A stretch of 63,934 nt of DNA, counting the filler, from Collodictyon triciliatum (Eukaryota): assembly GCA_043381765.1 (NCBI GenBank). It is 4 parts of 4 records of this genome, joined end to end, with 100 filler letters (N's around TTAATTAATTAA, not from the genome) between each part and the next. Parts side by side here need not be neighbours in the genome. Positions count along the whole stretch, not along the records: positions 43,064 to 61,206 come from JBHJMP010001203.1; 3 more parts are not named here. One strand, given 5' to 3'. The position numbers and the translations under genes are program-made. Below, piece by piece: positions 1 to 63,934 of this stretch. Positions within the stretch are counted from its first letter, which is position 1, and each line of letters starts with the position of its first letter. The notes beneath the pieces are model-generated. The model was not told where the DNA came from, did no database searches, and was given only the letters and a program-made list of their open reading frames with translations.

Positions 1-103
1 AAAAAAACCATAAAAAAACCATAAAAAACCATAAAAAACCATAAAAAACCATAAAAAACCATAAAAAAACCATAAAAAAACCATAAAAAAACCATAAAAA
101 ACC
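1..103. repeat. (AAAAAACCAT)n 10-bp tandem repeat
   Basis: About 10 near-perfect copies at the window start, just upstream of the ATG at 148. Confidence 0.95.
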
Positions 104-147
104 ACCAAATAACACAAGAACAGAAAAGAAAGAAAAGGCCGCCCGGT

Positions 148-3100
148 ATGGCAGAGACGCGGCACCTGGAGGATGTGGGGCGGATTCTTCTGCAGGTACA
201 GGACGAGTTTCAGGCGCTGCGAGAAAGCCTTCTGGAGCAGGCGCGGACGGCGCGGGACGGAGACGCAGCAGAAAGCTTTGCAGGCAGCGGGTCGGGCTCG
301 AACCACGGAGCAGGCATGGCGGATCCGCAGCTGCAGTCTCTGCAGGCGATTCTGCAGCGGGCCGAGAAGGATCTGCGCACAAAGGCCGAGCTTGTGCTGG
401 ACACGATTCAGAGTCGCCCGCAGACGCTGCCGCTTTTCTCGTCGGCCGCCCAGCCTTCTACGCGGCAGCGAACCGCGTCTGCCGATGCCGCGGCCTCTGC
501 ACAAAACTCGCTGTCGCAGGCGTCGCCCGTCTTCAGCAAACGGCCCGGCAAAGTCGCTCGCTCAGCTTCGCATGTCCCGTCGCCCGGTGAACGTCTGCGC
601 AACGCGCGCGTGGCTGAGGCGCTCGCTAATCCGCAGCATCCGCTTAATCGTCAGCGCATTAGCGAGATGTACAATGTGCCCATGCCCCAAAGGTGCCTTT
701 CAGTTGTTTTTGTTTTTCCCCCTTTTTTTTTCACTTTCTCAATTATTTTGTTTACTAAAAAACAAAAAAAAACAAAATGTGTTTATCCTTAGATATTGAT
801 GTATTAGATTTGAATGGTATTGTGATATGTTTTGTCTGTATTTGCTGGTGTAATATGTACTGCAATATTTTCGTTTCATCTTCAGTTCCTTCGATGCCTG
901 TTGTGATGGCTGTATGCATTTGTGGTGATGTATTTGATGTTGTCTTGTCTTTTTTTTTAAAATGAAATGAGAAGAGAAAAGAATGAGAATGATTTGCTAA
1001 TCTTGATGGTGCACAGAGACGCTTCTCGGCCACGACCAGTTGGAAAAGCCGCACAAGGGAAAACAATTAAGGACAAAATGTCGGCACCGCTTCCAGCTTT
1101 GCCAAGGTTCTGCTGACTGATTGTACCAATGATCGATTCTCACTTATCTACCTTTCTGCCTCGCTCGATGGCTTATGTCATTGTATTCTCTTTCGATAAC
1201 GTACATGTAGTAAATTGGTTGACTTCTGAATACATAGGGCAAACCGAAAAGACCCCACAGCGCCACTGCCAAAGATCGAAGCACAGGATATGGAGAAGGC
1301 ATGTCGCTTTCCAATTTGCTTTTTTTTTTTGTTTTTGGATTTGTTTCTGTTTGTTTTGAACTATGTAATTTAGTTTTGCTTTTAGTTTTGCTTTTTGTTT
1401 GATTGTTTGATTGTTTGATTGATTGTTTGATTGATTGATGGATTGATTGATTGATGGATTGATTGATTAGTTCTTGTTATTGTTGATGCTCAGAGAAGAT
1501 GCTGAGTTCTTTTGTAAGTCACTTACATATATGGGGCACTAAAATGAGCGATTTATTGGCGGGACATATGAATTATGGACACAACATCGACGACTCTTCA
1601 GCAAGGAATCTTTTCTCTGACAAACAGAGGCCTCTTGCCCACCACCATGGACCTTAGCTCTTTAATCACAAATGGTAATATGCCATTATGTGGGAAAGCG
1701 ATTCTTCAATCATCAAAGATTCTATTCTTTTTTTTTTTGGAATGTGTATATTCCATCTTAATCCAGAATTCTCGAACCTTCCCAGGCACTTCAAAAGCAT
1801 TTTCTTTTCAGAGTGCGCCGATGCATCAATGGGAAGATAAATTTGTTGTGCCAGTTTATGCTGTAAGGATGACCCTTTGTTGTCTGTCTATGCTACTTTC
1901 TGACCCTATTACATAATTATCACTCTTCAAGTTCCTTACTTTCCTATCCAATATCTCTAATATGGGGGTTTTTTTTAAATCACAATTACGTAAAGGAGAC
2001 TTCCCCTGAAGGAGCAAATTTTCCATTCATCAAGCTCGACTTACACACAAAGGTTTCAATTTTAAAAGGCTTTCATATCATGCATTCTTTTTTACATGTG
2101 ATATTTAGATCAACCGTTTTCTTCTTCTGGTGATGCTGTATCAATATTCTTATGACACCGTGCATGTAGTTGGATTCACCAAAGCAAAAAACAGCTGCCC
2201 CGTCCTCTGCGGAGCCTTCTGATGTACATTCCATGCCAGAGACAGAGTATATTTATTTTATCGATGACATGAAACACACACTCTTTTTGTCAGAAAAAAA
2301 ACCACTATTGCACATTAAAAAGGAGTACCTTTTATTCCCTCAATTCATCTTGAATTGAAAAAAAAAATCAATATTGGACCAGAGAAGTCACAATTATATT
2401 TCTCTCCAACATATTCATTGAAAGAAACACGAACTTATCTTTAAACATTAAATTGTGTCTGCATTTCCGTCTTCATTTAACTGAATGACTAAAATTTTTG
2501 AAAAAGTACAACGTCAGAGCCTTCTGAACACGCAGAGATTGAACAGCCTCGCTTTGACCCTGTTGACCCGAGAACATACCATGAGCTGATGGACACTTAC
2601 AGGTTTGTTTTTTTAACAGGAAAACCATATCGCATAAATCTTACACATTTATTATCATCATGCTGTGGTTTCATTTGCTGATGACTCTATTTGTATTCAT
2701 ACGACTTTAACACCAGTTTGCACCAGTTTATCATTCGAAAGGGGAAGTGTCTCGAAAACACTCCAGAATTTGTGTCGTTCAAGGTATGGTTCGATTTCTG
2801 CTGCAGATTGGTGGTTTTCTATATACATGTATCATTCTTTAGATTTGCCCACCATAATTCCATGATCGTCTTTTTCCTGCGCAGAGAAAAAATGGACACA
2901 AATGGGGAGAAATTCACATTATCTTACGCATGCTGGAAAAGCTATTTTCGCAATACGCTGGTTCATTTCTGATTAGACTCGAGAATTGTATTATGTCTTG
3001 CTGATATTGTGGTGCTTCTGGCGTTTGGTATTTATATAAACATGCTACATTAGTTCCATTGGCATACATTGACGGTCGTCAGGTTGAAATACTTGCAGAT

Positions 3101-6100
3101 GACGTGCTCACAACGCCCACAATCGAGGCCTTAATGCGTTGTGTCGTCAACATAGGCCAAGTAAAGCCCTATCATTTTTTTCTTGTTTTTCTAATCTTCT
3201 CCCTTCTATTATTACAATTTATTTATTTATTTATTTAAAAATAAGTTGACTCTGACAATGGTGCCACATGAAGCCCATCAAAATAATAGCGAAAATATGA
3301 ACAATCATCGTATTCTGTAATAAGAGACTGTTAGTTTGCTTCTGCTTGCGAATGAAGTGGCCAAGTTAAGAATATAACTACCTTCATTTAACATCTCGTC
3401 ATAATTTTTAAGGTTGCCCCCTTGATTCGTATCCCAGGACGTCGATTCCAAGGAGAAAGAGGAGATGAAGCTGCCGCCACAAAGATACAAGCAACGTAAA
3501 AAAAAAAAAAAAATAGGCCATTTGTTCATTATGCAGTTTCACCCTTAATTTTAATATAATCTTCCAGTTGTATTTCTCCCTTTCTGTATAGTTCTAATAT
3601 CGAATAATGCGAGATATGACAATAAAACACCTATTCTTAGGTGGAAAATGCATAAACACCGAGTTATATTCAAGCAATACCTCATCACTAAGAAGGCTGC
3701 AATCAAGATTCAAAGAGCGTGGCGTGCTCACTACAGACTTGTTCAAATCAGAATGCAGATTATGGTGCTCGGTTTATTAACAATCTCCCCACCATATTCG
3801 CTCTCTGAGAAGTCTGAACTTTTTTTTTCCCTTTTCAAAATACTTAGTTGTCTATTTTATGTAATTTTAAGGAAGCGGATGAGGATAGGCAGCGACAATT
3901 TGCTGTTCTTCAATCAGACTTTATGCACAATTGGAAATACACTCGAAATCAGAGAAAGTTATTGCTTTTCCAATTAATATTTTAAGAAAATGAGATACAT
4001 TCTATTGATTGTTTTTTCTCCTTTATTCGATTCAAAGATATTCTATTGATAGTTATTCAACTCTTATCTGTATCAAACGATATGGTTTTTTGCCTTAATT
4101 TCAGAGTATTTCCTCAAATTTCTCCATATGACAGAATTATAGTACATATCCCATCCCTGTCTTACACAAGTCGACAAAGAAAGGGCATGGACCACTTTGC
4201 ATCTCTTCAAAACGCACAGATGTCGAGGTGAAAGGAGCGATATCCTACTGAGCTTTTCCCAAATCATTCATAATTGTAACACATATTTAAATGCCTTTTT
4301 TTTTTTTTAAGATAAATCGATGTATTTAATGAGCATATTATATTCCTTGCGCACGACAGAATCACCGCAGTGGCCGACCCGAATATTGAAGTCCTATACG
4401 TCTCTCCCTTTCCCTTATCGTAACGCCAACTTATTTCAGCAAGATTTATTTTACGCTCTGGGTTACTTAACTTAGTTTTCATTAACTTTACTCTTTTTTT
4501 ATATGTTTAATTCATAATAGGACAGACATGTTGCAATACTACCAGAAACTGCTTGAAATTGGAGGGATCGAAGCCCCTGGTAAAGCAATAGGCTTAATCC
4601 GTTTCCGCTATCACCTCATTCTTGATATGAGAGTGTGAATTGAAGTTCTTACTTTGCATCATTCCACACCTTCTCAATCTTACTTATCCGCACATGCAAA
4701 GAAACCAAGTATAAGATCATTTATCCTGAGAATGCACACCGTTTCCCGGACCACTTTCCCTTGTCAAGCATCCTGTACTATTCACCACGGTGCTTGAAGG
4801 TACTCTGTAAATATGAATCGTTTCATATACCGCGGACAAATATGTGCCTCTCATCTATATACTACTATAATCATACTTTAGTATCCGGACTATGACTTTC
4901 TATATGCCATCGTATCCTTGGCTGTATCTGAATATATTTTTCTTCGACTTTGCACCATAAGCGTATCCGCAATTACGTCAAAGGGAAGAATGCATACATT
5001 GTGCCTGGGGTCATAGGATATGACGACATTCGTGTCGCTGTGGTATGGAAAAAAAAATCATCCTTGATTGCTAAAAATTATAGAGAATAGATGCCAAAGT
5101 TCGAAAGGCTATCATGAAGATTATCTCATTTTTACTCTAATTTATGGACTTATTTTACTGAAACTAACACTAATTCTACTGTTATCTCTGCAGAACCTCA
5201 ACCTACCTATATTCGGCTCACATCCGGACGTCACCTCAGCTTTTGCGTCGAAATCAGGCTCAAAAAGGATATTTGCCGCTGCTGACGTAAATATCCCACC
5301 AGGTCACCTCTGGTTCAGTTGATACACGATTCCTCACCCATTACTTTACAAAAACTGCATCGGTTATTGCACTTTTCTAAAGATGAGCCGAGTGAACGAC
5401 CTCCCTTTTCCTATAAGATGTTTCTCTCTTTTCACACATCATTCAATAGGGACATGGGATGTTGACAATAAACGTGCTTTATGCATGGAGCTATCTCGCT
5501 TGATAACATCAAACATTCACGTACCAAAATGGCTAATTAAACTTGACCATGAATTTGGAGGCCGTGGCCATGCCCTCTTCGGTGAGTTAGGGTTTAATAC
5601 AAATTGTGTGAAGCGATTCCGTCGTCACTTCTATACGCGGTTGACTTTCATAAGCTTGCGCATACATTTTTCATTAAAATTTGATCACTTTCTGTTGAAA
5701 GACTCAGAGAGTATTATCACATTGTGTTAATTTGTGACTAGGGATATATTCATTCTATACTTAAATAGATGCATCAAATATTCCAAACATTACGGGGATG
5801 AGATTGAGAGCCCAGCGGTCACCAGAAGAGTGGAAATCCCCCGAAAATAAAGTTTACAATTATATATTAATGCTATCATAATGAATTATATTTTGTTTCC
5901 TATGCACATTCCATGGAGCATTTTGTTTTTTCCCCCCAGTAAAGTAATTATATATTTGTGTTTGATCAAGATGTTGTCTACTTATTTTGGTTTCTCCACA
6001 ATCCAGGAGCAAGTACGTGCTGATGTATTAGGATCTATTGAATCAATCATCTCGGAAAAAATTATCATCAACTACCCCAAAAATTATCCCAACTGGGATA

Positions 6101-8162
6101 AGTACACCAAAGCCATGGCAAAATATGGTACTGATTCCGTATCTGACGATTTTTTTCCCCGCTTTCCCTCGTGTTTTGGTTCTTTGATTAATATCTCATC
6201 TATCAGACTCTAACATTACACTGTTCACTAACAAAAATAAAGGTGCTGTAATTGAAGCTTGTCCGTCTCAGATTCTCTCATCTCCCACTGTGAATATTGT
6301 TATTGAACCGGACGGAGTTGTTTCTGTCTTGTCCACCCACGAGCAGGTTTCACCACACACTTTGACGATATTTTTAATTGAAAAAATAGCTTTATATATA
6401 TCCGTTTCTGTCTAGATGTTCGCTCAACCTTTTCAGTGCTCAGGAACCGTATTTCCCCAGGTTTCCTTTTTATTTTTGGTACTCCTCACATATCTGTTAC
6501 CTGATGATTTATTGAATCATTCAAACATAAAATTGGCTGAAGTCGTGGCGCTGTTCCTTATGAGAATCATTTCATCGTCTCGCGTTTTCATCATCGACTT
6601 ATATATATAAACAAACAAACAAACAAACAAACAAACAAACAAACAAACAAACAAACAAACAAACAAACAAACAAACAAACAAACAAACAAACAAACAAAC
6701 AAACAAACAAACAAACGAAAGACCACACTTCCACCTGCGGCACTTGCGGATGCATCCTTGGCTATCGGTCGAGCGTGCTTTCAAAAAAACATTATTGGCT
6801 ATGTCGGCATCGATTTCGTTTCTCTTTATGATGACCATTTGGTACTTCACATTCTCTCTGAATTTATTTTCTCGTGTGATTCCATTTTCAATAACAAGTA
6901 CTGGCATTTGAATATTACGTAGTATCTTTTCATTTGTTTTCTATTGTTTTCTCTTTTTCAGGGCTCACGCAGACTCTGGGCAGTCGACTTGAAGATTCAA
7001 CCCACCAATTCATTATCCAGTTACGAGCTTTTCAATTTCATCGTTGGTGGTCAGGTTGCGATCAAATATTGCCTAACAAACCCTTTCATATATTTTCCAC
7101 CCCTAGCCTAACCTTGTTCATGTGCACTTTTGATTACTCTGATGCAAATAATGTGCTGCCTCCGTTGTCTCAATCTACCAATACAATCCCATCCAGTTCG
7201 ATGGAAATTTGGGTGCTTACACTGTCCCCGTTCAAGACACTCTATCTCGACGATTCTTTGTTGGGATGGTATTAATACGATTTCCATTACGATTTCCATT
7301 ACGATTTCCAAAATTATAACAAATCAATCAATACAATGGTCCACGACAGCTTATTTATATTCATAAACAGTTTTATTAAAACTTGAATACAATTTCTCAT
7401 CAAATTAGGAGAGTCTGTATCACGAAAACATGTCACTGATGCATTACAACGTTCTGTTCAGTCTATGCAGATCCGAGGGCATTGCCTTTGATCTACAGGT
7501 TCATAATATGGATTCGGTTTCCATCAATCTTTTGCTTACCATAGGGTGCTCTTTGAGTTCTGGCGTTTACTTGTTCAATGCGCATTCTAAATGGTGGGCT
7601 AATATCAACACCATTGCTTTCTAGGAAAAAGTCGGGACTGCTTTCTCCCTGCTTGACAAATATACCCAGGGAATGCTTGGAATGATGTATGGATTAAATG
7701 TTTCTCACGTTCTACTTTCCCAATCTACCTGACCGATATGTGTGGTACACGATAGACACATAGTTCCAAGTGGTAGCCAAGCTACCCTTTCATTCGATTT
7801 TTTTTTTTTTTTGTTTTTTTGCTGAATCCCTGACGCACGATTTGTTTCAGATGCGTCGGTGCCACAATAGTCGAGAGTTTACACACTTTCATCGAAAACC
7901 TCGAATTCCTCAGCCAGCAGATGACCAACGCAAAGCCCGGCAGTCTTGTCGAGAACAACTACAAAGTAAGCGCTCGCCGAAGTACCAAGTCGTCCACTCA
8001 ATAATGCGATACACGAGCAATATGCCATGCTTTGTTCAAAACGAGGTCGTATAATTACAATTCCCTTTGACATAGGATGCGCTCTTGTGCATGAAGCGTG
8101 TGATGGACTTGTATCTTCGCCAAGCTGCGTTTTCGCCCATGGCCATTAATCGACTTCCTTGA
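148..8162 (+). CDS. IQCH: IQ motif-containing protein H-like (IQCH), about 32 exons
   Basis: Manual splicing gives a continuous frame with IQCH-typical segments: GIFSLTNRGLLP, ELMDTYSLHQFIIRKGKCLENTPEFVSFK, IQ motifs AATKIQATWKM and AAIKIQRAWR, IIVHIPSLS, IIYPENAHRFP, SKSGSKRIFAAADVNIPPG, WLIKLDHEFGGRGHA and IIGYVGIDFV. The last exon DALLCMKR...NRLP ends at TGA 8160-8162. Confidence 0.85.
1395..1470. repeat. (TGTTTGAT)/(GATT)n simple repeat in an IQCH intron
   Basis: Directly visible degenerate tetranucleotide array. Confidence 0.8.
6608..6716. repeat. (AAAC)n microsatellite in an IQCH intron
   Basis: About 27 perfect copies ending just before the GAAAG acceptor at 6721. Confidence 0.97.
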
Positions 8163-8582
8163 CTTGTGATAAAAAGAGGAAACAAATTCACAAAGGCGTT
8201 GGGTACAAATGAAAGAAAAAAAGGAAAAGAAGTGGATCAATATTCGACGTGCTACTCGTTGTCTCTCTTATCAGCTTGCACTGCTTTGCAACAAAATAAT
8301 CTTATCAGGCGAGTAAAAATTATTCAACGCTTGGTGATTCTGTGTTAAAAATAAATATAAATTTGTTTACGCAACATCTGCTACTCTCCCCTCACAAGCA
8401 AATAAATAAATTCCAAAGAATGAGGAAAACGAAGAGAAAAAATCGGTGAAAAAGGAGCGTGTGATGGCATATATAATACTGTGTGAAGAAAAAAATATAG
8501 TAAAATAGCCAAATCGACAAGAGGCTACATCCATGGAGCGAGTTGGATTCTTTTATACCCAACACACAACAAGCCCAGCCAT

Positions 8583-11393
8583 CTACAAAACCTCTCTGAG
8601 TTCCTTGAGATGCTCCTGCGCCGTTGAATTACCTTGTTCCAGCGACAGGAAGTAATACTCAAGCGCCTTCTGCAGATTCCTTTGCACAGAATAGCCTTCC
8701 TTGTAGAATAACCCCATCAAACACTGGCCCGTCGCATTTCCGAGGTCTGCCGACCTCCTGAACCAGCGCCCGGCTTCCTCCAAATCACTTTCCACGCCTT
8801 TGCCTTCGATATAGCAGAACCCAAGGCTGATTTGACACAACGCGTGGTTCTCGTCAGCGCCCTTGCGATACCACTCAACAGCTTTGCTCATGTCTGCTTC
8901 GACACCGCTCCCGTTTTCATAGCAAATCGCAAGACTGCGGTAAGCGTCCGCATAGTTGGATTTTGCCAAACGGAGGAATAAAGCAAACGCCTTTTGGCTG
9001 TCCTTACTGCATCCTTTGCCTTCCGAGTACAGAAGCGCAAGATGCCACATCCCTGATAGATTTTCAGAGTTGCTTGCTTTTTCATACCATTCGAATGCGA
9101 GTGTGTCATCCTGCGGCACACCAAGGCCCTTCTCGTAGCAGTAACCCAGCTGGTCCATGGCTGTTTCTGACTTGTTTTCGGCTGCCTTTCGATACCACTC
9201 CACTGCAGTCTCGTAGCTCTGCTCAACTCCGGCTCCGCTATAGTAACAGTGCCCGATGTTTGTCTGCGCATTACCGTTGCTTTGCTCAGATGCCCGATGG
9301 TACCAATCCAGAGCTTTCTCGTAGCTGACTTCGACTCCCATCCCGTGGTAGTGACACAGCCCGACATTGACAAATGCATCGTAATTCTTCTGGAGCGCGG
9401 CTTTCATGTGCCATTCATACGCCAAAGTAGGGGACTTTTGGACACCATCTCCGTTATAGTAGCAGATTCCAAGGTTGTTTTGGCCCCAGCTGTATCCCAA
9501 GAAGGCTGCTGCCTCATAAGATCGGTATGCCTTTCCGAGGCTGCGCTCTGTTCCAAGGCCGTTTTCATGGATAAGTCCCAAGTTATTCCATCCATTGGCA
9601 TAGTGCTGAGCTGCACTCTGTGCAAACCAATACGCTGCGTGTCCATATTTATCTTTCACTTCGAGTGTGTTTTTGAATGAGTGTCCGATATTATCTTGCC
9701 CGCTCGCATGACCCGCGAGAGCGGAGATGAGCCACCACTCGGTGGACATCACGGTGCATTTTGCAACACCTTCGCCTTCAAAGTAGCAATAAGCGAGGTT
9801 GTTTTGGGAGCACGCAAGCCCTGCTCGACTGGATTCTTCAAAGTAGCTGATAGACTTTGCAAAGTCTTTTGCAACGCCCCATCCACGATAAAGACAATAC
9901 CCTGTGAGATAAAAGAGGAAAGCATCTAATTTGGAGTTTTGAGAAATCCAGTCATATGCCTTGGCCAGCTCTTGCTCATTTAAAGATTGAATAAACAAAA
10001 GAAGCTGGTCGATTGTGTCCGTTGTTGATGGAAGTGGGATGATTTGTGGATGCTCTAGAGCCACTTGACGGAATGCAATGAGTGCCGGAACAAAGGCAGG
10101 GTCGAGAGCACGGGCGTATAGAAGAAGGCATTGCGCACGAATGTAGTTTCCTTTGGAAAACTCCATACAGCCCTCTTTTGTTGCGTCTTGTGCCGATAGA
10201 CTCATATCGACCATATTTATAAACCCAGGGCGTTGTTCTGAGGTTGACGAAGCATACTGTGTGAAATATTCCAGGGCTTTCATGTTGTTATGGGATATTC
10301 CTATGCCAAAGACCGCACAGATGGCGAGCTGAAGGACCGCATCTTTACATCTCTCTTTGCTGAGCTCTTCTAATTCCTGAAAATAATCCTGGTGAGGCAT
10401 TTTCAGCCGGTTGAGATAGAGTGTCGCGTAGCGAATGGCAATCGGCTGATTTTGGAGAGATTCGGCACAAATGCGAAGAAGGTTTTTGTCGACTTCACGA
10501 ATCGATGGTATTGAAGCCCATGTTTCCTGGTGCTCAGAGGACACAAACTCAGCTGCACTCAGACCAGGGATTTTTTTCATATAATGGGCACGAACGGGAG
10601 CTGAAAGTGAATGTATCCATAGGAATGCTTCAACAAGAGAGATTGAGTGGGTTAGGCCTGCGGCAACGATGGAGTCGGGTTCATTAGTGTCTCTGGGGAC
10701 TGTAGGAACGGGGTTTCGTGTCGATTCTTGCAGCAAATCAGAGACACTTATAGAGCCGTTGAGGCGGTAGGATGGTGAGAGGCAATGAGGGACTCGGATT
10801 GGGCCCAGGAGAAAAGTGGATAGGTCAGCCGTATTAATGAGGGTAGGGAGCAAATTGAGCCATTGAAAGGCCATCGACAACTGGCTCAGCGAGAGACTGC
10901 TCTCGAAGGCTGTGCAAGCGGCAATCAACTGGTCTACTGGCTTGATTCTCATCGAGCCAAATATTTTAGCGGCCAACTGCCCAACAAAATAGACATAGTC
11001 TGCTTCAGATGCATCTCTGCTTTCGTCTTCGCGTCTCCATTCACACACGGATAATCCAGGGCGAGTGGGAAAATGGACACCGAAGTGGGTTGCGCGGATA
11101 CGGCCTTCAGTATCGATGAAGAGGCACTCTGGGTTGGGGAGGGTGAAACAAAGCTGTGGGATGTTTGCCAGTTGCAAGAAATAGTTTGTGAGCATGGAAA
11201 AGAACTCCAGTCTTGCAGACACAGACTCTGATGGTGATGTAAGCGTTGACAAAAGTGGTTTCCACGAGAGCCATGACTCTGAGTGAGCAAGGCAGACATG
11301 CGAGTCAACAACAAAATGATCGATGGTGTGTACGAAGAGGTGCGGATGCTGCTGGATTGTTGATGAAAAGGGTGGCAGTGTGTTGGACTTTTG
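8583..11393 (-). CDS. Sel1-like repeat protein with a degenerate N-terminal kinase-like region; 5' end lost in the N gap
   Basis: Uninterrupted ORF of more than 930 aa. About 12 C-terminal 36-aa Sel1 repeats (e.g. AQTNIGHCYYSGAGVEQSYETAVEWYRKAAEN). The N-terminal part contains LPNPECLFIDTEGRIRATHFG and ADYVYFVGQL, which resemble kinase subdomains VIb-VII and IX. Confidence 0.88.
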   Translation of the reverse strand, partial: QKSNTLPPFSSTIQQHPHLFVHTIDHFVVDSHVCLAHSESWLSWKPLLSTLTSPSESVSARLEFFSMLTNYFLQLANIPQLCFTLPNPECLFIDTEGRIRATHFGVHFPTRPGLSVCEWRREDESRDASEADYVYFVGQLAAKIFGSMRIKPVDQLIAACTAFESSLSLSQLSMAFQWLNLLPTLINTADLSTFLLGPIRVPHCLSPSYRLNGSISVSDLLQESTRNPVPTVPRDTNEPDSIVAAGLTHSISLVEAFLWIHSLSAPVRAHYMKKIPGLSAAEFVSSEHQETWASIPSIREVDKNLLRICAESLQNQPIAIRYATLYLNRLKMPHQDYFQELEELSKERCKDAVLQLAICAVFGIGISHNNMKALEYFTQYASSTSEQRPGFINMVDMSLSAQDATKEGCMEFSKGNYIRAQCLLLYARALDPAFVPALIAFRQVALEHPQIIPLPSTTDTIDQLLLFIQSLNEQELAKAYDWISQNSKLDAFLFYLTGYCLYRGWGVAKDFAKSISYFEESSRAGLACSQNNLAYCYFEGEGVAKCTVMSTEWWLISALAGHASGQDNIGHSFKNTLEVKDKYGHAAYWFAQSAAQHYANGWNNLGLIHENGLGTERSLGKAYRSYEAAAFLGYSWGQNNLGICYYNGDGVQKSPTLAYEWHMKAALQKNYDAFVNVGLCHYHGMGVEVSYEKALDWYHRASEQSNGNAQTNIGHCYYSGAGVEQSYETAVEWYRKAAENKSETAMDQLGYCYEKGLGVPQDDTLAFEWYEKASNSENLSGMWHLALLYSEGKGCSKDSQKAFALFLRLAKSNYADAYRSLAICYENGSGVEADMSKAVEWYRKGADENHALCQISLGFCYIEGKGVESDLEEAGRWFRRSADLGNATGQCLMGLFYKEGYSVQRNLQKALEYYFLSLEQGNSTAQEHLKELREVL

Positions 11394-11938
11394 NNNNNNN
11401 NNNNNNNNNNNNNNNNNNNNNNNNNNNNNNNNNNNNNNNNNNNNNNNNNNNNNNNNNNNNNNNNNNNNNNNNNNNNNNNNNNNNNNNNNNNNNNNNNNNN
11501 NNNNNNNNNNNNNNNNNNNNNNNNNNNNNNNNNNNNNNNNNNNNNNNNNNNNNNNNNNNNNNNNNNNNNNNNNNNNNNNNNNNNNNNNNNNNNNNNNNNN
11601 NNNNNNNNNNNNNNNNNNNNNNNNNNNNNNNNNNNNNNNNNNNNNNNNNNNNNNNNNNNNNNNNNNNNNNNNNNNNNNNNNNNNNNNNNNNNNNNNNNNN
11701 NNNNNNNNNNNNNNNNNNNNNNNNNNNNNNNNNNNNNNNNNNNNNNNNNNNNNNNNNNNNNNNNNNNNNNNNNNNNNNNNNNNNNNNNNNNNNNNNNNNN
11801 NNNNNNNNNNNNNNNNNNNNNNNNNNNNNNNNNNNNNNNNNNNNNNNNNNNNNNNNNNNNNNNNNNNNNNNNNNNNNNNNNNNNNNNNNNNNNNNNNNNN
11901 NNNNNNNNNNNNNNNNNNNNNNNNNNNNNNNNNNNNNN
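11394..11938. other. Assembly gap (545 N)
   Basis: Run of N with no linker sequence. Confidence 1.
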
Positions 11939-12568
11939 CCATAAAAACCAATAGGTTGAGAAAAAAACGAGGCAAAAATCACACGACACCAGAAGGACAT
12001 CATCTTAAGGCTCGCAGTTTATTTTGGTTGCCTTGAATAACATCAAACTCTTTCACCTGCTAATACAAAAAGAATAATAATACTATAATCTAAGTGAATG
12101 GCAAGGAAAATCAAAATAAAATGATAAAACAGTCTCCAACAGAAACATCCACTTAAAGAGTTGCAGGTCGCACATAAGCAAACAAATATAATAATGAATA
12201 GAGCATGGATTTTACAGATAGAATCTAAATTGAATAATCCCTCCGTAACTTGCTAATGAATTCGGGATTATGTCTTCTTTCTTTCGGTAAAATATATACA
12301 TTTCTGAAATCATGTGTAGAAGTTGGTAAATGAATAATGATTTCTTTCAGGAATTGATTCACAGGACAGCTTCCTGGTGTCATAAACAATATACAATTTA
12401 ATTGTAATATCACAAAAAAATGATTTATTCTCGAAAAAACTATGCGTATTATCTGTTTATTTGCACGTATTTAGATGATTAATAAAAAAAAACTGAAAGC
12501 ATCAGGAAGCTGATGAAATAGTTCCAATAAAATGAAACCAATCAGAAAGGCTTCGAAAATGACTGTAT

Positions 12569-15500
12569 CTAAAACTCCTCAACTTTCGATTGAGACATGT
12601 CGTTCATTTCTGTGTCTTTTGACAGATGTATTCCAGTAAATGTCTTGAAAAAATATTGCGAAATGTAATTATCAGTGATTGAGTTCCAAAGAGAACTGAG
12701 CATAGATAAGAAACTTGTCAGCACCAATCTCAAAACAACAGGGCCAGCTTTGGAAAGGAAAACAACTCCTATCCCTCCATTCAGAATAACCACCAAAAGC
12801 ACCAGCACAACTTCGGTTTTTTGATTCAAATTGTTGTATCGGAAAAGTAGACTCAGCATCAAAGTAAAATAGAGAACCATGAGTGATTGAATTTGTGACT
12901 TTTTCAATACATTAGATATGAATGGCTTGAAGTATATGGTTGAAGCTATCATGAGAAACAGCAGCCACAATCCAAAGTAGATTTGAAGCGAAGCTGAAAA
13001 AAACGTGCTTATCATCACAATGACCAACTTTTGCATCATCATCACAACCTCCCAGAATTGGCACTTTTCCGTATAGCCATCGACCAGAAATCTGAAAAGG
13101 GCATATGTTTTGGACGTAGGATTGCTCAATGCCGCTTTTTTTCGAATAATTCGTATCAATATCACTATAGGACCGGCAAAACAATATGTAATCAGGAAAG
13201 CAAAAGAGATGCTTCTCCACAACTTGTATGTGACATCATCGCATAAAATTGACATATCCGCCTTCAAATAGCTCCTCTCTCCAAGTGTTTCACATGGAAA
13301 TATTTCAGAAATGCTCGAAGTGATTGAAGGATGGACAAAAAACAGCATAACTAGCATGGAGTATGTTACTTCGTGTTGAAAATGAGCAAATGTAAGATGG
13401 ATATTTGATATTTCTTTCTTGTAAAGCCGCCACATTTCTCTTAACAAAGTTAATACAACCATAACGCCTGTCATTATTATCGGACTTAACATAGAGTACA
13501 GCGCTTTGTCATATACTGACAGTCCAAGTTGACATTCCATCGGGTAGCTGTCTATAGAAAGTGAAAAGGAAAACAAAGCTGGAATTTTCATCACTGACAC
13601 GATGATTGTACTCCATTTTACATCAAAGTTTGCTAGGTATGTCAAAACTTGAAAATGAGTGGATAATGATTTCAGAATTTGAATATTCCCAGTTCTTGTC
13701 TGTCTTGACTGTTCTATCATGAAGAAAACAAAGGCAAGGGGAACAGCAAAGCTCAAGAAAATCAAGACAACATTGATACCCTTCGGTGGACATTTAATGC
13801 AAAAGTACCCTGCTTTTCCATATCCTTTTTCACAGACGCTGCATAAAGCTCCACTATATCCATCGGCACAGGTATTGTTTCCTCCATTACATGCATCTTG
13901 ATTTAAGCATTTGAAAGCGATGTATTCTCCATTTGAATTCGGAGCTTGCCAATATCCAGGTGCAACACTAAGGCTGCTACTTCCATCACAAATAAAACCC
14001 TCTGGACATGATTTACATTGCTTACTCTTGGAGTCAAGGTATGTGTTTGAAAGGCATTTGCAATCGTGTATTGATGTTGAGCCCGTCATATTTGTATATG
14101 AATTTGTAGGGCAGTCTTTGCACAAGGTTTGACCGTAATTTTCATTGAAAGTACCTGGAGAGCATTTGAAACATTCTTCCTGCTTTTCGTACCATCCTGG
14201 TTGACACTGACACGTAGAGTTTATCAATTTAAACCCATTCTTACAAACACAATCTGTCGAGTTCATGGAACCGTTGTTTTTGGTTGTAAATTTGTTCAGA
14301 CAAAGAAGACAGAAACCGGTGTCATTTGTGAATTTATATGAGCCAACTCTGCAGTTGACACATTGACTCCCATCCTCGAATTTTCCTGGGGGACATGTGC
14401 AAACACCGCCAAAAAACACATATGTATTCATGCATTCACAGTCTTGGAGTCTTACAGAGCCTTCTTTCTTAGTTGTAGAGCGTGTTGGACAAGAGTTGCA
14501 GTAGGTGCTTCCGGCTGAGCTGTAGCTTCCGTTTGGACATGAAATGCATGATGATTGATTGAATGAACCAGTTTTATTGTTAAATGTCCCAGCTGGACAT
14601 GATGTGCACGATGCTTGACCATCTCTATCATTCCATGTGCCTTGTGGACATTCAATACATGACTTGTTTCCATATGAGCCGGAGTTTGAGTTGAATGTGC
14701 CTCTTGGACAAGAATAGCATGAATTTGAGTCTTTTATAATTTCTTCTTTTTGATAGAATCCTGATGAACATAAGCTGCATGATGCGCTTCTCTCTGAGCT
14801 GTAGCTTCCATTAGGACATGTAATACATGACGATTGATCTAATGAGCCAGTTTTGTAGTTGAATGTCCCAGCTGGACATGATGTGCATGACGCTTGACCA
14901 TCTCTATCATTCCAAGTACCTTGTGGACATTCAATGCATGATTTGTCTCCATATGAGCCGGAGTTTGGGTTAAATGTGCCTTTTGGGCATGTATGACATG
15001 ATTTTGAGTCTTTAATGACACCTTCTTTTTGATAAAATCCTGATGAACACAAGCTGCATGATGTACTTCCAGATAAGCTGTAGCTTCCGTTTGGACATGA
15101 AATGCACGACGATTGATTGAATGAGCCAGTTTTGTTGTTAAATGTCCCAGCTGGACATAATGTGCATGATGCTTGACCATCTCTATCATTCCAAGTACCT
15201 TGTGGACATTCATTACATGATATATTTCCATATGAGCCGGAGTTTGAGTTGAATGTGCCTCTTGGACAAGAATAGCATGAATTTGAGTCTTTTGTAATTC
15301 TTTCTTTTTGATAGAATCCTGATGAACATAAGCTGCATGATGAGCTTCTTTCTGAGCTGTAGCTTCCATTAAGACATGATATGCACGATGATAGGTTAAA
15401 TGAGCCAGTTTTGTTATTGAATGTACCAGCTGGACATGATGTGCAGGACGCTTGGCCTTCTTTACTATTCCAAGTCCCTTGTGGACATTCAATGCATGAT

Positions 15501-18500
15501 TTGTTTCCATACGAGCCGGAGTTTGAATTGAATGTGCCTTTTGGGCAAGCGTAGCATGATTCTGAGTCTTTTGTGACGTCTTCTTTTTGATAGTATCCTG
15601 ATAAACATAAACTACATGATGCACTTCCACTTAAGCTGTAGCTCCCATTTGGACATGAAATGCACGAGTATTGATTGAATGAACCAGTTTTGTTGTTAAA
15701 TGTCCCAGCTGGACATGACGTGCATGATGCTTGACCATCTCTATCATTCCAAGTACCTTGTGGACATACAATACATGATTTGTTTCCATATGAGCCGGAG
15801 TTTGAGTTGAATGTGCCTTTTGGGCAAGCATAGCATGATTCTGAGTCTTTTTTGATTCCTTCTTTTTGATAGAATCCTGATGAGCATAAGCTGCATGATG
15901 TACTTCTTTCTGAGCTGTAGCTTCCATTTGGACATGAAATGCATGATAATTCATCAAACGATCCAGTTTTGTTATTGAATGTGCCAGCTGGGCATGAAGT
16001 GCATGATGATTGACCATCTCTATCATTCCAAGTGCCTTGTGGACATTCAATACATGATTTGTTTCCATATGAGCCGGAGTTTGAGTTGAATGCGCCTATT
16101 GGACAGGCATAGCATGAATTTGAGTCTTTAATGATTCCTTCTTTTTGATAGTATCCTGATAAACATAAACTACATGATGAACTTTTCTCTGAGCTGTAGC
16201 TTCCGTTCACACATGATATGCAAGATGATTGATTGAATGAGCCCGTTTGATTGTTGAATGTACCGGCTGGACATGATGTGCATGATGCTTGACCATCTCT
16301 ATCATTCCAAGTGCCTTGTGGACATTCAATACACGATTTATTTCCATATGAGCCGGATATTGAGTTGAATGTGCCTTTTAGACAAGCGTAGCATGATTTT
16401 AAGTCTTTTGTGACGTCTTCTTTTTGATAGTATCCTGATGAGCACAAACTGCATGATGAGCTTCTCTCTGAGCTGTAGCTTCCATTCGGACATGTAATAC
16501 ATGACGATTGATTGAATGAGCCAGTTTTGTAGTTGAATGTCCCAGCTGGACATGATGTGCATGATGCTTGACCATCTCTATCATTCCAAGTGCCTTGTGG
16601 ACATTCCATGCATGATGAGTTTCCATATGAGCCGGAGTTTGAGTTGAATTTGCTATTTGGACAAGAATGGCATGATTTTGAGTCTTTTGTGATTCCTTCT
16701 TTTTGATAGTATCCTGATAAGCATAAACTGCATGATGCGCTTCTTTCTGAGCTATAGCTTCCGTTAGGACATGTAATACATGACGATTGATCTAATGAGC
16801 CAGTTTTGTAGTTGAATGTCCCAGCTGGACATGATGTGCATGATGCTTGACCATCTCTATCATTCCAAGTACCTTGTGTACATTCGATACATGATTTATT
16901 TCCATATGAGCCGAAGTTCGAGTTGAATGTGCCTTTTGGACAAGCGTAGCATGATTTTAAGTCCTTTATAACTCCTTCTTTTTGATAGAATCCTGATAAA
17001 CATAAACTGCATGATGCGCTTCTTTCGGAGCTGTAGCTTCCATTTAGACATGAAATGCATGATGATTGATTGAATGAGCCAGTTTTATTGTTGAATGTAC
17101 CAGCTGGACATGATGTGCATGGTGCTTGACCATCCTTATCATTCCAAGTACCTTGTGTACATTCAATACATGATTTGTTTCCATATGAGCCGGAGTTTGA
17201 GTTGAATGTGCCTTTTGGACAAGCGTAGCATGATTTTGAATCTTTTTTGATTCCCTCTTTTTGATAGAATCCTGATAAGCAAAAGCTGCATGACGCGCTT
17301 CCAGCTGAGCTGTAGCTTCCATTAGGACATGGGATACATGATGATTGATTATATGAGCCAGTTTTATCGTTGAATGTACCCGCTGGACATGATGTGCATG
17401 ACGCTTGACCATCTCTATCATTCCAAGTACCTTGTGGACATTCGGTACATGACTTGTCTCCGAATGAGCCAAAGTTTGAGTTGAATGTGCCTTTTGCACA
17501 AGCATAACATGATTCCGAGTCTTTTTTGATTCCCTCTCTTTGATAGAATCCTGATGAGCATAAACTGCATGATATACTTCTTTCTGAGCTGTAGCTTCCG
17601 TTTGGACATTCAATACATGAATCACCAAATGAACCAGTTTTGTTATTGAATGTACCGGCTGGGCATGTTGTGCATTCATCTTTGTACTTACTCCCAAAAG
17701 TCCCTTGTGGACATTCAATACATGACAGATTGCCTGTTGAACCAAATCTTGGATTGTAAGTTCCATCGATACATTCTATACATGTCTTTTGGCCAGATAT
17801 TGGATTGTAAGAACCAGGTTGGCAAAGTTCACATGTGGATTCTCCTGAATTTGAAGAGAATTTCCCTTGAGGACACAATTGGCAACTGCTAACATCGGTT
17901 GATGCGACATTTGGATTGAAAGTCCCGGCTGGGCATTTTTCGCAGTTAGTTGATTTTGTTTTATTTGAATAAGTACCAGTGGAACATGGATTACAAAACT
18001 GATTTCCTTTCTCACTCATGAAAAACCCAGCAGGACAGTCAAAACAGCTCGACTTCCCATCAACGCTATTATATGTTCCAGGCTCACATAGAAGACAGGA
18101 TGAATTTCCAGCACCTCGGATGCTTGGATTGAATGTTCCTGCTGGACAAGAAGTACACGACCTATCGCCCTCATTACTGTAAAATCCAGCAGTGCAATTA
18201 TTACATGAAATTTGACCTTTAATATTGTTAAATGTTCCAGCCTCGCATTTTTTGCAAATTGATTGACCCACAAGATTATTGTATGTTCCTTCTCCACATG
18301 GAAGACAATCTTTAATGCTTGTTGAACCAGTAGATGGGTTGTAAGTTCCAGTCGGACAAGATGGACAAAAATTGAGCTCATTTCCGTTATTATAAGAACC
18401 GGATGGACACATTTCGCATGAATTTGATAGTTGGTTGAAAAAATATCCTCCTTGGCACGGACTCCAGACTTTGATGAATGTGTCTGTGCTTGCTGAAATA

Positions 18501-21118
18501 ATTTTTGAATCCGGAGTGGCAAAAACACTATTTACCGAATTGGTGTGACTAAAAAGTGTTCGAATTTCTCGTCCATCTGACATTGTCCATATTTTTACTG
18601 ATTTATCACTGCTTCCAGAGTGCAATTTCGTTCCATCAGGTGATATCGAAATGCTATTTACTGAGCTTGTGTGTCCAATAAGCGTTCGAATCAAGATACC
18701 ATCCGACATATTCCAAATCTTGATTGTGTTATCACTACTTCCAGATATGATTAGTAGCCCATCTGGAGATGTAATAACGCATCTTACAGCATTTCCGTGG
18801 CCGGTAATCGTTCTGATTAATGCTCCATCTGAAAAATTCCAAACTATTATGGAAAAATCAGCACTGCCTGAAATAATGTTGGTATTATCTGGCGTAATAA
18901 AAACAGAATTCACTGCTTTCGTATGCCCAGATAAGGTGCGAATTAAAATTCCATCTGAAACTTTCCAAATATTTATAGTCATGTCATCACTTCCTGATAC
19001 AATCACAGAATTATCTAGCAACATAGCAACGCTTCGAACAGCAGCGGTATGTCCGATAAATGTTTTTAATTGAGCACCATCCGAAAAATTCCACATTATG
19101 ACGGTATTATCACTGCTTCCTGACACGATTTTTGTTTCATCAGCTGAAACAATAATACTATTAACAGAATTTTTATGGGCATTTATCGAAAGCGATAGAG
19201 AACCGTCAGCATAATTCCAAATTTTAATTGTGTTATCGCTACTTCCAGACACAATTTTCGTTTTACCAGGGCTGAAAGCAACATTATTGACTGAGCCGCT
19301 GTGCCCTGAAACCGTCAAAGTCAAACTAAAATCTGGAAAATACCACATCTTAATTGTTGTGTCATCACTTCCAGACAAAAATATTGAGCCATCTGAGAGA
19401 ATTGATATTCCATTTATTGTAACTCCGTGTTCATTCATAATATTTATAGTCGTTCCACTTGATTGACTCCAAATTCTAATTGACCTGTCACTACTTCCAG
19501 AAATAATCTTTGAACCATCCGGAGAAATCGAAACACTTTTGATTATTCCTGTGTGCCCATTAAGAGTGTGAATTAAACTTCCATCCAAAATGCTGGTCAT
19601 TCTTATTGTTCTATCGCTGCTCCCAGAAACAATTTTCGTTCCATCTGGCGTTATAGCAACAGAATTTACTGCATCAGTATGAAAATTTATATTTTGTACC
19701 AATGTTCCGTCATTAAAATTCCAGACTTTGACGGTTTTGTCGGAACTTCCAGAAACGATTTTTGAGCCATCAGGAGTTAAAGCTACACTTGTGATTATTT
19801 CAGTGTGTCCATTTAATATGCGAATAATATTTCCGTCAGACATTCTTGTAATTTTTATTGTCTTATCACTGCTACCAGAAACAAGTATCTTTTCATTATT
19901 TGTAATGGCGACACAGTTCACTGATTCCATATGGACTTGAAATGATTTAATTAAAAAGCCATCATCGACATTCCATAACTTCATTGTTTTATCTGAACTT
20001 CCAGATATGACTTTAGAGTTATCAACAGTGAGCATCAATGCATTTACAATACCAGAATGACCAGCCATCGAACGAATGAAATTTCCATTTGACAGATTCC
20101 AAACTCTGATAATGTTGTCTGAATGCCCTGTAATAAAGATCGATTTAAAAGAGGATGTCACAATGGATGTCACTCTCGAGCCTCTCGAGTATATTGGGCT
20201 TCCGTCTGAGAGATTCCAGAGTCTCAGAGTATAGTCGTCACCGACAGATACAATTTTTGAGCTATCAGAAGTAACGGCAACATTCCAAATATTGCTTAAG
20301 TGCCCAAGCAATGCGCGAATCAAAGTTCCATCGGAAAGATTCCATACTCTTATTGTTCTATCGTTGCTTCCAGAAACGATTTTCAAGCTGTCATGAGTGA
20401 CAGCAACGCTGTAAATACCACCGGTGTGACCAATCAAAGTCCGAATCAAAGTTCCATCTGACAGAATCCAAATTTTGATTGTATTATCATTGCTCCCCGA
20501 AATTACTTTTGAGCCGTCAGGAGAAACAGCAACACTACGAACCCAATCTCCATGACCATTCAATGTGCGGATCAAAGTTCCGTCTGAAAGATTCCATATT
20601 TTGATTGTTTTATCTGAGCTTCCCGATACAATTTTTAGGCCGTCAGGAGTAATAGCAACACTACGAACAAAATTAGTATGACCGAGTATTGTCTGAATCA
20701 AAATTCCATCAGCAAAATTCCAGATTTTAATAGTTTTGTCAGCACTCCCAGATACCACTCTTGTCATATTTGGATTTACCACTATACTCAATATATCATT
20801 TGAATGACCGGTCAGTGTGCGAATCGAAGCTCCGTTAGATAGATTCCAAATTTTAATTGAATAGTCCCATCCACCAGATACTATTTTGGAGTTATCAGAT
20901 GTGACAGTGACACTTATGGTAACTCCAGGACCATTTATAGTTCGAATTAAAGCTCCATCAGATATGTTCCAAACCTTGATTGTCCTATCTCTGCTGCCAG
21001 AAATGATCTTGGTGCCATCAGGAGTGGTGGAAGAGCAAAATACTTGATTTATATGCCCATCTCCAGAAGTAAAAATCGAGGAAACTTGGCATGCAGTGGA
21101 CAAGAGCTGGCTCATCAT
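12569..21118 (-). CDS. Intronless 2849-aa surface/receptor-like protein: 21 WD40 repeats, Cys-rich (GCC2_GCC3/ephrin-receptor-like) stalk and multi-pass TM C-terminus
   Basis: Single ORF. I counted 21 repeats of the GH...SGSxDxTI(K/R)IW type, followed by CxxCPxGT(F/Y) repeats and several hydrophobic segments from INVVLIFLSFAVPLAFVFFMI onward. An upstream in-frame ATG at 21154 is separated from the ORF by a TAA. Confidence 0.92.
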   Translation of the reverse strand: MMSQLLSTACQVSSIFTSGDGHINQVFCSSTTPDGTKIISGSRDRTIKVWNISDGALIRTINGPGVTISVTVTSDNSKIVSGGWDYSIKIWNLSNGASIRTLTGHSNDILSIVVNPNMTRVVSGSADKTIKIWNFADGILIQTILGHTNFVRSVAITPDGLKIVSGSSDKTIKIWNLSDGTLIRTLNGHGDWVRSVAVSPDGSKVISGSNDNTIKIWILSDGTLIRTLIGHTGGIYSVAVTHDSLKIVSGSNDRTIRVWNLSDGTLIRALLGHLSNIWNVAVTSDSSKIVSVGDDYTLRLWNLSDGSPIYSRGSRVTSIVTSSFKSIFITGHSDNIIRVWNLSNGNFIRSMAGHSGIVNALMLTVDNSKVISGSSDKTMKLWNVDDGFLIKSFQVHMESVNCVAITNNEKILVSGSSDKTIKITRMSDGNIIRILNGHTEIITSVALTPDGSKIVSGSSDKTVKVWNFNDGTLVQNINFHTDAVNSVAITPDGTKIVSGSSDRTIRMTSILDGSLIHTLNGHTGIIKSVSISPDGSKIISGSSDRSIRIWSQSSGTTINIMNEHGVTINGISILSDGSIFLSGSDDTTIKMWYFPDFSLTLTVSGHSGSVNNVAFSPGKTKIVSGSSDNTIKIWNYADGSLSLSINAHKNSVNSIIVSADETKIVSGSSDNTVIMWNFSDGAQLKTFIGHTAAVRSVAMLLDNSVIVSGSDDMTINIWKVSDGILIRTLSGHTKAVNSVFITPDNTNIISGSADFSIIVWNFSDGALIRTITGHGNAVRCVITSPDGLLIISGSSDNTIKIWNMSDGILIRTLIGHTSSVNSISISPDGTKLHSGSSDKSVKIWTMSDGREIRTLFSHTNSVNSVFATPDSKIISASTDTFIKVWSPCQGGYFFNQLSNSCEMCPSGSYNNGNELNFCPSCPTGTYNPSTGSTSIKDCLPCGEGTYNNLVGQSICKKCEAGTFNNIKGQISCNNCTAGFYSNEGDRSCTSCPAGTFNPSIRGAGNSSCLLCEPGTYNSVDGKSSCFDCPAGFFMSEKGNQFCNPCSTGTYSNKTKSTNCEKCPAGTFNPNVASTDVSSCQLCPQGKFSSNSGESTCELCQPGSYNPISGQKTCIECIDGTYNPRFGSTGNLSCIECPQGTFGSKYKDECTTCPAGTFNNKTGSFGDSCIECPNGSYSSERSISCSLCSSGFYQREGIKKDSESCYACAKGTFNSNFGSFGDKSCTECPQGTWNDRDGQASCTSCPAGTFNDKTGSYNQSSCIPCPNGSYSSAGSASCSFCLSGFYQKEGIKKDSKSCYACPKGTFNSNSGSYGNKSCIECTQGTWNDKDGQAPCTSCPAGTFNNKTGSFNQSSCISCLNGSYSSERSASCSLCLSGFYQKEGVIKDLKSCYACPKGTFNSNFGSYGNKSCIECTQGTWNDRDGQASCTSCPAGTFNYKTGSLDQSSCITCPNGSYSSERSASCSLCLSGYYQKEGITKDSKSCHSCPNSKFNSNSGSYGNSSCMECPQGTWNDRDGQASCTSCPAGTFNYKTGSFNQSSCITCPNGSYSSERSSSCSLCSSGYYQKEDVTKDLKSCYACLKGTFNSISGSYGNKSCIECPQGTWNDRDGQASCTSCPAGTFNNQTGSFNQSSCISCVNGSYSSEKSSSCSLCLSGYYQKEGIIKDSNSCYACPIGAFNSNSGSYGNKSCIECPQGTWNDRDGQSSCTSCPAGTFNNKTGSFDELSCISCPNGSYSSERSTSCSLCSSGFYQKEGIKKDSESCYACPKGTFNSNSGSYGNKSCIVCPQGTWNDRDGQASCTSCPAGTFNNKTGSFNQYSCISCPNGSYSLSGSASCSLCLSGYYQKEDVTKDSESCYACPKGTFNSNSGSYGNKSCIECPQGTWNSKEGQASCTSCPAGTFNNKTGSFNLSSCISCLNGSYSSERSSSCSLCSSGFYQKERITKDSNSCYSCPRGTFNSNSGSYGNISCNECPQGTWNDRDGQASCTLCPAGTFNNKTGSFNQSSCISCPNGSYSLSGSTSCSLCSSGFYQKEGVIKDSKSCHTCPKGTFNPNSGSYGDKSCIECPQGTWNDRDGQASCTSCPAGTFNYKTGSLDQSSCITCPNGSYSSERSASCSLCSSGFYQKEEIIKDSNSCYSCPRGTFNSNSGSYGNKSCIECPQGTWNDRDGQASCTSCPAGTFNNKTGSFNQSSCISCPNGSYSSAGSTYCNSCPTRSTTKKEGSVRLQDCECMNTYVFFGGVCTCPPGKFEDGSQCVNCRVGSYKFTNDTGFCLLCLNKFTTKNNGSMNSTDCVCKNGFKLINSTCQCQPGWYEKQEECFKCSPGTFNENYGQTLCKDCPTNSYTNMTGSTSIHDCKCLSNTYLDSKSKQCKSCPEGFICDGSSSLSVAPGYWQAPNSNGEYIAFKCLNQDACNGGNNTCADGYSGALCSVCEKGYGKAGYFCIKCPPKGINVVLIFLSFAVPLAFVFFMIEQSRQTRTGNIQILKSLSTHFQVLTYLANFDVKWSTIIVSVMKIPALFSFSLSIDSYPMECQLGLSVYDKALYSMLSPIIMTGVMVVLTLLREMWRLYKKEISNIHLTFAHFQHEVTYSMLVMLFFVHPSITSSISEIFPCETLGERSYLKADMSILCDDVTYKLWRSISFAFLITYCFAGPIVILIRIIRKKAALSNPTSKTYALFRFLVDGYTEKCQFWEVVMMMQKLVIVMISTFFSASLQIYFGLWLLFLMIASTIYFKPFISNVLKKSQIQSLMVLYFTLMLSLLFRYNNLNQKTEVVLVLLVVILNGGIGVVFLSKAGPVVLRLVLTSFLSMLSSLWNSITDNYISQYFFKTFTGIHLSKDTEMNDMSQSKVEEF
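14500..17720 (-). repeat. Coding tandem array, 279-bp / 93-aa unit, 11 copies plus a degenerate flank
   Basis: The motif CPQGTWNDRDGQASC recurs 11 times. The DNA landmark ATCTCTATCATTCC occurs at 14621 and 14900, a spacing of 279. Confidence 0.95.
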
Positions 21119-21532
21119 AATACAAACTACAAGAAGAAATTGTTAGAAGGGCATTTGATTACTTAATATTTGGATTACCTACCAAAGGCAATTCTTTTTA
21201 GAGATAGACCTGAGTTTTCCTCCATGTTTTCTGTCAATACAATTCGTGAATATGTATTATTATGTACTTTTATCTTGTGAGAATGCAATTACAAGTCGCG
21301 CGATTGTATTATTTTTTAAAAAAAAAAACATTTAGATGATGATAAATCACTCGATTATTTATTTCGCCATGCTAATTTTTAATGATACTTATTGTTCAAT
21401 CTGCACTAGAATAATAAATCTTATTTCATCATATTCTTGCTTTAGAATTTCTCCAACTTTAAAAAAACGAAGCCCCAAATTACAATCATTCGAAAAGTCT
21501 AATTCGAGCTTGGATACATATGGCTGTAATAT

Positions 21533-21632
21533 NNNNNNNNNNNNNNNNNNNNNNNNNNNNNNNNNNNNNNNNNNNNTTAATTAATTAANNNNNNNNNNNN
21601 NNNNNNNNNNNNNNNNNNNNNNNNNNNNNNNN
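21533..21632. other. Artificial contig join (44 N + TTAATTAATTAA + 44 N)
   Basis: The same 100-bp structure occurs three times, and the 12-mer carries stops in all six frames. Confidence 0.97.
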
Positions 21633-21790
21633 TCTTTTTATTCTTTTTATTCTTTTTATTCTTTTTATTCTTTTTATTCTTTTTATTCTTTTTATTCTTT
21701 TTATTCTTTTTATTCTTTTTATTCTTTTTTCTTTTTTCTTTTTTCTTTTTTCTTTTTTCTTTTTTCTTTTTTCTTTTTTCTTTTTTCTTT
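21633..21790. repeat. (TCTTTTTAT)n and (CTTTTTT)n low-complexity tract
   Basis: Directly visible at the contig end. Confidence 0.95.
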
Positions 21791-22201
21791 TGCTCGCCCC
21801 ACCAACCGGCAAGGGGAACGTGAGTCAAAGGAAAGTCGGGAGTCATCCCAGTCAGCAGCCATTTGCATTTTCGTTTGTGATGCGGCACTTTTTTTTGCTC
21901 GTTTTTGGTTGTCTCTTTGTTTTTCCAGAAATAGAAAGTGGCCTTGCTGCACTATATTTAGAAAATATCCCCTTAGTACCTTGCTATATGTGGTGTTTAT
22001 AGCAATCACTTGATGATATTATTGCATCAAAAGTGGAACTCATTTTTCAGGGCGCAGAGAGGAACGCATTCTCGCCTGCAATCAGGCAGGTTTTGGTGGC
22101 CTTTCCAGTTTCTTTTGCTATCCCGCTGTGTAAGCCAATTACAACTTGGGCGCGACTGTGTTTTCCGTTTATTCCTTGCATTTACTGCTTTCCTTTTTGG
22201 T

Positions 22202-25200
22202 TTAGGCCTTCTGCTTGAGCGTGATTTTGTCTCCGAGGCTGAGTGCGATGCCCTGAGTCTTTGAGCGGATGCGGACATATCCCGTGAGTTTGGTTTCGCG
22301 GGTGCGCTCAACGCTGATGTTTGCCAAAGCGTCTTCGCCTGCAGCCACGAAGTTGCAAACAATATCCGTCGTAAGTAATCAGGTGGTTGATGCTCATCAC
22401 ACGAAATGAATAAGTGAATGATTAAATGATTCAATAAAGAATACTTGGAAGTGTGTCATGTGAAAAGAGAGCAGAGACGATGCCATACCAAAGACACTGC
22501 GCGCATACAGATTGGCGCTCAGGAAGCCGCAGTCGCCCTCCAAGACTTCGTCAGGGGTGAGGCATCGCATATTTGTGGATTTGCATATGTGCGCAAGGAA
22601 TTCGCGCATGTCCGAGATGTTTGTGTTGATGGCCACTTTGTTTTCCCATTCAAATTCGGCCCACATTGTGCGGAACTGCATGTCCGTGCAGAACGCGGGG
22701 GAGATGTAATCCATGATGTCTGATTAAGTAGACGGATTTGAGTGTTTGGAGTGTTTGGAGTGTTTGGAGTGTTTGGAGTGTTTGGAGTGTTTGGAGTGTT
22801 TGGAGTGTTTGGAGTGTTTGGAGTGTTTGGAGTTTTTGGAGTGTTTAGAGTGTTTAGAGTGTTTAGAGTGTTTGAGAAGGAGGCGAGAGTCGCAAATGAA
22901 AAAGGAAAATCATCGAACTGACGGTAGTATGGTAAATATCAAGGAACTGACCAATGTGAATCTCGTTCAAAACAACACAGTTTTTGTCTGGATGCGAGGC
23001 TGTGCCCGCAATGTCGTAGACGATGCTGCCAAAAATGATTCCAGTCTCGGTAGATGTAACCTATCGCAATTAATTGAAATGGTGGCTGTTCCAGCATTAA
23101 ACTAGTCGCAAAAGATATAATTGGATAAGATATTATCCGGAAGACTCAACACTGATTTCATTTTTACCTTGATATTTGCCTTGATTCTGCGGGAGTCCAA
23201 CGGCCCGATGGTATAGTTTTGCGGTCTTTCGCAGAGCTTCAAATCGCCTAGAATGATTTCATCAGGAAAGGTAAGAAATATAGACATGTATGCGAAATGA
23301 CTGCTTCAATACATTTTGAATTCTGGGGTGTGATAAGCATTTGTCTCACCCAGGGTTGCGAGCTCCAAACAAAGATTTTGAAGGGTGTCTGGTGTTTGAT
23401 TAACGACAAGAACATCTAATGAGATGAAAACAGAAAACTTAAATTAGAACAAAACGATTTGGTAGCCTACATGATACTATGAAAAGAAAAGGGTATAAGC
23501 ATATTGATGGCAAGCGCGGAGAAGATATATTTTACAGGTAACGAATGATGAATGTTCTGGCTTACCTAGTACGATGTCGTATTGATGCACGTTGACATAC
23601 GCCTCGGCGTAAACAGAGTCAGAGAATCCTATTGGAAGACAACCAAATTTGGCGGTTTGGAGGAGGAAATTCTCGCAGGTGAAATTATATAAACACCACC
23701 TTTGTGGTAAAGTGCACACAGGGTTATACTCGTAGGAATGAGATGCGTCGAGAACCTGTTAATTGGAAAATGCGGTTTAATCTTGCAGACTCGTCGCCCA
23801 CTTCAGCATTTCCAGTGGCGCGAATTAAATCAGCATCGACTGTGAAAATGAAAATTGAATGAGATAAGGCCGATAATAGGATTATAAAAGAAGACTTTGA
23901 AACCTGAGACCACACATTTTTTTCTGCTTTGCCATTCAAGAGATAGTTTGACTTGAAACGGTCACATTAGAGTATCACAGGAGAGAAAAAAAACATTTAT
24001 TTAGACATACAATCATCTTCCAGCTCGATATTTCCGCCGCGACGCCCCTTGAGGTGACGGAAACTAAGTGGTGCGTCCGGCTGGATTTCAGACGCTTGCT
24101 TCTTCTTTATGGCTTCCTAAACCAAGCAGAAGTTTTTTTAAAAAAAATTGTTTTGTTTTGGTACTAATGAAATTTATCTCAAATAATCATGGATGGAAAG
24201 GGGGGGGGGGGGGGAAAAAAGAAAAAAAAAAAAAAAAAAGGAAAAGGGGGGGGGGGGGGGGAACTGAACAGACAAAGAAAAGACAAAGGAAGTAATGAGA
24301 GAGAAAAATGACCAAGGATTGGATGAGAAGAAATTAAAGAGGTACCTTGGGGTCAATGAGAGACTGCTGATATTGCTTTCGTTGGCGAGATGTTTTCACA
24401 TAGGACGACTTGCAGTCGGAAATGAATGCCAACCTGAACACCGGGAAGGATAAAATACAATAATAATCAAACGATAGCTCGTATAATGTGCGCTTCGCTT
24501 ATGTATAGTGAATGAGAATGGCGGTTTATACTTTGATTGCTCGTTCGCCTCAGCGAGAATACGCATGGACAAGACAATGCGGTCATGGCTGTCTGTGTCG
24601 ATACCTTGGCTAACAAGCCCGCCTTTCCCAAAGCGGATGGTAGATGCGCCAACGAGAAGTGCCTGGGTGAAGATATCAATAAAGAGACATGTTTATGAAA
24701 CTTAGGGCTGTCGTGTGTGCGTTGATAAATCCTATAAAAGAACGTATAAATCGATGTTATTTCTAGGTGTTGGGGTTTGTCTTTGAAAAGAGAAAATGAA
24801 TTACTTACATCAGCAACAATTTTGTTGTAGATAGGTGCTTCCACCTGACCTTGCAGCTTCAAAATGAGTTTTACCATGGTATTCAGAACCACGGAGGCGA
24901 CAAAAAAGTCACCTCCCAGAATCAATCCTGTGAGAGAGAGTAAAGAATTATAGGTCAGTACATGTTCGTTTTTATTTTCACAAGATTTTACGTCGAAGGT
25001 GAGAGAGGTAATAAGGGACAATTTTGCATTATGGAATTGGCCTAATGACTGGAATTACAGAACTATAGATGGGGGAAAAGGTGTTGAATTTACCTCGGAG
25101 ATGTGAATCCTTTGTGGTTGGCTTATCACCTTCTGCTGCAGACACTTGTGTTGCGTAGGTTCCTATGACCACATGAATGAGAGCATTTCACGAACTTTCT

Positions 25201-28200
25201 GTGTAAATAACATGTTTCGTATGATGAAATGCACAGTCAATGATGTTCATTAGTTACCATCTGAAAGTACACGGGTATTGGTGACTTTTGGTGCGGATGT
25301 GGCTTTAGTCTCTTGCTTTTCAGTCTTCCGTGCACACATAGATGTGTAAGAATACACACATGATATAATTTAGAAATTTGCCTCGTGTAATGGGTGAATT
25401 AAGGAGGAATAAGCGCAGGATTCCACAACAACTTCAAAACACTGAGATGTGATTGCTTACAACAGCTTCGTCTTGGATGAAAGGAATATTCCCCAAGTTT
25501 GATTTAATGACATCAAGCCCATTCAGAATCTCCTCACAAGTCTCAGAATATTCACTGAGCAACCAGAGGGCAGAGCGGATAACCTTACTGGAGCGAATCT
25601 GGTAGAATAAATCTAGCAACTTTTGAATGACAGATTGGCGGAGCGAAGGGTACGCTTCGGTGGCCTCACTATCAATACATTATTCGACAATATTTAACAA
25701 ACATGTTTGTTTTACTGTTTTGTTTTTTTAATTAAAGAAAGCTGCGAATGAAATTTTATGATAATAACTATTTGCAAAATAATGATGACCAACCGGACAA
25801 ATGTGATTACGTCTGAAGCAGAAACGGCATTCGAGTCTCCCAAGAAATCCATCAGGACCTTATGTTACGTGATACATATAAATATATTTCTGGTAAAGAA
25901 GGATGCACCAAAGATCAGGGGAAAGGTATTGAACGGTGTATATCGTGTCTTGTTGGAGAAGAGAATATTCAGGCTGGTAGAATTATGTTGCATAAATGGT
26001 GATTGACTAACATGGACAACACTTCCAGCAACAGCGGGGAACTTCACAGCGCATTGGTGGATCGTTTGGATCAGAAGTTGGCGATACTCAGCAGACTCCT
26101 TCATTTCGTAGCAATTGGCGCGGGGAAAGACACATATTTATCATTATTAGTGTGCATTCGCACCTTTCTTAATTAAAGCAAGTTAAGAAAGAGAAAAGTG
26201 AATGCTTTTTTTTTCGTACTTTTTCGATCTCTTTGCTTTGAGTTTTGCTAATCTCCTTTTTAAGAAGCAACACCACTTCGTCAACATTTCTCTGCGTGAT
26301 CAAGTCCAGCGTGATCTCCAATGTTTTCTTGCGGATGTCGATGCTTGGGCTGAACAGTGGATGTAGAGTATATTAATGGTCGTATGGAGTGAGGGAAAGA
26401 AAATTTCCAGCTCTTTATATATAGGCGCTTTCAATTATGTCAGATATCTTACCTGACCAAGGCGCGCATCACGTCCATAAGCAGTTCTTGCATGATTTTA
26501 GGGTGATTTGATTTAATTTCAACCAGCCGATCCAAAACGATGATTTTTACGTTATTATCACTCTCCTGCGGTTGTTAAAAAAAATAGGAATAATTAAATA
26601 AAAGGAAAAATAAAAGGAAAAATAAAAGGATATCCCTATGGAAGTATGTGCGATATGAATGCTACCATGTAACTTCATATATCAGGGCACTCACGTTGAC
26701 CAGGAGCTGAATGAAAGCGCCAGTAGCTGCTTGAATAAGGAACTTGGCGCTGGATAGAGATATCAAGGTAACAGCACTTTCTAAATGTATAGTAATATTT
26801 CGAAATTAAGTTGTGCAACGCCGAAAGATGCCAGGTGCCGAGGTATACTGTAGTTGGCGGTAATATGATGAGTGATTGAAGAGAACCACTACCGTACCAT
26901 ATTGGACAGCAGGAGAAGACGATTGAAGTAGCGCATGAGCGCACTTCAAGTATTTAGACTATTGCGAAAAAAAAATGCTTTAAATGAGTCGTGTCAACAA
27001 GTATGCGTGTAAAGTATTGGGAATATTAGTAATAAAAATAACAATAATTAGAAAAATCATGGATTAAAAGATAAAGTCTACTTTATCAGCGGGCTGAGTC
27101 TTGCATATTTTTCGGATAAGCTCAACAGCAACGAGTTGAAGCATTTCTCCCCAGCTCGGCACCTAAATTGAAGAAAAGATGAATAACACATCGGGCATAT
27201 ATTTGGGAATAATACGGTAATGAATAAAAAGGGAAGGTATGGACATTTCGCCCCTTTATGTTACACAAGATATCATTTTCAACTCTACCGATTCGAGATT
27301 GGAAGAAAGGTATTCGATGGCTTTTTCTTGTGCGCAGTTAAACAGCATCATAAAAGCATTCCTCTTGCAGCTCAGATCAGATTCCTGTGTTTATGCATCG
27401 ATTTTTTAAGCTTGTTTTTTGCTTTGGTATTTAAAACTATCATAAATGGACACTCTACTCATAGAAGAAACGCCGCCTTTTAAGGTGATATGTAAAGACG
27501 AGAAAGTAAGAGTGTCAGCATAACAAAACAAAAGAAAACCAATTGCTATCTGGCAACTTCGATAGGAAGCGAACTTACGCTTTGGAGAAAGTTGTAGATG
27601 ACATCAGGGGCATCAGGACACAAAGCATCGGATATTCGGTAGACTGAGAAAAGAGTTAGAACGGCATTGCGCTTCACATACGAGTGGCGATGCTCCAGGT
27701 TGGAACGGATGGATGGGACAAGGGGCTCCAGAATCTCCGGTTCCTTCAGCTTTGACAAAAAACGAAGTGCAGAGCCGCGGACATACTCGTTGTGAGAGTT
27801 GAGATACACACGAAAGTAATTGCTAAGCGATTTTTTTTGTACGATTTCGACTCATTAGTAATCGATCCAATAAAGTGTCTGCATATATATATACACACAC
27901 ATCTTATTTGGTAGAATGGTTTGATTATTCGTGATATCCTCAATTGCAACATAGAATAAACCACAAAGACAGTCACAGAGACATATTCAGCAGCATAGTG
28001 ATAGCGAGTTGTAAGTCAGTGCCAACCAAGCGAGAATCATCTCGGGCAGAAGCTTGCCGTCAGCCCCGTAAATATCGACCGACTCCCAGTAAAGCAGAAC
28101 CATTTTGATCACCTCGTGCTCTTTCATCGGCATGCAGAAGCGAATCACAGACATGATCAAAGGCTGCAGAGACTCGCCGTTCAACATGCTTAGAATCGCC

Positions 28201-28322
28201 GTTTTCAACACACGCACCTTCTGCTCGGGTGCTCCAGTTTCCAGTTGTGTTTTCATTTCCGCCAAGGAGAGCGGCTCCACTTTGTCCGTGGCAAAAAGTA
28301 CAGTGCACGGACGCTCGGCCAT
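22202..28322 (-). CDS. COPB1: Coatomer subunit beta (beta-COP), about 24 exons
   Basis: The spliced frame contains [89 protein letters not shown] and [20 protein letters not shown], ending at TAA 22204-22202. All introns are GT-AG. Confidence 0.97.
22738..22875. repeat. (GAGTGTTTG)n 9-bp minisatellite in a COPB intron
   Basis: About 15 copies, directly visible. Confidence 0.95.
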
Positions 28323-29127
28323 TCTGTCTAGCTTGCTTGTTTGCTTGCTTGTGGATGCTTTGTTGGGAGGTTTTGTCGTGTATGAGAAGCTGCAGTCAGA
28401 AAGGGCGGCGAAGTGAACGACACAGAAAAGGAGGAGACACTCAGCAAAAGTGTTTGTTTTCCTGGCTGGGACTTATCTCTCGGCAGATCTTTTCATGATC
28501 GCCCGACTTCTCTTTGGATTTCTTCTATCCTTCTGCTTGGTCAAGTCCGTCTGCGAACTCGTGCTGATTCATCTGTGACTTGGTTGGGCACACACGAACA
28601 CACACATGTATTTTTTTGGATGAAATATATAATTATGTGATGTGATTGAATGTCTTTTTTCAGGCATACTTTGCAATCGCTGAACACACACACCCACGTT
28701 TCTTTCGATAATACGCTTTTGTTGGGCGATTCTCGCAATTAGGAGAAAGTGTGCGCACAATGACAGACATAATGATGGGTTTCCTATCTATCTTTTTTTT
28801 AATACATATATCGATTCAATTCATACAGATGTGAACACAAGTTCACTGCAATCACGATTCTGGGGCGCAGAAGACACCGTATAGAAGGAGAGAAAATAAA
28901 ACAGACTTCCATCGTCGCGGTTGTGGGGAAGTGAAAACTAGGAAGAAGACAAATCTACGGCACAGATTAGTAAGAAAAGCAGGATGGAAAAAGTGACTGG
29001 CAAGTTGTGGGCGATACAGTTTTTCAGATGATGCGGACAGAATTGCGGATTTGTTACTTATTCGGTTCCTTCTAATTCTTTTTATGGAGCTGAAATATCT
29101 GTCATTTGGTTTGGCGAGGAGTCATTA

Positions 29128-32100
29128 TCAGGAGCGTGGAGCCGCTGGTCCGATCTGGCTGTCGTATGTTATCGGTTGGAACGGAATGCCATCACCAGCG
29201 TAGAATTTATTTTGAAACTCGACCCTTTTGAATGAGAAAAGCAATAAGAAGAAAAAATAACCGTAAAGAAAGTATGAGATTCTATGGGATGCGCTTGTTC
29301 AGAAGTTATCACGACGTCGTCACAACTTTTATCAGTGTTTCATAATCGGTGCTGTCAATTAAGCAGGTGTATATGCATCGTGCATGAAACAAAGAGCACC
29401 AACCAATGAAGTCGGAGGGCGTGAAGAAAAGCAGAGAGACTTTCCATCATTAAAAGCACAGCTACGGTGGCACCGGCCCAAATGCAGAAGGCCACGACTA
29501 TGGCAATAGGATTTCCCGTGGCAAGAGAGTTTATCATAATTTGCTCCCAAAATACTTTGGAAAGCTCTACATTGGCCCAACAAGGGTTTATTTTTTTTGA
29601 ACCAAAAGGAATAGAGAGTAAAAATTAATTCCATAGAATTGCGTTAAATCATACTGCTGTACATTTTTTGAATTCAATAGATTTGATAATAAAGAGAGAA
29701 AGAAATCACCTGAATGGGCCAGACTGAGTGCCCATAGGCGCAAATATGAAGCAGTGTTTGAAACAGCGCCCAAGACATATTCGATTGTGTGAATAGTTTG
29801 GTGTGTCATTTCGTCCCAAAAGTTGTGACCATGCTCCTGTTGGTTGTAAAGAAGAAAAAGAAGAATATGCATTTTGTAAATCATGGTGTTTATTGACTGA
29901 AATCGAATCTAAAAGAAAAATCAACCCTACTTCACTAGATGAAGAAAATGAAATTATGTAAGACAGCATTGATATATATATATATCTGAAAGGCACATTC
30001 CATGCTACCTCATCAGAACGATCAGACTCGCCATCAACGTCTCGATTAATATCAATGTTCGCATCCTGTGATACAGACCGATAGGCAGGATGGCGGCCAT
30101 TATGTTGTAGAACAGGCTTTCCAAATAGCATCCAAGGAATACAAATAAAGGCCAGGAAAGCTAGAAAGCTTTGAATTCCAGCCTGCATAAAGTACCAGGT
30201 TATTAAACTTAAACTTAAAAAAATTAGGGCTTCAAGAAAAGTAAGTTACAAATAGCATGTACATAACTTTCATGAGAAAAATCGAAAATAATGGCATCAG
30301 TTCATGGAAATGAGTATGAATGACAAACAAATAAAATACCTGGCCTGGGTACAGAGGATTTGTGACTACGCCTGGATGGAGAAACATGTCTATCATCGTA
30401 TTAACTAGTAGAGGAGCTTCACTTTCTCGTCCAGTCCAGTCCATCGACCATTTTAGAAGTATCAACAAAACCAAATATCCGAATATACTCATCATAAAGA
30501 TTAACTGCGGTATGAATTCGCAGTATATGCTCAATGGTTTGTTGAAGTGCTTGTGATTGTAGTAGCTCAGGAATACGCCCAAAACCATCTGTATTCATAT
30601 TATCAATTTCATCCGTTATATTAGTTTACTTTGAGGAATCGTGTGGAAGAAATCATATGCGCAGCACGAGTAAAATTGTATTAAAATTCCATTATATCGT
30701 TGACAGGTAAGTAAAGAAAAAAACTGCAAACATGAGCAACTCCGAAAATGATAGATAGCTTCATTTTCAAAGAGTTGTAAAATTCAAGTTCATTGCTTGT
30801 CCAAAGCCAGCTCTGGTATTCATAAAAAAAAATAATTGAGTAATGAATATTTAAACTAAAAAATAATTAAACTCTTTTTGGATATGCTATGATAATTTCA
30901 TCCGTTTCAGCTTTAATGCGGATGATGTCAAAGGGTATGAAAAAAATGAATATCTAACTGGGTCAACTCCAAAAGGATAAACTCTGTCATCTATTCTCTT
31001 GGCCATGGTTGACCCGTTAAACTCCCAAGTGGATTGAAAGAATCGAACTGGTAATGAAAAGAACTCTCCGTAAATGGCACCGACATATACGGAAAAGAAA
31101 GCCATGAGCAAAATCATGTATCTTGCCTCGATCATAGCTCCTCCTACCTATAGGGGAAGATAAAATAATACAAACAGTCGTCGCCAATAAGTTAGCGGTT
31201 CTAATTAGATAACCTTTCGTGTGAAAATCGATTTAAATAATAGCGTCATGGTGTGGTTACATTAAAAAAAAAATGCAATCATATGAGTGTAAGAAAATAC
31301 TTCTCCAGCCTCCTTCTTGTTTGAATCCCCTTTCTTTACCAGATAGATGGCGTATAATAACATCAATAATCCATGCCCAACATCCCCAAACATGATTCCA
31401 AACAGGAAAGGGAACGTAACAATCGTAAATGGAGCTTATATCAGCATAAAATAAGACCACGGTGCATCACGAGTTCCGATTGGATATGATTGAAGCATAG
31501 TCAATGCAATAAATAGTTTATATATTGTAATGATAATAATATTTCGGTAAAGTAAAACTTTTCTTTTTCCTATATAACCATGAATAGATGAAAGAGATGT
31601 CGGTTCTTCGTTTTCTCTGATGACAATAGTAGGAATAAATGCGTATAGTTACTCGGGTTTAATTCTCCAAAGCGAGCAACGCCGTATGCATCCACAATCG
31701 ACTGGAAAGGCCTTGTTAGGGTATCAAGTGCAAAATGAGTCGGTGGGGTGGAAGTTGCTGGAATAGATGTAGCTATTGACGGAACTCGCACACCGCTTCG
31801 CATCTAGATATATAATACCCGATCAGCAACCATGAGTTTTCTGTCGAAAAATGTGTGCGTACTTTCAATACTACAATAGTAGTATTAATATTTTCTTTAT
31901 TGGTCATATTTATTTATTTTCGTTTAATGAGTATGATTCTATGTTTCGTAATTTAAATATTAAGGAAAAGCAAACAGAGCCGCGCTGTAACGCCTCAGAA
32001 ATCTCTCGGACAGAGGAAGATGGACACCAAGCCTCGCCAATGAAACATTTTCTGCTCACATCATTGTCCATCATGTTCAACACATAGTAAATGTATTTTT

Positions 32101-34312
32101 CCTGTTTTTATATGATTAGCTTCTTACATTGCACCAGTAATGTACCAAGGCATGACCAAGTATTTATGATTGGATGAAGAGACCCCCTAATTCTCTAAAG
32201 TAATTATTTCCCTCAACTTTTAAGTTTTTAGGCGAAATTTGAAGTTTTTTTCCTCTTTTTTTGGGTGATTTATGTATTACCTTCTTTATTGCTTCTTTCC
32301 ATGATTGATGGTGTCGGAGTGTTTTGATTAGTGTGTGTCTCCTCCTCTCAACGGTCCTTTTCAGGACCTAGGTGGAATGGGTAAGCATAAACGTCATATT
32401 TTTTCAAAGAAAAGAAAAGAAAATAAGGAATGATACTCTATTGAAATTGCTCATAAGGGGCGAAGGGATCCAAATTTGATGATATTTTAGCATGGGGATA
32501 GTGTCTTCAATATAATATATGTGTTGTATTACAGTCTCGAATTCATCCAGTTGGGCCTCCATCTTGCTTCTGAGAACAGTTCTTTCCTGCAAACTTGACG
32601 GGCACTCGTACAAGTTCGCTCCCATTGTCTCGCATATCTTTTTTACTTTTATATTTAATCGGTCTCCTTGCAAAAATATAACAAAGACAGACTTTGCTAC
32701 TTTCAGTCCCTGTGAAAAAAAAATATATAGTAAATTAATAATTTTCTAGACCCAGTTTTCAAATAAAAAAAGGTGGAGGACATAATGATTCAATTTGTCC
32801 TCAATCAAGCTGGAAAATCTAGGAATTGTCATAACTACCGATTTGGGGTCAAAAATATCATCATCAATCTCTGATGTTCTAAGGAAGATATTTCCTCGGG
32901 ATGACCTCCACAAAACACGACAGAATTGGTCAAGGACGTCTCGAGCTATGATTCCAGATATGTATCTGCATTTGAAGAGAATAAATTTTATTTTCTTCAT
33001 TATTTTTTTTTAAAGATCGCAGTTTTCATATAGTTGTATATCTACGAATCGAAAAGATGTACATCTGGGTGGACTAGACATAAAAAAAAAAAAAAGAGTA
33101 TATGCTAATCTATCAATTTTACATTTTGTGGGCTGTGAAAATGAAAGGTGATATACCCCAATCGGAAGGAAGTTTCTCTCAAGGGAATAGAAACAGATTC
33201 GCCCAAGAGACTGGAATTCCCATCATCCCAGAGAGATGGTGCTCTGCTTGAAGAACCGCCAAAATTAGCACCGAAGTTTTCTGCAGGTGGCATTATCCCT
33301 ACGCTAGTCTCATCATGTTCTCCTTGGTGCTAGAAAGAACATTCACAGGGTGAATCCTCGAACCAAAAAAAAATTGGAATGATTAAAATCCTTGATTAAA
33401 AAATAAGTAATTAAATGCAAGATATTTCGCACATATGCACAGGTTTTTGTGGTACCTTGTCAAAGAAAACATTGTCTTTTCCGAGAACCTGAAGGAGCTC
33501 TTTTGTCTCGGCAATAGACCGAATCAGAAGTGTTTCACTATTGCGCAGTTCTTTCAGCTCCTTTTCCATCAATTCCAGCTCGTGTTCCATGCCCTCAAGA
33601 CCCTCTCGATCTGAGGCCAAGACTATATGATCCTGCGAATGAACCATGCTTGTGTCACGCGGACATTGTGCGATATGGTGATTAAGTTCTTCATAAAAAT
33701 AGCGTAGTTTTCTTTCTGCTTCATCCCAGCGGCGAACTTCATGCACGAATTTCCTTTGAAAGGCTGATACGCCACTCTTCATCTGCGAATGAGTCCAGCA
33801 TAGATTTCATAAGTATTGTGGAAGTGTTCAATTAGAATCCTCAAAGGAAGGAATAAGGGGAAATAAAAATAAAATAAAAAGGCAAAGCAAATGGGATGGT
33901 CATGTGACATTTTCATGGAATGCACTTATTAAGGTGAAAGTGGAGTAAAGGAGGAGAAAGAAAGAAGAAGAAAAAGGAGAATACGTCATAGTGCGATTAT
34001 GCTGCAGAAATTATTGTATATGTTAAAACTGAATAATTTGCAAGACATAGTAGAGAGAGAAGAGGGAAAATATGTGACTCACTGTCCAACGTGACTGAAT
34101 TGATAGAAATGAATAGAAGAAGAACAAAAAAAGTAATTCAGAGAGAAAAGAAAAGAAAAGAAAAACAATAAATCCAAAGGCAGGCTTCCGCTCACATCTC
34201 GAAACTCAAGCGAGCCCAGCGTGATCAACTCGTCGACAATATCATGTGCAGCATCGGCCTGCAAGTAGAGCTGCAGCAGATGCATCTTTTCGGAGCGCAT
34301 GATCGACCGCAT
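29128..34312 (-). CDS. ATP6V0A: V-type H+-ATPase V0 subunit a (Vph1/Stv1 family), multi-exon
   Basis: Contains [86 protein letters not shown] (with the essential Arg) and [19 protein letters not shown], and ends in TGA-TAA-TGA. Confidence 0.97.
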
Positions 34313-35424
34313 CTTGTCTGGCAACTCAGCCTCAAGAGTCTGCAAGGATGATCCAAACGAGACCGAGGACTGCGCAGAGTGGGACAAAGGCAAAGAAGAC
34401 AACAACGAAGCGCTTTGCGGACTGGACGGGCGATCGGCTCTGCTTTCGACCGAGCTGTGTGGTCGATAGTGCGGCGAGTTGCGTCTGCGCTCCGTTTTGA
34501 AGGCCCTTCTGCGGTTTGTGTGGCGCCTGAGAAAGAGGAAAACAGGCAGAGTGTGAGTGACAAAGACCGAATGGAATAAAGATAAAACATGACAAACAGA
34601 GATAATACAGTGGGTGCGCGAGATGGGTCGGTGCTGAACAACACGCGGCGTTTGAAGAGCGAGGAGACAGAAGGGAAGGGATTTGGGCGGCGATTATGTT
34701 TCAATACGTGTGCCTTTGGATTATAGGAATAAGGTGGCAAAGTGGAGCGGATGAGTTGTCCTCTTCTCGGCGATGATTTCTGAAAGACGTCATTAGTACA
34801 TATGAATACTGAAAAGATCAAATATTGAAGTTACTTATCTATTCAAACGTATTTTGTCAGTTAATAATTTAATTGATAATATTTTCCGCATATGTAATAT
34901 TCACGACCACAAGGCGCTGGCACTCAGCTGCGAACAAAGTTGCCCAGGTACGGAACAATTCCAGTCGGCTTCCGCATGTGGCAATTCTGGATACAAAAAT
35001 CTTGCTCCATAAAAAGCAACCAGATTGCATATCCACAAAACCTATGCGGTAAAAAGTGACAACCAAGTCGGTCCAGGCGATCGATGCCGCGCGATGTCAA
35101 AGTCAAAAGCACGAGGCAGCCTCCGCGCACATAAAGGTCGGGGGAAAAAACAGCACTATCGAGAGCCAAAATGTGGGATCGAAAAAAGATAAGCAAATAG
35201 AATGTTCGATGCAAAGGCCAAGAGTCCCTGTTTCGCAAGAACAATAAATGAGAATGTCCTCCAACCAAGCACCTGATCGTATGTCGCCCGGTAGAAACAG
35301 ACAAACACAAAGACAGAAACACAAAGAGACAAACACAAAGAAACAGACAGAGACAAAGAAACAGATAACCACATTCTGCAAAACACAAACAACATCAGCA
35401 GGATATAAGAAAGTTGCCGAGAAA

Positions 35425-37360
<1,936 letters not shown>

Positions 37361-39403
37361 GGTGTGCGGGGAGGCTTCTCTTTCCATTCCCTCTCAATCT
37401 GCCTTGCTTTGCTTCTCCATCTTCATGATTCCGAAGATTACCAGAGAGGGTAACGAATGGCCAGATAATTTCCAGTTGTCCCTATAAAGTATAAGCACAA
37501 AAAAAAAAAAAAAAATCAAACTGGTTTTAGAGAAGGATAGAATTTTATTTCTGATTCGTCATCTGCTCTTTTGATTCTGATTGCATTGGACTGCGAGGGA
37601 AAATCACAAAAAATAAAATAAAATAAGTGAATATAAAAATGCGCTATACTATCAGAAAGAACAAGCCAGCATAATCGGATAGATACACGCTGCATCTACG
37701 TATACCCGGTCATACATCGATGTTCTTACAGTTGTGAATCATCCTTGTGATACTCACAAATGACGTGGCCTTAAAAACAAGAAAGACACAACAAGCCTTG
37801 GGTTCGAAGGTATATAACCAGCCCAGAAAGAAGGATAACCACATGCGTTTTTTTCCATATTCTTTTCTAACAAGTATTACATTTATTTATCAACTTCTGG
37901 GAAACATATGACATGCAAAATTCAATCGTAGGCCTCCAAAGTCCATTAGCATATTTTGCACGAATGTTGAAAAAATGACACCACTGTCGTTTCCCATGAA
38001 GAGCATGTAATTCCATCCTTCAACTTGAAGAACTGCTGAACATCAACACAATCTTTTTCTTGTGTCTTATCAGATAATATCACCAGGCTACAAAAGCAGG
38101 ATGCTCGTTTCAAGACAATCTAGATTCATTTTGGTGTGGCAGACTGCCGCTTTATCCAAAGGAAGTACAACCAGATTTTATACGCGACACAATTTCAAAG
38201 AAATCCAAGAACTGGAACACAAAGAGAAAAAATGTGATGAAGCAGGCGTTGAAGCAGGATTAAATCAGCAGCAAGAAAAGCAAGAAGTGGAACAAGTATT
38301 GATTTATATATAATTTCAGAAGGTTACTGCGCAGTACAAGAAAACCCATGACAACATCTACTTGAAATTATATTCAGCCTTATATTCCTAGGAAACATGC
38401 TTATTCGTTCATCTACCACGTACAAGATTTTCTATTGGTTTATCGATAGCATTTACGCCACAAAGTCATTTATTTATCAAAATATCAGGCAGCTGCTACC
38501 CAGAAAGAAATCGACAAATTATATGCTTCTATGGCCACCAAAGAGACAGTAAGTTATGAGAGAATTATTATGGTAAACATCCTTAAAATATTTTAAACGC
38601 TTAAATGGATTAGGGCAATAACATCTCGGAACCAGACACCCAAGAGCAACGTATGTAATAATCATAAAATCAGAAGAGCTGGCCCTAAATCTTTCCTTTA
38701 TTTATGTATTTATTTATGCACATTCTGCACTGTATTCAATTCGAACCCCTCTTTTAAACAAGAAAAAAAAGTAGAGTCTCCAAAGAATTCTTTTACTCCC
38801 ATATTGTCAAGCCAATACACTTATACGCTGACACCTAAGGACTTGGTTTTTTTTATTTCTACCCTTTTCTTTGAGACGAATCAGACCACGAAGTTATAAT
38901 TATTAAACAATAGTTTGCGGAAACCTTATGAAAGTCACTGATTCATGAAATGAAAGATGATTCATGCCGAGACAGCATAATTAATGACATTTAATATTGT
39001 AATAAAAAACCCAAGGACCTTGGAGAAATATTGAGGTCTAATAAAGTTAAGTCCCACAAGAAGAAAGGCGGAGATAAAGCGCTAGAATTTACCGATTATT
39101 TTGCGCGAACAAATGTCGGGTTTGGTGGAATTCCTTCATACTCTCAGAAAATCGGCCGCTCCATGGTCAATTATTACCAGGTTCATTTTATTAAAAAAAA
39201 ACTGCGAATGATTTTGTAACAAAGCACTATTCTATAAAACTTTCTCAATTATTAAAAATAAAATCGATATTTGAGTTAAATGGAAAATATTGACACATTC
39301 TGGTGTAGCGATTATGGAGACCCCAAGGCCGTGAAAATTTTCAACACAAGAAGATAAAAATCAAAAGCCCCAAGGAAAACTGAGAGGGAATCGATATGAA
39401 TTC

Positions 39404-39405
39404 AA

Positions 39406-39440
<35 letters not shown>
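39404..39440. repeat. (AAAT)n microsatellite
   Basis: About 9 copies, directly visible. Confidence 0.9.
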
Positions 39441-40801
39441 AAAAAAGAAGTAAAGGTTCAGATACGACGATAAATTAAATTACCTCTGTAAATGAAATAC
39501 TGTGGTTTGTAATATAATCCCTTATCTCAAATCGCACATATGAAATGGAATCGAATGGATAGAGATTGAAAGAATAAAAACACACACATTCTTTCTCTTC
39601 AATATCATTCTACATTTCAATAGGACTTTCAGTAAAGCAGAAACCAAGCGCTTTGGAAAATAAACTTAAAAAATTTTAAGCTTGGTATACCCTACCATGA
39701 ACTACGCACATGTGCACCTACTACAGTGAAAATCGTATCATCTTTATCCAATCATAATTTTAGTTGCAAGTTTGACATTAAAAATTGATTATCTTAACAA
39801 ATCAAGAAAGAAATCACCAGGGTGTACTTGTTTTTCAACCCAAGAATAGTAATTTTAGAACAAGACGAGCAAACTTTGATGGTTGCATATATCCATATTG
39901 TGTGTTGTGTGACGAGGCTATTCCAATTTTTAACCCAATGAAGGGGAAAACAAGGCATTACCTTAGTTCAGCATCTGGGCTAAGAGTTCAAGAATCATGC
40001 ATTTATTAATTCTAATTACAGGGCTTACAAAACCTATTGTCTGGCGCACGAATGATCGAAATGTACAAGTTAATCAAGGAAGGATGTATTATTTTTGAAT
40101 GATTATTGAATATTGCTTGGGTGTGGGGTTTCTATGTATATACATTGTATCTTGCTGGCGTACCTGAGAAAAAAATGTATGGTGCTGGGATAAGTCCCAC
40201 CCATTTCTACCACCGCAAGAAACGAATATTGGATAGTTTGTTACGAACCGGCCGTTCTCTTCTAAACTGATGACATCCCGAAGCATTCCACGCCGAGATG
40301 TCAATATCCAGCTTTACCGCCCAGAAGACGCTAATAAACAATGCTTCTGTCAGAAATTCCTGTGCACCCACACTCTAGAAAAATCGAGGTAGAATTCGGA
40401 CGACCTGTCAAAAACGTCCATACATTCTTATTCACTTTCCTCCATCCTCTAACCAACCAGCCAATCATCTGTAGAGTTTGAAGCTTTAGCCACAGCCATG
40501 AGGCTCTTCTGCCATAAAAAATTTGATGAGTAACCATCCAGCCTTTGCCACAAACAACCCTTTTCGTTCAATTACCAAGAATCAGCACGCGATAGAAACC
40601 CGTTTCTTTTTTTTTTCTCTCTTTCTTTTGCGGTGCGTGATAGAAACAGCGGCACAAGACAAGTTAACCCATGTTGTGAACACGAACTGTCGGCGTTGCT
40701 CGCTTATGTGAGCCTTGGCTTTGTGTCCTATTTTTTTTTTTTTTTGGTTGAACTCACTCCTGACTGCATAAAAAGACGCAGCCATCTCCTTGGTCTCAAT
40801 C

Positions 40802-42567
40802 ATGAAGCTTGGATACGCGGCGTCTCTGGTGATTATACTTTCAATCCTTGGAATCTGTGTTTGCGTGCCCATCCGCGAAGCTGACGAATGGGAGGCTGTT
40901 CGCGAAGCAATAGACGCAAACAACTTAATCCCCGATGTCACAGTCGTTGTTGGTGACAGACGAGGAAATCTTTTCCTTCACGAAAAGGGTTTGATGGTTG
41001 TTTCAATGTTGAACATATCAACTCTAGCTTCGAATGTACACAGAACGACGAAATTACGGCAATTATCTATTGATAAGGACACCATGTTGATCCTCCTTAT
41101 CCTCATGTCCTTTTTTTTTTCTTTTGGTGACTATACGGTTGTTTTAATTTTTATTATCGTTTCTCATCACTATGAAAACGACCACTTGTGCATGTAATAG
41201 GAAAGTACACGTATGAGAGCTCAGGGTTGGTCGCCAGCTCCTCAAAGTGGATCACTTCCATGACTTTCGGGAGGCTTATAGAGTCAGGTGACTTGCGACT
41301 TGATGACCTAGCGAGCAAGTATATATCATTCTGGACTACGGATAGGACGGATTGGCGTTCGCGTATTAATTTATCCCAATTGTTGAGCTTCACTTCAAGC
41401 CTTAACTCGGACCAACCATGCTTGCGGGTTCTATTTATTTTATTTTATTTTATTATTTTAATATAATACTTCTTTTTTGAAATCATGAGTATACACACAA
41501 CTTAGTAAATTTTATCCGTGAACCTTTTTTTTAAAAAAGAAAAAAACACCTGCAAACTGTGATGTAAAATTGGCAATATTTTATTTATACAGGGAAAGGT
41601 TTAGCTATGAAAACTTAAATATGCCTATCTTTTTTCTTTTTAATGAAGGATTCCACCATGACGATTGAAGAGTGTGTGCGCCAGATTTATGATGCCCATG
41701 CCAATGTGACGGGTAACCCAGGAACAGAATTCTCGTATGGCGGAAATCACATGCAAGTTGCCGGATTGATGGCAATTATCGCGACCCGTCAGCGCTCATA
41801 TAACTCGCTGTTTGTTGACTACTTCACGAAACCGCTGAGAATTGATTCCCCATGCTATTACTACCTTGAGCCGAATCCAATTGTTGCTGGGGGCTTGGTT
41901 ACTTCAACAAGAATCTACAGAGACATTCTCTACAAGTATTTCATGGGAGAGGTGCTGCTCAATAGCACTGTTCGCCTGATTGAAACAAACTTTGTTGTAG
42001 ACGGTGTTGAAATTATCTACTCTCCTCATGAGGACCTCGGTTACACATGGGGATACGGGCTGGGCAATTGGATTGAGTGCACAAGGTCTTCTACATCCCA
42101 GCCATGCCCAGCTGAGAATATCCACTCGAGTGGAGGCTTGTACGGATTCTACCCTTACATCGACCGCTCTCTGGACTATTGGGCCATCTTTGGGGTTTAC
42201 CAATCTAAGTACGTTCTCACTTTGAAGGCCGCAGAGAACATTCGCCCTCTCATTGAAAAGGCCGTGCTTGCATCCCGAGAGCCCAGGCAAATATCCATTA
42301 CGATTTTTTTATGTAGGCCATATGTCTTTTACCAATTTTTGGCGATTGTGTAGCATATAAGTACGTGCGAGATAGAAAAAAAAAGTTATCTATCTTCGTA
42401 TCTCTTTTTGAGTAAACGGAACAGCTCTTTCTAGCACCGAGCCTTCAGAAACGCCATCAACAGGGTCGGCCAGCCCGACAGAGACCTCCGGGGCTGCTTT
42501 CATTGGCAATACGAGTGGGATAAGGAGAACGTTGCTTTTGATGGCAATCCTGCTCGCTTGTGCCTAG
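40802..42567 (+). CDS. Secreted beta-lactamase-fold serine hydrolase with a Ser/Thr-rich tail and probable GPI signal, 4 exons
   Basis: Signal peptide MKLGYAASLVIILSILGICVC; SxxK motif VASSSKW; LRLDDLASKY; QLLSFTS; PGTEFSYGG; YGLGNW; SSGGLYGFYPYID. The last exon (42435-42567), STEPSETPSTGSASPTETSGAAFIGNTSGIRRTLLLMAILLACA*, is reached through a GC-AG intron. Confidence 0.85.
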
Positions 42568-42776
42568 GCACCCAAGCACCCGAACCGCCCCTGTGTTCGA
42601 ACCTCGAGGCTCACACCTGATAAACCCGCCCTTTTGTTTTGCAATTACCTAATTTGCATTCTCGAGCCGGATTTGTTATTTAAACTTGAACCCCCCGGAA
42701 TTGTGCTTCAACTGATCCCTGTCTCGAGCGGTCTTCATTGCCGCTTGTTTGGATGGTGCAGCCGCCCCGTGGATCT

Positions 42777-42963
42777 CTTTTCTATTCTCTTTTTTCTCTT
42801 TTTTCTCTTTTTTCTCTTTTTTCTCTTTTTTTCTCTTTTTTCTCTCTTTTCTCTTTTTTTCTCTTTTTTTTCTCTTTTTTTCTCTTTTTTTTCTCTTTTT
42901 TTTCTCTTTTTTTCTCTTTTTTTCTCTTTTTTTCTCTTTTTTTCTCTTTTTTTCTCTTTTTTT
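42777..42963. repeat. (CTCTTTTTTT)n pyrimidine tract
   Basis: Directly visible at the contig end. Confidence 0.95.
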
Positions 42964-43063
42964 NNNNNNNNNNNNNNNNNNNNNNNNNNNNNNNNNNNNN
43001 NNNNNNNTTAATTAATTAANNNNNNNNNNNNNNNNNNNNNNNNNNNNNNNNNNNNNNNNNNNN
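42964..43063. other. Artificial contig join (44 N + TTAATTAATTAA + 44 N)
   Basis: Same structure as the join at 21533. Confidence 0.97.
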
Positions 43064-43101
43064 TTCTTCTTCTTCTTCTTCTTCTTCTTCTTCTTCTTCT
43101 T

Positions 43102-43131
<30 letters not shown>
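43064..43131. repeat. (TTC)n microsatellite
   Basis: About 22 copies preceding the TCATAG acceptor. Confidence 0.97.
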
Positions 43132-43132
<1 letters not shown>

Positions 43133-43139
43133 TTCATAG

Positions 43140-46100
43140 CGATACGCTATCAGAACGAGAGGAATTTCGGTCCGTGGTTCTTCCTAGATTGAGGGATAGA
43201 TGTAGAGCACTTCGCTTGGACATTATTGAGTGTGATATCCGATATGGTGTGGCTGCGCTAAATGCTATGCACGGAATTCCTCCTAAAGGAGATGATGAAG
43301 TGTCCTCTACAATAGTAAAAACAAAACAAAATAAAATAAAATTTCTGCCATCCATAAATTCCTTTACCCTTTAATCCACCGCCACATTATGACAGTCAAT
43401 TGTCCTAAAGTATCAAAAAAATTATTATTTTTTTTTTTTAAAAAAAAGGTTCTGCACTTGTTTTGTAAAATAATTTTAGTCTACTAGGACCATGTCAATT
43501 ATATTATTCCTTCATGGCAATCATAGGGAAGCGCACAAGAACAGGCAACTTTTCTGCGAATATTAATGAAAGAGTTTGAATCGTGCATGAGTTCTACCGC
43601 TGGATTAAGTACCAAGATGCCACACAATATGTTTTTCGTATCGTTCATCGGCCAAAAATATGGATGGATACCTTCTGAGGTTCAAATATGAATCATACTA
43701 TCTATACTGTACTTTTTTTTTGAGTGAATGAACACTTTTTTTTTAATTATGGCCAGTGCTTAACGTTTCTACATAATAAATTAGGAAGTGCTGAATCGAA
43801 GTTATGCATCTGAGCTCTGGCATTGGAAATCAGGATTCTCTCTGATGGCCAGTAATTTTCACCTTGACTCGAATTTTTTTTTATTTGTGACAATCCAAAA
43901 AAAGAGAAAAAAAAGAGGAATCTTTTCTGTGTAAAGAATGTATAATATATAGAATATTAATTATACCATTCCTTCTTTGTTTATCTAAAGTGGAGCTCCT
44001 CAATGCTGTTTACATGAGACCAAACCCTAATGGCTTCATCTATATTCGTGGTGATGGTTTTATGAATCATGAGTCTACATTTGAAGGATTAAATTCTTAC
44101 GAAAAAAGAAGAAGAGAGACAGATTTAGCGTTGCAATTTGAGGATTCTAACGGAGTATATTTCCACATAATCTGAAAATGATTCGTTATCAACTTTCATA
44201 TTATCATGATGTTTGCACGTTCCTTTCAATCTTGATAATTTATAGTCAGATGCCTTTTTTTTTTTTTTTTTGGAACTGAAAATGTGCCGATGATTTAATA
44301 AAAATAATCATTATTGGTTGACGTTGTTAGGGGCGTGCAGACGATAGCTTATCGACTCCGAAAGTAGACATTACCAAAGAGTGGAAACATAATATTCTAA
44401 TTGAGAAATTAAAGAAAAGGTTCTCGCTTAGATTTAAGTTCAATCATTAAAATAAAACTGTATTATTGTATTCACTCTTTTTTTTTTTATTCACTTTCAT
44501 TATTAAATAGAAGAATTCCTTCAAAACATACAAACACTTTTCTTTTCAAAAAAAAAAACAACAGAATTCCGGAAAAGAACATTGTAGACGGTTACAAATG
44601 CATCTTCGGTGGAACTGAAGATGATGGAAATCCTCAAAGATTTGTGGGTCCTGTGAAGTATACCATTAAATTAACAGGTACAGCGCATATAATTATAAAT
44701 AGTTATAAAATATGAGTCAATCTATCTCCAGGGTACAACTTTATTCTTTCAATGTACTAGATGCTTTTTTTACAGGCTGGCTTAGTAACTATATACATAT
44801 ATATATTTGTACTCTATCGTTATTGCTTTTTTCATGAGTCAGGGTTTGATCAACTCTGCAGGCAGATCGAAAATCAACTTTTTGAAGCATTGAAAGAGTA
44901 CTTACACATATTATAAGGAAATTTTTTTCATGATTTTTATGTTTTTTATGTTTTTCGCAGCATACTTTTTCCTTAAAATCTTGAAATTTTCATCTAGATA
45001 CTTCCCCATCGATTTGAAAGCTGGTATTAATCGCAATTTGCAATTAAAAGCTGACTTGAATCATGGCATCAAAAAAATTCTTTATGCAAATATTCCAAGA
45101 GAATATATTACCAACAGAGTTGAAAATTACATGACCACCGGAACTTGTTACGAGGAGTCTGAAGTCGAAAATAGGTGACCTAATAATTTTTTTTTTGCAC
45201 TTACCAGCCAGACGCAATTTATTCATATAATTAAAGTATGCACATTTGTCCATGATATTTAATTTGCTTTGCCAGTGACTCTCCGGACGAGGGGTTCCAC
45301 CCTCTCTATATCATCGGGGATGTAGGTCAGTAATTCGCCTTTTTTTTTTTTTTTTGTCACAGAGCTAATTCACTGAATTTTACCTCAATATAAAGATAAA
45401 AAAAGAGAGGAAATGTCCATATGGGGTCGGTATATACCCTTTTGTAATAATTACGATGATAAACAGGGGCAGGAAAGTCACATATTGTCGCATCCAGCTA
45501 CCAAAAAATGCAAAAATCATCGAGTGTGAGAATTATTCTTTACTGAAAAAAAAACCGTTTTACATTATAAGCATAATTATAATTTAATCGTAATCGCAAT
45601 CACCAAAATTATCTCCATAATTATTACATGATTTTAAATTACGTATTTGCTTCGTTTCTACACAGCTTTTCATATTTAACGTAATCAAACCATTTGTAGC
45701 CACCTAACTTTATCGTGCATTTTTCCACTCTCCCTGTATTTGACAACCAACTAAGTTCTCTGTTAGAAAGGTATCATTCTTTATCTCGATATTTTTCATT
45801 TGATTTTTATTTTTATAATTTTTTCTTGATACATTCAGATTCATAAGCACTTCTTTGAGCATTTGTTCACTCACCGAGGAAGAACATCTTCAATTGGAAG
45901 GGAAATCAAAGACAACATATCATTTATCTCAAATTCTGCATTTTCTGATTGATAAAATTCCAGTTCATAAACCCACACTCTATATTGTCGATGGCGCTGA
46001 CCAACGTAATAACTTTCAATTCTTTTTCTTACTTTTTACATACATTCGTGGTTTTTTCATGTAAGCTTTTTATCCATTTTCTTACCTTACTACAGAGTAT

Positions 46101-49100
46101 TCCTGCTCAGAAGGAATGATATGGGTGATATTCTTAATTTACTCAAACAAAAAATTAATTTGGGAAACGAACATATGAAAATTAGTGTGGAACCAGACAG
46201 GAACTTTAGATCTTAGTTGGATACCAATCAAATGGAAAAACCCTGCTGTGCGATTTATCGTTACTTGCCAAACTTCGTCTCTCCTTAAACTTCATTTTCA
46301 TGAAATTGGATATGAACCATTAGTGGTCAATGTCCCTGGTTTAAATATGGATGAGAGGGTGAATTTTGTGAAAGCATATCTCACACGGATGAACTACTCA
46401 CTTTATCCATCAATAAAGGAAAAACCAACGGTAATATCGATTTATATTGCTATATTGGATAACCAAAGCCAACATCTTCACCATCCTGCACAAAATTGAA
46501 AGGAAGAATAAAAAAATTGCTATATTGGATAAAATTATGTTATCTAACATAATTCTATTACTTTTTCTGATGATTTATCATTTTCGGTGATTCCTCAAAA
46601 TTATTATTAGGCGGTCGTCATACCTGGCTTCTTGATACTCAGTGAAAAGATGATACTGCAATTAGCAGCTACAAAAAAAGCGGGCTCTCCCATATGGTTG
46701 CAAAGTGTAAATATTCATTGCTCCCATGATTAGATTATGTTTACAATATGATCATTCAATATTCCCACCATCCTCTGGTTGCGTTTTGTAAAAGAATAGA
46801 AAGAAAATTATTTTAACTCGCTATTTGTCACAGGCCATTGCTACACTTCATCTCCGCTGCATTCCAGGGACCAATAAATCTGAGCTTCAATCATATTATA
46901 ATGAGCTTCCATTTGACTTTGAGGAGCTTATATCCATATATATGAGTATTCTTGGTAGCAGGTAAATTTCTTATATTAATTTTCATCGGCGTTTATGACT
47001 TTAATTGTCTTATTCCTGAGGTAGTTTATAAATTCGAACCAAAAAACACAGGGTCAATAGCAAGTTACTCAAAAGTGTGGTTACTTCACTTTTATTCAGT
47101 AAATATGGGCTGCAAGAAAATGAGATCAGGTGAACAATATATATATATTGATGTATATATTGATGTTACGAAGTATTTTGTAAGTCAATACGATGGTGAA
47201 ATGATTCAATTATTTAAATTGTATGCTTTTCAATTTTTTTTATTATAATTCGGGATTTTAATAAATTTAATTTGCAACACCGCTGATATTCCCCTCATAC
47301 TGTTTGTTTACGTTGTAAAGAGGCTTAAATGGTTCTATCGACGGAAATCTTCCTGCGTATGATTGGGCATTACTATCAACTGTACTTTTTATATTATCGA
47401 TCTATACTTGTAAAAATATTTTAAGAAAGCTGGGTTGAGTAATGATTATGGTACTAAATATAATGCCTCTTGTTCATGCCGCAATTTTTTAAAACGCAAT
47501 ATTTTCTTTATTGATTAGCAGCCCTTCAAAATTAATCATTGCTTTTTTTTTTCATTTAACAGGATATGAATAGATTCCTATTGAATTGTTGCTCGATTGA
47601 AGGCTGCAACGGGTTTTACATATGCCATTCCAAAGTCAAAACAGCTATAGCAACGAAGTATCGAAAGTTTATTTGTGGCAATAAGCATTTAGTATTCGAC
47701 CTCAAGAATAACATTTCTTAACTATTTTTCTGTTTTTCTCTTTTCTTTTCTTTTTCTTTTTTCTTTTTCTTTTCTTTTTTCTTTTTTCTTTTTTCTTTTT
47801 CTTTTTCTTTTCTTTTTTCTTTTTTCTTTTTTCTTTTTTCATCCAACCAACTTAGATTTTATGGGGATTCGAAATATGTCATGACCTGCAGGCTAACAAA
47901 CCATACAGCCGAGGAAGATCTTTTTCATAAAATTACATCACAAAGTTCCCTACCCATAAAGGCTCACCGTTCTTTACGTGCGTATTACCAAGGAGCATTA
48001 ATGTCATGGAGGGATAAGGTTCCATTCCTGTTTCGTCAAATTATTATATATTGTGAAATTAACGCAAATAATCTGTTCCTTCAAGGCCTGTCGCATTGTA
48101 GTAATTGTGATGCCTCTTGTATCTTGCATCCTCATAACTCTCGTTCGTAGATGTCGACAGAGGAAGTTATTAGGCCGATTGAATTAGAAAAGTATCACAT
48201 GGCTTGCATTTTTTCTCCTCCCCAGATTGATATTGCTGTAAAAGTTAGACCGTTGACCCAAAGGTTTTATTTAATATTTAATCTAGAATAAAAGTCAAAT
48301 AAGGGAGTTTTCTTTTTAACTTGTGGTACTGGAACATTTATACCCATCTACCACCTGAATAACTAGGTTGATGGTTCAGAACGACTTTTAAATAATTATT
48401 CGATTATAGTCTTATTCAAGTTGTTCAAGTTTCTGTTTACGATACGTTTTAAAATATCCAAATTATACACTTTCACCAATTAAAATATATACGCATCATT
48501 AGAGAAGTTAACGAGCACACGAAATTATGCTTCTCAATGAGGCATTCCCAAGTATTTCTTTACAATTATGAGAAAGCCAATTTTCTTCAAACATTTTGTT
48601 TTGATTTTCATATAAGACATGATACATGGGAGGAAAGTCGGTCCAAGTGAGCAAATATATCGAAAAATAATATCATTTGAACCGTTAATGTAATTGAATA
48701 ATTGTATCATATTTGTTCCATGAAATCCCTGTGATGTCTCTTGATTATGATTATTTCTGAATCATTTGTTAGATTGCAGAAGGAATCATTCTACCAGATA
48801 TATGATGCGTTATGCGGTACTCTTTTAAATGACAAGAGCATCACACTTTTTTCAGTGGGATACGAGGTTTGTCCCTTTAAGAAAGCAAGAATGGAAATGA
48901 AACCTACTCTGGCATTAAGCATGCACCTATCAATTAACTTCATAGATTATCTTTCTCATATTCTAGCAAATGCAGAGAACTCAACATTAACAATTATATT
49001 CAAAGGAAACTGACAAAAATTTCACCATGTTTGGGGATCAAGTAGACGACGGATTTGCAGTTTTTGTATTTGATGAAATTATTAAAGATGTTCAGGTTAT

Positions 49101-52100
49101 TTTAAGGAAATGAACTATTATTATGAAAATATACATGGTTTTAAAATCATAAATAAGCTAGCCCTCCCATTCTTTTCAGACCTTTTCAAATAAGAACATT
49201 TTATTCACATGCTCAACTATTACTTTGCTATACTCCCTTCTTACTTTTCTGCTTTCATTCACGGATATTAGAGAAATGGAGACACGTTTATCGCATCAGC
49301 ATCATTCATCGAAATTTACGAGGAAGAAGTGCGTTTTTACTTACTTTTTTTTTTAATTTACCCTAATTGAAGAAGTCGGTTTTATACTAATCCACAATTT
49401 TAATATGTAAGTCGTTTACATTTTCTAATGAAAGATTCTTATTTATGTAATGCGGCAGATTACCGATCTATTTCACGATTTAAATCCTCAAAAAGCTAAC
49501 ACATCAAAGTAACTTACAGTCTTTATGCTTAATTGAATGTTACACTATCAAGCCATCCTCTAATATTTTAATATAGCTGATTAATATTCTATTGCGTGTC
49601 TAGAGTTCTCAAAATATATGATGCACGTCATGGGCAAGTCCAAACAATTTCTCAATTGACGGATGCATACTCGGTTAACGTTAAGGAAACATCATCGGTT
49701 CGAAGATTTATTCGGCAAGTCATTGGCAACCGCACCAGAGAGGTTGATTTATTAAATAACAGAGTGGGAAAAATAAACCTTTTTCTCAATCCCGCTACAT
49801 TTAATTATTTTTTTTCAAATATTAGATGTCAAGCTCTGGAATTTCTCCGAACAGATATGTGAATGCAACGATGATATTTCAATTCGAAATTAAACGAACA
49901 AGAATGCCGAAAGGAGGCAGTGCCAAACCAGTGCAGGTATAATAAAAGCATTAGATATGCTGATAAGAATTCAATATATATGATTTAATGACGCAAACTG
50001 TGGAGTCTCAATGTCAAGATAAAATTGCATAACTTATCTAGAATCCAAACTCTATCTTGGTGACATTTGTCGACCTTCCAAGCTTAATCTTTCTCCCTTT
50101 GAATATATCTCTAGAAAGGGTGGTAAGTATTCATCGAGCTTTCCTATAAATGCCCTTTTAATTTGTTTGTTTGTTTGTTTGTTTGTTTGTTTGTTTGTTT
50201 GTTTGTTTGTTTGTTTGTTTGTTTGTTTGTATGTTTGTTTGTTTGTATGTTTGTTTGTTTTTTGAATTATTAGAAAGAATTGAAGATCAAAACGTTTTTG
50301 ATACTGCGCTAACTTTTACATTACTGTGACACGTAATGCTAAAGAACTATACAGAGTTCAAATATGCCGTGAATAGATCTCTTTTATGTTTGATGAGATG
50401 TCTAAAGTCCTTATCTGTGGGTAAAAAGCCAAAGTAAGTAATCAACAAGCTTCCCTATATCAATCCAACATACGATACGTTATCGACTCTATTACAATTT
50501 GAAATTAAATATAAATTTTTACAAGAAATTGACTCAGATGATTCCATCGTTATCTAATAACTTAAATTAATTACTCGAGTAATGAGCCTGTGCGAGGAAA
50601 TTTGGTCGTTAATTATCACGTATGGCTCGTATTTCTCTTCATTTTTTCATTAAGGTCAAATAATGTTAATTTCGAATTTCTTTAACGTGTGTCATTTTTT
50701 TAAAATTTATACTAAATCACTCGTTTAAACGCTATCCTATCCATCTTGTAATCTGACTAAATATCTCGCGATACATTTTTAGGAAGCAAAACTCACCCAA
50801 TTGATTAAGGACTCCATCGATGGAACCATCAAATCTTTATATATTCTGCATCTGGGGCCCACAACAAAAGCGTCAGATGTATTTTTCTCATTGGAATTGA
50901 AGTTTTCTTTCTTTTTTTTAAAAAAAAAAATCGAATTTAGTTCTACTTTAAACGATATTCACCACCAATTTTTCTTTCTTCGCTGAAAATGCTTTCTGTG
51001 CGTTTTTCGTCGTCACTTTCTGAATCGAAGTGAATTCGTATGTCCTGTGCATCTACATAAGTTATCGTAGCATTCAAATGATTCCGTTTGTCTATAAAAT
51101 TCAGGATAATCACCACACTATGAGGGTAGGAAATCTCATTAAAAAGACAAAAAACTCTCTTATATTATCCGGAGCTGGTATACAAGACCAGGACATTGAT
51201 TGGGAGGATGAGTAATCTGTTTATTATTAGCATTATTAGTATTATTATTTGGTTCATTATTGTGAAATCCTTGTATTTGAGTCTTTTTTTTTAACTTCTG
51301 GTGAATTTCATTTATGTTCGCCTTTTTTTTAAAAAAAAAAAACCTTATTAACCTAATTTATTGCGGCTGAAGCGGCCATACAAACTTACATGCCTGTGCT
51401 TTACTAGCGTTGTCGGGGACTCGAGTGTCGAGTATGGTGTCCTGCAATCACTAAGATCTGGGGATGTAACGACATTGACTCTTCGTCCAGGAACTGTGCG
51501 CAAATTCTATTCTATACGTGCAATAGCTCATGATAGTTGCATATGAGATTGTAAATATGAAAAACTTCTTTCCTTTTGTTTAACATATTTGCCTACCTAC
51601 TTTCATTGAACATATTTAATTTAACGCTCGTTTCCATTTACAAAAAAAATACATAAAATAAAATAAAGATTACAAAGCAAAATGCCGAACTTCTTCGCAA
51701 AGTTCTATCACAAAATTCAACAGTGAACCTTCTTCGGCTACTCCCAAGTAGCGACCTTTCTGGCGCAGCGAATGAGATAGAATATCCAGTCGAGGTTCCC
51801 ACAAACTACCTCAATATGTCTTTATTTGTCCTCGCTCTTGTCATATCTTAGTTTAATTTCTGAATGCCCTCCTCAAATTTCATGCTTCATTTATCTTACA
51901 GGTCATTAAAGTACTGTCCGAATTTATTTCGACGTCGAAGATTTTTAGGAAACTCATCATTCAAGTCTTATATCATACCATGAATGCATATCAATTATCT
52001 TGCTATATCTATTAGTAAATCTACTTTATTCCCACTTTTGTATTATCAAAGAGTTTTTTTTATCAATATCTTCTTTTTCATACTGTCAAATTTACTTTTA

Positions 52101-55100
52101 ACCTCCCACTTTTGATTCTCTATTGACGCAAAGGTATCATTGGATGACTCCTGTATGGTCATTCTTACAGATGCCATGAAGTCTTCTCCATCCTTAAATC
52201 ACTTCCACTTGCAATGTCCAAATGTTGGAATCAAAGGCGCAACAGGGCTATCCGCTGTAATTATATATTTGATTTCCTTTTCGATTATTATTGTTGGTTT
52301 GCTGTGTGTTCATATATTCTATTTTATTTTATTTCGTTTTAGTTTTAGTTTTAGTTTTAGTTTTAGTTTTAGTTTTAGTTTTAGTTTTAGTTTTAGTTTT
52401 AGTTTTAGTTTTAGTTTTTTTGTTCTTTTTTGTTCTTTTTTGTTCTTTTTTTGTTCTTTTTTTGTTCTTTTTTTGTTCTTTTTTTGTTCTTTTTTTGTTC
52501 TTTTTTTGTTCTTTTTTGTTCTTTTTTTGTTCTTTTTTTGTTCTTTTTTTGTTCTTTTTTTGTTCTTTTTTTGTTCTTTTTTTGTTCTTTTTTTGCTCTT
52601 TTTTGTGTTGTTTTGCTTTGTTTCAAATAGAAGAGAAATAAAAGTAATTGCATAAACTTGGGAGCTGCTTTTTTTTTTAATCAGACTCATGTAATGTATC
52701 TACTTATTTTCTTTTTCTTTTTTGGAGATTTTAAGAGACGCTAAGGAACCATCACTCAACTCTCCTTCAAACAGGCACTTGGCCAAAATCCAACAATAAA
52801 AAAAGTCACAATCAGACAAGGATATGTAGGGCTCTGGCAGGTCCCTCTGGCTAGGTGGCTTACTTTCCACTCTCATATCGTCTACTTGGATCTTTGTCAC
52901 CAAGATTTGACAAATGGAGGGAAATCTCTGGATTGTATAAAGTTAGTATCTTAGTAAAATAACCAAACACGATATTTCATCTACATAGATTGAACACGAT
53001 TTATTTTGAACGAATACGCTGGGGTTGATGTTACCCCTATTTTCAGCCGTCAGTCGCTTCATTCTATGTATTCACTCCGCTCTAAACCATACAACAGGAA
53101 ACTTTCTGCCTTACTTGCTATACCCTCGTCCACCTCGAGCCTGTTTTTGAGAAATACCAACCTGGGGGTTGATGCTATATCTTTGCTGGTTGAAGGGGCC
53201 TTGAAGAACCCATTACTCGAGGAACTAGATCTTGGAGAAAACGATATAGAAAACGCCCTGCAGTACATTTTCAATCTCGTGATGTACCATCCAAAGCTAT
53301 CGATTTTACATCTCTCTGGGACCCCATTATCCTTTCAATCTGCCACGAAGCTTGGAGAGACATTATTAAAAGTATTATATGAAATATTTTTTCCGCCTTA
53401 CAGAAAATCATAAGATTATTGAATTCTAGTAAAGATATCTCTATTCCTTGATTCAAATTACCCGTTTTAATAATATATTGTTGAATAGAGTCAGGCAATC
53501 AAAGAAGTTAGACTCAGTGTTCGTTTCCCTGTCAGGGCCATAAAGTAATGTCCGACAACATCGTGAATAGACCAATATATGTTTCTTTTGTTAAATAAAT
53601 TCGGGGAATCCAGATATTTCAGGCTAATAAAATTTTTATTTGTGAACCCACAGGGAAAATACAATTACCTCAATCAACTGGTCCGAAGAAACCTTTACAG
53701 ATTCTGATGTTTGTTTATTAGCAACATTGCTTTATGGAAACAAGTCTGTTGAATGCGTTGAATTATGCAATACTGTAATCGGACAGGATGCCGGACTTCA
53801 ACTCGCAGATGTGGTCTATCAGCATCCTGGAATTAAAAAGGTATATGCAACTATTCTTCAGACGAAACAAATACAAAGCAATATTTGAACAAAAAAATAA
53901 CAATATATAATGATCCTCTCATAAAAGCTTGATTGTCTCATCATATTTATAAAACTTGTAGATTTCTATTAATCGTCAAACTGTTATCGACGTACACGGA
54001 ATCCGAAGCAATTCAATAAATCAAATAGACTTGAGGATTTCAGGCTCACAATGGGGCGATACCGATATTTTTATTGTGTGTCACCTTCTAAAGACAAACA
54101 CTTCTGTTCACCGTCTATTGACCCATCAGAGAAAATTATCTGTCACCGCAGCTTATCTTCTGCGCGACCTACTTTCAGAAAAGTATCCTAGCTCATCACA
54201 ATATTCATGCTATGATTCTAGTTCAATTTTTTTATTTATCATTATTATTTACTGTTGTTTCATTTCACTCGATGTAAATGAATCGTTATATTGTGATATC
54301 TATAGTGTACATATTGAGAACATCACGTACGGAGAAAGAGCATTGATTCCCATCACAAAATTTCTTCAAAATCGCCCGGCTGGGAAACAATATGTTAATT
54401 TCGTCGATGTCTGTGCCATTCTATCGCATTCATGTAGAATAAAATCAATTTGGTGAGTAATTCAAGCTGGTATTTATTATTTTTAAATAAATCAGGGATT
54501 CGGTAGCATCGATGCTATTGTATGGTCTGGGTTTTTGAAACAAAATCCGGCCGGGATAACTCTTCTTGACCTAAGCAACTCAGGTCTGAGGAATTTAGCT
54601 ATTAAGCTAATTTCTGTTTCTTTTTCTTTTTAAGTGTTCTTTTCTTTTAGTCTTTTAAACCCTCTATTAAGCGTAGTGCAGGAAAATAATTCAAAAGAAA
54701 TCTATCACTCTCATAAAAGTTCATATTTGAATCCAAATCGACTGCGCGTGTTGCTTACTTTTTTTAAAAAAAAAACATGGTAGGAATTTCAATCCGTGAC
54801 ACTGGGGCGTTATCGATTGTGGAGGCTCTCATGATAAATAAACAGATCAGAACTTTGGATCTGTCATGTAACCAATACTTAGTCCTTTCTAAAAAGAAAA
54901 AAAAAAGAAAATAGCCTGGGTTACTTACGTGCCATCAGATTCTAAATATATTTCTTTTATACTTTATTCTTTGTTGAATTTAGGCAATACTACACCTTCT
55001 TCGAACTTAATAAATCTCATCTATGTTAACAAACGTAGGTAATGGTCTGACCGACAAAAGTGGTGTGGCAATAGCACTTGTGCTTTTGTCCAATATGTTC

Positions 55101-57072
55101 GTGACTGACTTAAATCTATCATGTACGAGTTGGTCTATGCTGCGATTACATTTTCCAATAATACAATGTGTTCTTTCCATAACCCAAGGAATTTAATAAT
55201 CCCATCTTTTCTCTTTTCAGTCAATTGCTTGGGTGAGTTGACTGCCGAGGCACTAGCTTCAAGCCTTAAGTCTAATAGCACATTGAAGATTCTCGACTTA
55301 TCTTGTAAAATCTAATTGCTAACTTTATGAACAAATATATTAAATAATGTATACTTCAATTATTATTTTAAAAAAAAACATATGTTGTTAGTCATATAGA
55401 AAACCATGCTCATTGTCAGTGATTCTAATTTTTGTCTAAAAATAAAAAAAAATAATACGACAAAGTCAATTTTATGGATGACACCTGTATGGCTCATCTT
55501 GGAAATGCTATCGGTGGCCATAAAGCCATTGAGCTACTTGATATGCGAGGTTCTTAATATTTGTGGAGTATAAGAAACATGAAAAATTAAAGAAATAAAA
55601 AAATGTCAAAGCTATTTTGTACGAATCCGGTTCGAGTAGTAGCAATACATAAAATAATAGTCAATCGTGTATTTTTCCATTATAAACCTGAATTTGTCCA
55701 TCACTTAATGACAAAAAATATAACAAAATCAGGCAACCATATTGGCGAAAAAGGAGCTATTTTCATAGCATCTATGTTGAAACAAAATCAGACACTACAG
55801 TCTCTCTCGCTTGCTGGTGCGTTCAAAAGATGAATTGCAACCTTGCCTTTCCCTTGATCGATTGCTATCATATCAAATCAATAATTTTTTATTTAGACAA
55901 CTCTATTTCCTTCGTTTGGGAATATGATTTTAATCATCTTCGTTTGAATCCATTTGATATGAACGTATGTACCCTGCTAAGCCGAGTTACTATTTTAAGG
56001 GAACTCCATCAAAGAGAAAGGAATTGCATCCTTTGTAGATGTTTTCAGGTCAAATCATAAAATAAAGTCGCTGGATCTATCATGTATGATTTTCTTTTTT
56101 TCTCATTCTTATTTCTCCAGTGGCCTTTTTTGCAACAGATAAGAATTAGTGCGACAGAAGACACAATAGGGTTAGCAGATAATAATTGATATTTTGGTTA
56201 ACTATCTCATATAGACAACAAGCTTGGTGATAAAGGATTTACTATGCTGATGGAATCAATTCGCTATAATCATGGAATAGAAGTCTTAGACCTTGAATGT
56301 ATTCATAACATTAATATTACCGTTTCCATTATTGTAACCTCTTTTTTTTTTTTTTAGAATGTGTTGTGACATCTTTAACCATAGGAACCTCTACATTATT
56401 CTTCTTATCTCTATTATTATTGTTTTTTTTATTCTTCCTTTCAATTTTGTGCAGGATAGGATATGTTGGCTTTGGTTCGCTAGCCATAGTCTATTATTTG
56501 GATGAAACGCTTTCATATCTTTATATTTTCACAGGCAATAACATAACCGACAAAGCTAGTCCGTTTTTGTTTACGATGATTCAAGAAAATCGCACTCTTC
56601 GCGCGCTGAACATATCATGTGAGATATCTGCTTTCCTCAATAATGAATCACAGTTTTAACTCTTTCTTTATGGCCTTTTGAAATTTATATCACGGAAGTC
56701 AACACGCACAAAAGGGTTTAAAATTTTCATTAAACAGAGGATTTAAATATTTTTCAAATATCTCAGGGAACAAATTTACTCCGAGAACCTTTCTTTTATT
56801 TCAGACTGCCCTATCAAAAGGTGGACTCGCTTGCTTATCCACCCTTTTATTGGAAGGTTCGTTTGTTTTTAGTTTTGTCCTTTAAATCTTTGTGCTATCC
56901 CTCCTTTTTTTCCTTTTTTTTCATAAAGTTCGTGATAAAATATCTACCCCATCCATCACTTATCATTTATTTGGTAATTTATTTATTGATTAATCAACTT
57001 GGAAGAAAAAAAAAAGAAAAAAGTTGATGACATGAAGGTGACCAACTCGGGATGATAACACCACTGCATTGA
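43140..57072 (+). CDS. 5'-truncated DUF4062-like + NACHT-type P-loop NTPase + RI-like LRR protein (NLR-like), many exons
   Basis: N-terminal DTLSEREEFRSVVLPRLRDRC..ECDIRYGV and FFVSFIGQKYGWIP resemble TEP1/NPHP3/NWD proteins. Walker A IIGDVG|AGKS is split by an intron near 45326-45465, and Walker B is TLYIVDGADQ, followed by LSWIP..VRFIVT. The C-terminus has 28-aa LRRs such as GNHIGEKGAIFIASMLKQNQTLQSLSLA. Putative stop is TGA 57070-57072. Exons between about 47000 and 51600 are less certain. Confidence 0.78.
46463..46515 (+). mobile_element. Short poly(A)-tailed retroposon insertion, copy 1 (intronic)
   Basis: CCAAAGCCAACATCTTCACCATCCTGCACAAAATTGAAAGGAAGAAT(A)n flanked by the 17-bp direct repeat ATTGCTATATTGGATAA (46446-46462 and 46516-46532). 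Confidence 0.9.
47738..47840. repeat. (CTTTTT)n intronic pyrimidine tract
   Basis: Directly visible. Confidence 0.9.
50162..50260. repeat. (TTTG)n microsatellite, intronic
   Basis: About 24 copies, two of them TATG variants. Confidence 0.95.
52337..52605. repeat. (TTTTAG)n followed by (GTTCTTTTTTT)n, intronic
   Basis: Directly visible compound array. Confidence 0.95.
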
Positions 57073-57252
57073 AATAGGTATCTCTGGGGTCTCTGAGCAC
57101 GAATTGTCTGAGTTGTACCATAAGCTGAAACACCTTGCGCACAAAAAATAAGTATGGTTGAATGTACAACTTCTTAACTGCCTATTAGTCTTTCTTTTCT
57201 TTTTCTTTTCTCTTTAATGATGAATGACTAAACTTCTATCTTAAATAAAATT

Positions 57253-57307
57253 AGCCAACATCTTCACCATCCTGCACAAAATTGAAAGGAAGAATAAAAA
57301 AAAAAAA
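57253..57307 (+). mobile_element. Short poly(A)-tailed retroposon insertion, copy 2 (intergenic or 3' UTR)
   Basis: AGCCAACATCTTCACCATCCTGCACAAAATTGAAAGGAAGAAT(A)n, identical core to copy 1, flanked by the 15-bp direct repeat ATCTTAAATAAAATT (57238-57252 and 57308-57322). Confidence 0.9.
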
Positions 57308-57602
57308 ATCTTAAATAAAATTTCTTGAAGAGTAAATCTAGTCTAACAATTTATTGAATCTATCAGAGCTACTCATTTTTCTACATCCTTAAAATGGTAC
57401 TACTCAAAACCTCATAAATATTAGGTGGTCAAAATTGATGAATCTGGCCCTTCTGGGGAAAAAAATAAATACAATAAAGATGCAGTAACTTTAAGAAAAA
57501 GTCTAATTATCAGAATGATTAATGATAGAAAGGAAGCGAAAAAAAATTAAGAAGGTATTTTGGAGGAAGAAATGCAGCCAAAAATGCAACAGATTCTCTC
57601 CT

Positions 57603-60600
57603 CTAATGGTCCGAGTCGGAAAAAAATAGTTTCAGGTCCTCGATTTTGAATTGGTGGCTGTCCGAATCACGCACACTCAATGCATTTTTCGCGATAGCTG
57701 CTTTGTTTTGCTGTAGATGCAAGATTTTCTCCTCGATGCTTTTCTAACAAAGTTTTCATTTTGATTCATGCCACAATCCCGCCAAGAATACGAGTTTTAG
57801 CACGAAAAGAATATAAAGAAAATTATTATTTTTTTACATGCGCTGAAGAAGAGTAAGAAATCCACACACCTCGATGATGAATCGCGTTACTACTACTGGT
57901 CGAGTTTGGTTGACGCGATGTACTCTATCAATTGCTTGTTCCTCTGTAGCAGCTGGTTATATTTACCAATTTTGAGTGTGAGGTACTAGTGACTTGAACT
58001 ACGTTATATATATTATGATTGAAAATTAAAAAAAAAAAAAAACACTGGAGCAAACAGCCTCGTTATACAATACTAAGAATATCTGACTCACCTCCATAAA
58101 TTTATCGAATCGAGAACAAGTAAGAAACCCAACGAATGAGGTATGAAAAAAAAAAAGGAGAACGACGAAATGAAATGAGACTTACGATTCCACCACGGGT
58201 CCATCAAGAAAACACGTGAAGCTTCTGCAAGATTGAGTCCGACTCCTCCGGCTTTCAACGAAATCAGCATCACCCTAGGACAAAAGTCAGCTACCTCAAC
58301 TCTCAACATGAATGAATTTTATGTGCTTGCGAGAATGATTTGGAGGCACCTCACAGATGGATCTGCCTTGAAATGTTTAATTGCTTGGTCTCTTTGGTGA
58401 GAAGACATTCTGCCGTCCAGTCTTTGAAACTTTATCAAACTTTTCGTCATCACATTTCCTATTAAATCCAGCTTGAAGGAAATACGGATTAGGGGAAATA
58501 CTTGGTTATCACTGTTGTCTTTTGAAGTTTCTTTGTGTACTTGGTGGTGTCGAACCTCAGGAAGCTATTAGAACTGAGAGACAGATACAAATACTACTCG
58601 AAATGAATACTGTTAACTAGGTTTAAAATTTATACCATTCCAGTCCATTGCGAAAACACAATAGATTTTGTGGTGGGATCAATTTTCCATGTATCATAAA
58701 GCTCTTTCATTAAAGCTTGGGTTTTTGTGCTTGATTCGCATATGTGATCCATCTGTAGTCAATAAGTGCGTTCACATTACCAATAAGTAAATAAAAAAGA
58801 AAAAAAGGATGTACTTGCGTAGCATTTGAAGCATTTGAATGCAAACAAACAAAAATCATGCTATTTCTCGTGCCATATAATTTTGTGTCATTTTATGTAG
58901 ACAGAAATATAAACAGACCCGTGTCTCCATTTGTTGGCTAGCCTTGACTGGTGTAATCGCTGTACGATCGAATGGATAGAGCACGATTCAGTAGGTATTT
59001 CATTTAAATTATACTTCAATTTGTTGATTCGTTGAGTCCAACTCGAAAATTTTTGGATGAGAATAAAATGCAATACTTGAAAATAATCATGTATCTAATG
59101 AGTGATGTATATTTATGATTGATTACATGACCATGGAAGTTTGCAAATAAGGCAGATTTCTAGTGTTTTGCCGATCCAAAAAAGAATTAAAAAGTGTAAT
59201 GCCATAAATTAAAACTTAAAAAATGCAAATAGCAAATTTATTTCTACTATGGATCAGTAACATGAAGTTTGATATGTGATGTTCGGACAGGTGAGAACCT
59301 TGGTCACACAATTCGATGCATTCTAGACAAAAAGTATGCTTGCATGAGGGCATGTACCCACACTCGACTGTGTCTATGCATAAAGCACACCTGATGTTAT
59401 CTACAAGTAACTCGTCCGCTTCGAGATTCTCGAATGATGACGACACTGCCTAATGGGTTGCATATCTGATCATTCACTTCTTGTTTAACTTGAGCATTTA
59501 TTATAAAAAAAATAACAAATGGTTAACTTTGGATAGGTTTCGAATTGTATATTTCCTTTTTGCTCTCTTGGTTCTATGCAATAAAAGTTCATTATCTTAT
59601 AAATATGAAAAGCTATGAAACCTGAAAAGAATCTGAAGTGGGTAATATCGGAGTTCTTGCATGCATTTGTGTCGGTTTATCGCGGTCAAGGAGGCCAGAA
59701 ACAGGGAGGTTTCGACAGAGATTGGGATGGTCGCATGCTTGTCTTAAACGTAGAAGTAAATCCAAGATAAGGTTGTAGTTTTTGTAGACAGAATTTGACT
59801 GCATAATTAGAAGAAAAAGGCGGATATTAATTTATTTGAATTGGAAGCACAAATAAAATTACATTTGTTCTAGTAAAATGATTTTTTCAATTTTCATTAC
59901 AAAGTAAATTTGAAAATATACAAAAAGCAAGATTTTTTGAGCATATAGTTGAGAGAAACAAATATGAGGAAATATAAGTCGTTGGCTGTTACCTCAACCA
60001 TGGATTTGAATCTAAGTTTGGACTCCTTCCATAATGAATCATAAACCTTCTTCTCAAACTCTTGGAATTGAAGCTTTCTTATGTGAACCTGACAAAAAAA
60101 ATAATAAGGATATGACATCGTTACCTTTTTTTTTTTCAGTTGCTGGTGGAAAAATCTCCAAAAAGAAAAAAAAGAGTTATGTTTTAACTAGAGGTAATAT
60201 ACAATGAGCGGTAAACTTTGCTTACAACTTTAGGTGCCATCTTTATGATTTCTGTATCTTCAACTTTTTGATCTTTAGTTCTTCTCAGGAGAATAGGCTG
60301 CAGTAGCAACTAGTTCATTAAACAAATGTAAAAATTTATTCAGGTGAAGAGATACTTCTTTCAACTAAAATCCATATGCAGGCTATTCTTGGTCTGTAAA
60401 GATTAATAGAATTGATATACTTGCAAAGCTCGAAAGTTAATCGTTCCAGCAGAGCGAAGTGGTTTTACAATATATTGGATCCAGTATTCGTGACGTCCTG
60501 TGGTTTATTTCAGAGTAATAGCAGGTAAATTACAAAATTTTAGATCATATCTTTTCGATAGTTTTTTCCCCATATTACATCTATCTGTAAAATCTACTCA

Positions 60601-61019
60601 CCGAATGGCTCTACTCTGAGAAATTTTAGTAAGCTATAGAGATCATCAACCTTATTTTGCACCGGTGTACCTTTTGATTGCACGTTGAGTTCATGAGAAC
60701 AGTTTCCAATCATGAAATCAGAGGCACACAAAAAATTGAAGAGGAAAAAGAAAAAAAATGTACCTGTTAAGCACCATCGAAAAGTGGCATGCAAACCACA
60801 AGTGGCTCTGGCACATCTAGTGGTGTGATCCTTTATGATGTGGCACTCATCGAGAATAACTCGGTACCACCTTTAAACCCAAATATAAATTAATATATGA
60901 AAAGAAGCAAAGGGACAATTATATTATATGTAAATGAAATAAATGATTTATTTCATGTGGTGGCTCTTTTAATGTTTTAAATATACTTCAATTTTAGTAA
61001 CGGAGAATGTTGCTGGCTT
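57603..61019 (-). CDS. 5'-truncated SNF2-family ATPase with RING finger (RAD5/RAD16/HLTF-like)
   Basis: Contains [48 protein letters not shown], a C3HC4 RING ([17 protein letters not shown]), [52 protein letters not shown] and [17 protein letters not shown]. Stop is TAG 57605-57603. Confidence 0.93.
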
Positions 61020-61206
61020 CTGATTGATTATTTGTTTTTTAAAAAAAAATTAACATTTAAAACTGAAAACGAAGAAATTTATTATGCATCGTCACCAGTA
61101 TGCATTATTGACAAGCAAAAAAAAAAAAAAAAAAAAAAAGGGAAAGAAAGAAAATAAAAAAATAAAAAAAATAAAAAGGAATAAAAAACAAAATTATTAC
61201 ACAAAC

Positions 61207-61306
61207 NNNNNNNNNNNNNNNNNNNNNNNNNNNNNNNNNNNNNNNNNNNNTTAATTAATTAANNNNNNNNNNNNNNNNNNNNNNNNNNNNNNNNNNNNNN
61301 NNNNNN
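61207..61306. other. Artificial contig join (44 N + TTAATTAATTAA + 44 N)
   Basis: Same structure as the other two joins. Confidence 0.97.
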
Positions 61307-61735
61307 CGAACCTCACTTCTCTTTTCACCATCCTTTTCGACAGCTTGCGCCATCAAAGCAGTATTCCCCCTCCTCCATCCAATCAATATCACCCGTCCCT
61401 TTTTTCTCATACTCGCGGGACACTATCACGCGTCCCCAAAAGAAATCCATGCGTCTCTTATCAAGCCTCAAGGACATCTCTTTTCCCTTTTTTCTTTTAT
61501 CTTTATCCCTGTTTTTCTTTTCTATCTCCCACACATCCCCACCTACTTTGGAACTACTTGCCTGATGGCTAATTGAAAGATTGTTGAGACGGGCTCAACA
61601 GCTAAGATTTTTAGAATAAAAAGAAAAAAAGGTTTAGAGGTTCCCTGTGGAATCTTTAACTCTATATCATAAAGTTAAAAATTCCACTTTGGATGTGGGA
61701 AACCTCAGCCACAGAGGAAATTGTGAAATCCGAAT

Positions 61736-61805
61736 AGAAGGTTCCAGAAGGTTCTATAGGTTCTAGAAGGCCTCCTTGATTTGACATTAGCCCATAGAAC
61801 ATTCG
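61736..61805. promoter_or_regulatory. Heat-shock element (HSF-type inverted nGAAn array) upstream of the NmrA-like gene
   Basis: aGAAg-gTTCc-aGAAg-gTTCt at 61736-61755, then gTTCt-aGAAg at 61760-61769 and aGAAc-aTTCg at 61796-61805. Confidence 0.65.
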
Positions 61806-62144
61806 ATCCGTTTATAATGAGATATTTTCACAAGGTTACTTAAACTCAACGTGGGTTTGGTGACATAATTCATAGCAAACAGACGACAGGAGCGAAGATA
61901 GGTAGGATGATCAAGGACAAACAATTACACACAAGAGAATTGGCATACAAAGATCTGTTTGACATGCTGCGACAACGGATCACCCCTGCACAGCGCTGTG
62001 TTGGATCGTTGTAACATTACATCCTCCCCCACCAGCTCCTTTCATCAAAATACATTGCGATGAATAGAATCTTGCAGTAAATTTGCAGATCTGACAGAAA
62101 CCTTAAAAGCCCCCACACCAGCCGCGCAACAAGCAAGCAAGCAA

Positions 62145-63358
62145 ATGTCTGAGAAGCCCGTCGTCGTTGTCATTGGTGCTACAGGAAAGCAGGGTGGTGC
62201 TGTAGTCCGCGCCCTTCTGAAGTCCGGAAAATACTCGGTGCGAGTTTACCGCATACCAACTGCAGACAAAGATACACTAGAACATTGCACCAGAACCTCA
62301 AAATAAAAAAAAAACTGTGCTTAAAATTTTGATCCCACAGGTCCGCGCTGTCACACGCAAAGTGAGCTCAGAGTCAAGCAAGGCTCTTGTAGCCCAGGGT
62401 GTTGAAGTAGTTTCGGCAAACATCGATGAGAAAGAGACACTGTCTGCTGCGTTTGCCGGTAACTAGTTAACGCTCTACCAAACCACTTCCTACCATCAAA
62501 GACGAAAAAACTATCTTTACACATGCCTTCACACCTCCATCTTTACCACATATATCTCCAGGCGCATATGGTGCTTTCTTTGTGACAAATTACTGGGAAT
62601 ACTTCAATGTCGAGCGAGAGATTCAACAAGGAAAGAATCTCGGGGACGCAGCAAAGGAAGCTGGTCTGAAGCATGTCGTCTGGAGCACACTAGAGAATGT
62701 TACCAACGCGGTCGGTGAGAAAATGAAGAAGATTGGAAACTGGGCTGTTCCTCACTTTGATGGGAAAGCAATAATCACAGAATACTACAAATCCATCGGC
62801 CTCCCCATCACAGAGTTGTATACATCCTTTTACTATGACAACTTTATCGACTTGACTCCACCTCTCAAGGGCGAGGACGGAAACTACTACATCTACTTCA
62901 ACATGGGCAGCACTCCTATGTCTGCCATATCCATCGCTGACATCGGCAAAGCTGTCGCGGCTGTAAGAGGACTTTCACAAATGACACCTGTTTCGATTTG
63001 TTTTTTGTGATCTAAACCTTTGTCTAAAAATTAACGTGTTGTTAATCAGATTCTCGAAACCCCCGATTCGATCGGCCAGAAAGTCTTGGGAGCCGGGGAT
63101 GTCATCCCTCTCTCCGAGTACGCAAATTTATTAAGTGGAATAATTGGAAAGCCCGTGCACTACCAGGCTCTCCCCACCGAAGCAGTGGCAGCATTTGGCT
63201 TCCCCGGTGCAGAGGAATTTGCCAACATGTTAGAGTACAATCGAGACTTCCCCCAGTATGCCTTTCGCGATGTTCAAGCAACAAAGAGGTTTGTCCCAGA
63301 TCTCCAATCGTTCGATCAATGGCTGGCAGAGAACAAAGGCGCGTTCGCTCGATTCTAG
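62145..63358 (+). CDS. NmrA-like NAD(P)-binding Rossmann-fold protein (NMRAL1/HSCARG family), 4 exons
   Basis: Contains VVVIGATGKQGGAVVRALL, VRAVTR, GAYGAFFVTNYWE, QGKNLGDAAKEAGLKHVVWSTLE, VPHFDGKA and FPGAEEFANM. Stop is TAG 63356-63358. Confidence 0.93.
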
Positions 63359-63709
63359 GCTGACACCCAACATCAGCATCTTGCCCAAATAACCACATGA
63401 GCCGTGTCAAAAAATGTGCATACTCTTTTGCACTAGTACTCACTGAACTGTTTCTCTTTATCCTGTTATTGACTGGGCTTCGTACAGAACCTCGACACGC
63501 AGTTCATTTTCATCAACCCTATCCCAACCCTATCCCAACCCTAGTACAAAATCTCTTCTCTTGAATCAAACAAAGAAGGGAAAATAAACCATATAAACCC
63601 CTATCCTAGTCCTATCGTAAACCTGTTCAAAAAAATTAATGTTATACGGTCATTCAACGACAACCTGCAGTAGTTTTCTAGTTTGTCCTCAGGGTTTCTA
63701 GAAGTAGTA

Positions 63710-63934
63710 ATATCAGTTGTATGACGCTTAGAGGTGTACCCCCATGCAGATTTTCTTTGGAAATATGTTGTTCATGCAACAACAGCCTCTCCAGAATACA
63801 CCATGTGCCATAGTGGAGATGACTCTATCGAACACACATTTGTGAAGTGCTCCCTTGCTCAAAAAGTGACAGAGTCTACCCACAAGATGCTCTCTGAGCT
63901 TGATTATGCTCCCAACCGTCTCAGTGCGTCTGAC
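63710..63934 (+). mobile_element. Degenerate non-LTR retrotransposon (L1/Tx1-like) zf-RVT fragment, runs off the window end
   Basis: One frame reads SVV*RLEVYPHADFLWKYVVHATTASPEYTMCHSGDDSIEHTFVKCSLAQKV. This fits the zf-RVT pattern W...FLW...H...CxxC...ESIxHxFxxC..A.kV, with Trp changed to TGA and the first Cys changed to Tyr. Confidence 0.6.

Follow-up and report, generated by a model that had tools for sequence, protein, structure and literature searches.

WD40 domains are usually cytosolic, and the NLRs in which WD40 arrays are known to diversify are intracellular. The variable surface repertoires known to us so far are built on immunoglobulin, LRR or lectin folds.

Three described systems are relevant here. 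In the HNWD proteins of Podospora anserina, codons 7, 9, 25 and 27 of each blade are diversifying and codons 8 and 26 are conserved (available text of PMC1805685). The propeller of plant CRINKLY4/ACR4 is termed WD40 by its authors; in the available part of that preprint its disulfide-locked blades are closest to BLIP-II/UVR8, and the protein has a single helix and a kinase (bioRxiv 10.1101/2020.08.10.245050). The propellers of choanoflagellate TRPW are described as intracellular and its membrane domain as a six-helix voltage-gated-type channel in the accessible sections of two preprints (bioRxiv 10.64898/2026.06.15.732144,.732245).

The window analyzed here is a stretch of 63,934 nt (filler included) from the genome of Collodictyon triciliatum. 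It contains a gene that probably belongs to a large, lineage-specific family of receptors that bind at the cell surface and vary between members.

Gene structure and predicted signal peptide

The minus-strand frame at positions 12569-21142 comprises 2857 codons without a stop. The ATG at 21154, taken as the start in the first-pass annotation, had to be given up, as it is followed by a TAA at codon 4 and both lie within a predicted intron (21182-21127). In the best splice model, exon 1 (21183-21225, minus strand, 43 nt) carries the start codon, likely ATG 21225, and the first half of a predicted signal peptide. It is followed by a predicted 56-nt phase-1 GT-AG intron (21127-21182, minus strand) with a CTAAC branch-like motif and by exon 2 with the remaining coding sequence (12569-21126, minus strand), giving a predicted protein of 2866 aa. 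The second half of the signal peptide (21089-21126, minus strand), identified by hydropathy and the family pattern, contains the hydrophobic core and a predicted cleavage site before Gln; it is only moderately hydrophobic (10-residue KD 2.1).

The leader that had been described as interrupted is thus explained as a signal peptide divided by an intron, and a phase-1 intron lies inside the hydrophobic leader in 45 of 48 family genes when all three phases are permitted. Three of the five changes between exon 1 and its closest paralogue are synonymous, as judged by eye. The paralogue L091 has a 1-nt deletion within the leader intron, and its acceptor is CAG instead of TAG. That a frameshifting deletion is tolerated at this site supports splicing of the leader and a non-cytosolic head. 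An alternative genetic code was considered for the codon-4 TAA and rejected because it is the sole internal stop in 2862 codons and is accounted for by the intron.

Protein architecture

The 21 WD40 blades span aa 28-900, with 20 stretches detected by Pfam WD40. Blades 1-7 (20195-21079, minus strand) form a hypervariable, presumably distal propeller, as judged from site entropy and a family omega of 2.2. Blades 8-14 (19322-20191, minus strand) form a less variable propeller, and the least variable one, blades 15-21 (18443-19309, minus strand), is proximal to the stalk; for these blades the AlphaFold head model has a mean pLDDT of 90.9 and four strands per blade. The first 920 aa contain 8 Cys. 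The blades had been called mutually similar, which holds mostly for blades 2-7 (framework identity 0.56 in the window gene) and less so for blades 9-14 (0.49); mean within-gene framework identity is higher in blades 2-7 in 17 of 19 genes, with a tie in one.

Downstream of the head lies a Cys-rich Ephrin_rec_like stalk of about 1500 aa (13901-18448, minus strand) with 167 Cys, 77 CxxC motifs, 46 sequons and 35 Ephrin_rec_like stretches detected by Pfam. It includes a tandem array (14515-17675, unstranded) of a 279-nt unit (93 aa, five CxxC) in 11.3 copies with 85% matches. A juxtamembrane DUF7630-like Cys module (13790-13897, minus strand; E 1.4e-5) scores 25.6 bits in the window gene, below the 27-bit cut-off; DUF7630 matches at E<=0.01 are present in 55 of 56 paralogues. 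The membrane domain (12749-13777, minus strand) has nine predicted helices in an N-out/C-in arrangement, based on the AlphaFold model, loop charges and Atlas clusters. The predicted cytosolic tail (12572-12748, minus strand) of about 57 aa carries a recurring E-M-x-D/E motif, and no catalytic domain was found in it; among the 29 family rows listed, tails measure 45-59 aa. Hydropathy of the window protein reveals no hydrophobic segment between head and stalk. The overall architecture of the first-pass annotation, 21 WD40 repeats joined to CxxC-rich repeats and a multi-pass domain, is borne out.

Variability of the first propeller

Hypervariability is confined to blades 1-7 and drops sharply at the boundary between blades 7 and 8. 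Within blades 1-7, four sites in each blade reach an entropy of 2.3-3.0 bits, compared with 0.7-1.0 bits at the other sites. Ranked over 317 first-propeller blades from 54 genes, the most variable offsets from the invariant Asp are -19, -1, -17 and +1 (3.9, 3.7, 3.6 and 3.3 bits), which matches the spacing of HNWD codons 7, 9, 25 and 27 around the conserved 8 and 26. Distinct four-residue sets number 127 in 130 blades in blades 1-7 vs 61 in 133 in blades 15-21. Trp and Tyr together account for 15% of the residues at the four hot sites, a composition that resembles a binding site.

In blades 1-7, omega is 2.21 at the four sites vs 0.20 elsewhere (p ~0.02); from blade 8 onward, the values are 0.45 and 0.18. 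The signal for omega>1 is of modest strength, with a 2 x delta lnL of 5.2 (1 df) in 110 sampled blades that are near saturation, and recombination could inflate it. The variability of the blades had been noticed before the four test sites were set from PMC1805685. Among the 11 closest blade pairs, two share the same blade index and five lie within one gene, a pattern that points to swapping of blades within and between genes. In 22 close pairs, 40 of 88 hot codons differ at 2-3 bases.

Gene family in the genome

The C. triciliatum genome contains at least 95 matches to the membrane domain. Most heads consist of 7, 14, 21 or 28 blades, and stalks reach 140 CxxCxxG units. Paralogues that combine the same membrane domain with a different head, proposed as a search in the first-pass annotation, did not turn up: WD40 is seen at 55 of 70 loci, the remaining 15 fail to extend to a head, and no non-WD40 head type was seen among the 70. 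A frame break separates head and anchor in 11 of the 55 WD40-bearing loci, and some members may thus have lost function or reflect assembly errors. The gene with the closest membrane domain (L021, 96%) has a 7-blade head and a different leader. Between the window gene and L091, leader and intron are 93-98% identical, blades 1-7 are 66-84% identical, and the sequence beyond is mostly 86-97% identical.

Membrane domain

The AlphaFold model of the membrane domain has a pLDDT of 72. Fold searches gave a best Foldseek E of 0.12 and a best VIA-align Z of 8.1; the VIA-align matches to Hrd1 (rmsd 6.8) and an OST subunit (rmsd 3.6) are within the helical-bundle background and exclude no family. For the seven-helix GPCR fold, nine helices are predicted here and the fold searches are without a clear match. 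Pfam yields no Ion_trans match in the window gene or 56 paralogues.

Homologues outside the genome were detected at E 1.9e-16 to 1e-4 in a single-sequence search and at E 1e-37 to 1e-23 with a paralogue profile against a set of 271 proteins. They are uncharacterised eukaryotic proteins with a head, Ephrin_rec_like/DUF7630 and a multi-pass domain (P0003-P0005, P0274-P0285; Atlas clusters). They share the membrane domain (best matches at about 20-23% identity over most of the domain) and DUF7630 with the window family and, in some, the Ephrin_rec_like stalk. Those of their heads that have a name are of the beta-helix, TIG, ANF/Bmp/Kelch/FN3 or LRR type, with WD40 in 0 of 15, whereas those of the window family are WD40.

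Fungal Flc/Pkd2 proteins offer a further comparison: S. pombe Pkd2 is described, in the available text, with a signal peptide, an extracellular N-terminal domain, nine predicted helices and a cytosolic tail (bioRxiv 10.1101/2022.08.11.503631). Nine helices, N-out and C-in, are likewise predicted here, but the window family lacks a PF06011 HMM match (none in 56 members at E<=0.01) and the Ig-like lipid-binding domain. A PF06011 profile search of the genome gave no match, and its control was likewise undetected; among Atlas neighbours at 0.94, PF06011 is present in 12-13% of members. The possible link to Flc/Pkd2 is drawn solely from language-model features and helix count.

Predicted topology and glycosylation sites

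Loop charge alternates over the nine helices: odd loops are net basic, and loops 2 and 4 are net acidic with Cys. An extracytosolic WD40 head is supported because the intron-split signal peptide occurs family-wide, loop charge alternates, outside homologues carry extracellular-type heads and the stalk is enriched in sequons. These four computed lines favor the earlier proposal that a normally intracellular WD40 module has been placed outside the cytosol.

The blade ends W-N-[ILFM]-S pointed out in the first-pass annotation are present in 9 of 21 blades. As independent proof of secretion, head sequons hold only in part. N-x-S/T in whole heads is 0.248 vs 0.237 predicted from S+T content, i.e. 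without overall enrichment, and enrichment is limited to the blade-end position, where Ser is frequent even without Asn (83/212 vs 211/302, in a comparison whose control set includes leader-bearing proteins).

Proposed function and alternative explanations

According to the predicted features, the spliced signal peptide would route head and stalk through the secretory pathway for glycosylation and disulfide bonding, with the nine-helix domain as anchor and the short tail in the cytosol. The stalk may keep the propellers clear of the membrane. The 28 variable residues (four per blade) on the top face of the outermost propeller would form a putative binding site, the inner propellers acting mainly as spacers.

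The same positive selection would suit escape equally well as binding. The head could be a variable coat or decoy that changes, much as variant surface proteins do, to evade the viruses, parasites or predators that target it; the large family, the CxxC-rich stalk, the many sequons and the frame-broken copies are compatible with this. However, variation falls on four sites on the top face of a single propeller and not on the whole exposed surface, the 15% Trp and Tyr at these sites would rather suit binding, and a nine-helix anchor probably exceeds the need of a coat. This is the strongest alternative and still an unlikely one.

Slightly less likely is a head that resides in an organelle lumen (food vacuole, extrusome) or is shed, binding cargo or prey there rather than at the surface. 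Leader, loop charges and outside homologues indicate 'not cytosolic' only, and the tail motif could serve as a sorting signal; stalks with as many as 140 CxxCxxG units, on the other hand, would fit a projection from the surface.

The sharp step between blades 7 and 8, the constraint on equivalent sites from blade 8 on (omega 0.45) and the fit to a known recognition system (HNWD) argue against a broad-specificity structural adhesin or tether, whose hot codons would reflect relaxed constraint and gene conversion without selection for new binding. This is improbable, even though the synonymous rate is seemingly raised at hot codons (pS 0.28 vs 0.06, in pairs chosen on other codons) and the likelihood test reaches p ~0.02 only. 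A cytosolic head as in TRPW channels or NLRs, to which general knowledge of WD40 domains would point, as does TRPW with its intracellular propellers on a channel (available text of bioRxiv 10.64898/2026.06.15.732144), is highly implausible given a leader kept across the family, no membrane segment before the 167-Cys, sequon-rich stalk, and the loop charges.

For the favored variable surface receptor, likely ligands would be molecules exposed on prey, microbes or other cells. New specificities could come from whole or partial blades being swapped inside a gene or from one gene to another, combined with selection on the four codons, and head number and stalk length could be altered by repeat recombination. 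The weakest step of this model is the output, which might run via the Flc/Pkd2-like membrane domain or via a partner of the tail. More tentatively, 100 or more genes might constitute an outward-facing WD40 repertoire, with blade shuffling and four-codon selection like that of fungal NLRs, coupled to an Flc/Pkd2-like nine-helix signalling domain and discriminating prey, pathogens or kin away from the membrane.

The family would unite a variable surface repertoire with diversifying WD40 arrays, and it singles out 28 candidate residues. It may help to explain how protists recognise prey, pathogens or kin. It may also give a first access, from the ligand side, to a nine-helix protein family that is widespread but uncharacterised, and could serve as a natural source of putative WD40 binders compatible with secretion.

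Comparison with known systems

Shallow searches outside the genome found no WD40 head joined to such a stalk and anchor; the best 150 of 396,652 matches and the 120 listed of 1866 were dominated by WD40 arrays. In a set of 271 stored proteins, WD40 is never combined with a CxxCxxG stalk or with this membrane domain, and an Atlas query with a whole paralogue gave a sole lead at 0.81. These are weak negatives. Judged from search listings, no paper was found on a WD40 head with Ephrin_rec_like stalk and nine-helix anchor; WD40 is mentioned 0 times in the available text of PMC12716839.

Partial precedents are found in RCC1-propeller ectodomains and in that of CRINKLY4. The metagenomic proteins P0272 and P0273 carry a usually intracellular propeller after a leader and on a 42-unit CxxCxxG stalk, like the window gene, but have RCC1 instead of GH-WD repeats and one C-terminal hydrophobic stretch without a match to the nine-helix domain. 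CRINKLY4/ACR4 similarly presents an extracellular glycosylated seven-bladed propeller on a cysteine-rich domain, as far as described in the available text (bioRxiv 10.1101/2020.08.10.245050). The window gene, in contrast, has canonical GH-WD repeats; 8 Cys in a 920-aa head do not provide a disulfide per blade, and nine predicted helices and a tail of about 57 aa without a kinase replace the single helix and kinase.

TRPW resembles the window family as an expanded protist family with a variable WD40 number, a membrane domain and a role in prey sensing (putative in the window family), according to the accessible sections (bioRxiv 10.64898/2026.06.15.732144,.732245). The cytosolic WD40 and six-helix channel domain of TRPW are not seen here, where the head is predicted to be extracytosolic and Ion_trans is unmatched.

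The HNWD/NWD NLRs (HET-D, HET-E) share two traits: WD40 blades of high similarity that are swapped inside a gene as well as between genes, and four diversifying codons per blade, which form two pairs beside conserved positions and lie on the top face of the propeller (available text of PMC1805685). Both traits recur in the window family, the former in the closest-pair pattern and the latter in blades 1-7 only. The earlier analogy to HET-E-type sensors is thereby strengthened, as variation in the seven distal blades falls on the HNWD positions. HNWD are intracellular NACHT proteins, whereas the window gene has a predicted signal peptide, a Cys-rich stalk and an anchor of nine predicted helices instead; no NACHT lies upstream of its array, which begins about 30 aa from the N-terminus, and stalk and membrane domain occupy the rest, leaving no room. 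The first of its three propellers alone diversifies, and an outermost ring varying at the four HNWD positions suggests a new kind of recognition repertoire.

Architecture of the receptor gene

The receptor gene is encoded on the minus strand of contig JBHJMP010001187.1 (window 12569-21225) and ends near the contig edge. Its frame is open for 2857 codons (12569-21142), and a profile made from its own repeats locates 21 WD40 blades at aa 28-900. The stalk contains 167 Cys, 77 CxxC motifs and 35 Ephrin_rec_like stretches, and a 279-nt unit is arrayed in it in 11.3 copies. Between leader and membrane domain there is no hydrophobic segment. The WD40 head on a Cys-rich stalk and membrane domain described in the first-pass annotation is real, and its claim of 21 repeats without an intervening transmembrane segment is borne out. 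AlphaFold models of 19 paralogous heads show four-stranded blades throughout (mean pLDDT 90.9). The best solved-structure match of the head is the highly repetitive propeller 2ymu (37% identity).

A signal-peptide-like leader, proposed earlier as interrupted, is predicted, but not with a start at ATG 21154, where codon 4 is TAA. Splice-model enumeration placed the start at ATG 21225 in an exon of 43 nt, which a phase-1 GT-AG intron of 56 nt follows (21182-21127); removal of this predicted intron yields a basic-hydrophobic-small-residue leader. The enumeration permitted all phases and was scored by donor match plus hydrophobicity. Of 48 genes whose 5' end is complete, 45 were assigned a phase-1 intron within the leader; the other three gave phase 0, phase 2 and no model (one each). 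In L091, the closest paralogue, the predicted intron contains a one-base deletion and retains its AG acceptor.

Just downstream, on the same strand, lies an apparently intronless 936-aa frame (8583-11393, minus) that contains 10 Sel1 repeat stretches; its N-terminal half has no assigned domain, and the frame runs into an assembly gap. The N-flanked linkers (21533-21632, 42964-43063 and 61207-61306) join separate contigs and are not biology. Consequently, the intron-rich gene at 22200-27500 (minus) on contig JBHJMP010001191.1, which resembles coatomer beta (COPI-beta), is not a true neighbour of the receptor gene.

A family with a common membrane domain

A membrane-domain search of the 75-Mb genome returned 215 candidates. 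All 95 that were scored matched, mostly at 50-79% identity, and are spread over 91 contigs. Paralogues sharing the membrane domain but bearing different heads were sought, and no non-WD40 head was seen on any of the 70 fetched loci: 55 have WD40 repeats upstream and the other 15 reach no head (in 14 a contig edge cuts off the stalk, one is broken upstream). A frame break separates head and anchor in 11 of the 55.

Profile hits number exactly 7, 14, 21 or 28 in 35 of 47 paralogues with a 5' end (24, 6, 4 and 1, respectively); most of the remaining 12 heads are one or two hits off a multiple of seven. Stalks range from 0 to 140 CxxCxxG units. The predicted cytosolic tails are 45-59 aa long among the 29 rows listed and lack a catalytic domain. 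Head size, rounded to multiples of seven, is unclustered when mapped onto a 36-member membrane-domain tree: it requires 12 changes, where shuffling averages 13.0, and 49 of 200 shuffles are equally low (36 of 56 alignment rows used, 20 omitted, most for incomplete or irregular heads). The anchor nearest to that of the receptor gene, in L021 (96%), carries a seven-blade head and another leader.

Several loci stand out individually. L104 (2568-9899, minus) has 48 blades and no visible Cys stalk, L100 (2-5176, minus) at least 41 blades after a leader-like start, and L102 (3-8483, minus) a stalk that bears at least 25 blades. The stalkless L090 (34-2235, minus), with seven blades fused directly to the membrane domain, is the simplest construct for experiments. 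The irregular heads of L071 (37-4923, minus; 8 hits over aa 71-486, stalk from 661) and L069 (43-5637, minus; 13 hits over aa 31-909) may consist of divergent blades or include another domain.

Predicted topology

AlphaFold (pLDDT 72) and hydropathy indicate nine helices in the membrane domain. Across 56 paralogues, with helix bounds set by hand, K+R exceeds D+E in loops 1, 3, 5 and 7 (2.2/1.3, 5.1/3.0, 4.8/2.7 and 2.8/0.2), acidic residues outweigh basic ones in loops 2 and 4 (1.6/4.0 and 3.5/5.4), which have conserved Cys, and the short loop 8 is slightly basic. This charge pattern gives a predicted N-out, C-in orientation.

In the stalk, the share of Asn that belong to sequons exceeds the compositional expectation (0.346 vs 0.248); in the membrane part it is not enriched (0.169 vs 0.154). 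The blade-end W-N-x-S/T sequon pointed out earlier occurs in 9 of 21 receptor blades and 210 of 514 family blades, compared to 58 of 2086 among the best 150 outside matches. Whole heads show no sequon enrichment relative to composition and blades are non-independent, so that the motif is supporting rather than decisive evidence. The head would be displayed at the cell surface, with an organelle lumen as the rival location.

Variability of the first propeller

Variability across 317 first-propeller blades from 54 genes peaks at four offsets relative to the invariant Asp: -19, -1, -17 and +1 (3.9, 3.7, 3.6 and 3.3 bits). These hot sites map to the start of strand a and the b-c turn of the predicted head model. 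In 19 long-headed genes, their entropy is 2.3-3.0 bits in blades 1-7 vs 1.0-1.8 in blades 8-21, and distinct residue sets number 127/130 in blades 1-7 vs 61/133 in blades 15-21.

When a codon model was fitted to 110 blades sampled from 325 in the first propeller, the four sites, which were fixed after the variability pattern was already visible, had omega 2.21 (2 x delta lnL 5.2 and p about 0.02 versus omega 1) and the remaining codons 0.20. Omega is open to bias from saturation, from recombination and from the raised synonymous count at hot codons. Relaxed constraint is a less likely, rival account of the variation; against it, the same sites have omega 0.45 in later blades (0.18 elsewhere; 110 sampled of 324 blades). 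Escape is a further rival driver of the variation.

The closest blade pairs share the blade index in 2 of 11 cases and the gene in 5 of 11. Of the 88 hot codons in 22 close pairs, 40 show two- or three-base differences, and identical codons recur, newly combined, which fits short-tract exchange. Between the receptor gene and L091, identity is 93-98% over leader and intron but 66-84% over blades 1-7. We infer that the top face of blades 1-7 is the binding surface, and that new binding variants would arise by blade exchange and selection. Computation shows the architecture, the size of the family, the intron pattern of the leaders, the variability at specific sites and the modularity of head and stalk; signalling might proceed through the nine-helix domain, this step and the ligand class being the weakest parts of the proposal.

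Comparison with known systems

Outside homologues of the membrane domain bear beta-helix, TIG, LRR or ANF/Bmp/Kelch/FN3 heads; for several of them Pfam gives no match, and WD40 is found on 0 of 15. By its anchor, the family belongs to widespread, uncharacterised eukaryotic multi-pass proteins with interchangeable extracellular heads. In the Atlas protein-cluster resource, the membrane domain sits with eukaryotic clusters of DUF7630, Ephrin_rec_like and PF06011 (Flc/Pkd2) proteins at 0.94-0.95. PF06011 occurs on 12-13% of neighbour-cluster members, a lead only; its profile matched none of the 56 paralogues, and no fold stood out in a solved-structure comparison of the membrane-domain model. S. 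pombe Pkd2 reportedly has stretch-activated calcium permeability, according to the title of PMC9727806. It is described with a signal peptide, nine predicted helices and an N-terminal domain that is extracellular (bioRxiv 10.1101/2022.08.11.503631), resembling the signal peptide, outward N-terminal part and nine helices predicted here.

A canonical GH-WD head with this stalk and anchor was not found outside this genome (shallow searches that covered the best 150 of 396,652 matches, 120 listed of 1866, a 271-protein set, outside homologues of the membrane domain and the Atlas), nor was a published account in the literature searched. The outside high-repeat WD40 proteins P0116, P0119, P0085, P0037 and P0008 start with signal-peptide-like leaders; exported WD40 arrays may therefore be common in prokaryotes and are a possible source of the receptor head. 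Precedents for an extracellular propeller on a Cys-rich stalk are RCC1-headed proteins and CRINKLY4 (bioRxiv 10.1101/2020.08.10.245050). TRPW also joins WD40 to a channel, but its WD40 is intracellular, whereas the head here is predicted to be extracellular. In Podospora HNWD repeats, four positively selected codons of the top face, 7, 9, 25 and 27, flank conserved 8 and 26 (PMC1805685), and the hot sites here have the same spacing as these codons. By analogy, the receptor, which is not an NLR, may work like an HNWD sensor that faces outward.

Follow-up and report, generated by a model that had tools for sequence, protein, structure and literature searches.

Gene structure and transcript support

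The window, a 63,934-nt stretch of Collodictyon triciliatum DNA, carries on its plus strand, from 43140 to 56885, a single reading frame that stays open after splicing. In particular, 52 exons joined across 51 GT-AG introns encode 1895 codons and a stop codon (56883-56885), with no internal stop or frameshift and with canonical splice sites flanking every intron. The locus is very probably a single gene that encodes, in this order, a DUF4062-like domain, a NACHT/NPHP3_N NTPase, a helical region, a kinesin motor-like domain with dead catalytic motifs and an LRR array. An earlier note, made from the sequence alone, had placed the N-terminal domain, the NTPase and the LRRs on one strand, with compatible splice phases wherever they were traced, across 43140-57072; the common strand, the phases and the start at 43140 hold in the complete model, and the end moves inward to 56885. 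The 1895-aa product is 5′-partial: its first exon base directly follows an AG acceptor, and no exon for the first DUF4062 strand, which both homologues described below possess, was found upstream of 43140 in the window. The gene is directly preceded by a (TTC)n run and by N runs at 42964-43007 and 43020-43063.

The splice model was built manually on homology and splice consensus, and a dynamic-programming model finder was also used. A database search found clear homologues of the window protein only in Diphylleia rotans, a CRuMs protist, which by itself makes a source other than an animal or plant likely. The closer one, P0001, is a 2209-aa ORF marked complete on a single Trinity transcript, and it is identical to the window product at 979 of 1892 aligned positions (51.7%); the second paralogue, P0002, has the same layout, likewise comes from an ORF marked complete on a single Trinity transcript, and shows 38.6% identity over 1823 positions. 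Both alignments are collinear with few gaps, and the agreement with P0001 lies far beyond chance. A tblastn search with P0001 recovered its residues 300-2193 in order along 43138-56858, and found no tandem paralogue in the window.

RNA contigs from two runs, X1 and X2, support at least 13 of the 51 introns, 11 of them seen as GT..AG joints and two deduced from contig coordinates; among the joints listed, the other 38 introns, including those at a 40-nt micro-exon, are placed by homology and splice consensus only. Spliced contigs at least 99% alike to the locus make up 29 of 67 X1 records and 33 of 68 X2 records. Coverage varies along the gene, at a depth of about 1-11, where X1 appears only from 48729 on and X2 lies mainly within 44094-50788. 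A spliced X2 contig of 1639 nt covers 45888 to at least 48646 and is open in a single frame throughout; it links the exon that carries Walker B with the first exons of the kinesin domain and reads 48503-48646 in frame with the NTPase. Further joints beyond 48646 reach 49742|49826. According to the earlier note, transcripts broken somewhere from about 47000 to 51600 would make the NTPase and LRR halves separate genes; no such break was found in the RNA, given the contig over 45888-48646 and the joints to 49826. Moreover, the interval of about 47000-51600, which had been left as a gap, proves to be coding, filled by the helical region and the kinesin motor-like domain.

Two details of the model concern its exon boundaries. 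A predicted micro-exon of 40 nt (50580-50619) is needed to link exons 50345-50433 and 50783-50878 in frame; it is the one of seven frame-compatible AG..GT candidates whose product resembles the corresponding P0001/P0002 segment, and no RNA joint to it is among the joints listed. Further, a predicted intron at 49096-49271 contains an in-frame TGA (49111-49113), and its removal is needed for the frame and restores collinearity with P0001. This intron is kept in RNA contigs of both runs, and X1 pieces at 49004-49188 and 49162-49328 read through it continuously.

Domains of the predicted protein

The DUF4062-like domain occupies two exons (43140-43299 and 43527-43679), is collinear with P0001 residues 300-408 and ends in the motif FIGQKYGW (43644-43667). 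The Pfam DUF4062 profile (PF13271) scores 13.2 bits on the N-terminal part of P0001 (E = 0.11, profile positions 30-74), below its cut-off of 24.7, and matched neither P0002 nor single window exons. A DUF4062-NACHT-WD40 protein, P0007, provides the connection: its residues 1314-1397 pass the Pfam DUF4062 profile at 35 bits, its residues 1310-1758 align with P0001 288-822 (E = 4.6e-23) across Walker A, Walker B and the post-Walker-B strands, and the window model aligns with it over residues 1-514 (E = 3.7e-12). The DUF4062 membership proposed earlier thus fails at the Pfam cut-off and depends on homology in the same pre-NTPase position; judged by its likeness to P0007, the N-terminal domain is a divergent DUF4062-like domain. 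This one homologous block also bears out the proposed TEP1/NWD/NPHP3-type N-terminal module. A conserved linker of six manually spliced exons follows (43785-43851, 43991-44154, 44331-44419, 44565-44677, 44843-44897 and 44998-45174), spanning 43785-45174 and collinear with both P0001 and P0007; an X2 RNA piece covers 45033-45172.

The NACHT/NPHP3_N P-loop NTPase core (45283-46379, with RNA from 45888 on) was mapped from the Pfam matches of P0001, where NPHP3_N covers residues 634-777 and NACHT 643-814. Its Walker A motif, GDVGAGKS (45316-45480), corresponds in the alignment to GESGIGKT of P0001 and to GDSGIGKT of P0002. The motif is real, as the earlier note had it, but it is assembled only by splicing exons 45276-45325 and 45467-45525 across the intron at 45326-45466. 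The intact Walker B motif was likewise found (YIVDGAD within LYIVDGAD, 45981-46001), inside an RNA-supported exon. P0001 exceeds the Pfam cut-offs for NACHT (PF05729; 28.4 versus 26.7 bits) and NPHP3_N (PF24883; 33.6 versus 24.8), and P0002 stays below both, at 19.1 and 17.9 bits; neither profile matched the window exons, each of which was scored singly. The post-NACHT helical region comprises six exons (46611-48018) collinear with P0001, all six flanking joints of which are contained in the spliced X2 contig or deduced from its coordinates. No Pfam family was recognized over this region on P0001 or P0002.

The next 13 exons (48241-51143) encode a kinesin motor-like domain of about 351 aa, residues 761-1111 of the window model. 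Pfam Kinesin (PF00225) matches P0001 at residues 1069-1417 (E = 3.8e-34) and P0002 at 972-1325 (E = 8.7e-42), covering the full length of the model (positions 1-325/327); the window residues align with these domains without large gaps, and the profile scores are those of the homologues only. The best matches of the homologues among solved kinesin motors are KIF19/kinesin-8, KIF14 and KIF1A, with E-values of about 1e-20. Motif residues were mapped through P0002 against KIF19 (5gsz_A) and a family alignment. The P-loop position reads GPTGCGKT in KIF19, GPLGTGKT in P0002, GYDDSGKT in P0001 and GYEETDKN in the window (48858-49020); switch I reads SSRSH, ISNAN, RFANS and RYVNA, respectively (window NRYVNAT, 49850-49870); and switch II reads DLAGSE, DLACSN, DMPALI and DLPSLI (window VDLPSL, 50069-50086). 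Switch I and switch II are therefore lost in all three proteins of the family, and the P-loop is lost in the window copy only. The segments RxRP, EIYxE, alpha4 and YxxSKLT are kept. Compared with kinesins, the domain is internal and no neck or coiled coil was recognized, and it is too divergent for placement in a kinesin family. Nucleotide-free kinesin-like domains are known elsewhere. The DUF4062-NACHT-LRR architecture first read from the locus must therefore be amended, as a kinesin motor domain of some 350 aa lies between the NTPase and the LRRs.

The RI-class LRRs noticed earlier are present: a ribonuclease-inhibitor-type region of about 740-760 aa in 20 exons extends from about 51408 to the stop codon at 56885, and residues 1154-1880 of the product contain 16 matches to an LRR motif. 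Its last eight internal exons (54784-56618) are each 84 nt long and in phase 1, have AG..GT flanks, encode one 28-aa repeat apiece and are collinear with P0001 1941-2163. Pfam LRR_6 (PF13516) matches P0001 and P0002 with E-values of 1.6e-21 and 1.1e-21; in the window, the ORF at 52994-53410, which contains exon 53098-53371, has a weak LRR_6 match (17.6 bits versus a cut-off of 23.4, E = 0.0039), the one Pfam hit obtained when window exons were scored singly. X1 RNA pieces lie over this region at 51669-51792, 52775-52941, 53098-53371 and 53960-54182. Among solved structures, the LRR part is matched best by RI-like LRR proteins of the axoneme, a likeness that may reflect the generic RI-type repeat alone; NOD2 (5irl, E about 1e-15) and ribonuclease inhibitor also match.

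Relation to known architectures

A search with the N-terminal and NTPase module (E ≤ 1e-3) returned 13 proteins, eight with WD40 repeats, two with TPR, one with ankyrin and TPR, and two with LRRs. The two LRR-bearing proteins are those of D. rotans, and a kinesin domain or LRRs are absent from all 11 other relatives. The expectation that WD40 or TPR repeats usually follow this module is borne out by these 11, and an independent assembly of the LRR pairing, also proposed earlier, agrees with the confinement of LRRs to the D. rotans pair. Because the NTPase relatives carry WD40, TPR or ankyrin repeats, the locus is read as an independently assembled NLR-like STAND protein. The DUF4062-NACHT-repeat relatives P0007-P0018, which we take to be of the TEP1/NWD1/NPHP3 type, share a homologous N-terminal domain, linker and NTPase with the window family, and, among NTPase models, NPHP3_N fits P0001 best; the DUF4062 part of the window family is longer in pairwise alignment with P0007.

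Like animal NLRs (NOD1/2, NLRC), the window model and both homologues have a NACHT domain followed by C-terminal RI-type LRRs, and the 84-nt exons of one repeat each are reminiscent of how exons are organized in some vertebrate NLR genes. Unlike animal NLRs, they place a kinesin fold of about 350 aa between the two, and their NTPase is nearest to DUF4062-NACHT-WD40/TPR proteins, a different NACHT group. Given the protist origin of the locus, this architecture most likely arose independently of animal NLRs. Plant NB-ARC NLRs with integrated domains offer another parallel, in that a foreign domain sits inside an NLR: a Fabaceae survey (PMC11734081) records, for some NLR proteins, a 'Kinesin motor domain' as one of the many InterPro domains that it lists. 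However, the plant proteins are NB-ARC rather than NACHT proteins, and the listing states neither the position nor the conservation of the kinesin domain, whereas conservation of the domain described here extends across two paralogues and an orthologue. Full-text searches turned up no account of a NACHT-kinesin fusion or of this domain order, and supplementary tables, which lie outside those searches, may list such architectures.

Function of the predicted protein and alternative explanations

Taken as a whole, the reading that we favor, with slightly more confidence than doubt, is a STAND protein of roughly 2,000-2,200 aa composed of DUF4062-like, NACHT/NPHP3_N, helical, dead kinesin and RI-type LRR parts. 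By analogy with other STAND proteins, the NACHT domain would act as a nucleotide-gated switch and oligomerization core. The LRR array would be the partner- or ligand-binding, autoinhibitory part, standing in place of the WD40, TPR or ankyrin repeats of the relatives. The kinesin-like domain would be immobile and may anchor the switch on microtubules, those of the flagellar apparatus for instance; this anchoring is suggested by the better preservation of the alpha4/L12 region. A microtubule-tethered switch is a tentative proposal, to which we give a little less than an even chance. Together, the kinesin-like domain and the axonemal LRR matches suggest, at the level of sequence, that a cytoskeletal role is at least as indicated as an immune one.

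An intracellular innate-immune or non-self sensor resembling an animal NLR is unlikely, and it is the alternative that fares best. In such a sensor, a cue from microbes or viruses would be perceived through the LRRs, oligomerization would fall to the NACHT domain and signaling to the N-terminal domain; the dead kinesin domain could serve either as a tether or as an integrated decoy, drawing effectors directed against host kinesins. The NLR-like layout and the NOD2 match agree with this function, as does the divergence of the family into at least two paralogues in D. rotans, and LRRs of one repeat per exon would allow expansion through exon duplication. However, only two paralogue clusters were found, with no tandem paralogue in the window and nothing to suggest the large and variable repertoire that immune NLRs usually form. 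Moreover, the closest NTPases are those of DUF4062-NACHT-WD40/TPR proteins and not NLRC/NLRP, PADLOC matches occur at the P-loop level only, and a Pfam search (E ≤ 0.1) detected no CARD, PYD, BIR, TIR or death-fold domain on P0001 or P0002.

It is less probable still that the locus makes two products, an NTPase protein that ends at 49111-49113 with the intron retained, and a kinesin-C/LRR transcript from near 48743. No single RNA contig across the whole gene occurs among the X1 and X2 contigs, and depth in each run is partial, so that two overlapping transcription units would accord with these data. Intron retention in both runs points the same way, as do an X1 contig whose start, at 48743, falls within the predicted intron 48647-48772, the lack of X1 depth upstream, and a D. 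rotans isoform, P0005 (1063 aa), that starts at the kinesin P-loop. Trinity fragments, however, account equally well for P0005, and gaps in RNA cover are expected because the depth is so low. The X2 contig passes 48503-48646 in frame with the NTPase, and the division would split the kinesin domain, yet both of its halves are conserved and collinear with the complete single D. rotans transcripts.

Finally, a decaying pseudogene or an artefactual exon chain is highly improbable: although the kinesin P-loop is lost in the window copy alone, the gene lacks its 5′ end, a 40-nt micro-exon is required at one junction and a dynamic-programming finder always yields some exon chain, the frame is uninterrupted with canonical splice sites, matches the expressed protein P0001 over its full length, is represented in spliced RNA of both runs, and includes 84-nt LRR exons that the first, uninformed model had already recovered.

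Biological significance

In animals, plants, fungi and bacteria, switch-type sensing inside the cell relies mainly on STAND/NLR proteins, and the number of independent origins of the NTPase-plus-LRR layout is still debated. To this question the locus adds a case from the CRuMs, a deep and little-studied eukaryotic lineage, with an inserted kinesin fold that lacks catalytic motifs. It is unlikely, but conceivable, that the gene represents an undescribed NLR-like receptor class, independently assembled in CRuMs, whose NACHT switch and LRR sensor surround a dead kinesin that serves as an anchor to the microtubule or flagellar cytoskeleton or as a decoy for kinesin-targeting pathogen factors; if so, its product would be an innate immune sensor built into the cytoskeleton, in a lineage outside animals and plants. 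If the kinesin-like domain of the STAND protein favored here binds microtubules, a nucleotide-gated oligomerizing switch would be linked directly to the cytoskeleton, and the gene would illustrate the natural reuse of a motor domain in a static role.

Gene structure and transcript support

The + strand of the AT-rich window DNA, which is eukaryotic in character with short exons, carries numerous short coding-looking pieces in stop-to-stop frames between 43.1 and 57 kb. The final gene model joins them into 52 exons from 43140 to 56885, with GT-AG boundaries at all 51 introns, median exon and intron lengths of 92 and 148 nt, and a single open frame of 1895 codons plus stop that is collinear with P0001, a homologue from Diphylleia rotans. 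The NACHT and LRR regions very probably belong to one gene on one strand, as an earlier note had claimed for 43140-57072. The model was built with a splice-aware dynamic-programming finder trained on RNA-supported exons; its upstream part was then curated by hand, and its middle and LRR parts were curated against P0001. This manual curation superseded two automatic versions, namely an uninformed first model in which micro-exons and the Walker A exon were wrong, and a version whose homology bonus included repeat cross-matches and over-extended the LRR exons. At least 13 of the 51 introns are supported by RNA, and the remainder by homology and splice consensus. In tblastn searches, P0001 residues 300-2193 fall in order along 43138-56858. 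The weakest point of the model is the 40 nt micro-exon at 50580-50619 (+); among seven candidates that keep the frame, it was picked for the match of its product to the homologues. A separate tblastn match between residues 822-850 of P0002, a second D. rotans homologue, in the post-NACHT helical region, and 2725-2811 (+) lies distant from the locus and is probably due to chance (E 0.09).

Transcript evidence comes from two sequencing runs of one study, X1 and X2, whose RNA nature is read from their spliced contigs and not from the run records, and which contain 14-17% of the words sampled from a 10-kb stretch. Among the contigs matched to 43064-58499, 29 of 67 X1 records and 33 of 68 X2 records are at least 99% alike to the window. 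The joints listed include at least 11 of the GT..AG type on the + strand at 46005-49826, and contig coordinates imply two more, from 47657 to 47856 and from 52941 to 53098. In particular, a 1639 nt X2 contig starting at 45888 crosses ten exons and reads without interruption from the exon with Walker B to the end of exon 48503-48646. Further downstream, X1 contig pieces fix the + strand exon edges 51669-51792(4), 52775-52941, 53098-53371 and 53960-54182. A third run, X3, yielded short, repeat-like pieces only. One X2 contig links 49824 to 51323 with 18 extra letters in between; 51323-51351 is also matched by numerous X3 contigs of 31 letters, and the loose end of an X1 contig falls at 51321. 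The link, which lies at an intron position, may reflect a short repeat or contig chimerism.

The two runs cover different parts of the gene. X2 covers mainly 44094-50788; X1 depth starts at 48729, with none upstream, and the first X1 contig starts at 48743, within predicted intron 48647-48772. The D. rotans isoform P0005 (1063 aa) starts at the kinesin P-loop. Together, these observations make an internal transcript start that yields a kinesin-C/LRR product possible.

The predicted 176 nt intron at 49096-49271 is kept in contigs of both X1 and X2, where it brings an in-frame TGA at 49111-49113, and collinearity with P0001 becomes exact again once it is removed. Two readings fit the contigs: the intron is retained in data of low depth, and this retention could be regulated, or the contigs represent a truncating isoform, which could end a third of the way into the kinesin domain. 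Reassignment of the stop codon was ruled out by the upstream RNA-supported frame, which runs for 413 codons without a stop, and is also contradicted by several different stops downstream.

Neither tblastn nor a motif search across 36-43.1 kb detected exons equivalent to P0001 residues 1-299, which include the first DUF4062 strand, a conserved feature of both D. rotans proteins. Their expected site is occupied by microsatellite and N runs (42964-43007 and 43020-43063). The N stretches at 21533-21632, 42964-43063 and 61207-61306 each consist of a pair of runs of exactly 44 N with 12 bases between; pyrimidine-rich microsatellites flank the pair at 42964-43063, and an additional run of 545 N lies at 11394-11938.

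Homologues

With the 81-aa NACHT exon as query, a full HMMER search against 1.84 billion representatives yielded two proteins and no others: P0001 (2209 aa, E 1.5e-25) and P0002 (2042 aa, E 7.4e-12). Both are ORFs of Trinity transcripts (EukProt) from D. rotans, a collodictyonid of the CRuMs clade, and represent two genes with six isoforms in total. The window product is 51.7% identical to P0001 (979/1892 positions) and 38.6% identical to P0002 (704/1823 positions), with few gaps in either alignment, and the two D. rotans proteins are 37.8% identical to each other; these values make the window gene an orthologue-like relative of P0001, probably from an organism that is related to D. rotans but distinct from it. 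The family alignment has a depth of three distinct sequences.

Searched by word matching with the NACHT exon, longer proteins gave no match; with P0001 560-1450 as query, the same approach returned just P0001 and a weak WD40 protein. JGI metagenome contigs contained no relative when scanned with the family alignment and with the NACHT exon. ESM Atlas matches to P0002 540-1330 scored at most 0.85 and fell in NPHP3_N/NACHT/AAA-type clusters, none with a kinesin domain; these clusters are leads, not evidence. PADLOC and NCBIfam gave P-loop-level or sub-threshold matches only, nothing specific.

Domain composition

On 20 single ORF pieces of the window, Pfam detected weak LRR_6 only, because the exons are too short for profiles. 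On P0001 and P0002, it identified NPHP3_N/NACHT, a full-length Kinesin motor domain (E 3.8e-34 and 8.7e-42, respectively), Microtub_bd and LRR_6 (E about 1e-21). A precomputed Pfam match to PF27087 is also present on both proteins.

The N-terminal module (43140-43679 with linker exons to 45174, +) forms one homologous block with the NTPase when compared to P0007, a 3784-aa DUF4062-NACHT-WD40 protein (E 4.6e-23 with P0001, 3.7e-12 with the window model). Within P0007, the matching segment scores 35 bits as a genuine DUF4062 domain. The TEP1/NPHP3-type DUF4062 domain proposed in the earlier note is supported by this homology, but the Pfam DUF4062 model scores 13.2 bits on P0001, below its cut-off, and has no match on P0002; the domain is therefore DUF4062-like and falls short of membership at the curated cut-off. 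In the NTPase core (45283-46379, +), the intact Walker A and Walker B motifs described in the earlier note are borne out in the spliced product, where Walker A is assembled over intron 45326-45466.

The kinesin-like domain at 48241-51143 (+) was delimited by Pfam on the homologues, and its motifs were read from an alignment of P0002 with KIF19 and transferred via the family alignment. P0002 has a canonical P-loop, that of P0001 is formally intact, and the window copy has lost the motif (GYEETDKN); switch I and switch II are lost in all three proteins, and the RxRP, EIYxE, alpha4 and SKLT segments are retained. Among solved structures, KIF19, KIF14 and KIF1A match this part with E of about 1e-20.

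The LRR part is of the RI class, as previously recognized: it has 16 LRR-motif matches at residues 1154-1880, and axonemal RI-like LRR proteins rank first among its structural matches, ahead of NOD2 and ribonuclease inhibitor. The last internal exons (54784-56618, +) are eight consecutive 84 nt LRR exons, all phase 1 and each encoding one 28-aa repeat, a run suggestive of repeat growth via exon duplication.

Neighbouring gene and dispersed repeat

Beyond 57.3 kb, at least three CT..AC joints mark a minus-strand gene at 57321-58564, with RNA-supported introns at 57744-57869, 57953-58185 and 58274-58348. Two of its exons have sub-threshold Helicase_C matches in Pfam, and it is a putative helicase-type gene whose 3′ end faces that of the LRR gene. 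A repeat of about 50 nt is dispersed in three copies that are 93-100% identical, two within introns of the LRR gene (46467-46516, +; 56424-56477, -) and one downstream (57253-57302, +). RNA contig depth over the repeat ranges from tens to more than 100, far above the flanking exons, and contigs have loose ends on both sides; many copies therefore seem to be transcribed elsewhere. Rfam had no match at the gathering score on the entire window, nor any match to this repeat.

An unusual NACHT-LRR architecture

At E ≤ 1e-3, 13 proteins match the N-terminal and NTPase module, among them the two kinesin-LRR proteins of D. rotans. The remaining 11 carry WD40 (8), TPR (2) or ankyrin and TPR (1) repeats instead of LRRs, most with DUF4062 annotated, which supports the proposal of an independently assembled, NLR-like NACHT-LRR protein in a protist. 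The DUF4062-NACHT-LRR layout itself requires amendment: NACHT and LRR are both there, but a dead kinesin motor is built in. Full-text literature searches turned up no description of a NACHT-kinesin fusion, though supplementary architecture tables, which lie outside such a search, could list one. The single paper found with "NACHT", "kinesin motor domain" and "LRR" together was PMC11734081, in whose matching text the kinesin motor domain is merely listed among many InterPro domains of some plant NB-ARC NLRs.

Overall, the observation of the earlier note is confirmed and extended, and its interpretation is partly supported: the results support an NLR-like NACHT-LRR protein of independent origin in a protist, dead kinesin motor included, and the innate-immune or non-self role proposed there is a less likely candidate. 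The gene product is tentatively predicted to be a microtubule-tethered, nucleotide-gated STAND switch, a role to which we give slightly less than an even chance.

Follow-up and report, generated by a model that had tools for sequence, protein, structure and literature searches.

The window analysed here, a stretch of 63,934 nt from Collodictyon triciliatum, contains an array of LRR exons that forms the C-terminus of one gene of approx. 14 kb, which lies on the + strand, spans at least 43140-57152 and is divided into about 50 exons. The array most probably represents the regular, C-terminal ribonuclease-inhibitor (RI)-type LRR horseshoe of this single large gene, and it is old and frozen rather than diversifying.

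Domain order of the gene

The predicted order of the domains, for which the upstream exons were inferred, begins with a DUF4062-like N-terminus and continues with a NACHT NTPase, a degenerate kinesin-motor-like domain and the LRRs. The borders of the upstream exons are homology-guided, and the exon chain is visibly over-extended in places. The gene is intron-rich, and its host genome is that of an AT-rich microbial eukaryote.

The DUF4062-like domain and the NACHT/NPHP3_N-type NTPase module would occupy approx. 18 exons of the + strand (43140-48018), a region that by tblastn is collinear with residues 300-985 of P0001, a protein from Diphylleia rotans. A profile of the NACHT region matched the spliced model with 359 bits, and the spliced Walker A/B stretch aligned to P0001 with a score of 257; Walker A is interrupted by a putative intron (45326-45466), and Walker B is found near 45980-46005. 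The atlas leads for this region were NPHP3_N/NACHT/NB-ARC (0.85-0.87) and DUF4062 (0.80), while Pfam searches with single exons of the window returned no NACHT, DUF4062 or significant Kinesin match. The 5' end of the gene is cut off by the gap at 42964-43063, and the first 300 or so residues of the Diphylleia proteins have no counterpart in the window.

The kinesin-motor-like domain, with degenerate catalytic motifs, is predicted in approx. 11 exons with approximate borders (48151-50878, + strand). A profile made from the Pfam-validated kinesin regions of the relatives aligned end-to-end with the spliced model (263 bits), a model that was guided by the same proteins. When nine pieces of this region were searched, seven had no kinesin match; for the piece 50783-50983 all eight PDB matches were kinesins (best E 0.14; Pfam Kinesin E 0.077), and for the piece 49272-49367 the sole match was KIF3C. 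The kinesin-like domain of the Diphylleia proteins keeps a G-x4-GKT P-loop, whereas the window gene has lost it.

A linker and the first irregular LRRs are predicted from homology, with approximate borders, at 51105-52292 (+ strand); residues 1404-1575 of P0001 are collinear with this segment by tblastn, and the homology-guided exon chain runs through it. They are followed by six RNA-confirmed exons of irregular LRRs on the + strand (52775-52941, 53098-53371, 53489-53544, 53654-53840, 53962-54182 and 54306-54408), whose intron phases switch between 2 and 0 within one open frame. The 91 residues encoded by 53099-53371 matched best, in PDB, the solved RI-type LRR structures of DRC5 (E 3.6e-8), TCTE1 (E 1.5e-6) and ribonuclease inhibitor (E 3.1e-5), and Pfam LRR_6 with an E of 0.0013, below the cut-off. 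These proteins resemble the exon at the level of the repeat consensus only; they are devoid of NACHT or kinesin domains, and orthology is not implied.

Geometry of the exon array

The regular array, also on the + strand, is introduced by an exon of 88 nt, E0 (54496-54583, phase 0 to 1; joints 54408>54496 and 54583>54784). Eight exons of exactly 84 nt follow, E1 (54784-54867), E2 (55039-55122), E3 (55221-55304), E4 (55466-55549), E5 (55733-55816), E6 (56000-56083), E7 (56215-56298) and E8 (56535-56618), and directly after them E9 (56767-56856), a phase 1-1 exon of 90 nt that encodes the last, capping LRR. All eight have AG immediately upstream and GT immediately downstream, and their phase-1 frame is open, reading as 2 nt, 27 codons and 1 nt (phase 1-1). 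Translation of E1-E8 yields one 28-residue RI-type unit per exon (in E1, GISIRDTG...TLDLS), and the array exons share the pattern x-N-x-[IL]-x-[DE]-x-G...L...L..N..[IL]..L-[DN]-L-S. The repeat in each exon starts at the conserved Asn and continues with the helix, and the exon ends with the beta-strand of the next repeat, LxxLxL. Lengths, splice dinucleotides, frame and seven RNA joints thus bear out the preliminary description of eight consecutive 84-nt phase-1/1 exons with one LRR each, and the length that it gave for the 90-nt exon is correct. The last coding exon is predicted at 57078-57152 (+ strand; 24 codons and TAA), with an AG acceptor and a frame open to the TAA; the spliced tail that includes it is similar to the tail of the Diphylleia isoform P0151, its own junction being predicted. 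In the spliced model a single frame is open from 52775 to 57152.

A phase-1 intron interrupts the codon just before the Asn. This regularity, previously claimed for every intron, holds for the eight that precede E2-E9, where the split codon specifies C, F, F, G, G, Y, C and W, respectively, and Asn comes next; there is a nuance at the start of E1, where the split codon is followed by Ile, the repeat's own Asn being encoded two residues earlier, in the 88-nt exon E0.

The chance background of 84-nt AG..GT segments open in phase 1 amounts in this window to 54 on the + strand and 96 on the - strand; among the 84-nt AG..GT segments of the window, only E1-E8 matched the repeat profile, at both the protein and the DNA level. 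In a leave-one-out test with this profile six of the eight exons were recovered; the two that were missed, E2 (E 32) and E4 (E 200), have diverged too far, E4 being the most divergent repeat, and all their junctions are RNA-confirmed.

Splicing of the array

RNA contigs (X1, partly X6) contain 13 GT..AG joints in total. Those of the array are 54583>54784, 54867>55039, 55122>55221, 55304>55466, 55549>55733, 56298>56535 and 56618>56767, that is, six of the eight junctions within E1-E9 plus the junction into E1. Both junctions are therefore covered for E1, E2, E3, E4 and E8 (for the latter in X1 and X6), only the 5' junction for E5, only the 3' junction for E7 (X1 and X6), and the 5' junction for E9. 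Three array joints were mapped 2 nt leftward, with the remark that 'cut +2 fits as well', among them the 3' joint of E4, as 55547>55731. An X6 contig extends to 56858, past E9, an end that may equally reflect the GT with which the next exon begins.

The joints 55816>56000 and 56083>56215 are uncovered, and no contig lies over 56000-56083. E6 was nevertheless recognised, since a profile built from the remaining seven exons placed it eighth among 2611 six-frame segments (E 2.9e-6), and in the spliced protein E5-E6-E7 align without gaps to two transcript-derived relatives. None of the contigs of X1 and X6 shows a skipped joint in the array; within the reach of these data, Logan contigs that come from a single transcriptome study and in which rare variants are dropped, splicing of the array is constitutive.

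Since rare variants are dropped, minor skipped isoforms could exist, and a form of regulatory splicing was considered in which a minority of the transcripts would lack one particular 84-nt exon and encode a protein that is inactive or under different regulation, comparable to the skipping of exon 5 of human NLRP3. Exonic modularity is described as a precondition for this in human NLRs (PMC6642158). Within the array, RNA cover is missing only at E6 and its two junctions, so a minor form lacking E6 is compatible with the data, and the E5-E7 join would create GAC, a sense codon. This possibility is nonetheless unlikely: it has no positive evidence, the uncovered stretch has a low depth (3-8; one contig stops 7 nt short of the exon end) that resembles a coverage drop-out, the equivalent of E6 is present in the transcripts of both relatives, and the isoforms of these relatives differ by truncations at exon borders and not by skips.

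Conservation in Diphylleia rotans

The relatives are Diphylleia rotans transcriptome proteins (EukProt EP00002; Trinity genes DN5385 and DN7757). A library search gave 172 matches at E<=1e-3, the best being P0001 (E 1.2e-29) and P0004, both of which have NPHP3_N/NACHT, Kinesin (E 3.8e-34 and 8.7e-42) and LRR_6 domains. The Diphylleia proteins share with the window gene the order of domains, approx. 1,900 collinear residues (P0001 residues 300-2193 against window positions 43138-56858) and the same nine regular LRRs. Along the C-terminal 640 residues or so there is a single 1-residue indel, and the identity is 57% to P0001 (365/636) and 47% to P0154 (298/640).

The nine regular repeats of the window gene have one-to-one counterparts, in unchanged order and free of indels, in two Diphylleia paralogues, E9 aligning with both. 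Identity of the matching repeats to P0001 and P0154, respectively, is 54% and 43% for E1, 57% and 64% for E2, 79% and 54% for E3, 39% and 46% for E4, 71% and 57% for E5, 50% and 46% for E6, 57% and 54% for E7, and 29% and 43% for E8. In a repeat-by-repeat matrix the diagonal averaged 0.54 (P0001) and 0.51 (P0154) versus 0.29 and 0.28 off the diagonal, and the matching repeat was the row maximum in seven of the eight rows for each relative, the remaining row being off diagonal. The residue of the split codon is kept in 6/8 and 7/8 cases, and concave-face positions are identical in 29/48 and 35/48 cases versus 54/112 and 39/112 for helix and loop positions in the two relatives, the concave face being no less conserved than the remainder.

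As the relatives are known from transcriptome assemblies, their intron positions were inferred from isoform breakpoints. Three of these breakpoints coincide exactly with exon borders of the window gene, where the residue fits a retained phase-1 GT intron; P0004, for instance, departs exactly at the 3' border of E7. The isoform differences are only truncations of this kind, and an internal deletion by a multiple of 28 residues was found in none of the four isoform pairs.

Age of the repeats and origin of the array

The eight repeats are on average 27% identical in amino acid sequence (range 7-46%) and 42% in DNA, and comparison of the introns within the array revealed only A/T-rich low-complexity matches, indicating that the introns are unrelated. 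No extra or decayed exon copy was found in the window with the protein profile or with the DNA profile, whose best other match had an E of 1. Between the window and run X1 there are eight exonic strain differences, all of them synonymous and at third positions; the six differences of an X2 contig are all inside the intron 53372-53488. A short interspersed repeat is inserted in at least one intron. The array is frozen: its nine repeats have kept their order since before a gene duplication that Diphylleia shares, and the selection acting on it is purifying, the concave face included.

These observations bear on the proposal, made in the preliminary description and earlier for the brown-algal ROCO genes, that symmetric exons constitute a cassette system in which skipping, duplication or swapping generates a repertoire of sensor surfaces. 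The nine array exons all have phase 1-1 and a length divisible by 3, and alternative splicing has been reported for the 72-bp LRR exons of Ectocarpus and kelp for which such a system was proposed (PMC3341825, PMC11378527). Skipping would indeed be safe for the frame, as all 55 forward joins tested among E0 to the last exon retain a sense codon; swapping would be free only in part, given that six of the 64 any-order joins of E1-E8 give TGA, whenever an exon ending in T is joined to E1. Diversification by this route is very doubtful here, since the repeats are old and mutually unlike, three genes agree in how many there are and in their order, conservation extends to the concave face, the exonic differences are all synonymous, and inactivated exon copies, described as a hallmark in Ectocarpus (PMC3341825), are absent from the introns and the other strand. 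No in-frame skipped form was encountered in the contigs or the four isoform pairs, and no variation in the number or order of the repeats in the two paralogues. A single invariant isoform with fixed exon order under purifying selection, which was to speak against diversification, is largely what was found, and overall the earlier interpretation is partly supported. Repeats that are old and have one-for-one counterparts in the relatives argue for a stable domain and not for a shuffling cassette.

The layout of this stable array may be a relic of ancient tandem duplications in which an exon was copied together with an intron. That the equal lengths arose from independent intron gains at equivalent sites of an originally intron-less LRR array is highly improbable: the introns share no detectable similarity, and the interspersed repeat suggests that they are in flux, but nine insertions would have had to hit, independently and in identical phase, one and the same codon position in every repeat, the accepted route is unequal crossing-over of exon-intron units (PMC6564038, PMC3341825), and at 27% repeat identity loss of intron similarity is expected.

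Comparison with other one-repeat-per-exon genes

The parallels invoked in the preliminary description have been published. A single 28-residue RI-type LRR is encoded per exon in human NOD/NLRC genes, and two per 171-bp exon in NLRP and RNH1 (PMC6642158); in Ectocarpus, the LRR exons of ROCO genes and the TPR exons of NB-ARC genes contain one repeat each (PMC3341825). The window gene resembles the human NOD/NLRC genes in its 28-residue RI-type repeats, one per frame-preserving exon, in an exon border that is constant at the beta-strand, and in the location of the LRRs C-terminal to a NACHT NTPase, according to the description in PMC6642158. Unlike them, the protist gene would start with a DUF4062-like domain and have its NACHT separated from the LRRs by a kinesin-like domain, and its RNA contigs show no alternative splicing.

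Like the LRR-ROCO genes of Ectocarpus and Saccharina, it is a candidate for an intracellular receptor linked to an NTPase, and each of its symmetric exons encodes a single LRR (PMC3341825, PMC11378527). The brown-algal genes are described as having 72-bp phase-2 exons, repeats of 23-24 residues and a ROC-COR GTPase, together with intense shuffling, inactivated exons within introns and on the opposite strand, a concave face under positive selection and several splice variants (PMC3341825, PMC11378527); in contrast, the window array has 84-nt phase-1 exons, 28-residue RI-type repeats and none of the hallmarks of shuffling. The LRR arrays of Tetrahymena also consist of exons of exact length with a single intron phase, for which tandem exon duplication is credited, but these exons are of 90 bp and phase 2, number tens of thousands and belong to young, species-specific genes (PMC6564038), whereas the window contains only one array, which is old and has been maintained in different species.

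The horseshoe might bind a conserved partner or ligand, autoinhibit the NACHT switch, or both, and would not act as a rapidly diversifying sensor surface. As one LRR per exon was already known from human NOD/NLRC, brown-algal ROCO and Tetrahymena genes, the exon architecture is a further case of this modularity; the overall architecture of the gene, on the other hand, may be one that has not been described before.

The exon array and its repeat units

The window is eukaryotic in character, AT-rich and with GT..AG introns of approx. 90–240 nt. The preliminary description reported eight exons of exactly 84 nt between 54784 and 56618 (E1 to E8), each coding for one LRR, and a 90-nt exon next to them at 56767–56856 (E9); a script check bore out the first statement, with AG before, GT after and an open phase-1 frame in all eight, and confirmed the length of the ninth exon. 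The placement of the introns in the codon before the conserved Asn holds for the eight introns that precede E2 to E9 but not for the start of E1, where the next residue is Ile; the Asn of the E1 repeat lies two residues upstream, inside the preceding 88-nt exon (E0, 54496–54583). Each of the eight exons encodes a 28-residue unit ending in L-[DN]-L-S, with Leu at position 25 in all eight units, Asn at positions 2 and 19 in seven of eight each, and L, I or M at positions 4, 22 and 27. LRRs of the RI type have a period of 28–29 residues and the pattern LxxLxLxxN/CxL, after which comes a variable stretch that forms a helix, and both period and pattern are found in the eight units. They are encoded by an equal-length exon array of symmetric phase (8 exons, 84 nt, all phase 1-1). 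This symmetry is limited to the array; the confirmed introns upstream alternate phases 2 and 0. When spliced, 52775–57152 is a single open frame with TAA at its end.

Significant similarity to known RI-type LRR proteins was detected with the 91-residue exon 53099–53371, which matched in the PDB DRC5 (E 3.6e-8), TCTE1 (1.5e-6) and ribonuclease inhibitor (3.1e-5), and more weakly NLRP9, NLRP14 and NLRX1. Single exons scored at best 19.1 bits with Pfam LRR_6 (cut-off 23.4; E 0.0013), and two of the 84-nt exons gave E 0.019 and 0.2; these weak scores arise because the 24-residue model straddles the intron, and related proteins reach the same model at E 1e-21. A search of 54000–57400 against Rfam at E ≤ 1 gave no match.

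The exon array is supported by RNA contigs. Run X1 contains 22% of the sampled words of 51600–57200, and its contigs, compared with 52700–57400, skip GT..AG introns precisely at 13 joints, therefore they derive from spliced RNA. The joints include 54583>54784, which leads into E1, and 54867>55039, 55122>55221, 55304>55466, 55549>55733, 56298>56535 and 56618>56767, so that six of the eight junctions between the nine array exons are RNA-backed; three of the joints were also seen in X6, which belongs to the same study as X1. RNA cover is absent for junctions 55816>56000 and 56083>56215 and for exon 56000–56083 (E6), X1 being blank over 55840–56153, a stretch that was left out of the evidence. In a run labelled as a subsurface metagenome (X2), a variant contig has all of its six differences from the window inside the intron 53372–53488, and 151-nt contigs are identical to the window, intron included, at 53210–53360, 54468–54618 and 55051–55201. 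Of 595 matches to a protein pattern in metagenome contigs none was confirmed, and an exact 30-mer of exon 6 had no match there.

The array as the probable end of a NACHT and kinesin-like gene

With the 91-residue exon as query, an exhaustive HMMER search returned 172 proteins (E ≤ 1e-3), headed by P0001 (2209 aa, E 1.2e-29, 49% identity) and P0004 (2042 aa, 42%). Both are from a public transcriptome of Diphylleia rotans, in which they stand for two Trinity genes that have several isoforms; a homologue search restricted to "longer" proteins, with the 91-aa LRR exon and the NTPase ORF as queries, returned nothing. According to Pfam, P0001 and P0004 carry NPHP3_N/NACHT, then a full-length Kinesin domain and then C-terminal LRR_6. 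Among the 150 matches listed, a kinesin region is present only in these two proteins, and a NACHT region in these two and one weak match. The window is collinear from 43138 to 56858 with residues 300–2193 of P0001, hence the LRR array probably closes a single gene of at least 14 kb, which would occupy at least 43140–57152 on the plus strand and have its last coding exon at 57078–57152. NTPase and LRRs stand together in the transcripts of the relatives, with which the window is collinear; the window's own RNA contigs were compared with it from 52700 onwards.

DUF4062, STAND and kinesin motifs were read in the ORFs of the window before the relatives were known, and Atlas leads agree with this reading, with high confidence for NPHP3_N/NACHT and slightly lower confidence for DUF4062. 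Pfam searches on single upstream ORFs or exons did not find NACHT, DUF4062 or NB-ARC; scattered matches to Trm5_N, FaeA, DUF6434, Pas_Saposin and Hanta_Gn-H (E 0.03–0.15) were disregarded as chance. In the spliced model, a NACHT-type NTPase shows Walker A (G-x2-G-x-GKS) and Walker B (hhhhDGxDQ), with the splice 45325|45467 inferred, and the spliced stretch 45118–46005 aligns to P0001 with a score of 257 and both motifs intact. The corresponding region of P0001 matches NPHP3_N at 5.4e-8 and NACHT at 1.7e-6 in Pfam. A profile of the relatives' NACHT region scores 359 bits against the homology-guided exon chain, a value that is partly circular, as these relatives also served as guides for the chain.

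The 5' end of the gene is cut by N gaps at 42964–43063, and tblastn with the first 200–305 residues of the relatives gave only noise as a counterpart of their first ~300 residues in the window. At 42964–43135, where the 5' exons would be expected, two 44-N gaps precede a (TTC)24 microsatellite; similar paired 44-N gaps occur at 21533–21632 and 61207–61306. The ab initio exon chain contained too many micro-exons, and a stricter run lost real exons; the homology-guided chain over-extended some exons and missed the Walker A exon (45276–45325). For these reasons, the coordinates of the inferred upstream exons, roughly 33 in number, are to be taken as approximate regions.

In the relatives, Pfam Kinesin (PF00225) is matched at E 3.8e-34 and 8.7e-42 over model positions 1–325/327. 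The window model covers positions 2–359 of 359 of the relatives' kinesin profile with 263 bits, which is again partly circular, the chain having been guided by the same proteins; together these matches indicate similarity to a full-length motor domain. Direct matches of window pieces were weak: one piece matched Pfam Kinesin at E 0.077, and a PDB search with nine pieces of this region found kinesins for two, nothing for two and unrelated proteins for five (14-3-3, oxoacyl reductase, oxidoreductase, an EF-hand protein and GPCRs, E 0.4–1.6). Kinesins have as catalytic motifs the P-loop GxxxxGK[ST], SSRSH in switch I and DxxGxE in switch II. In the kinesin-like domain of the window, compared over 48773–49095, the P-loop GK[ST] has been lost, and a P-loop G-x4-GKT is kept at residue 1153 of P0001 and residue 1056 of P0004; the switch I and II patterns SSRSH and D.AG.E occur in none of the three proteins. 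Since catalytic motifs are missing, the kinesin-like domain is probably not an active motor. SKLNLSPFEY, read in frame 0 near 50.07 kb, was at first mistaken for the switch II exon; in the homology-guided chain this exon lies in the other frame, at 50042–50122.

An old array of fixed order

From the symmetry of the exons, the preliminary description deduced that any of them could be skipped, duplicated or swapped in frame, giving a cassette system that diversifies the sensor surface. As far as the frame is concerned, this is right for skipping: the 55 forward joins possible from E0 to the last exon are all sense, thus any skip is frame-safe. It is only partly right for free swapping, because 6 of the 64 any-order joins among E1 to E8 create TGA, as happens when any T-ending exon is joined to E1.

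Contigs of X1 and X6 over 52700–57400 include no exon-skipping joint, which is weak evidence given that contigs drop rare variants and that E6 is uncovered. Between strains, as seen from the window and X1, all eight exonic differences are synonymous third-position changes and none is non-synonymous, a result that confirms the reading frame and shows purifying selection.

The comparison with the relatives extends this to other genes. Over the C-terminal ~640 residues, P0154, a full-length isoform also from Diphylleia, can be aligned with P0001 and the window protein with one 1-residue indel, with identities of 365/636 (57%) between the window and P0001, 298/640 (47%) between the window and P0154, and 296/638 (46%) for the remaining pair. 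Nine regular repeats match one-to-one, in the same order, in the three genes, without variation in repeat number or order between paralogues or species. Identity repeat by repeat averages 0.54 and 0.51 on the diagonal versus 0.29 and 0.28 off the diagonal for the two relatives, and the diagonal is the row maximum in seven of eight rows for each. Among positions predicted to lie on the concave face or ascending loop, 29/48 and 35/48 are identical; the figures are 39/64 and 40/64 for core positions and 54/112 and 39/112 for the remaining helix and loop positions; the residue of the split codon is kept in six and seven of eight repeats. The concave positions thus argue that the predicted binding face is conserved, not diversified. 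These identities (57% versus 47% and 46%) suggest a split between the two Diphylleia genes that is older than the divergence of Diphylleia from the window lineage, and on this reading repeat number and order would have been kept since before that duplication.

Isoforms of the relatives (P0004, P0152 and P0001 compared with P0154 and P0151) differ only in short alternative tails, and an internal in-frame deletion of a multiple of 28 residues was found in none of four isoform pairs. These tails start exactly at exon borders of the window, namely at the 3' borders of E7, of E9 and of the exon that ends at 53371, and at two of the breakpoints the residue is the one expected from a retained phase-1 GT intron. 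From the sequences, the tails look like retained introns, which suggests that intron positions are common to Diphylleia and the window.

The repeats themselves have diverged far from each other. Mean identity among the eight units is 27% in protein (range 7–46%) and 42% in DNA, the top pair reaching 46% and 57%, respectively, and the array introns (98–236 nt) share only A/T-rich low-complexity matches. Further exon copies were found neither by a protein profile of the eight exons in the window's 2611 six-frame segments nor by a DNA profile on both strands of the 64-kb window, where the best other match had E 1; near-identical or inactivated copies, a sign of recent duplication or shuffling, are likewise lacking within the 64 kb. 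In leave-one-out profiles, six of the eight exons were regained as the best non-training match, among them the RNA-uncovered E6 at E 2.9e-6; E2 (E 32) and E4 (E 200) were too divergent. The modularity of the exons is real, yet it belongs to a gene structure that is old and has become fixed, and cassette diversification is not supported.

Other features of the window

A short interspersed repeat of ~50–58 nt with an A-run at its end was detected by sequence comparison at 56423–56490 (minus strand), 46461–46516 (plus) and 57250–57303 (plus). Its 35-nt core is 100% identical in the three copies, two of which are in introns of the gene and one just downstream of it. Its depth in the RNA-contig runs is very high (bin means 282 and 507, locally up to 1352 and 2512), and many contigs continue unlike the window on both sides. 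The repeat has no Rfam match; it is possibly a retroposon or SINE 3' end.

Tail to tail with the LRR gene, a neighbouring gene at 58088–59449 (minus) has exons matching Helicase_C and a C3HC4 RING finger, and looks like a SNF2/RAD5-type helicase. On the same strand, an uninterrupted ORF of 2857 codons (12569–21142) contains 19 WD40 stretches, i.e., several beta-propellers, and 31 cysteine-rich Ephrin_rec_like repeats (Pfam E 1e-217), and its translation has a hydrophobic C-terminal part; a long Sel1-repeat ORF (8583–11978, minus; Pfam E 8.5e-80) has a 545-N assembly gap inside (11394–11938). A PLP enzyme of Cys/Met metabolism (Pfam E 1.1e-65) is encoded by a GC-rich ORF (36349–37143, plus), which lies in an island of 50.7% GC (36001–38000) in a neighbourhood of 32–43% GC.

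Comparison with known systems and meaning of the array

The array is a further case of the known one-repeat-per-exon LRR layout, and among the systems compared it is nearest to the NOD/NLRC pattern. In brown-algal ROCO genes the LRR exons are 72 bp long and in phase 2, and they show shuffling, splice variants and positive selection (PMC11378527, PMC3341825); in Ectocarpus inactivated exon copies are reported around the shuffling LRR exons (PMC3341825), and such copies, in contrast, are absent from the window. In Tetrahymena, LRR exons number nearly 50,000, with a length of 90 bp and in phase 2 (PMC6564038). For RI-type LRRs beside a NACHT domain, the exon architecture seen here is ordinary, and the domain architecture is the more unusual aspect: literature searches gave no description of a NACHT-kinesin-LRR architecture, and one plant paper goes no further than naming a kinesin motor as one of the InterPro domains of NLR proteins (PMC11734081).

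The locus offers a clean, RNA- and homology-confirmed case of one-repeat-per-exon RI-type LRRs outside animals, in a NACHT-containing gene. It also shows that modular exons alone do not amount to diversification, as repeat number, order and concave face have outlasted both a duplication of the gene and a split between species, and it calls for caution in genome scans where symmetric repeat exons are taken for "cassette" immune systems.

In addition, a NACHT/kinesin-like/LRR architecture is documented at the locus and is well supported; the family with the order DUF4062-like, NACHT, kinesin-like and RI-type LRR regions is known here only from the organism of the window and Diphylleia rotans. 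A tentative and rather doubtful reading is that this would be an undescribed NLR-like family, combining a catalytically dead kinesin motor with a fixed nine-repeat horseshoe that recognises a conserved partner, and that the motor-derived domain ties the NACHT switch to the flagellar apparatus or to microtubules. If the domain does anchor the protein in this way, the gene product would be a cytoskeleton-tethered STAND sensor.
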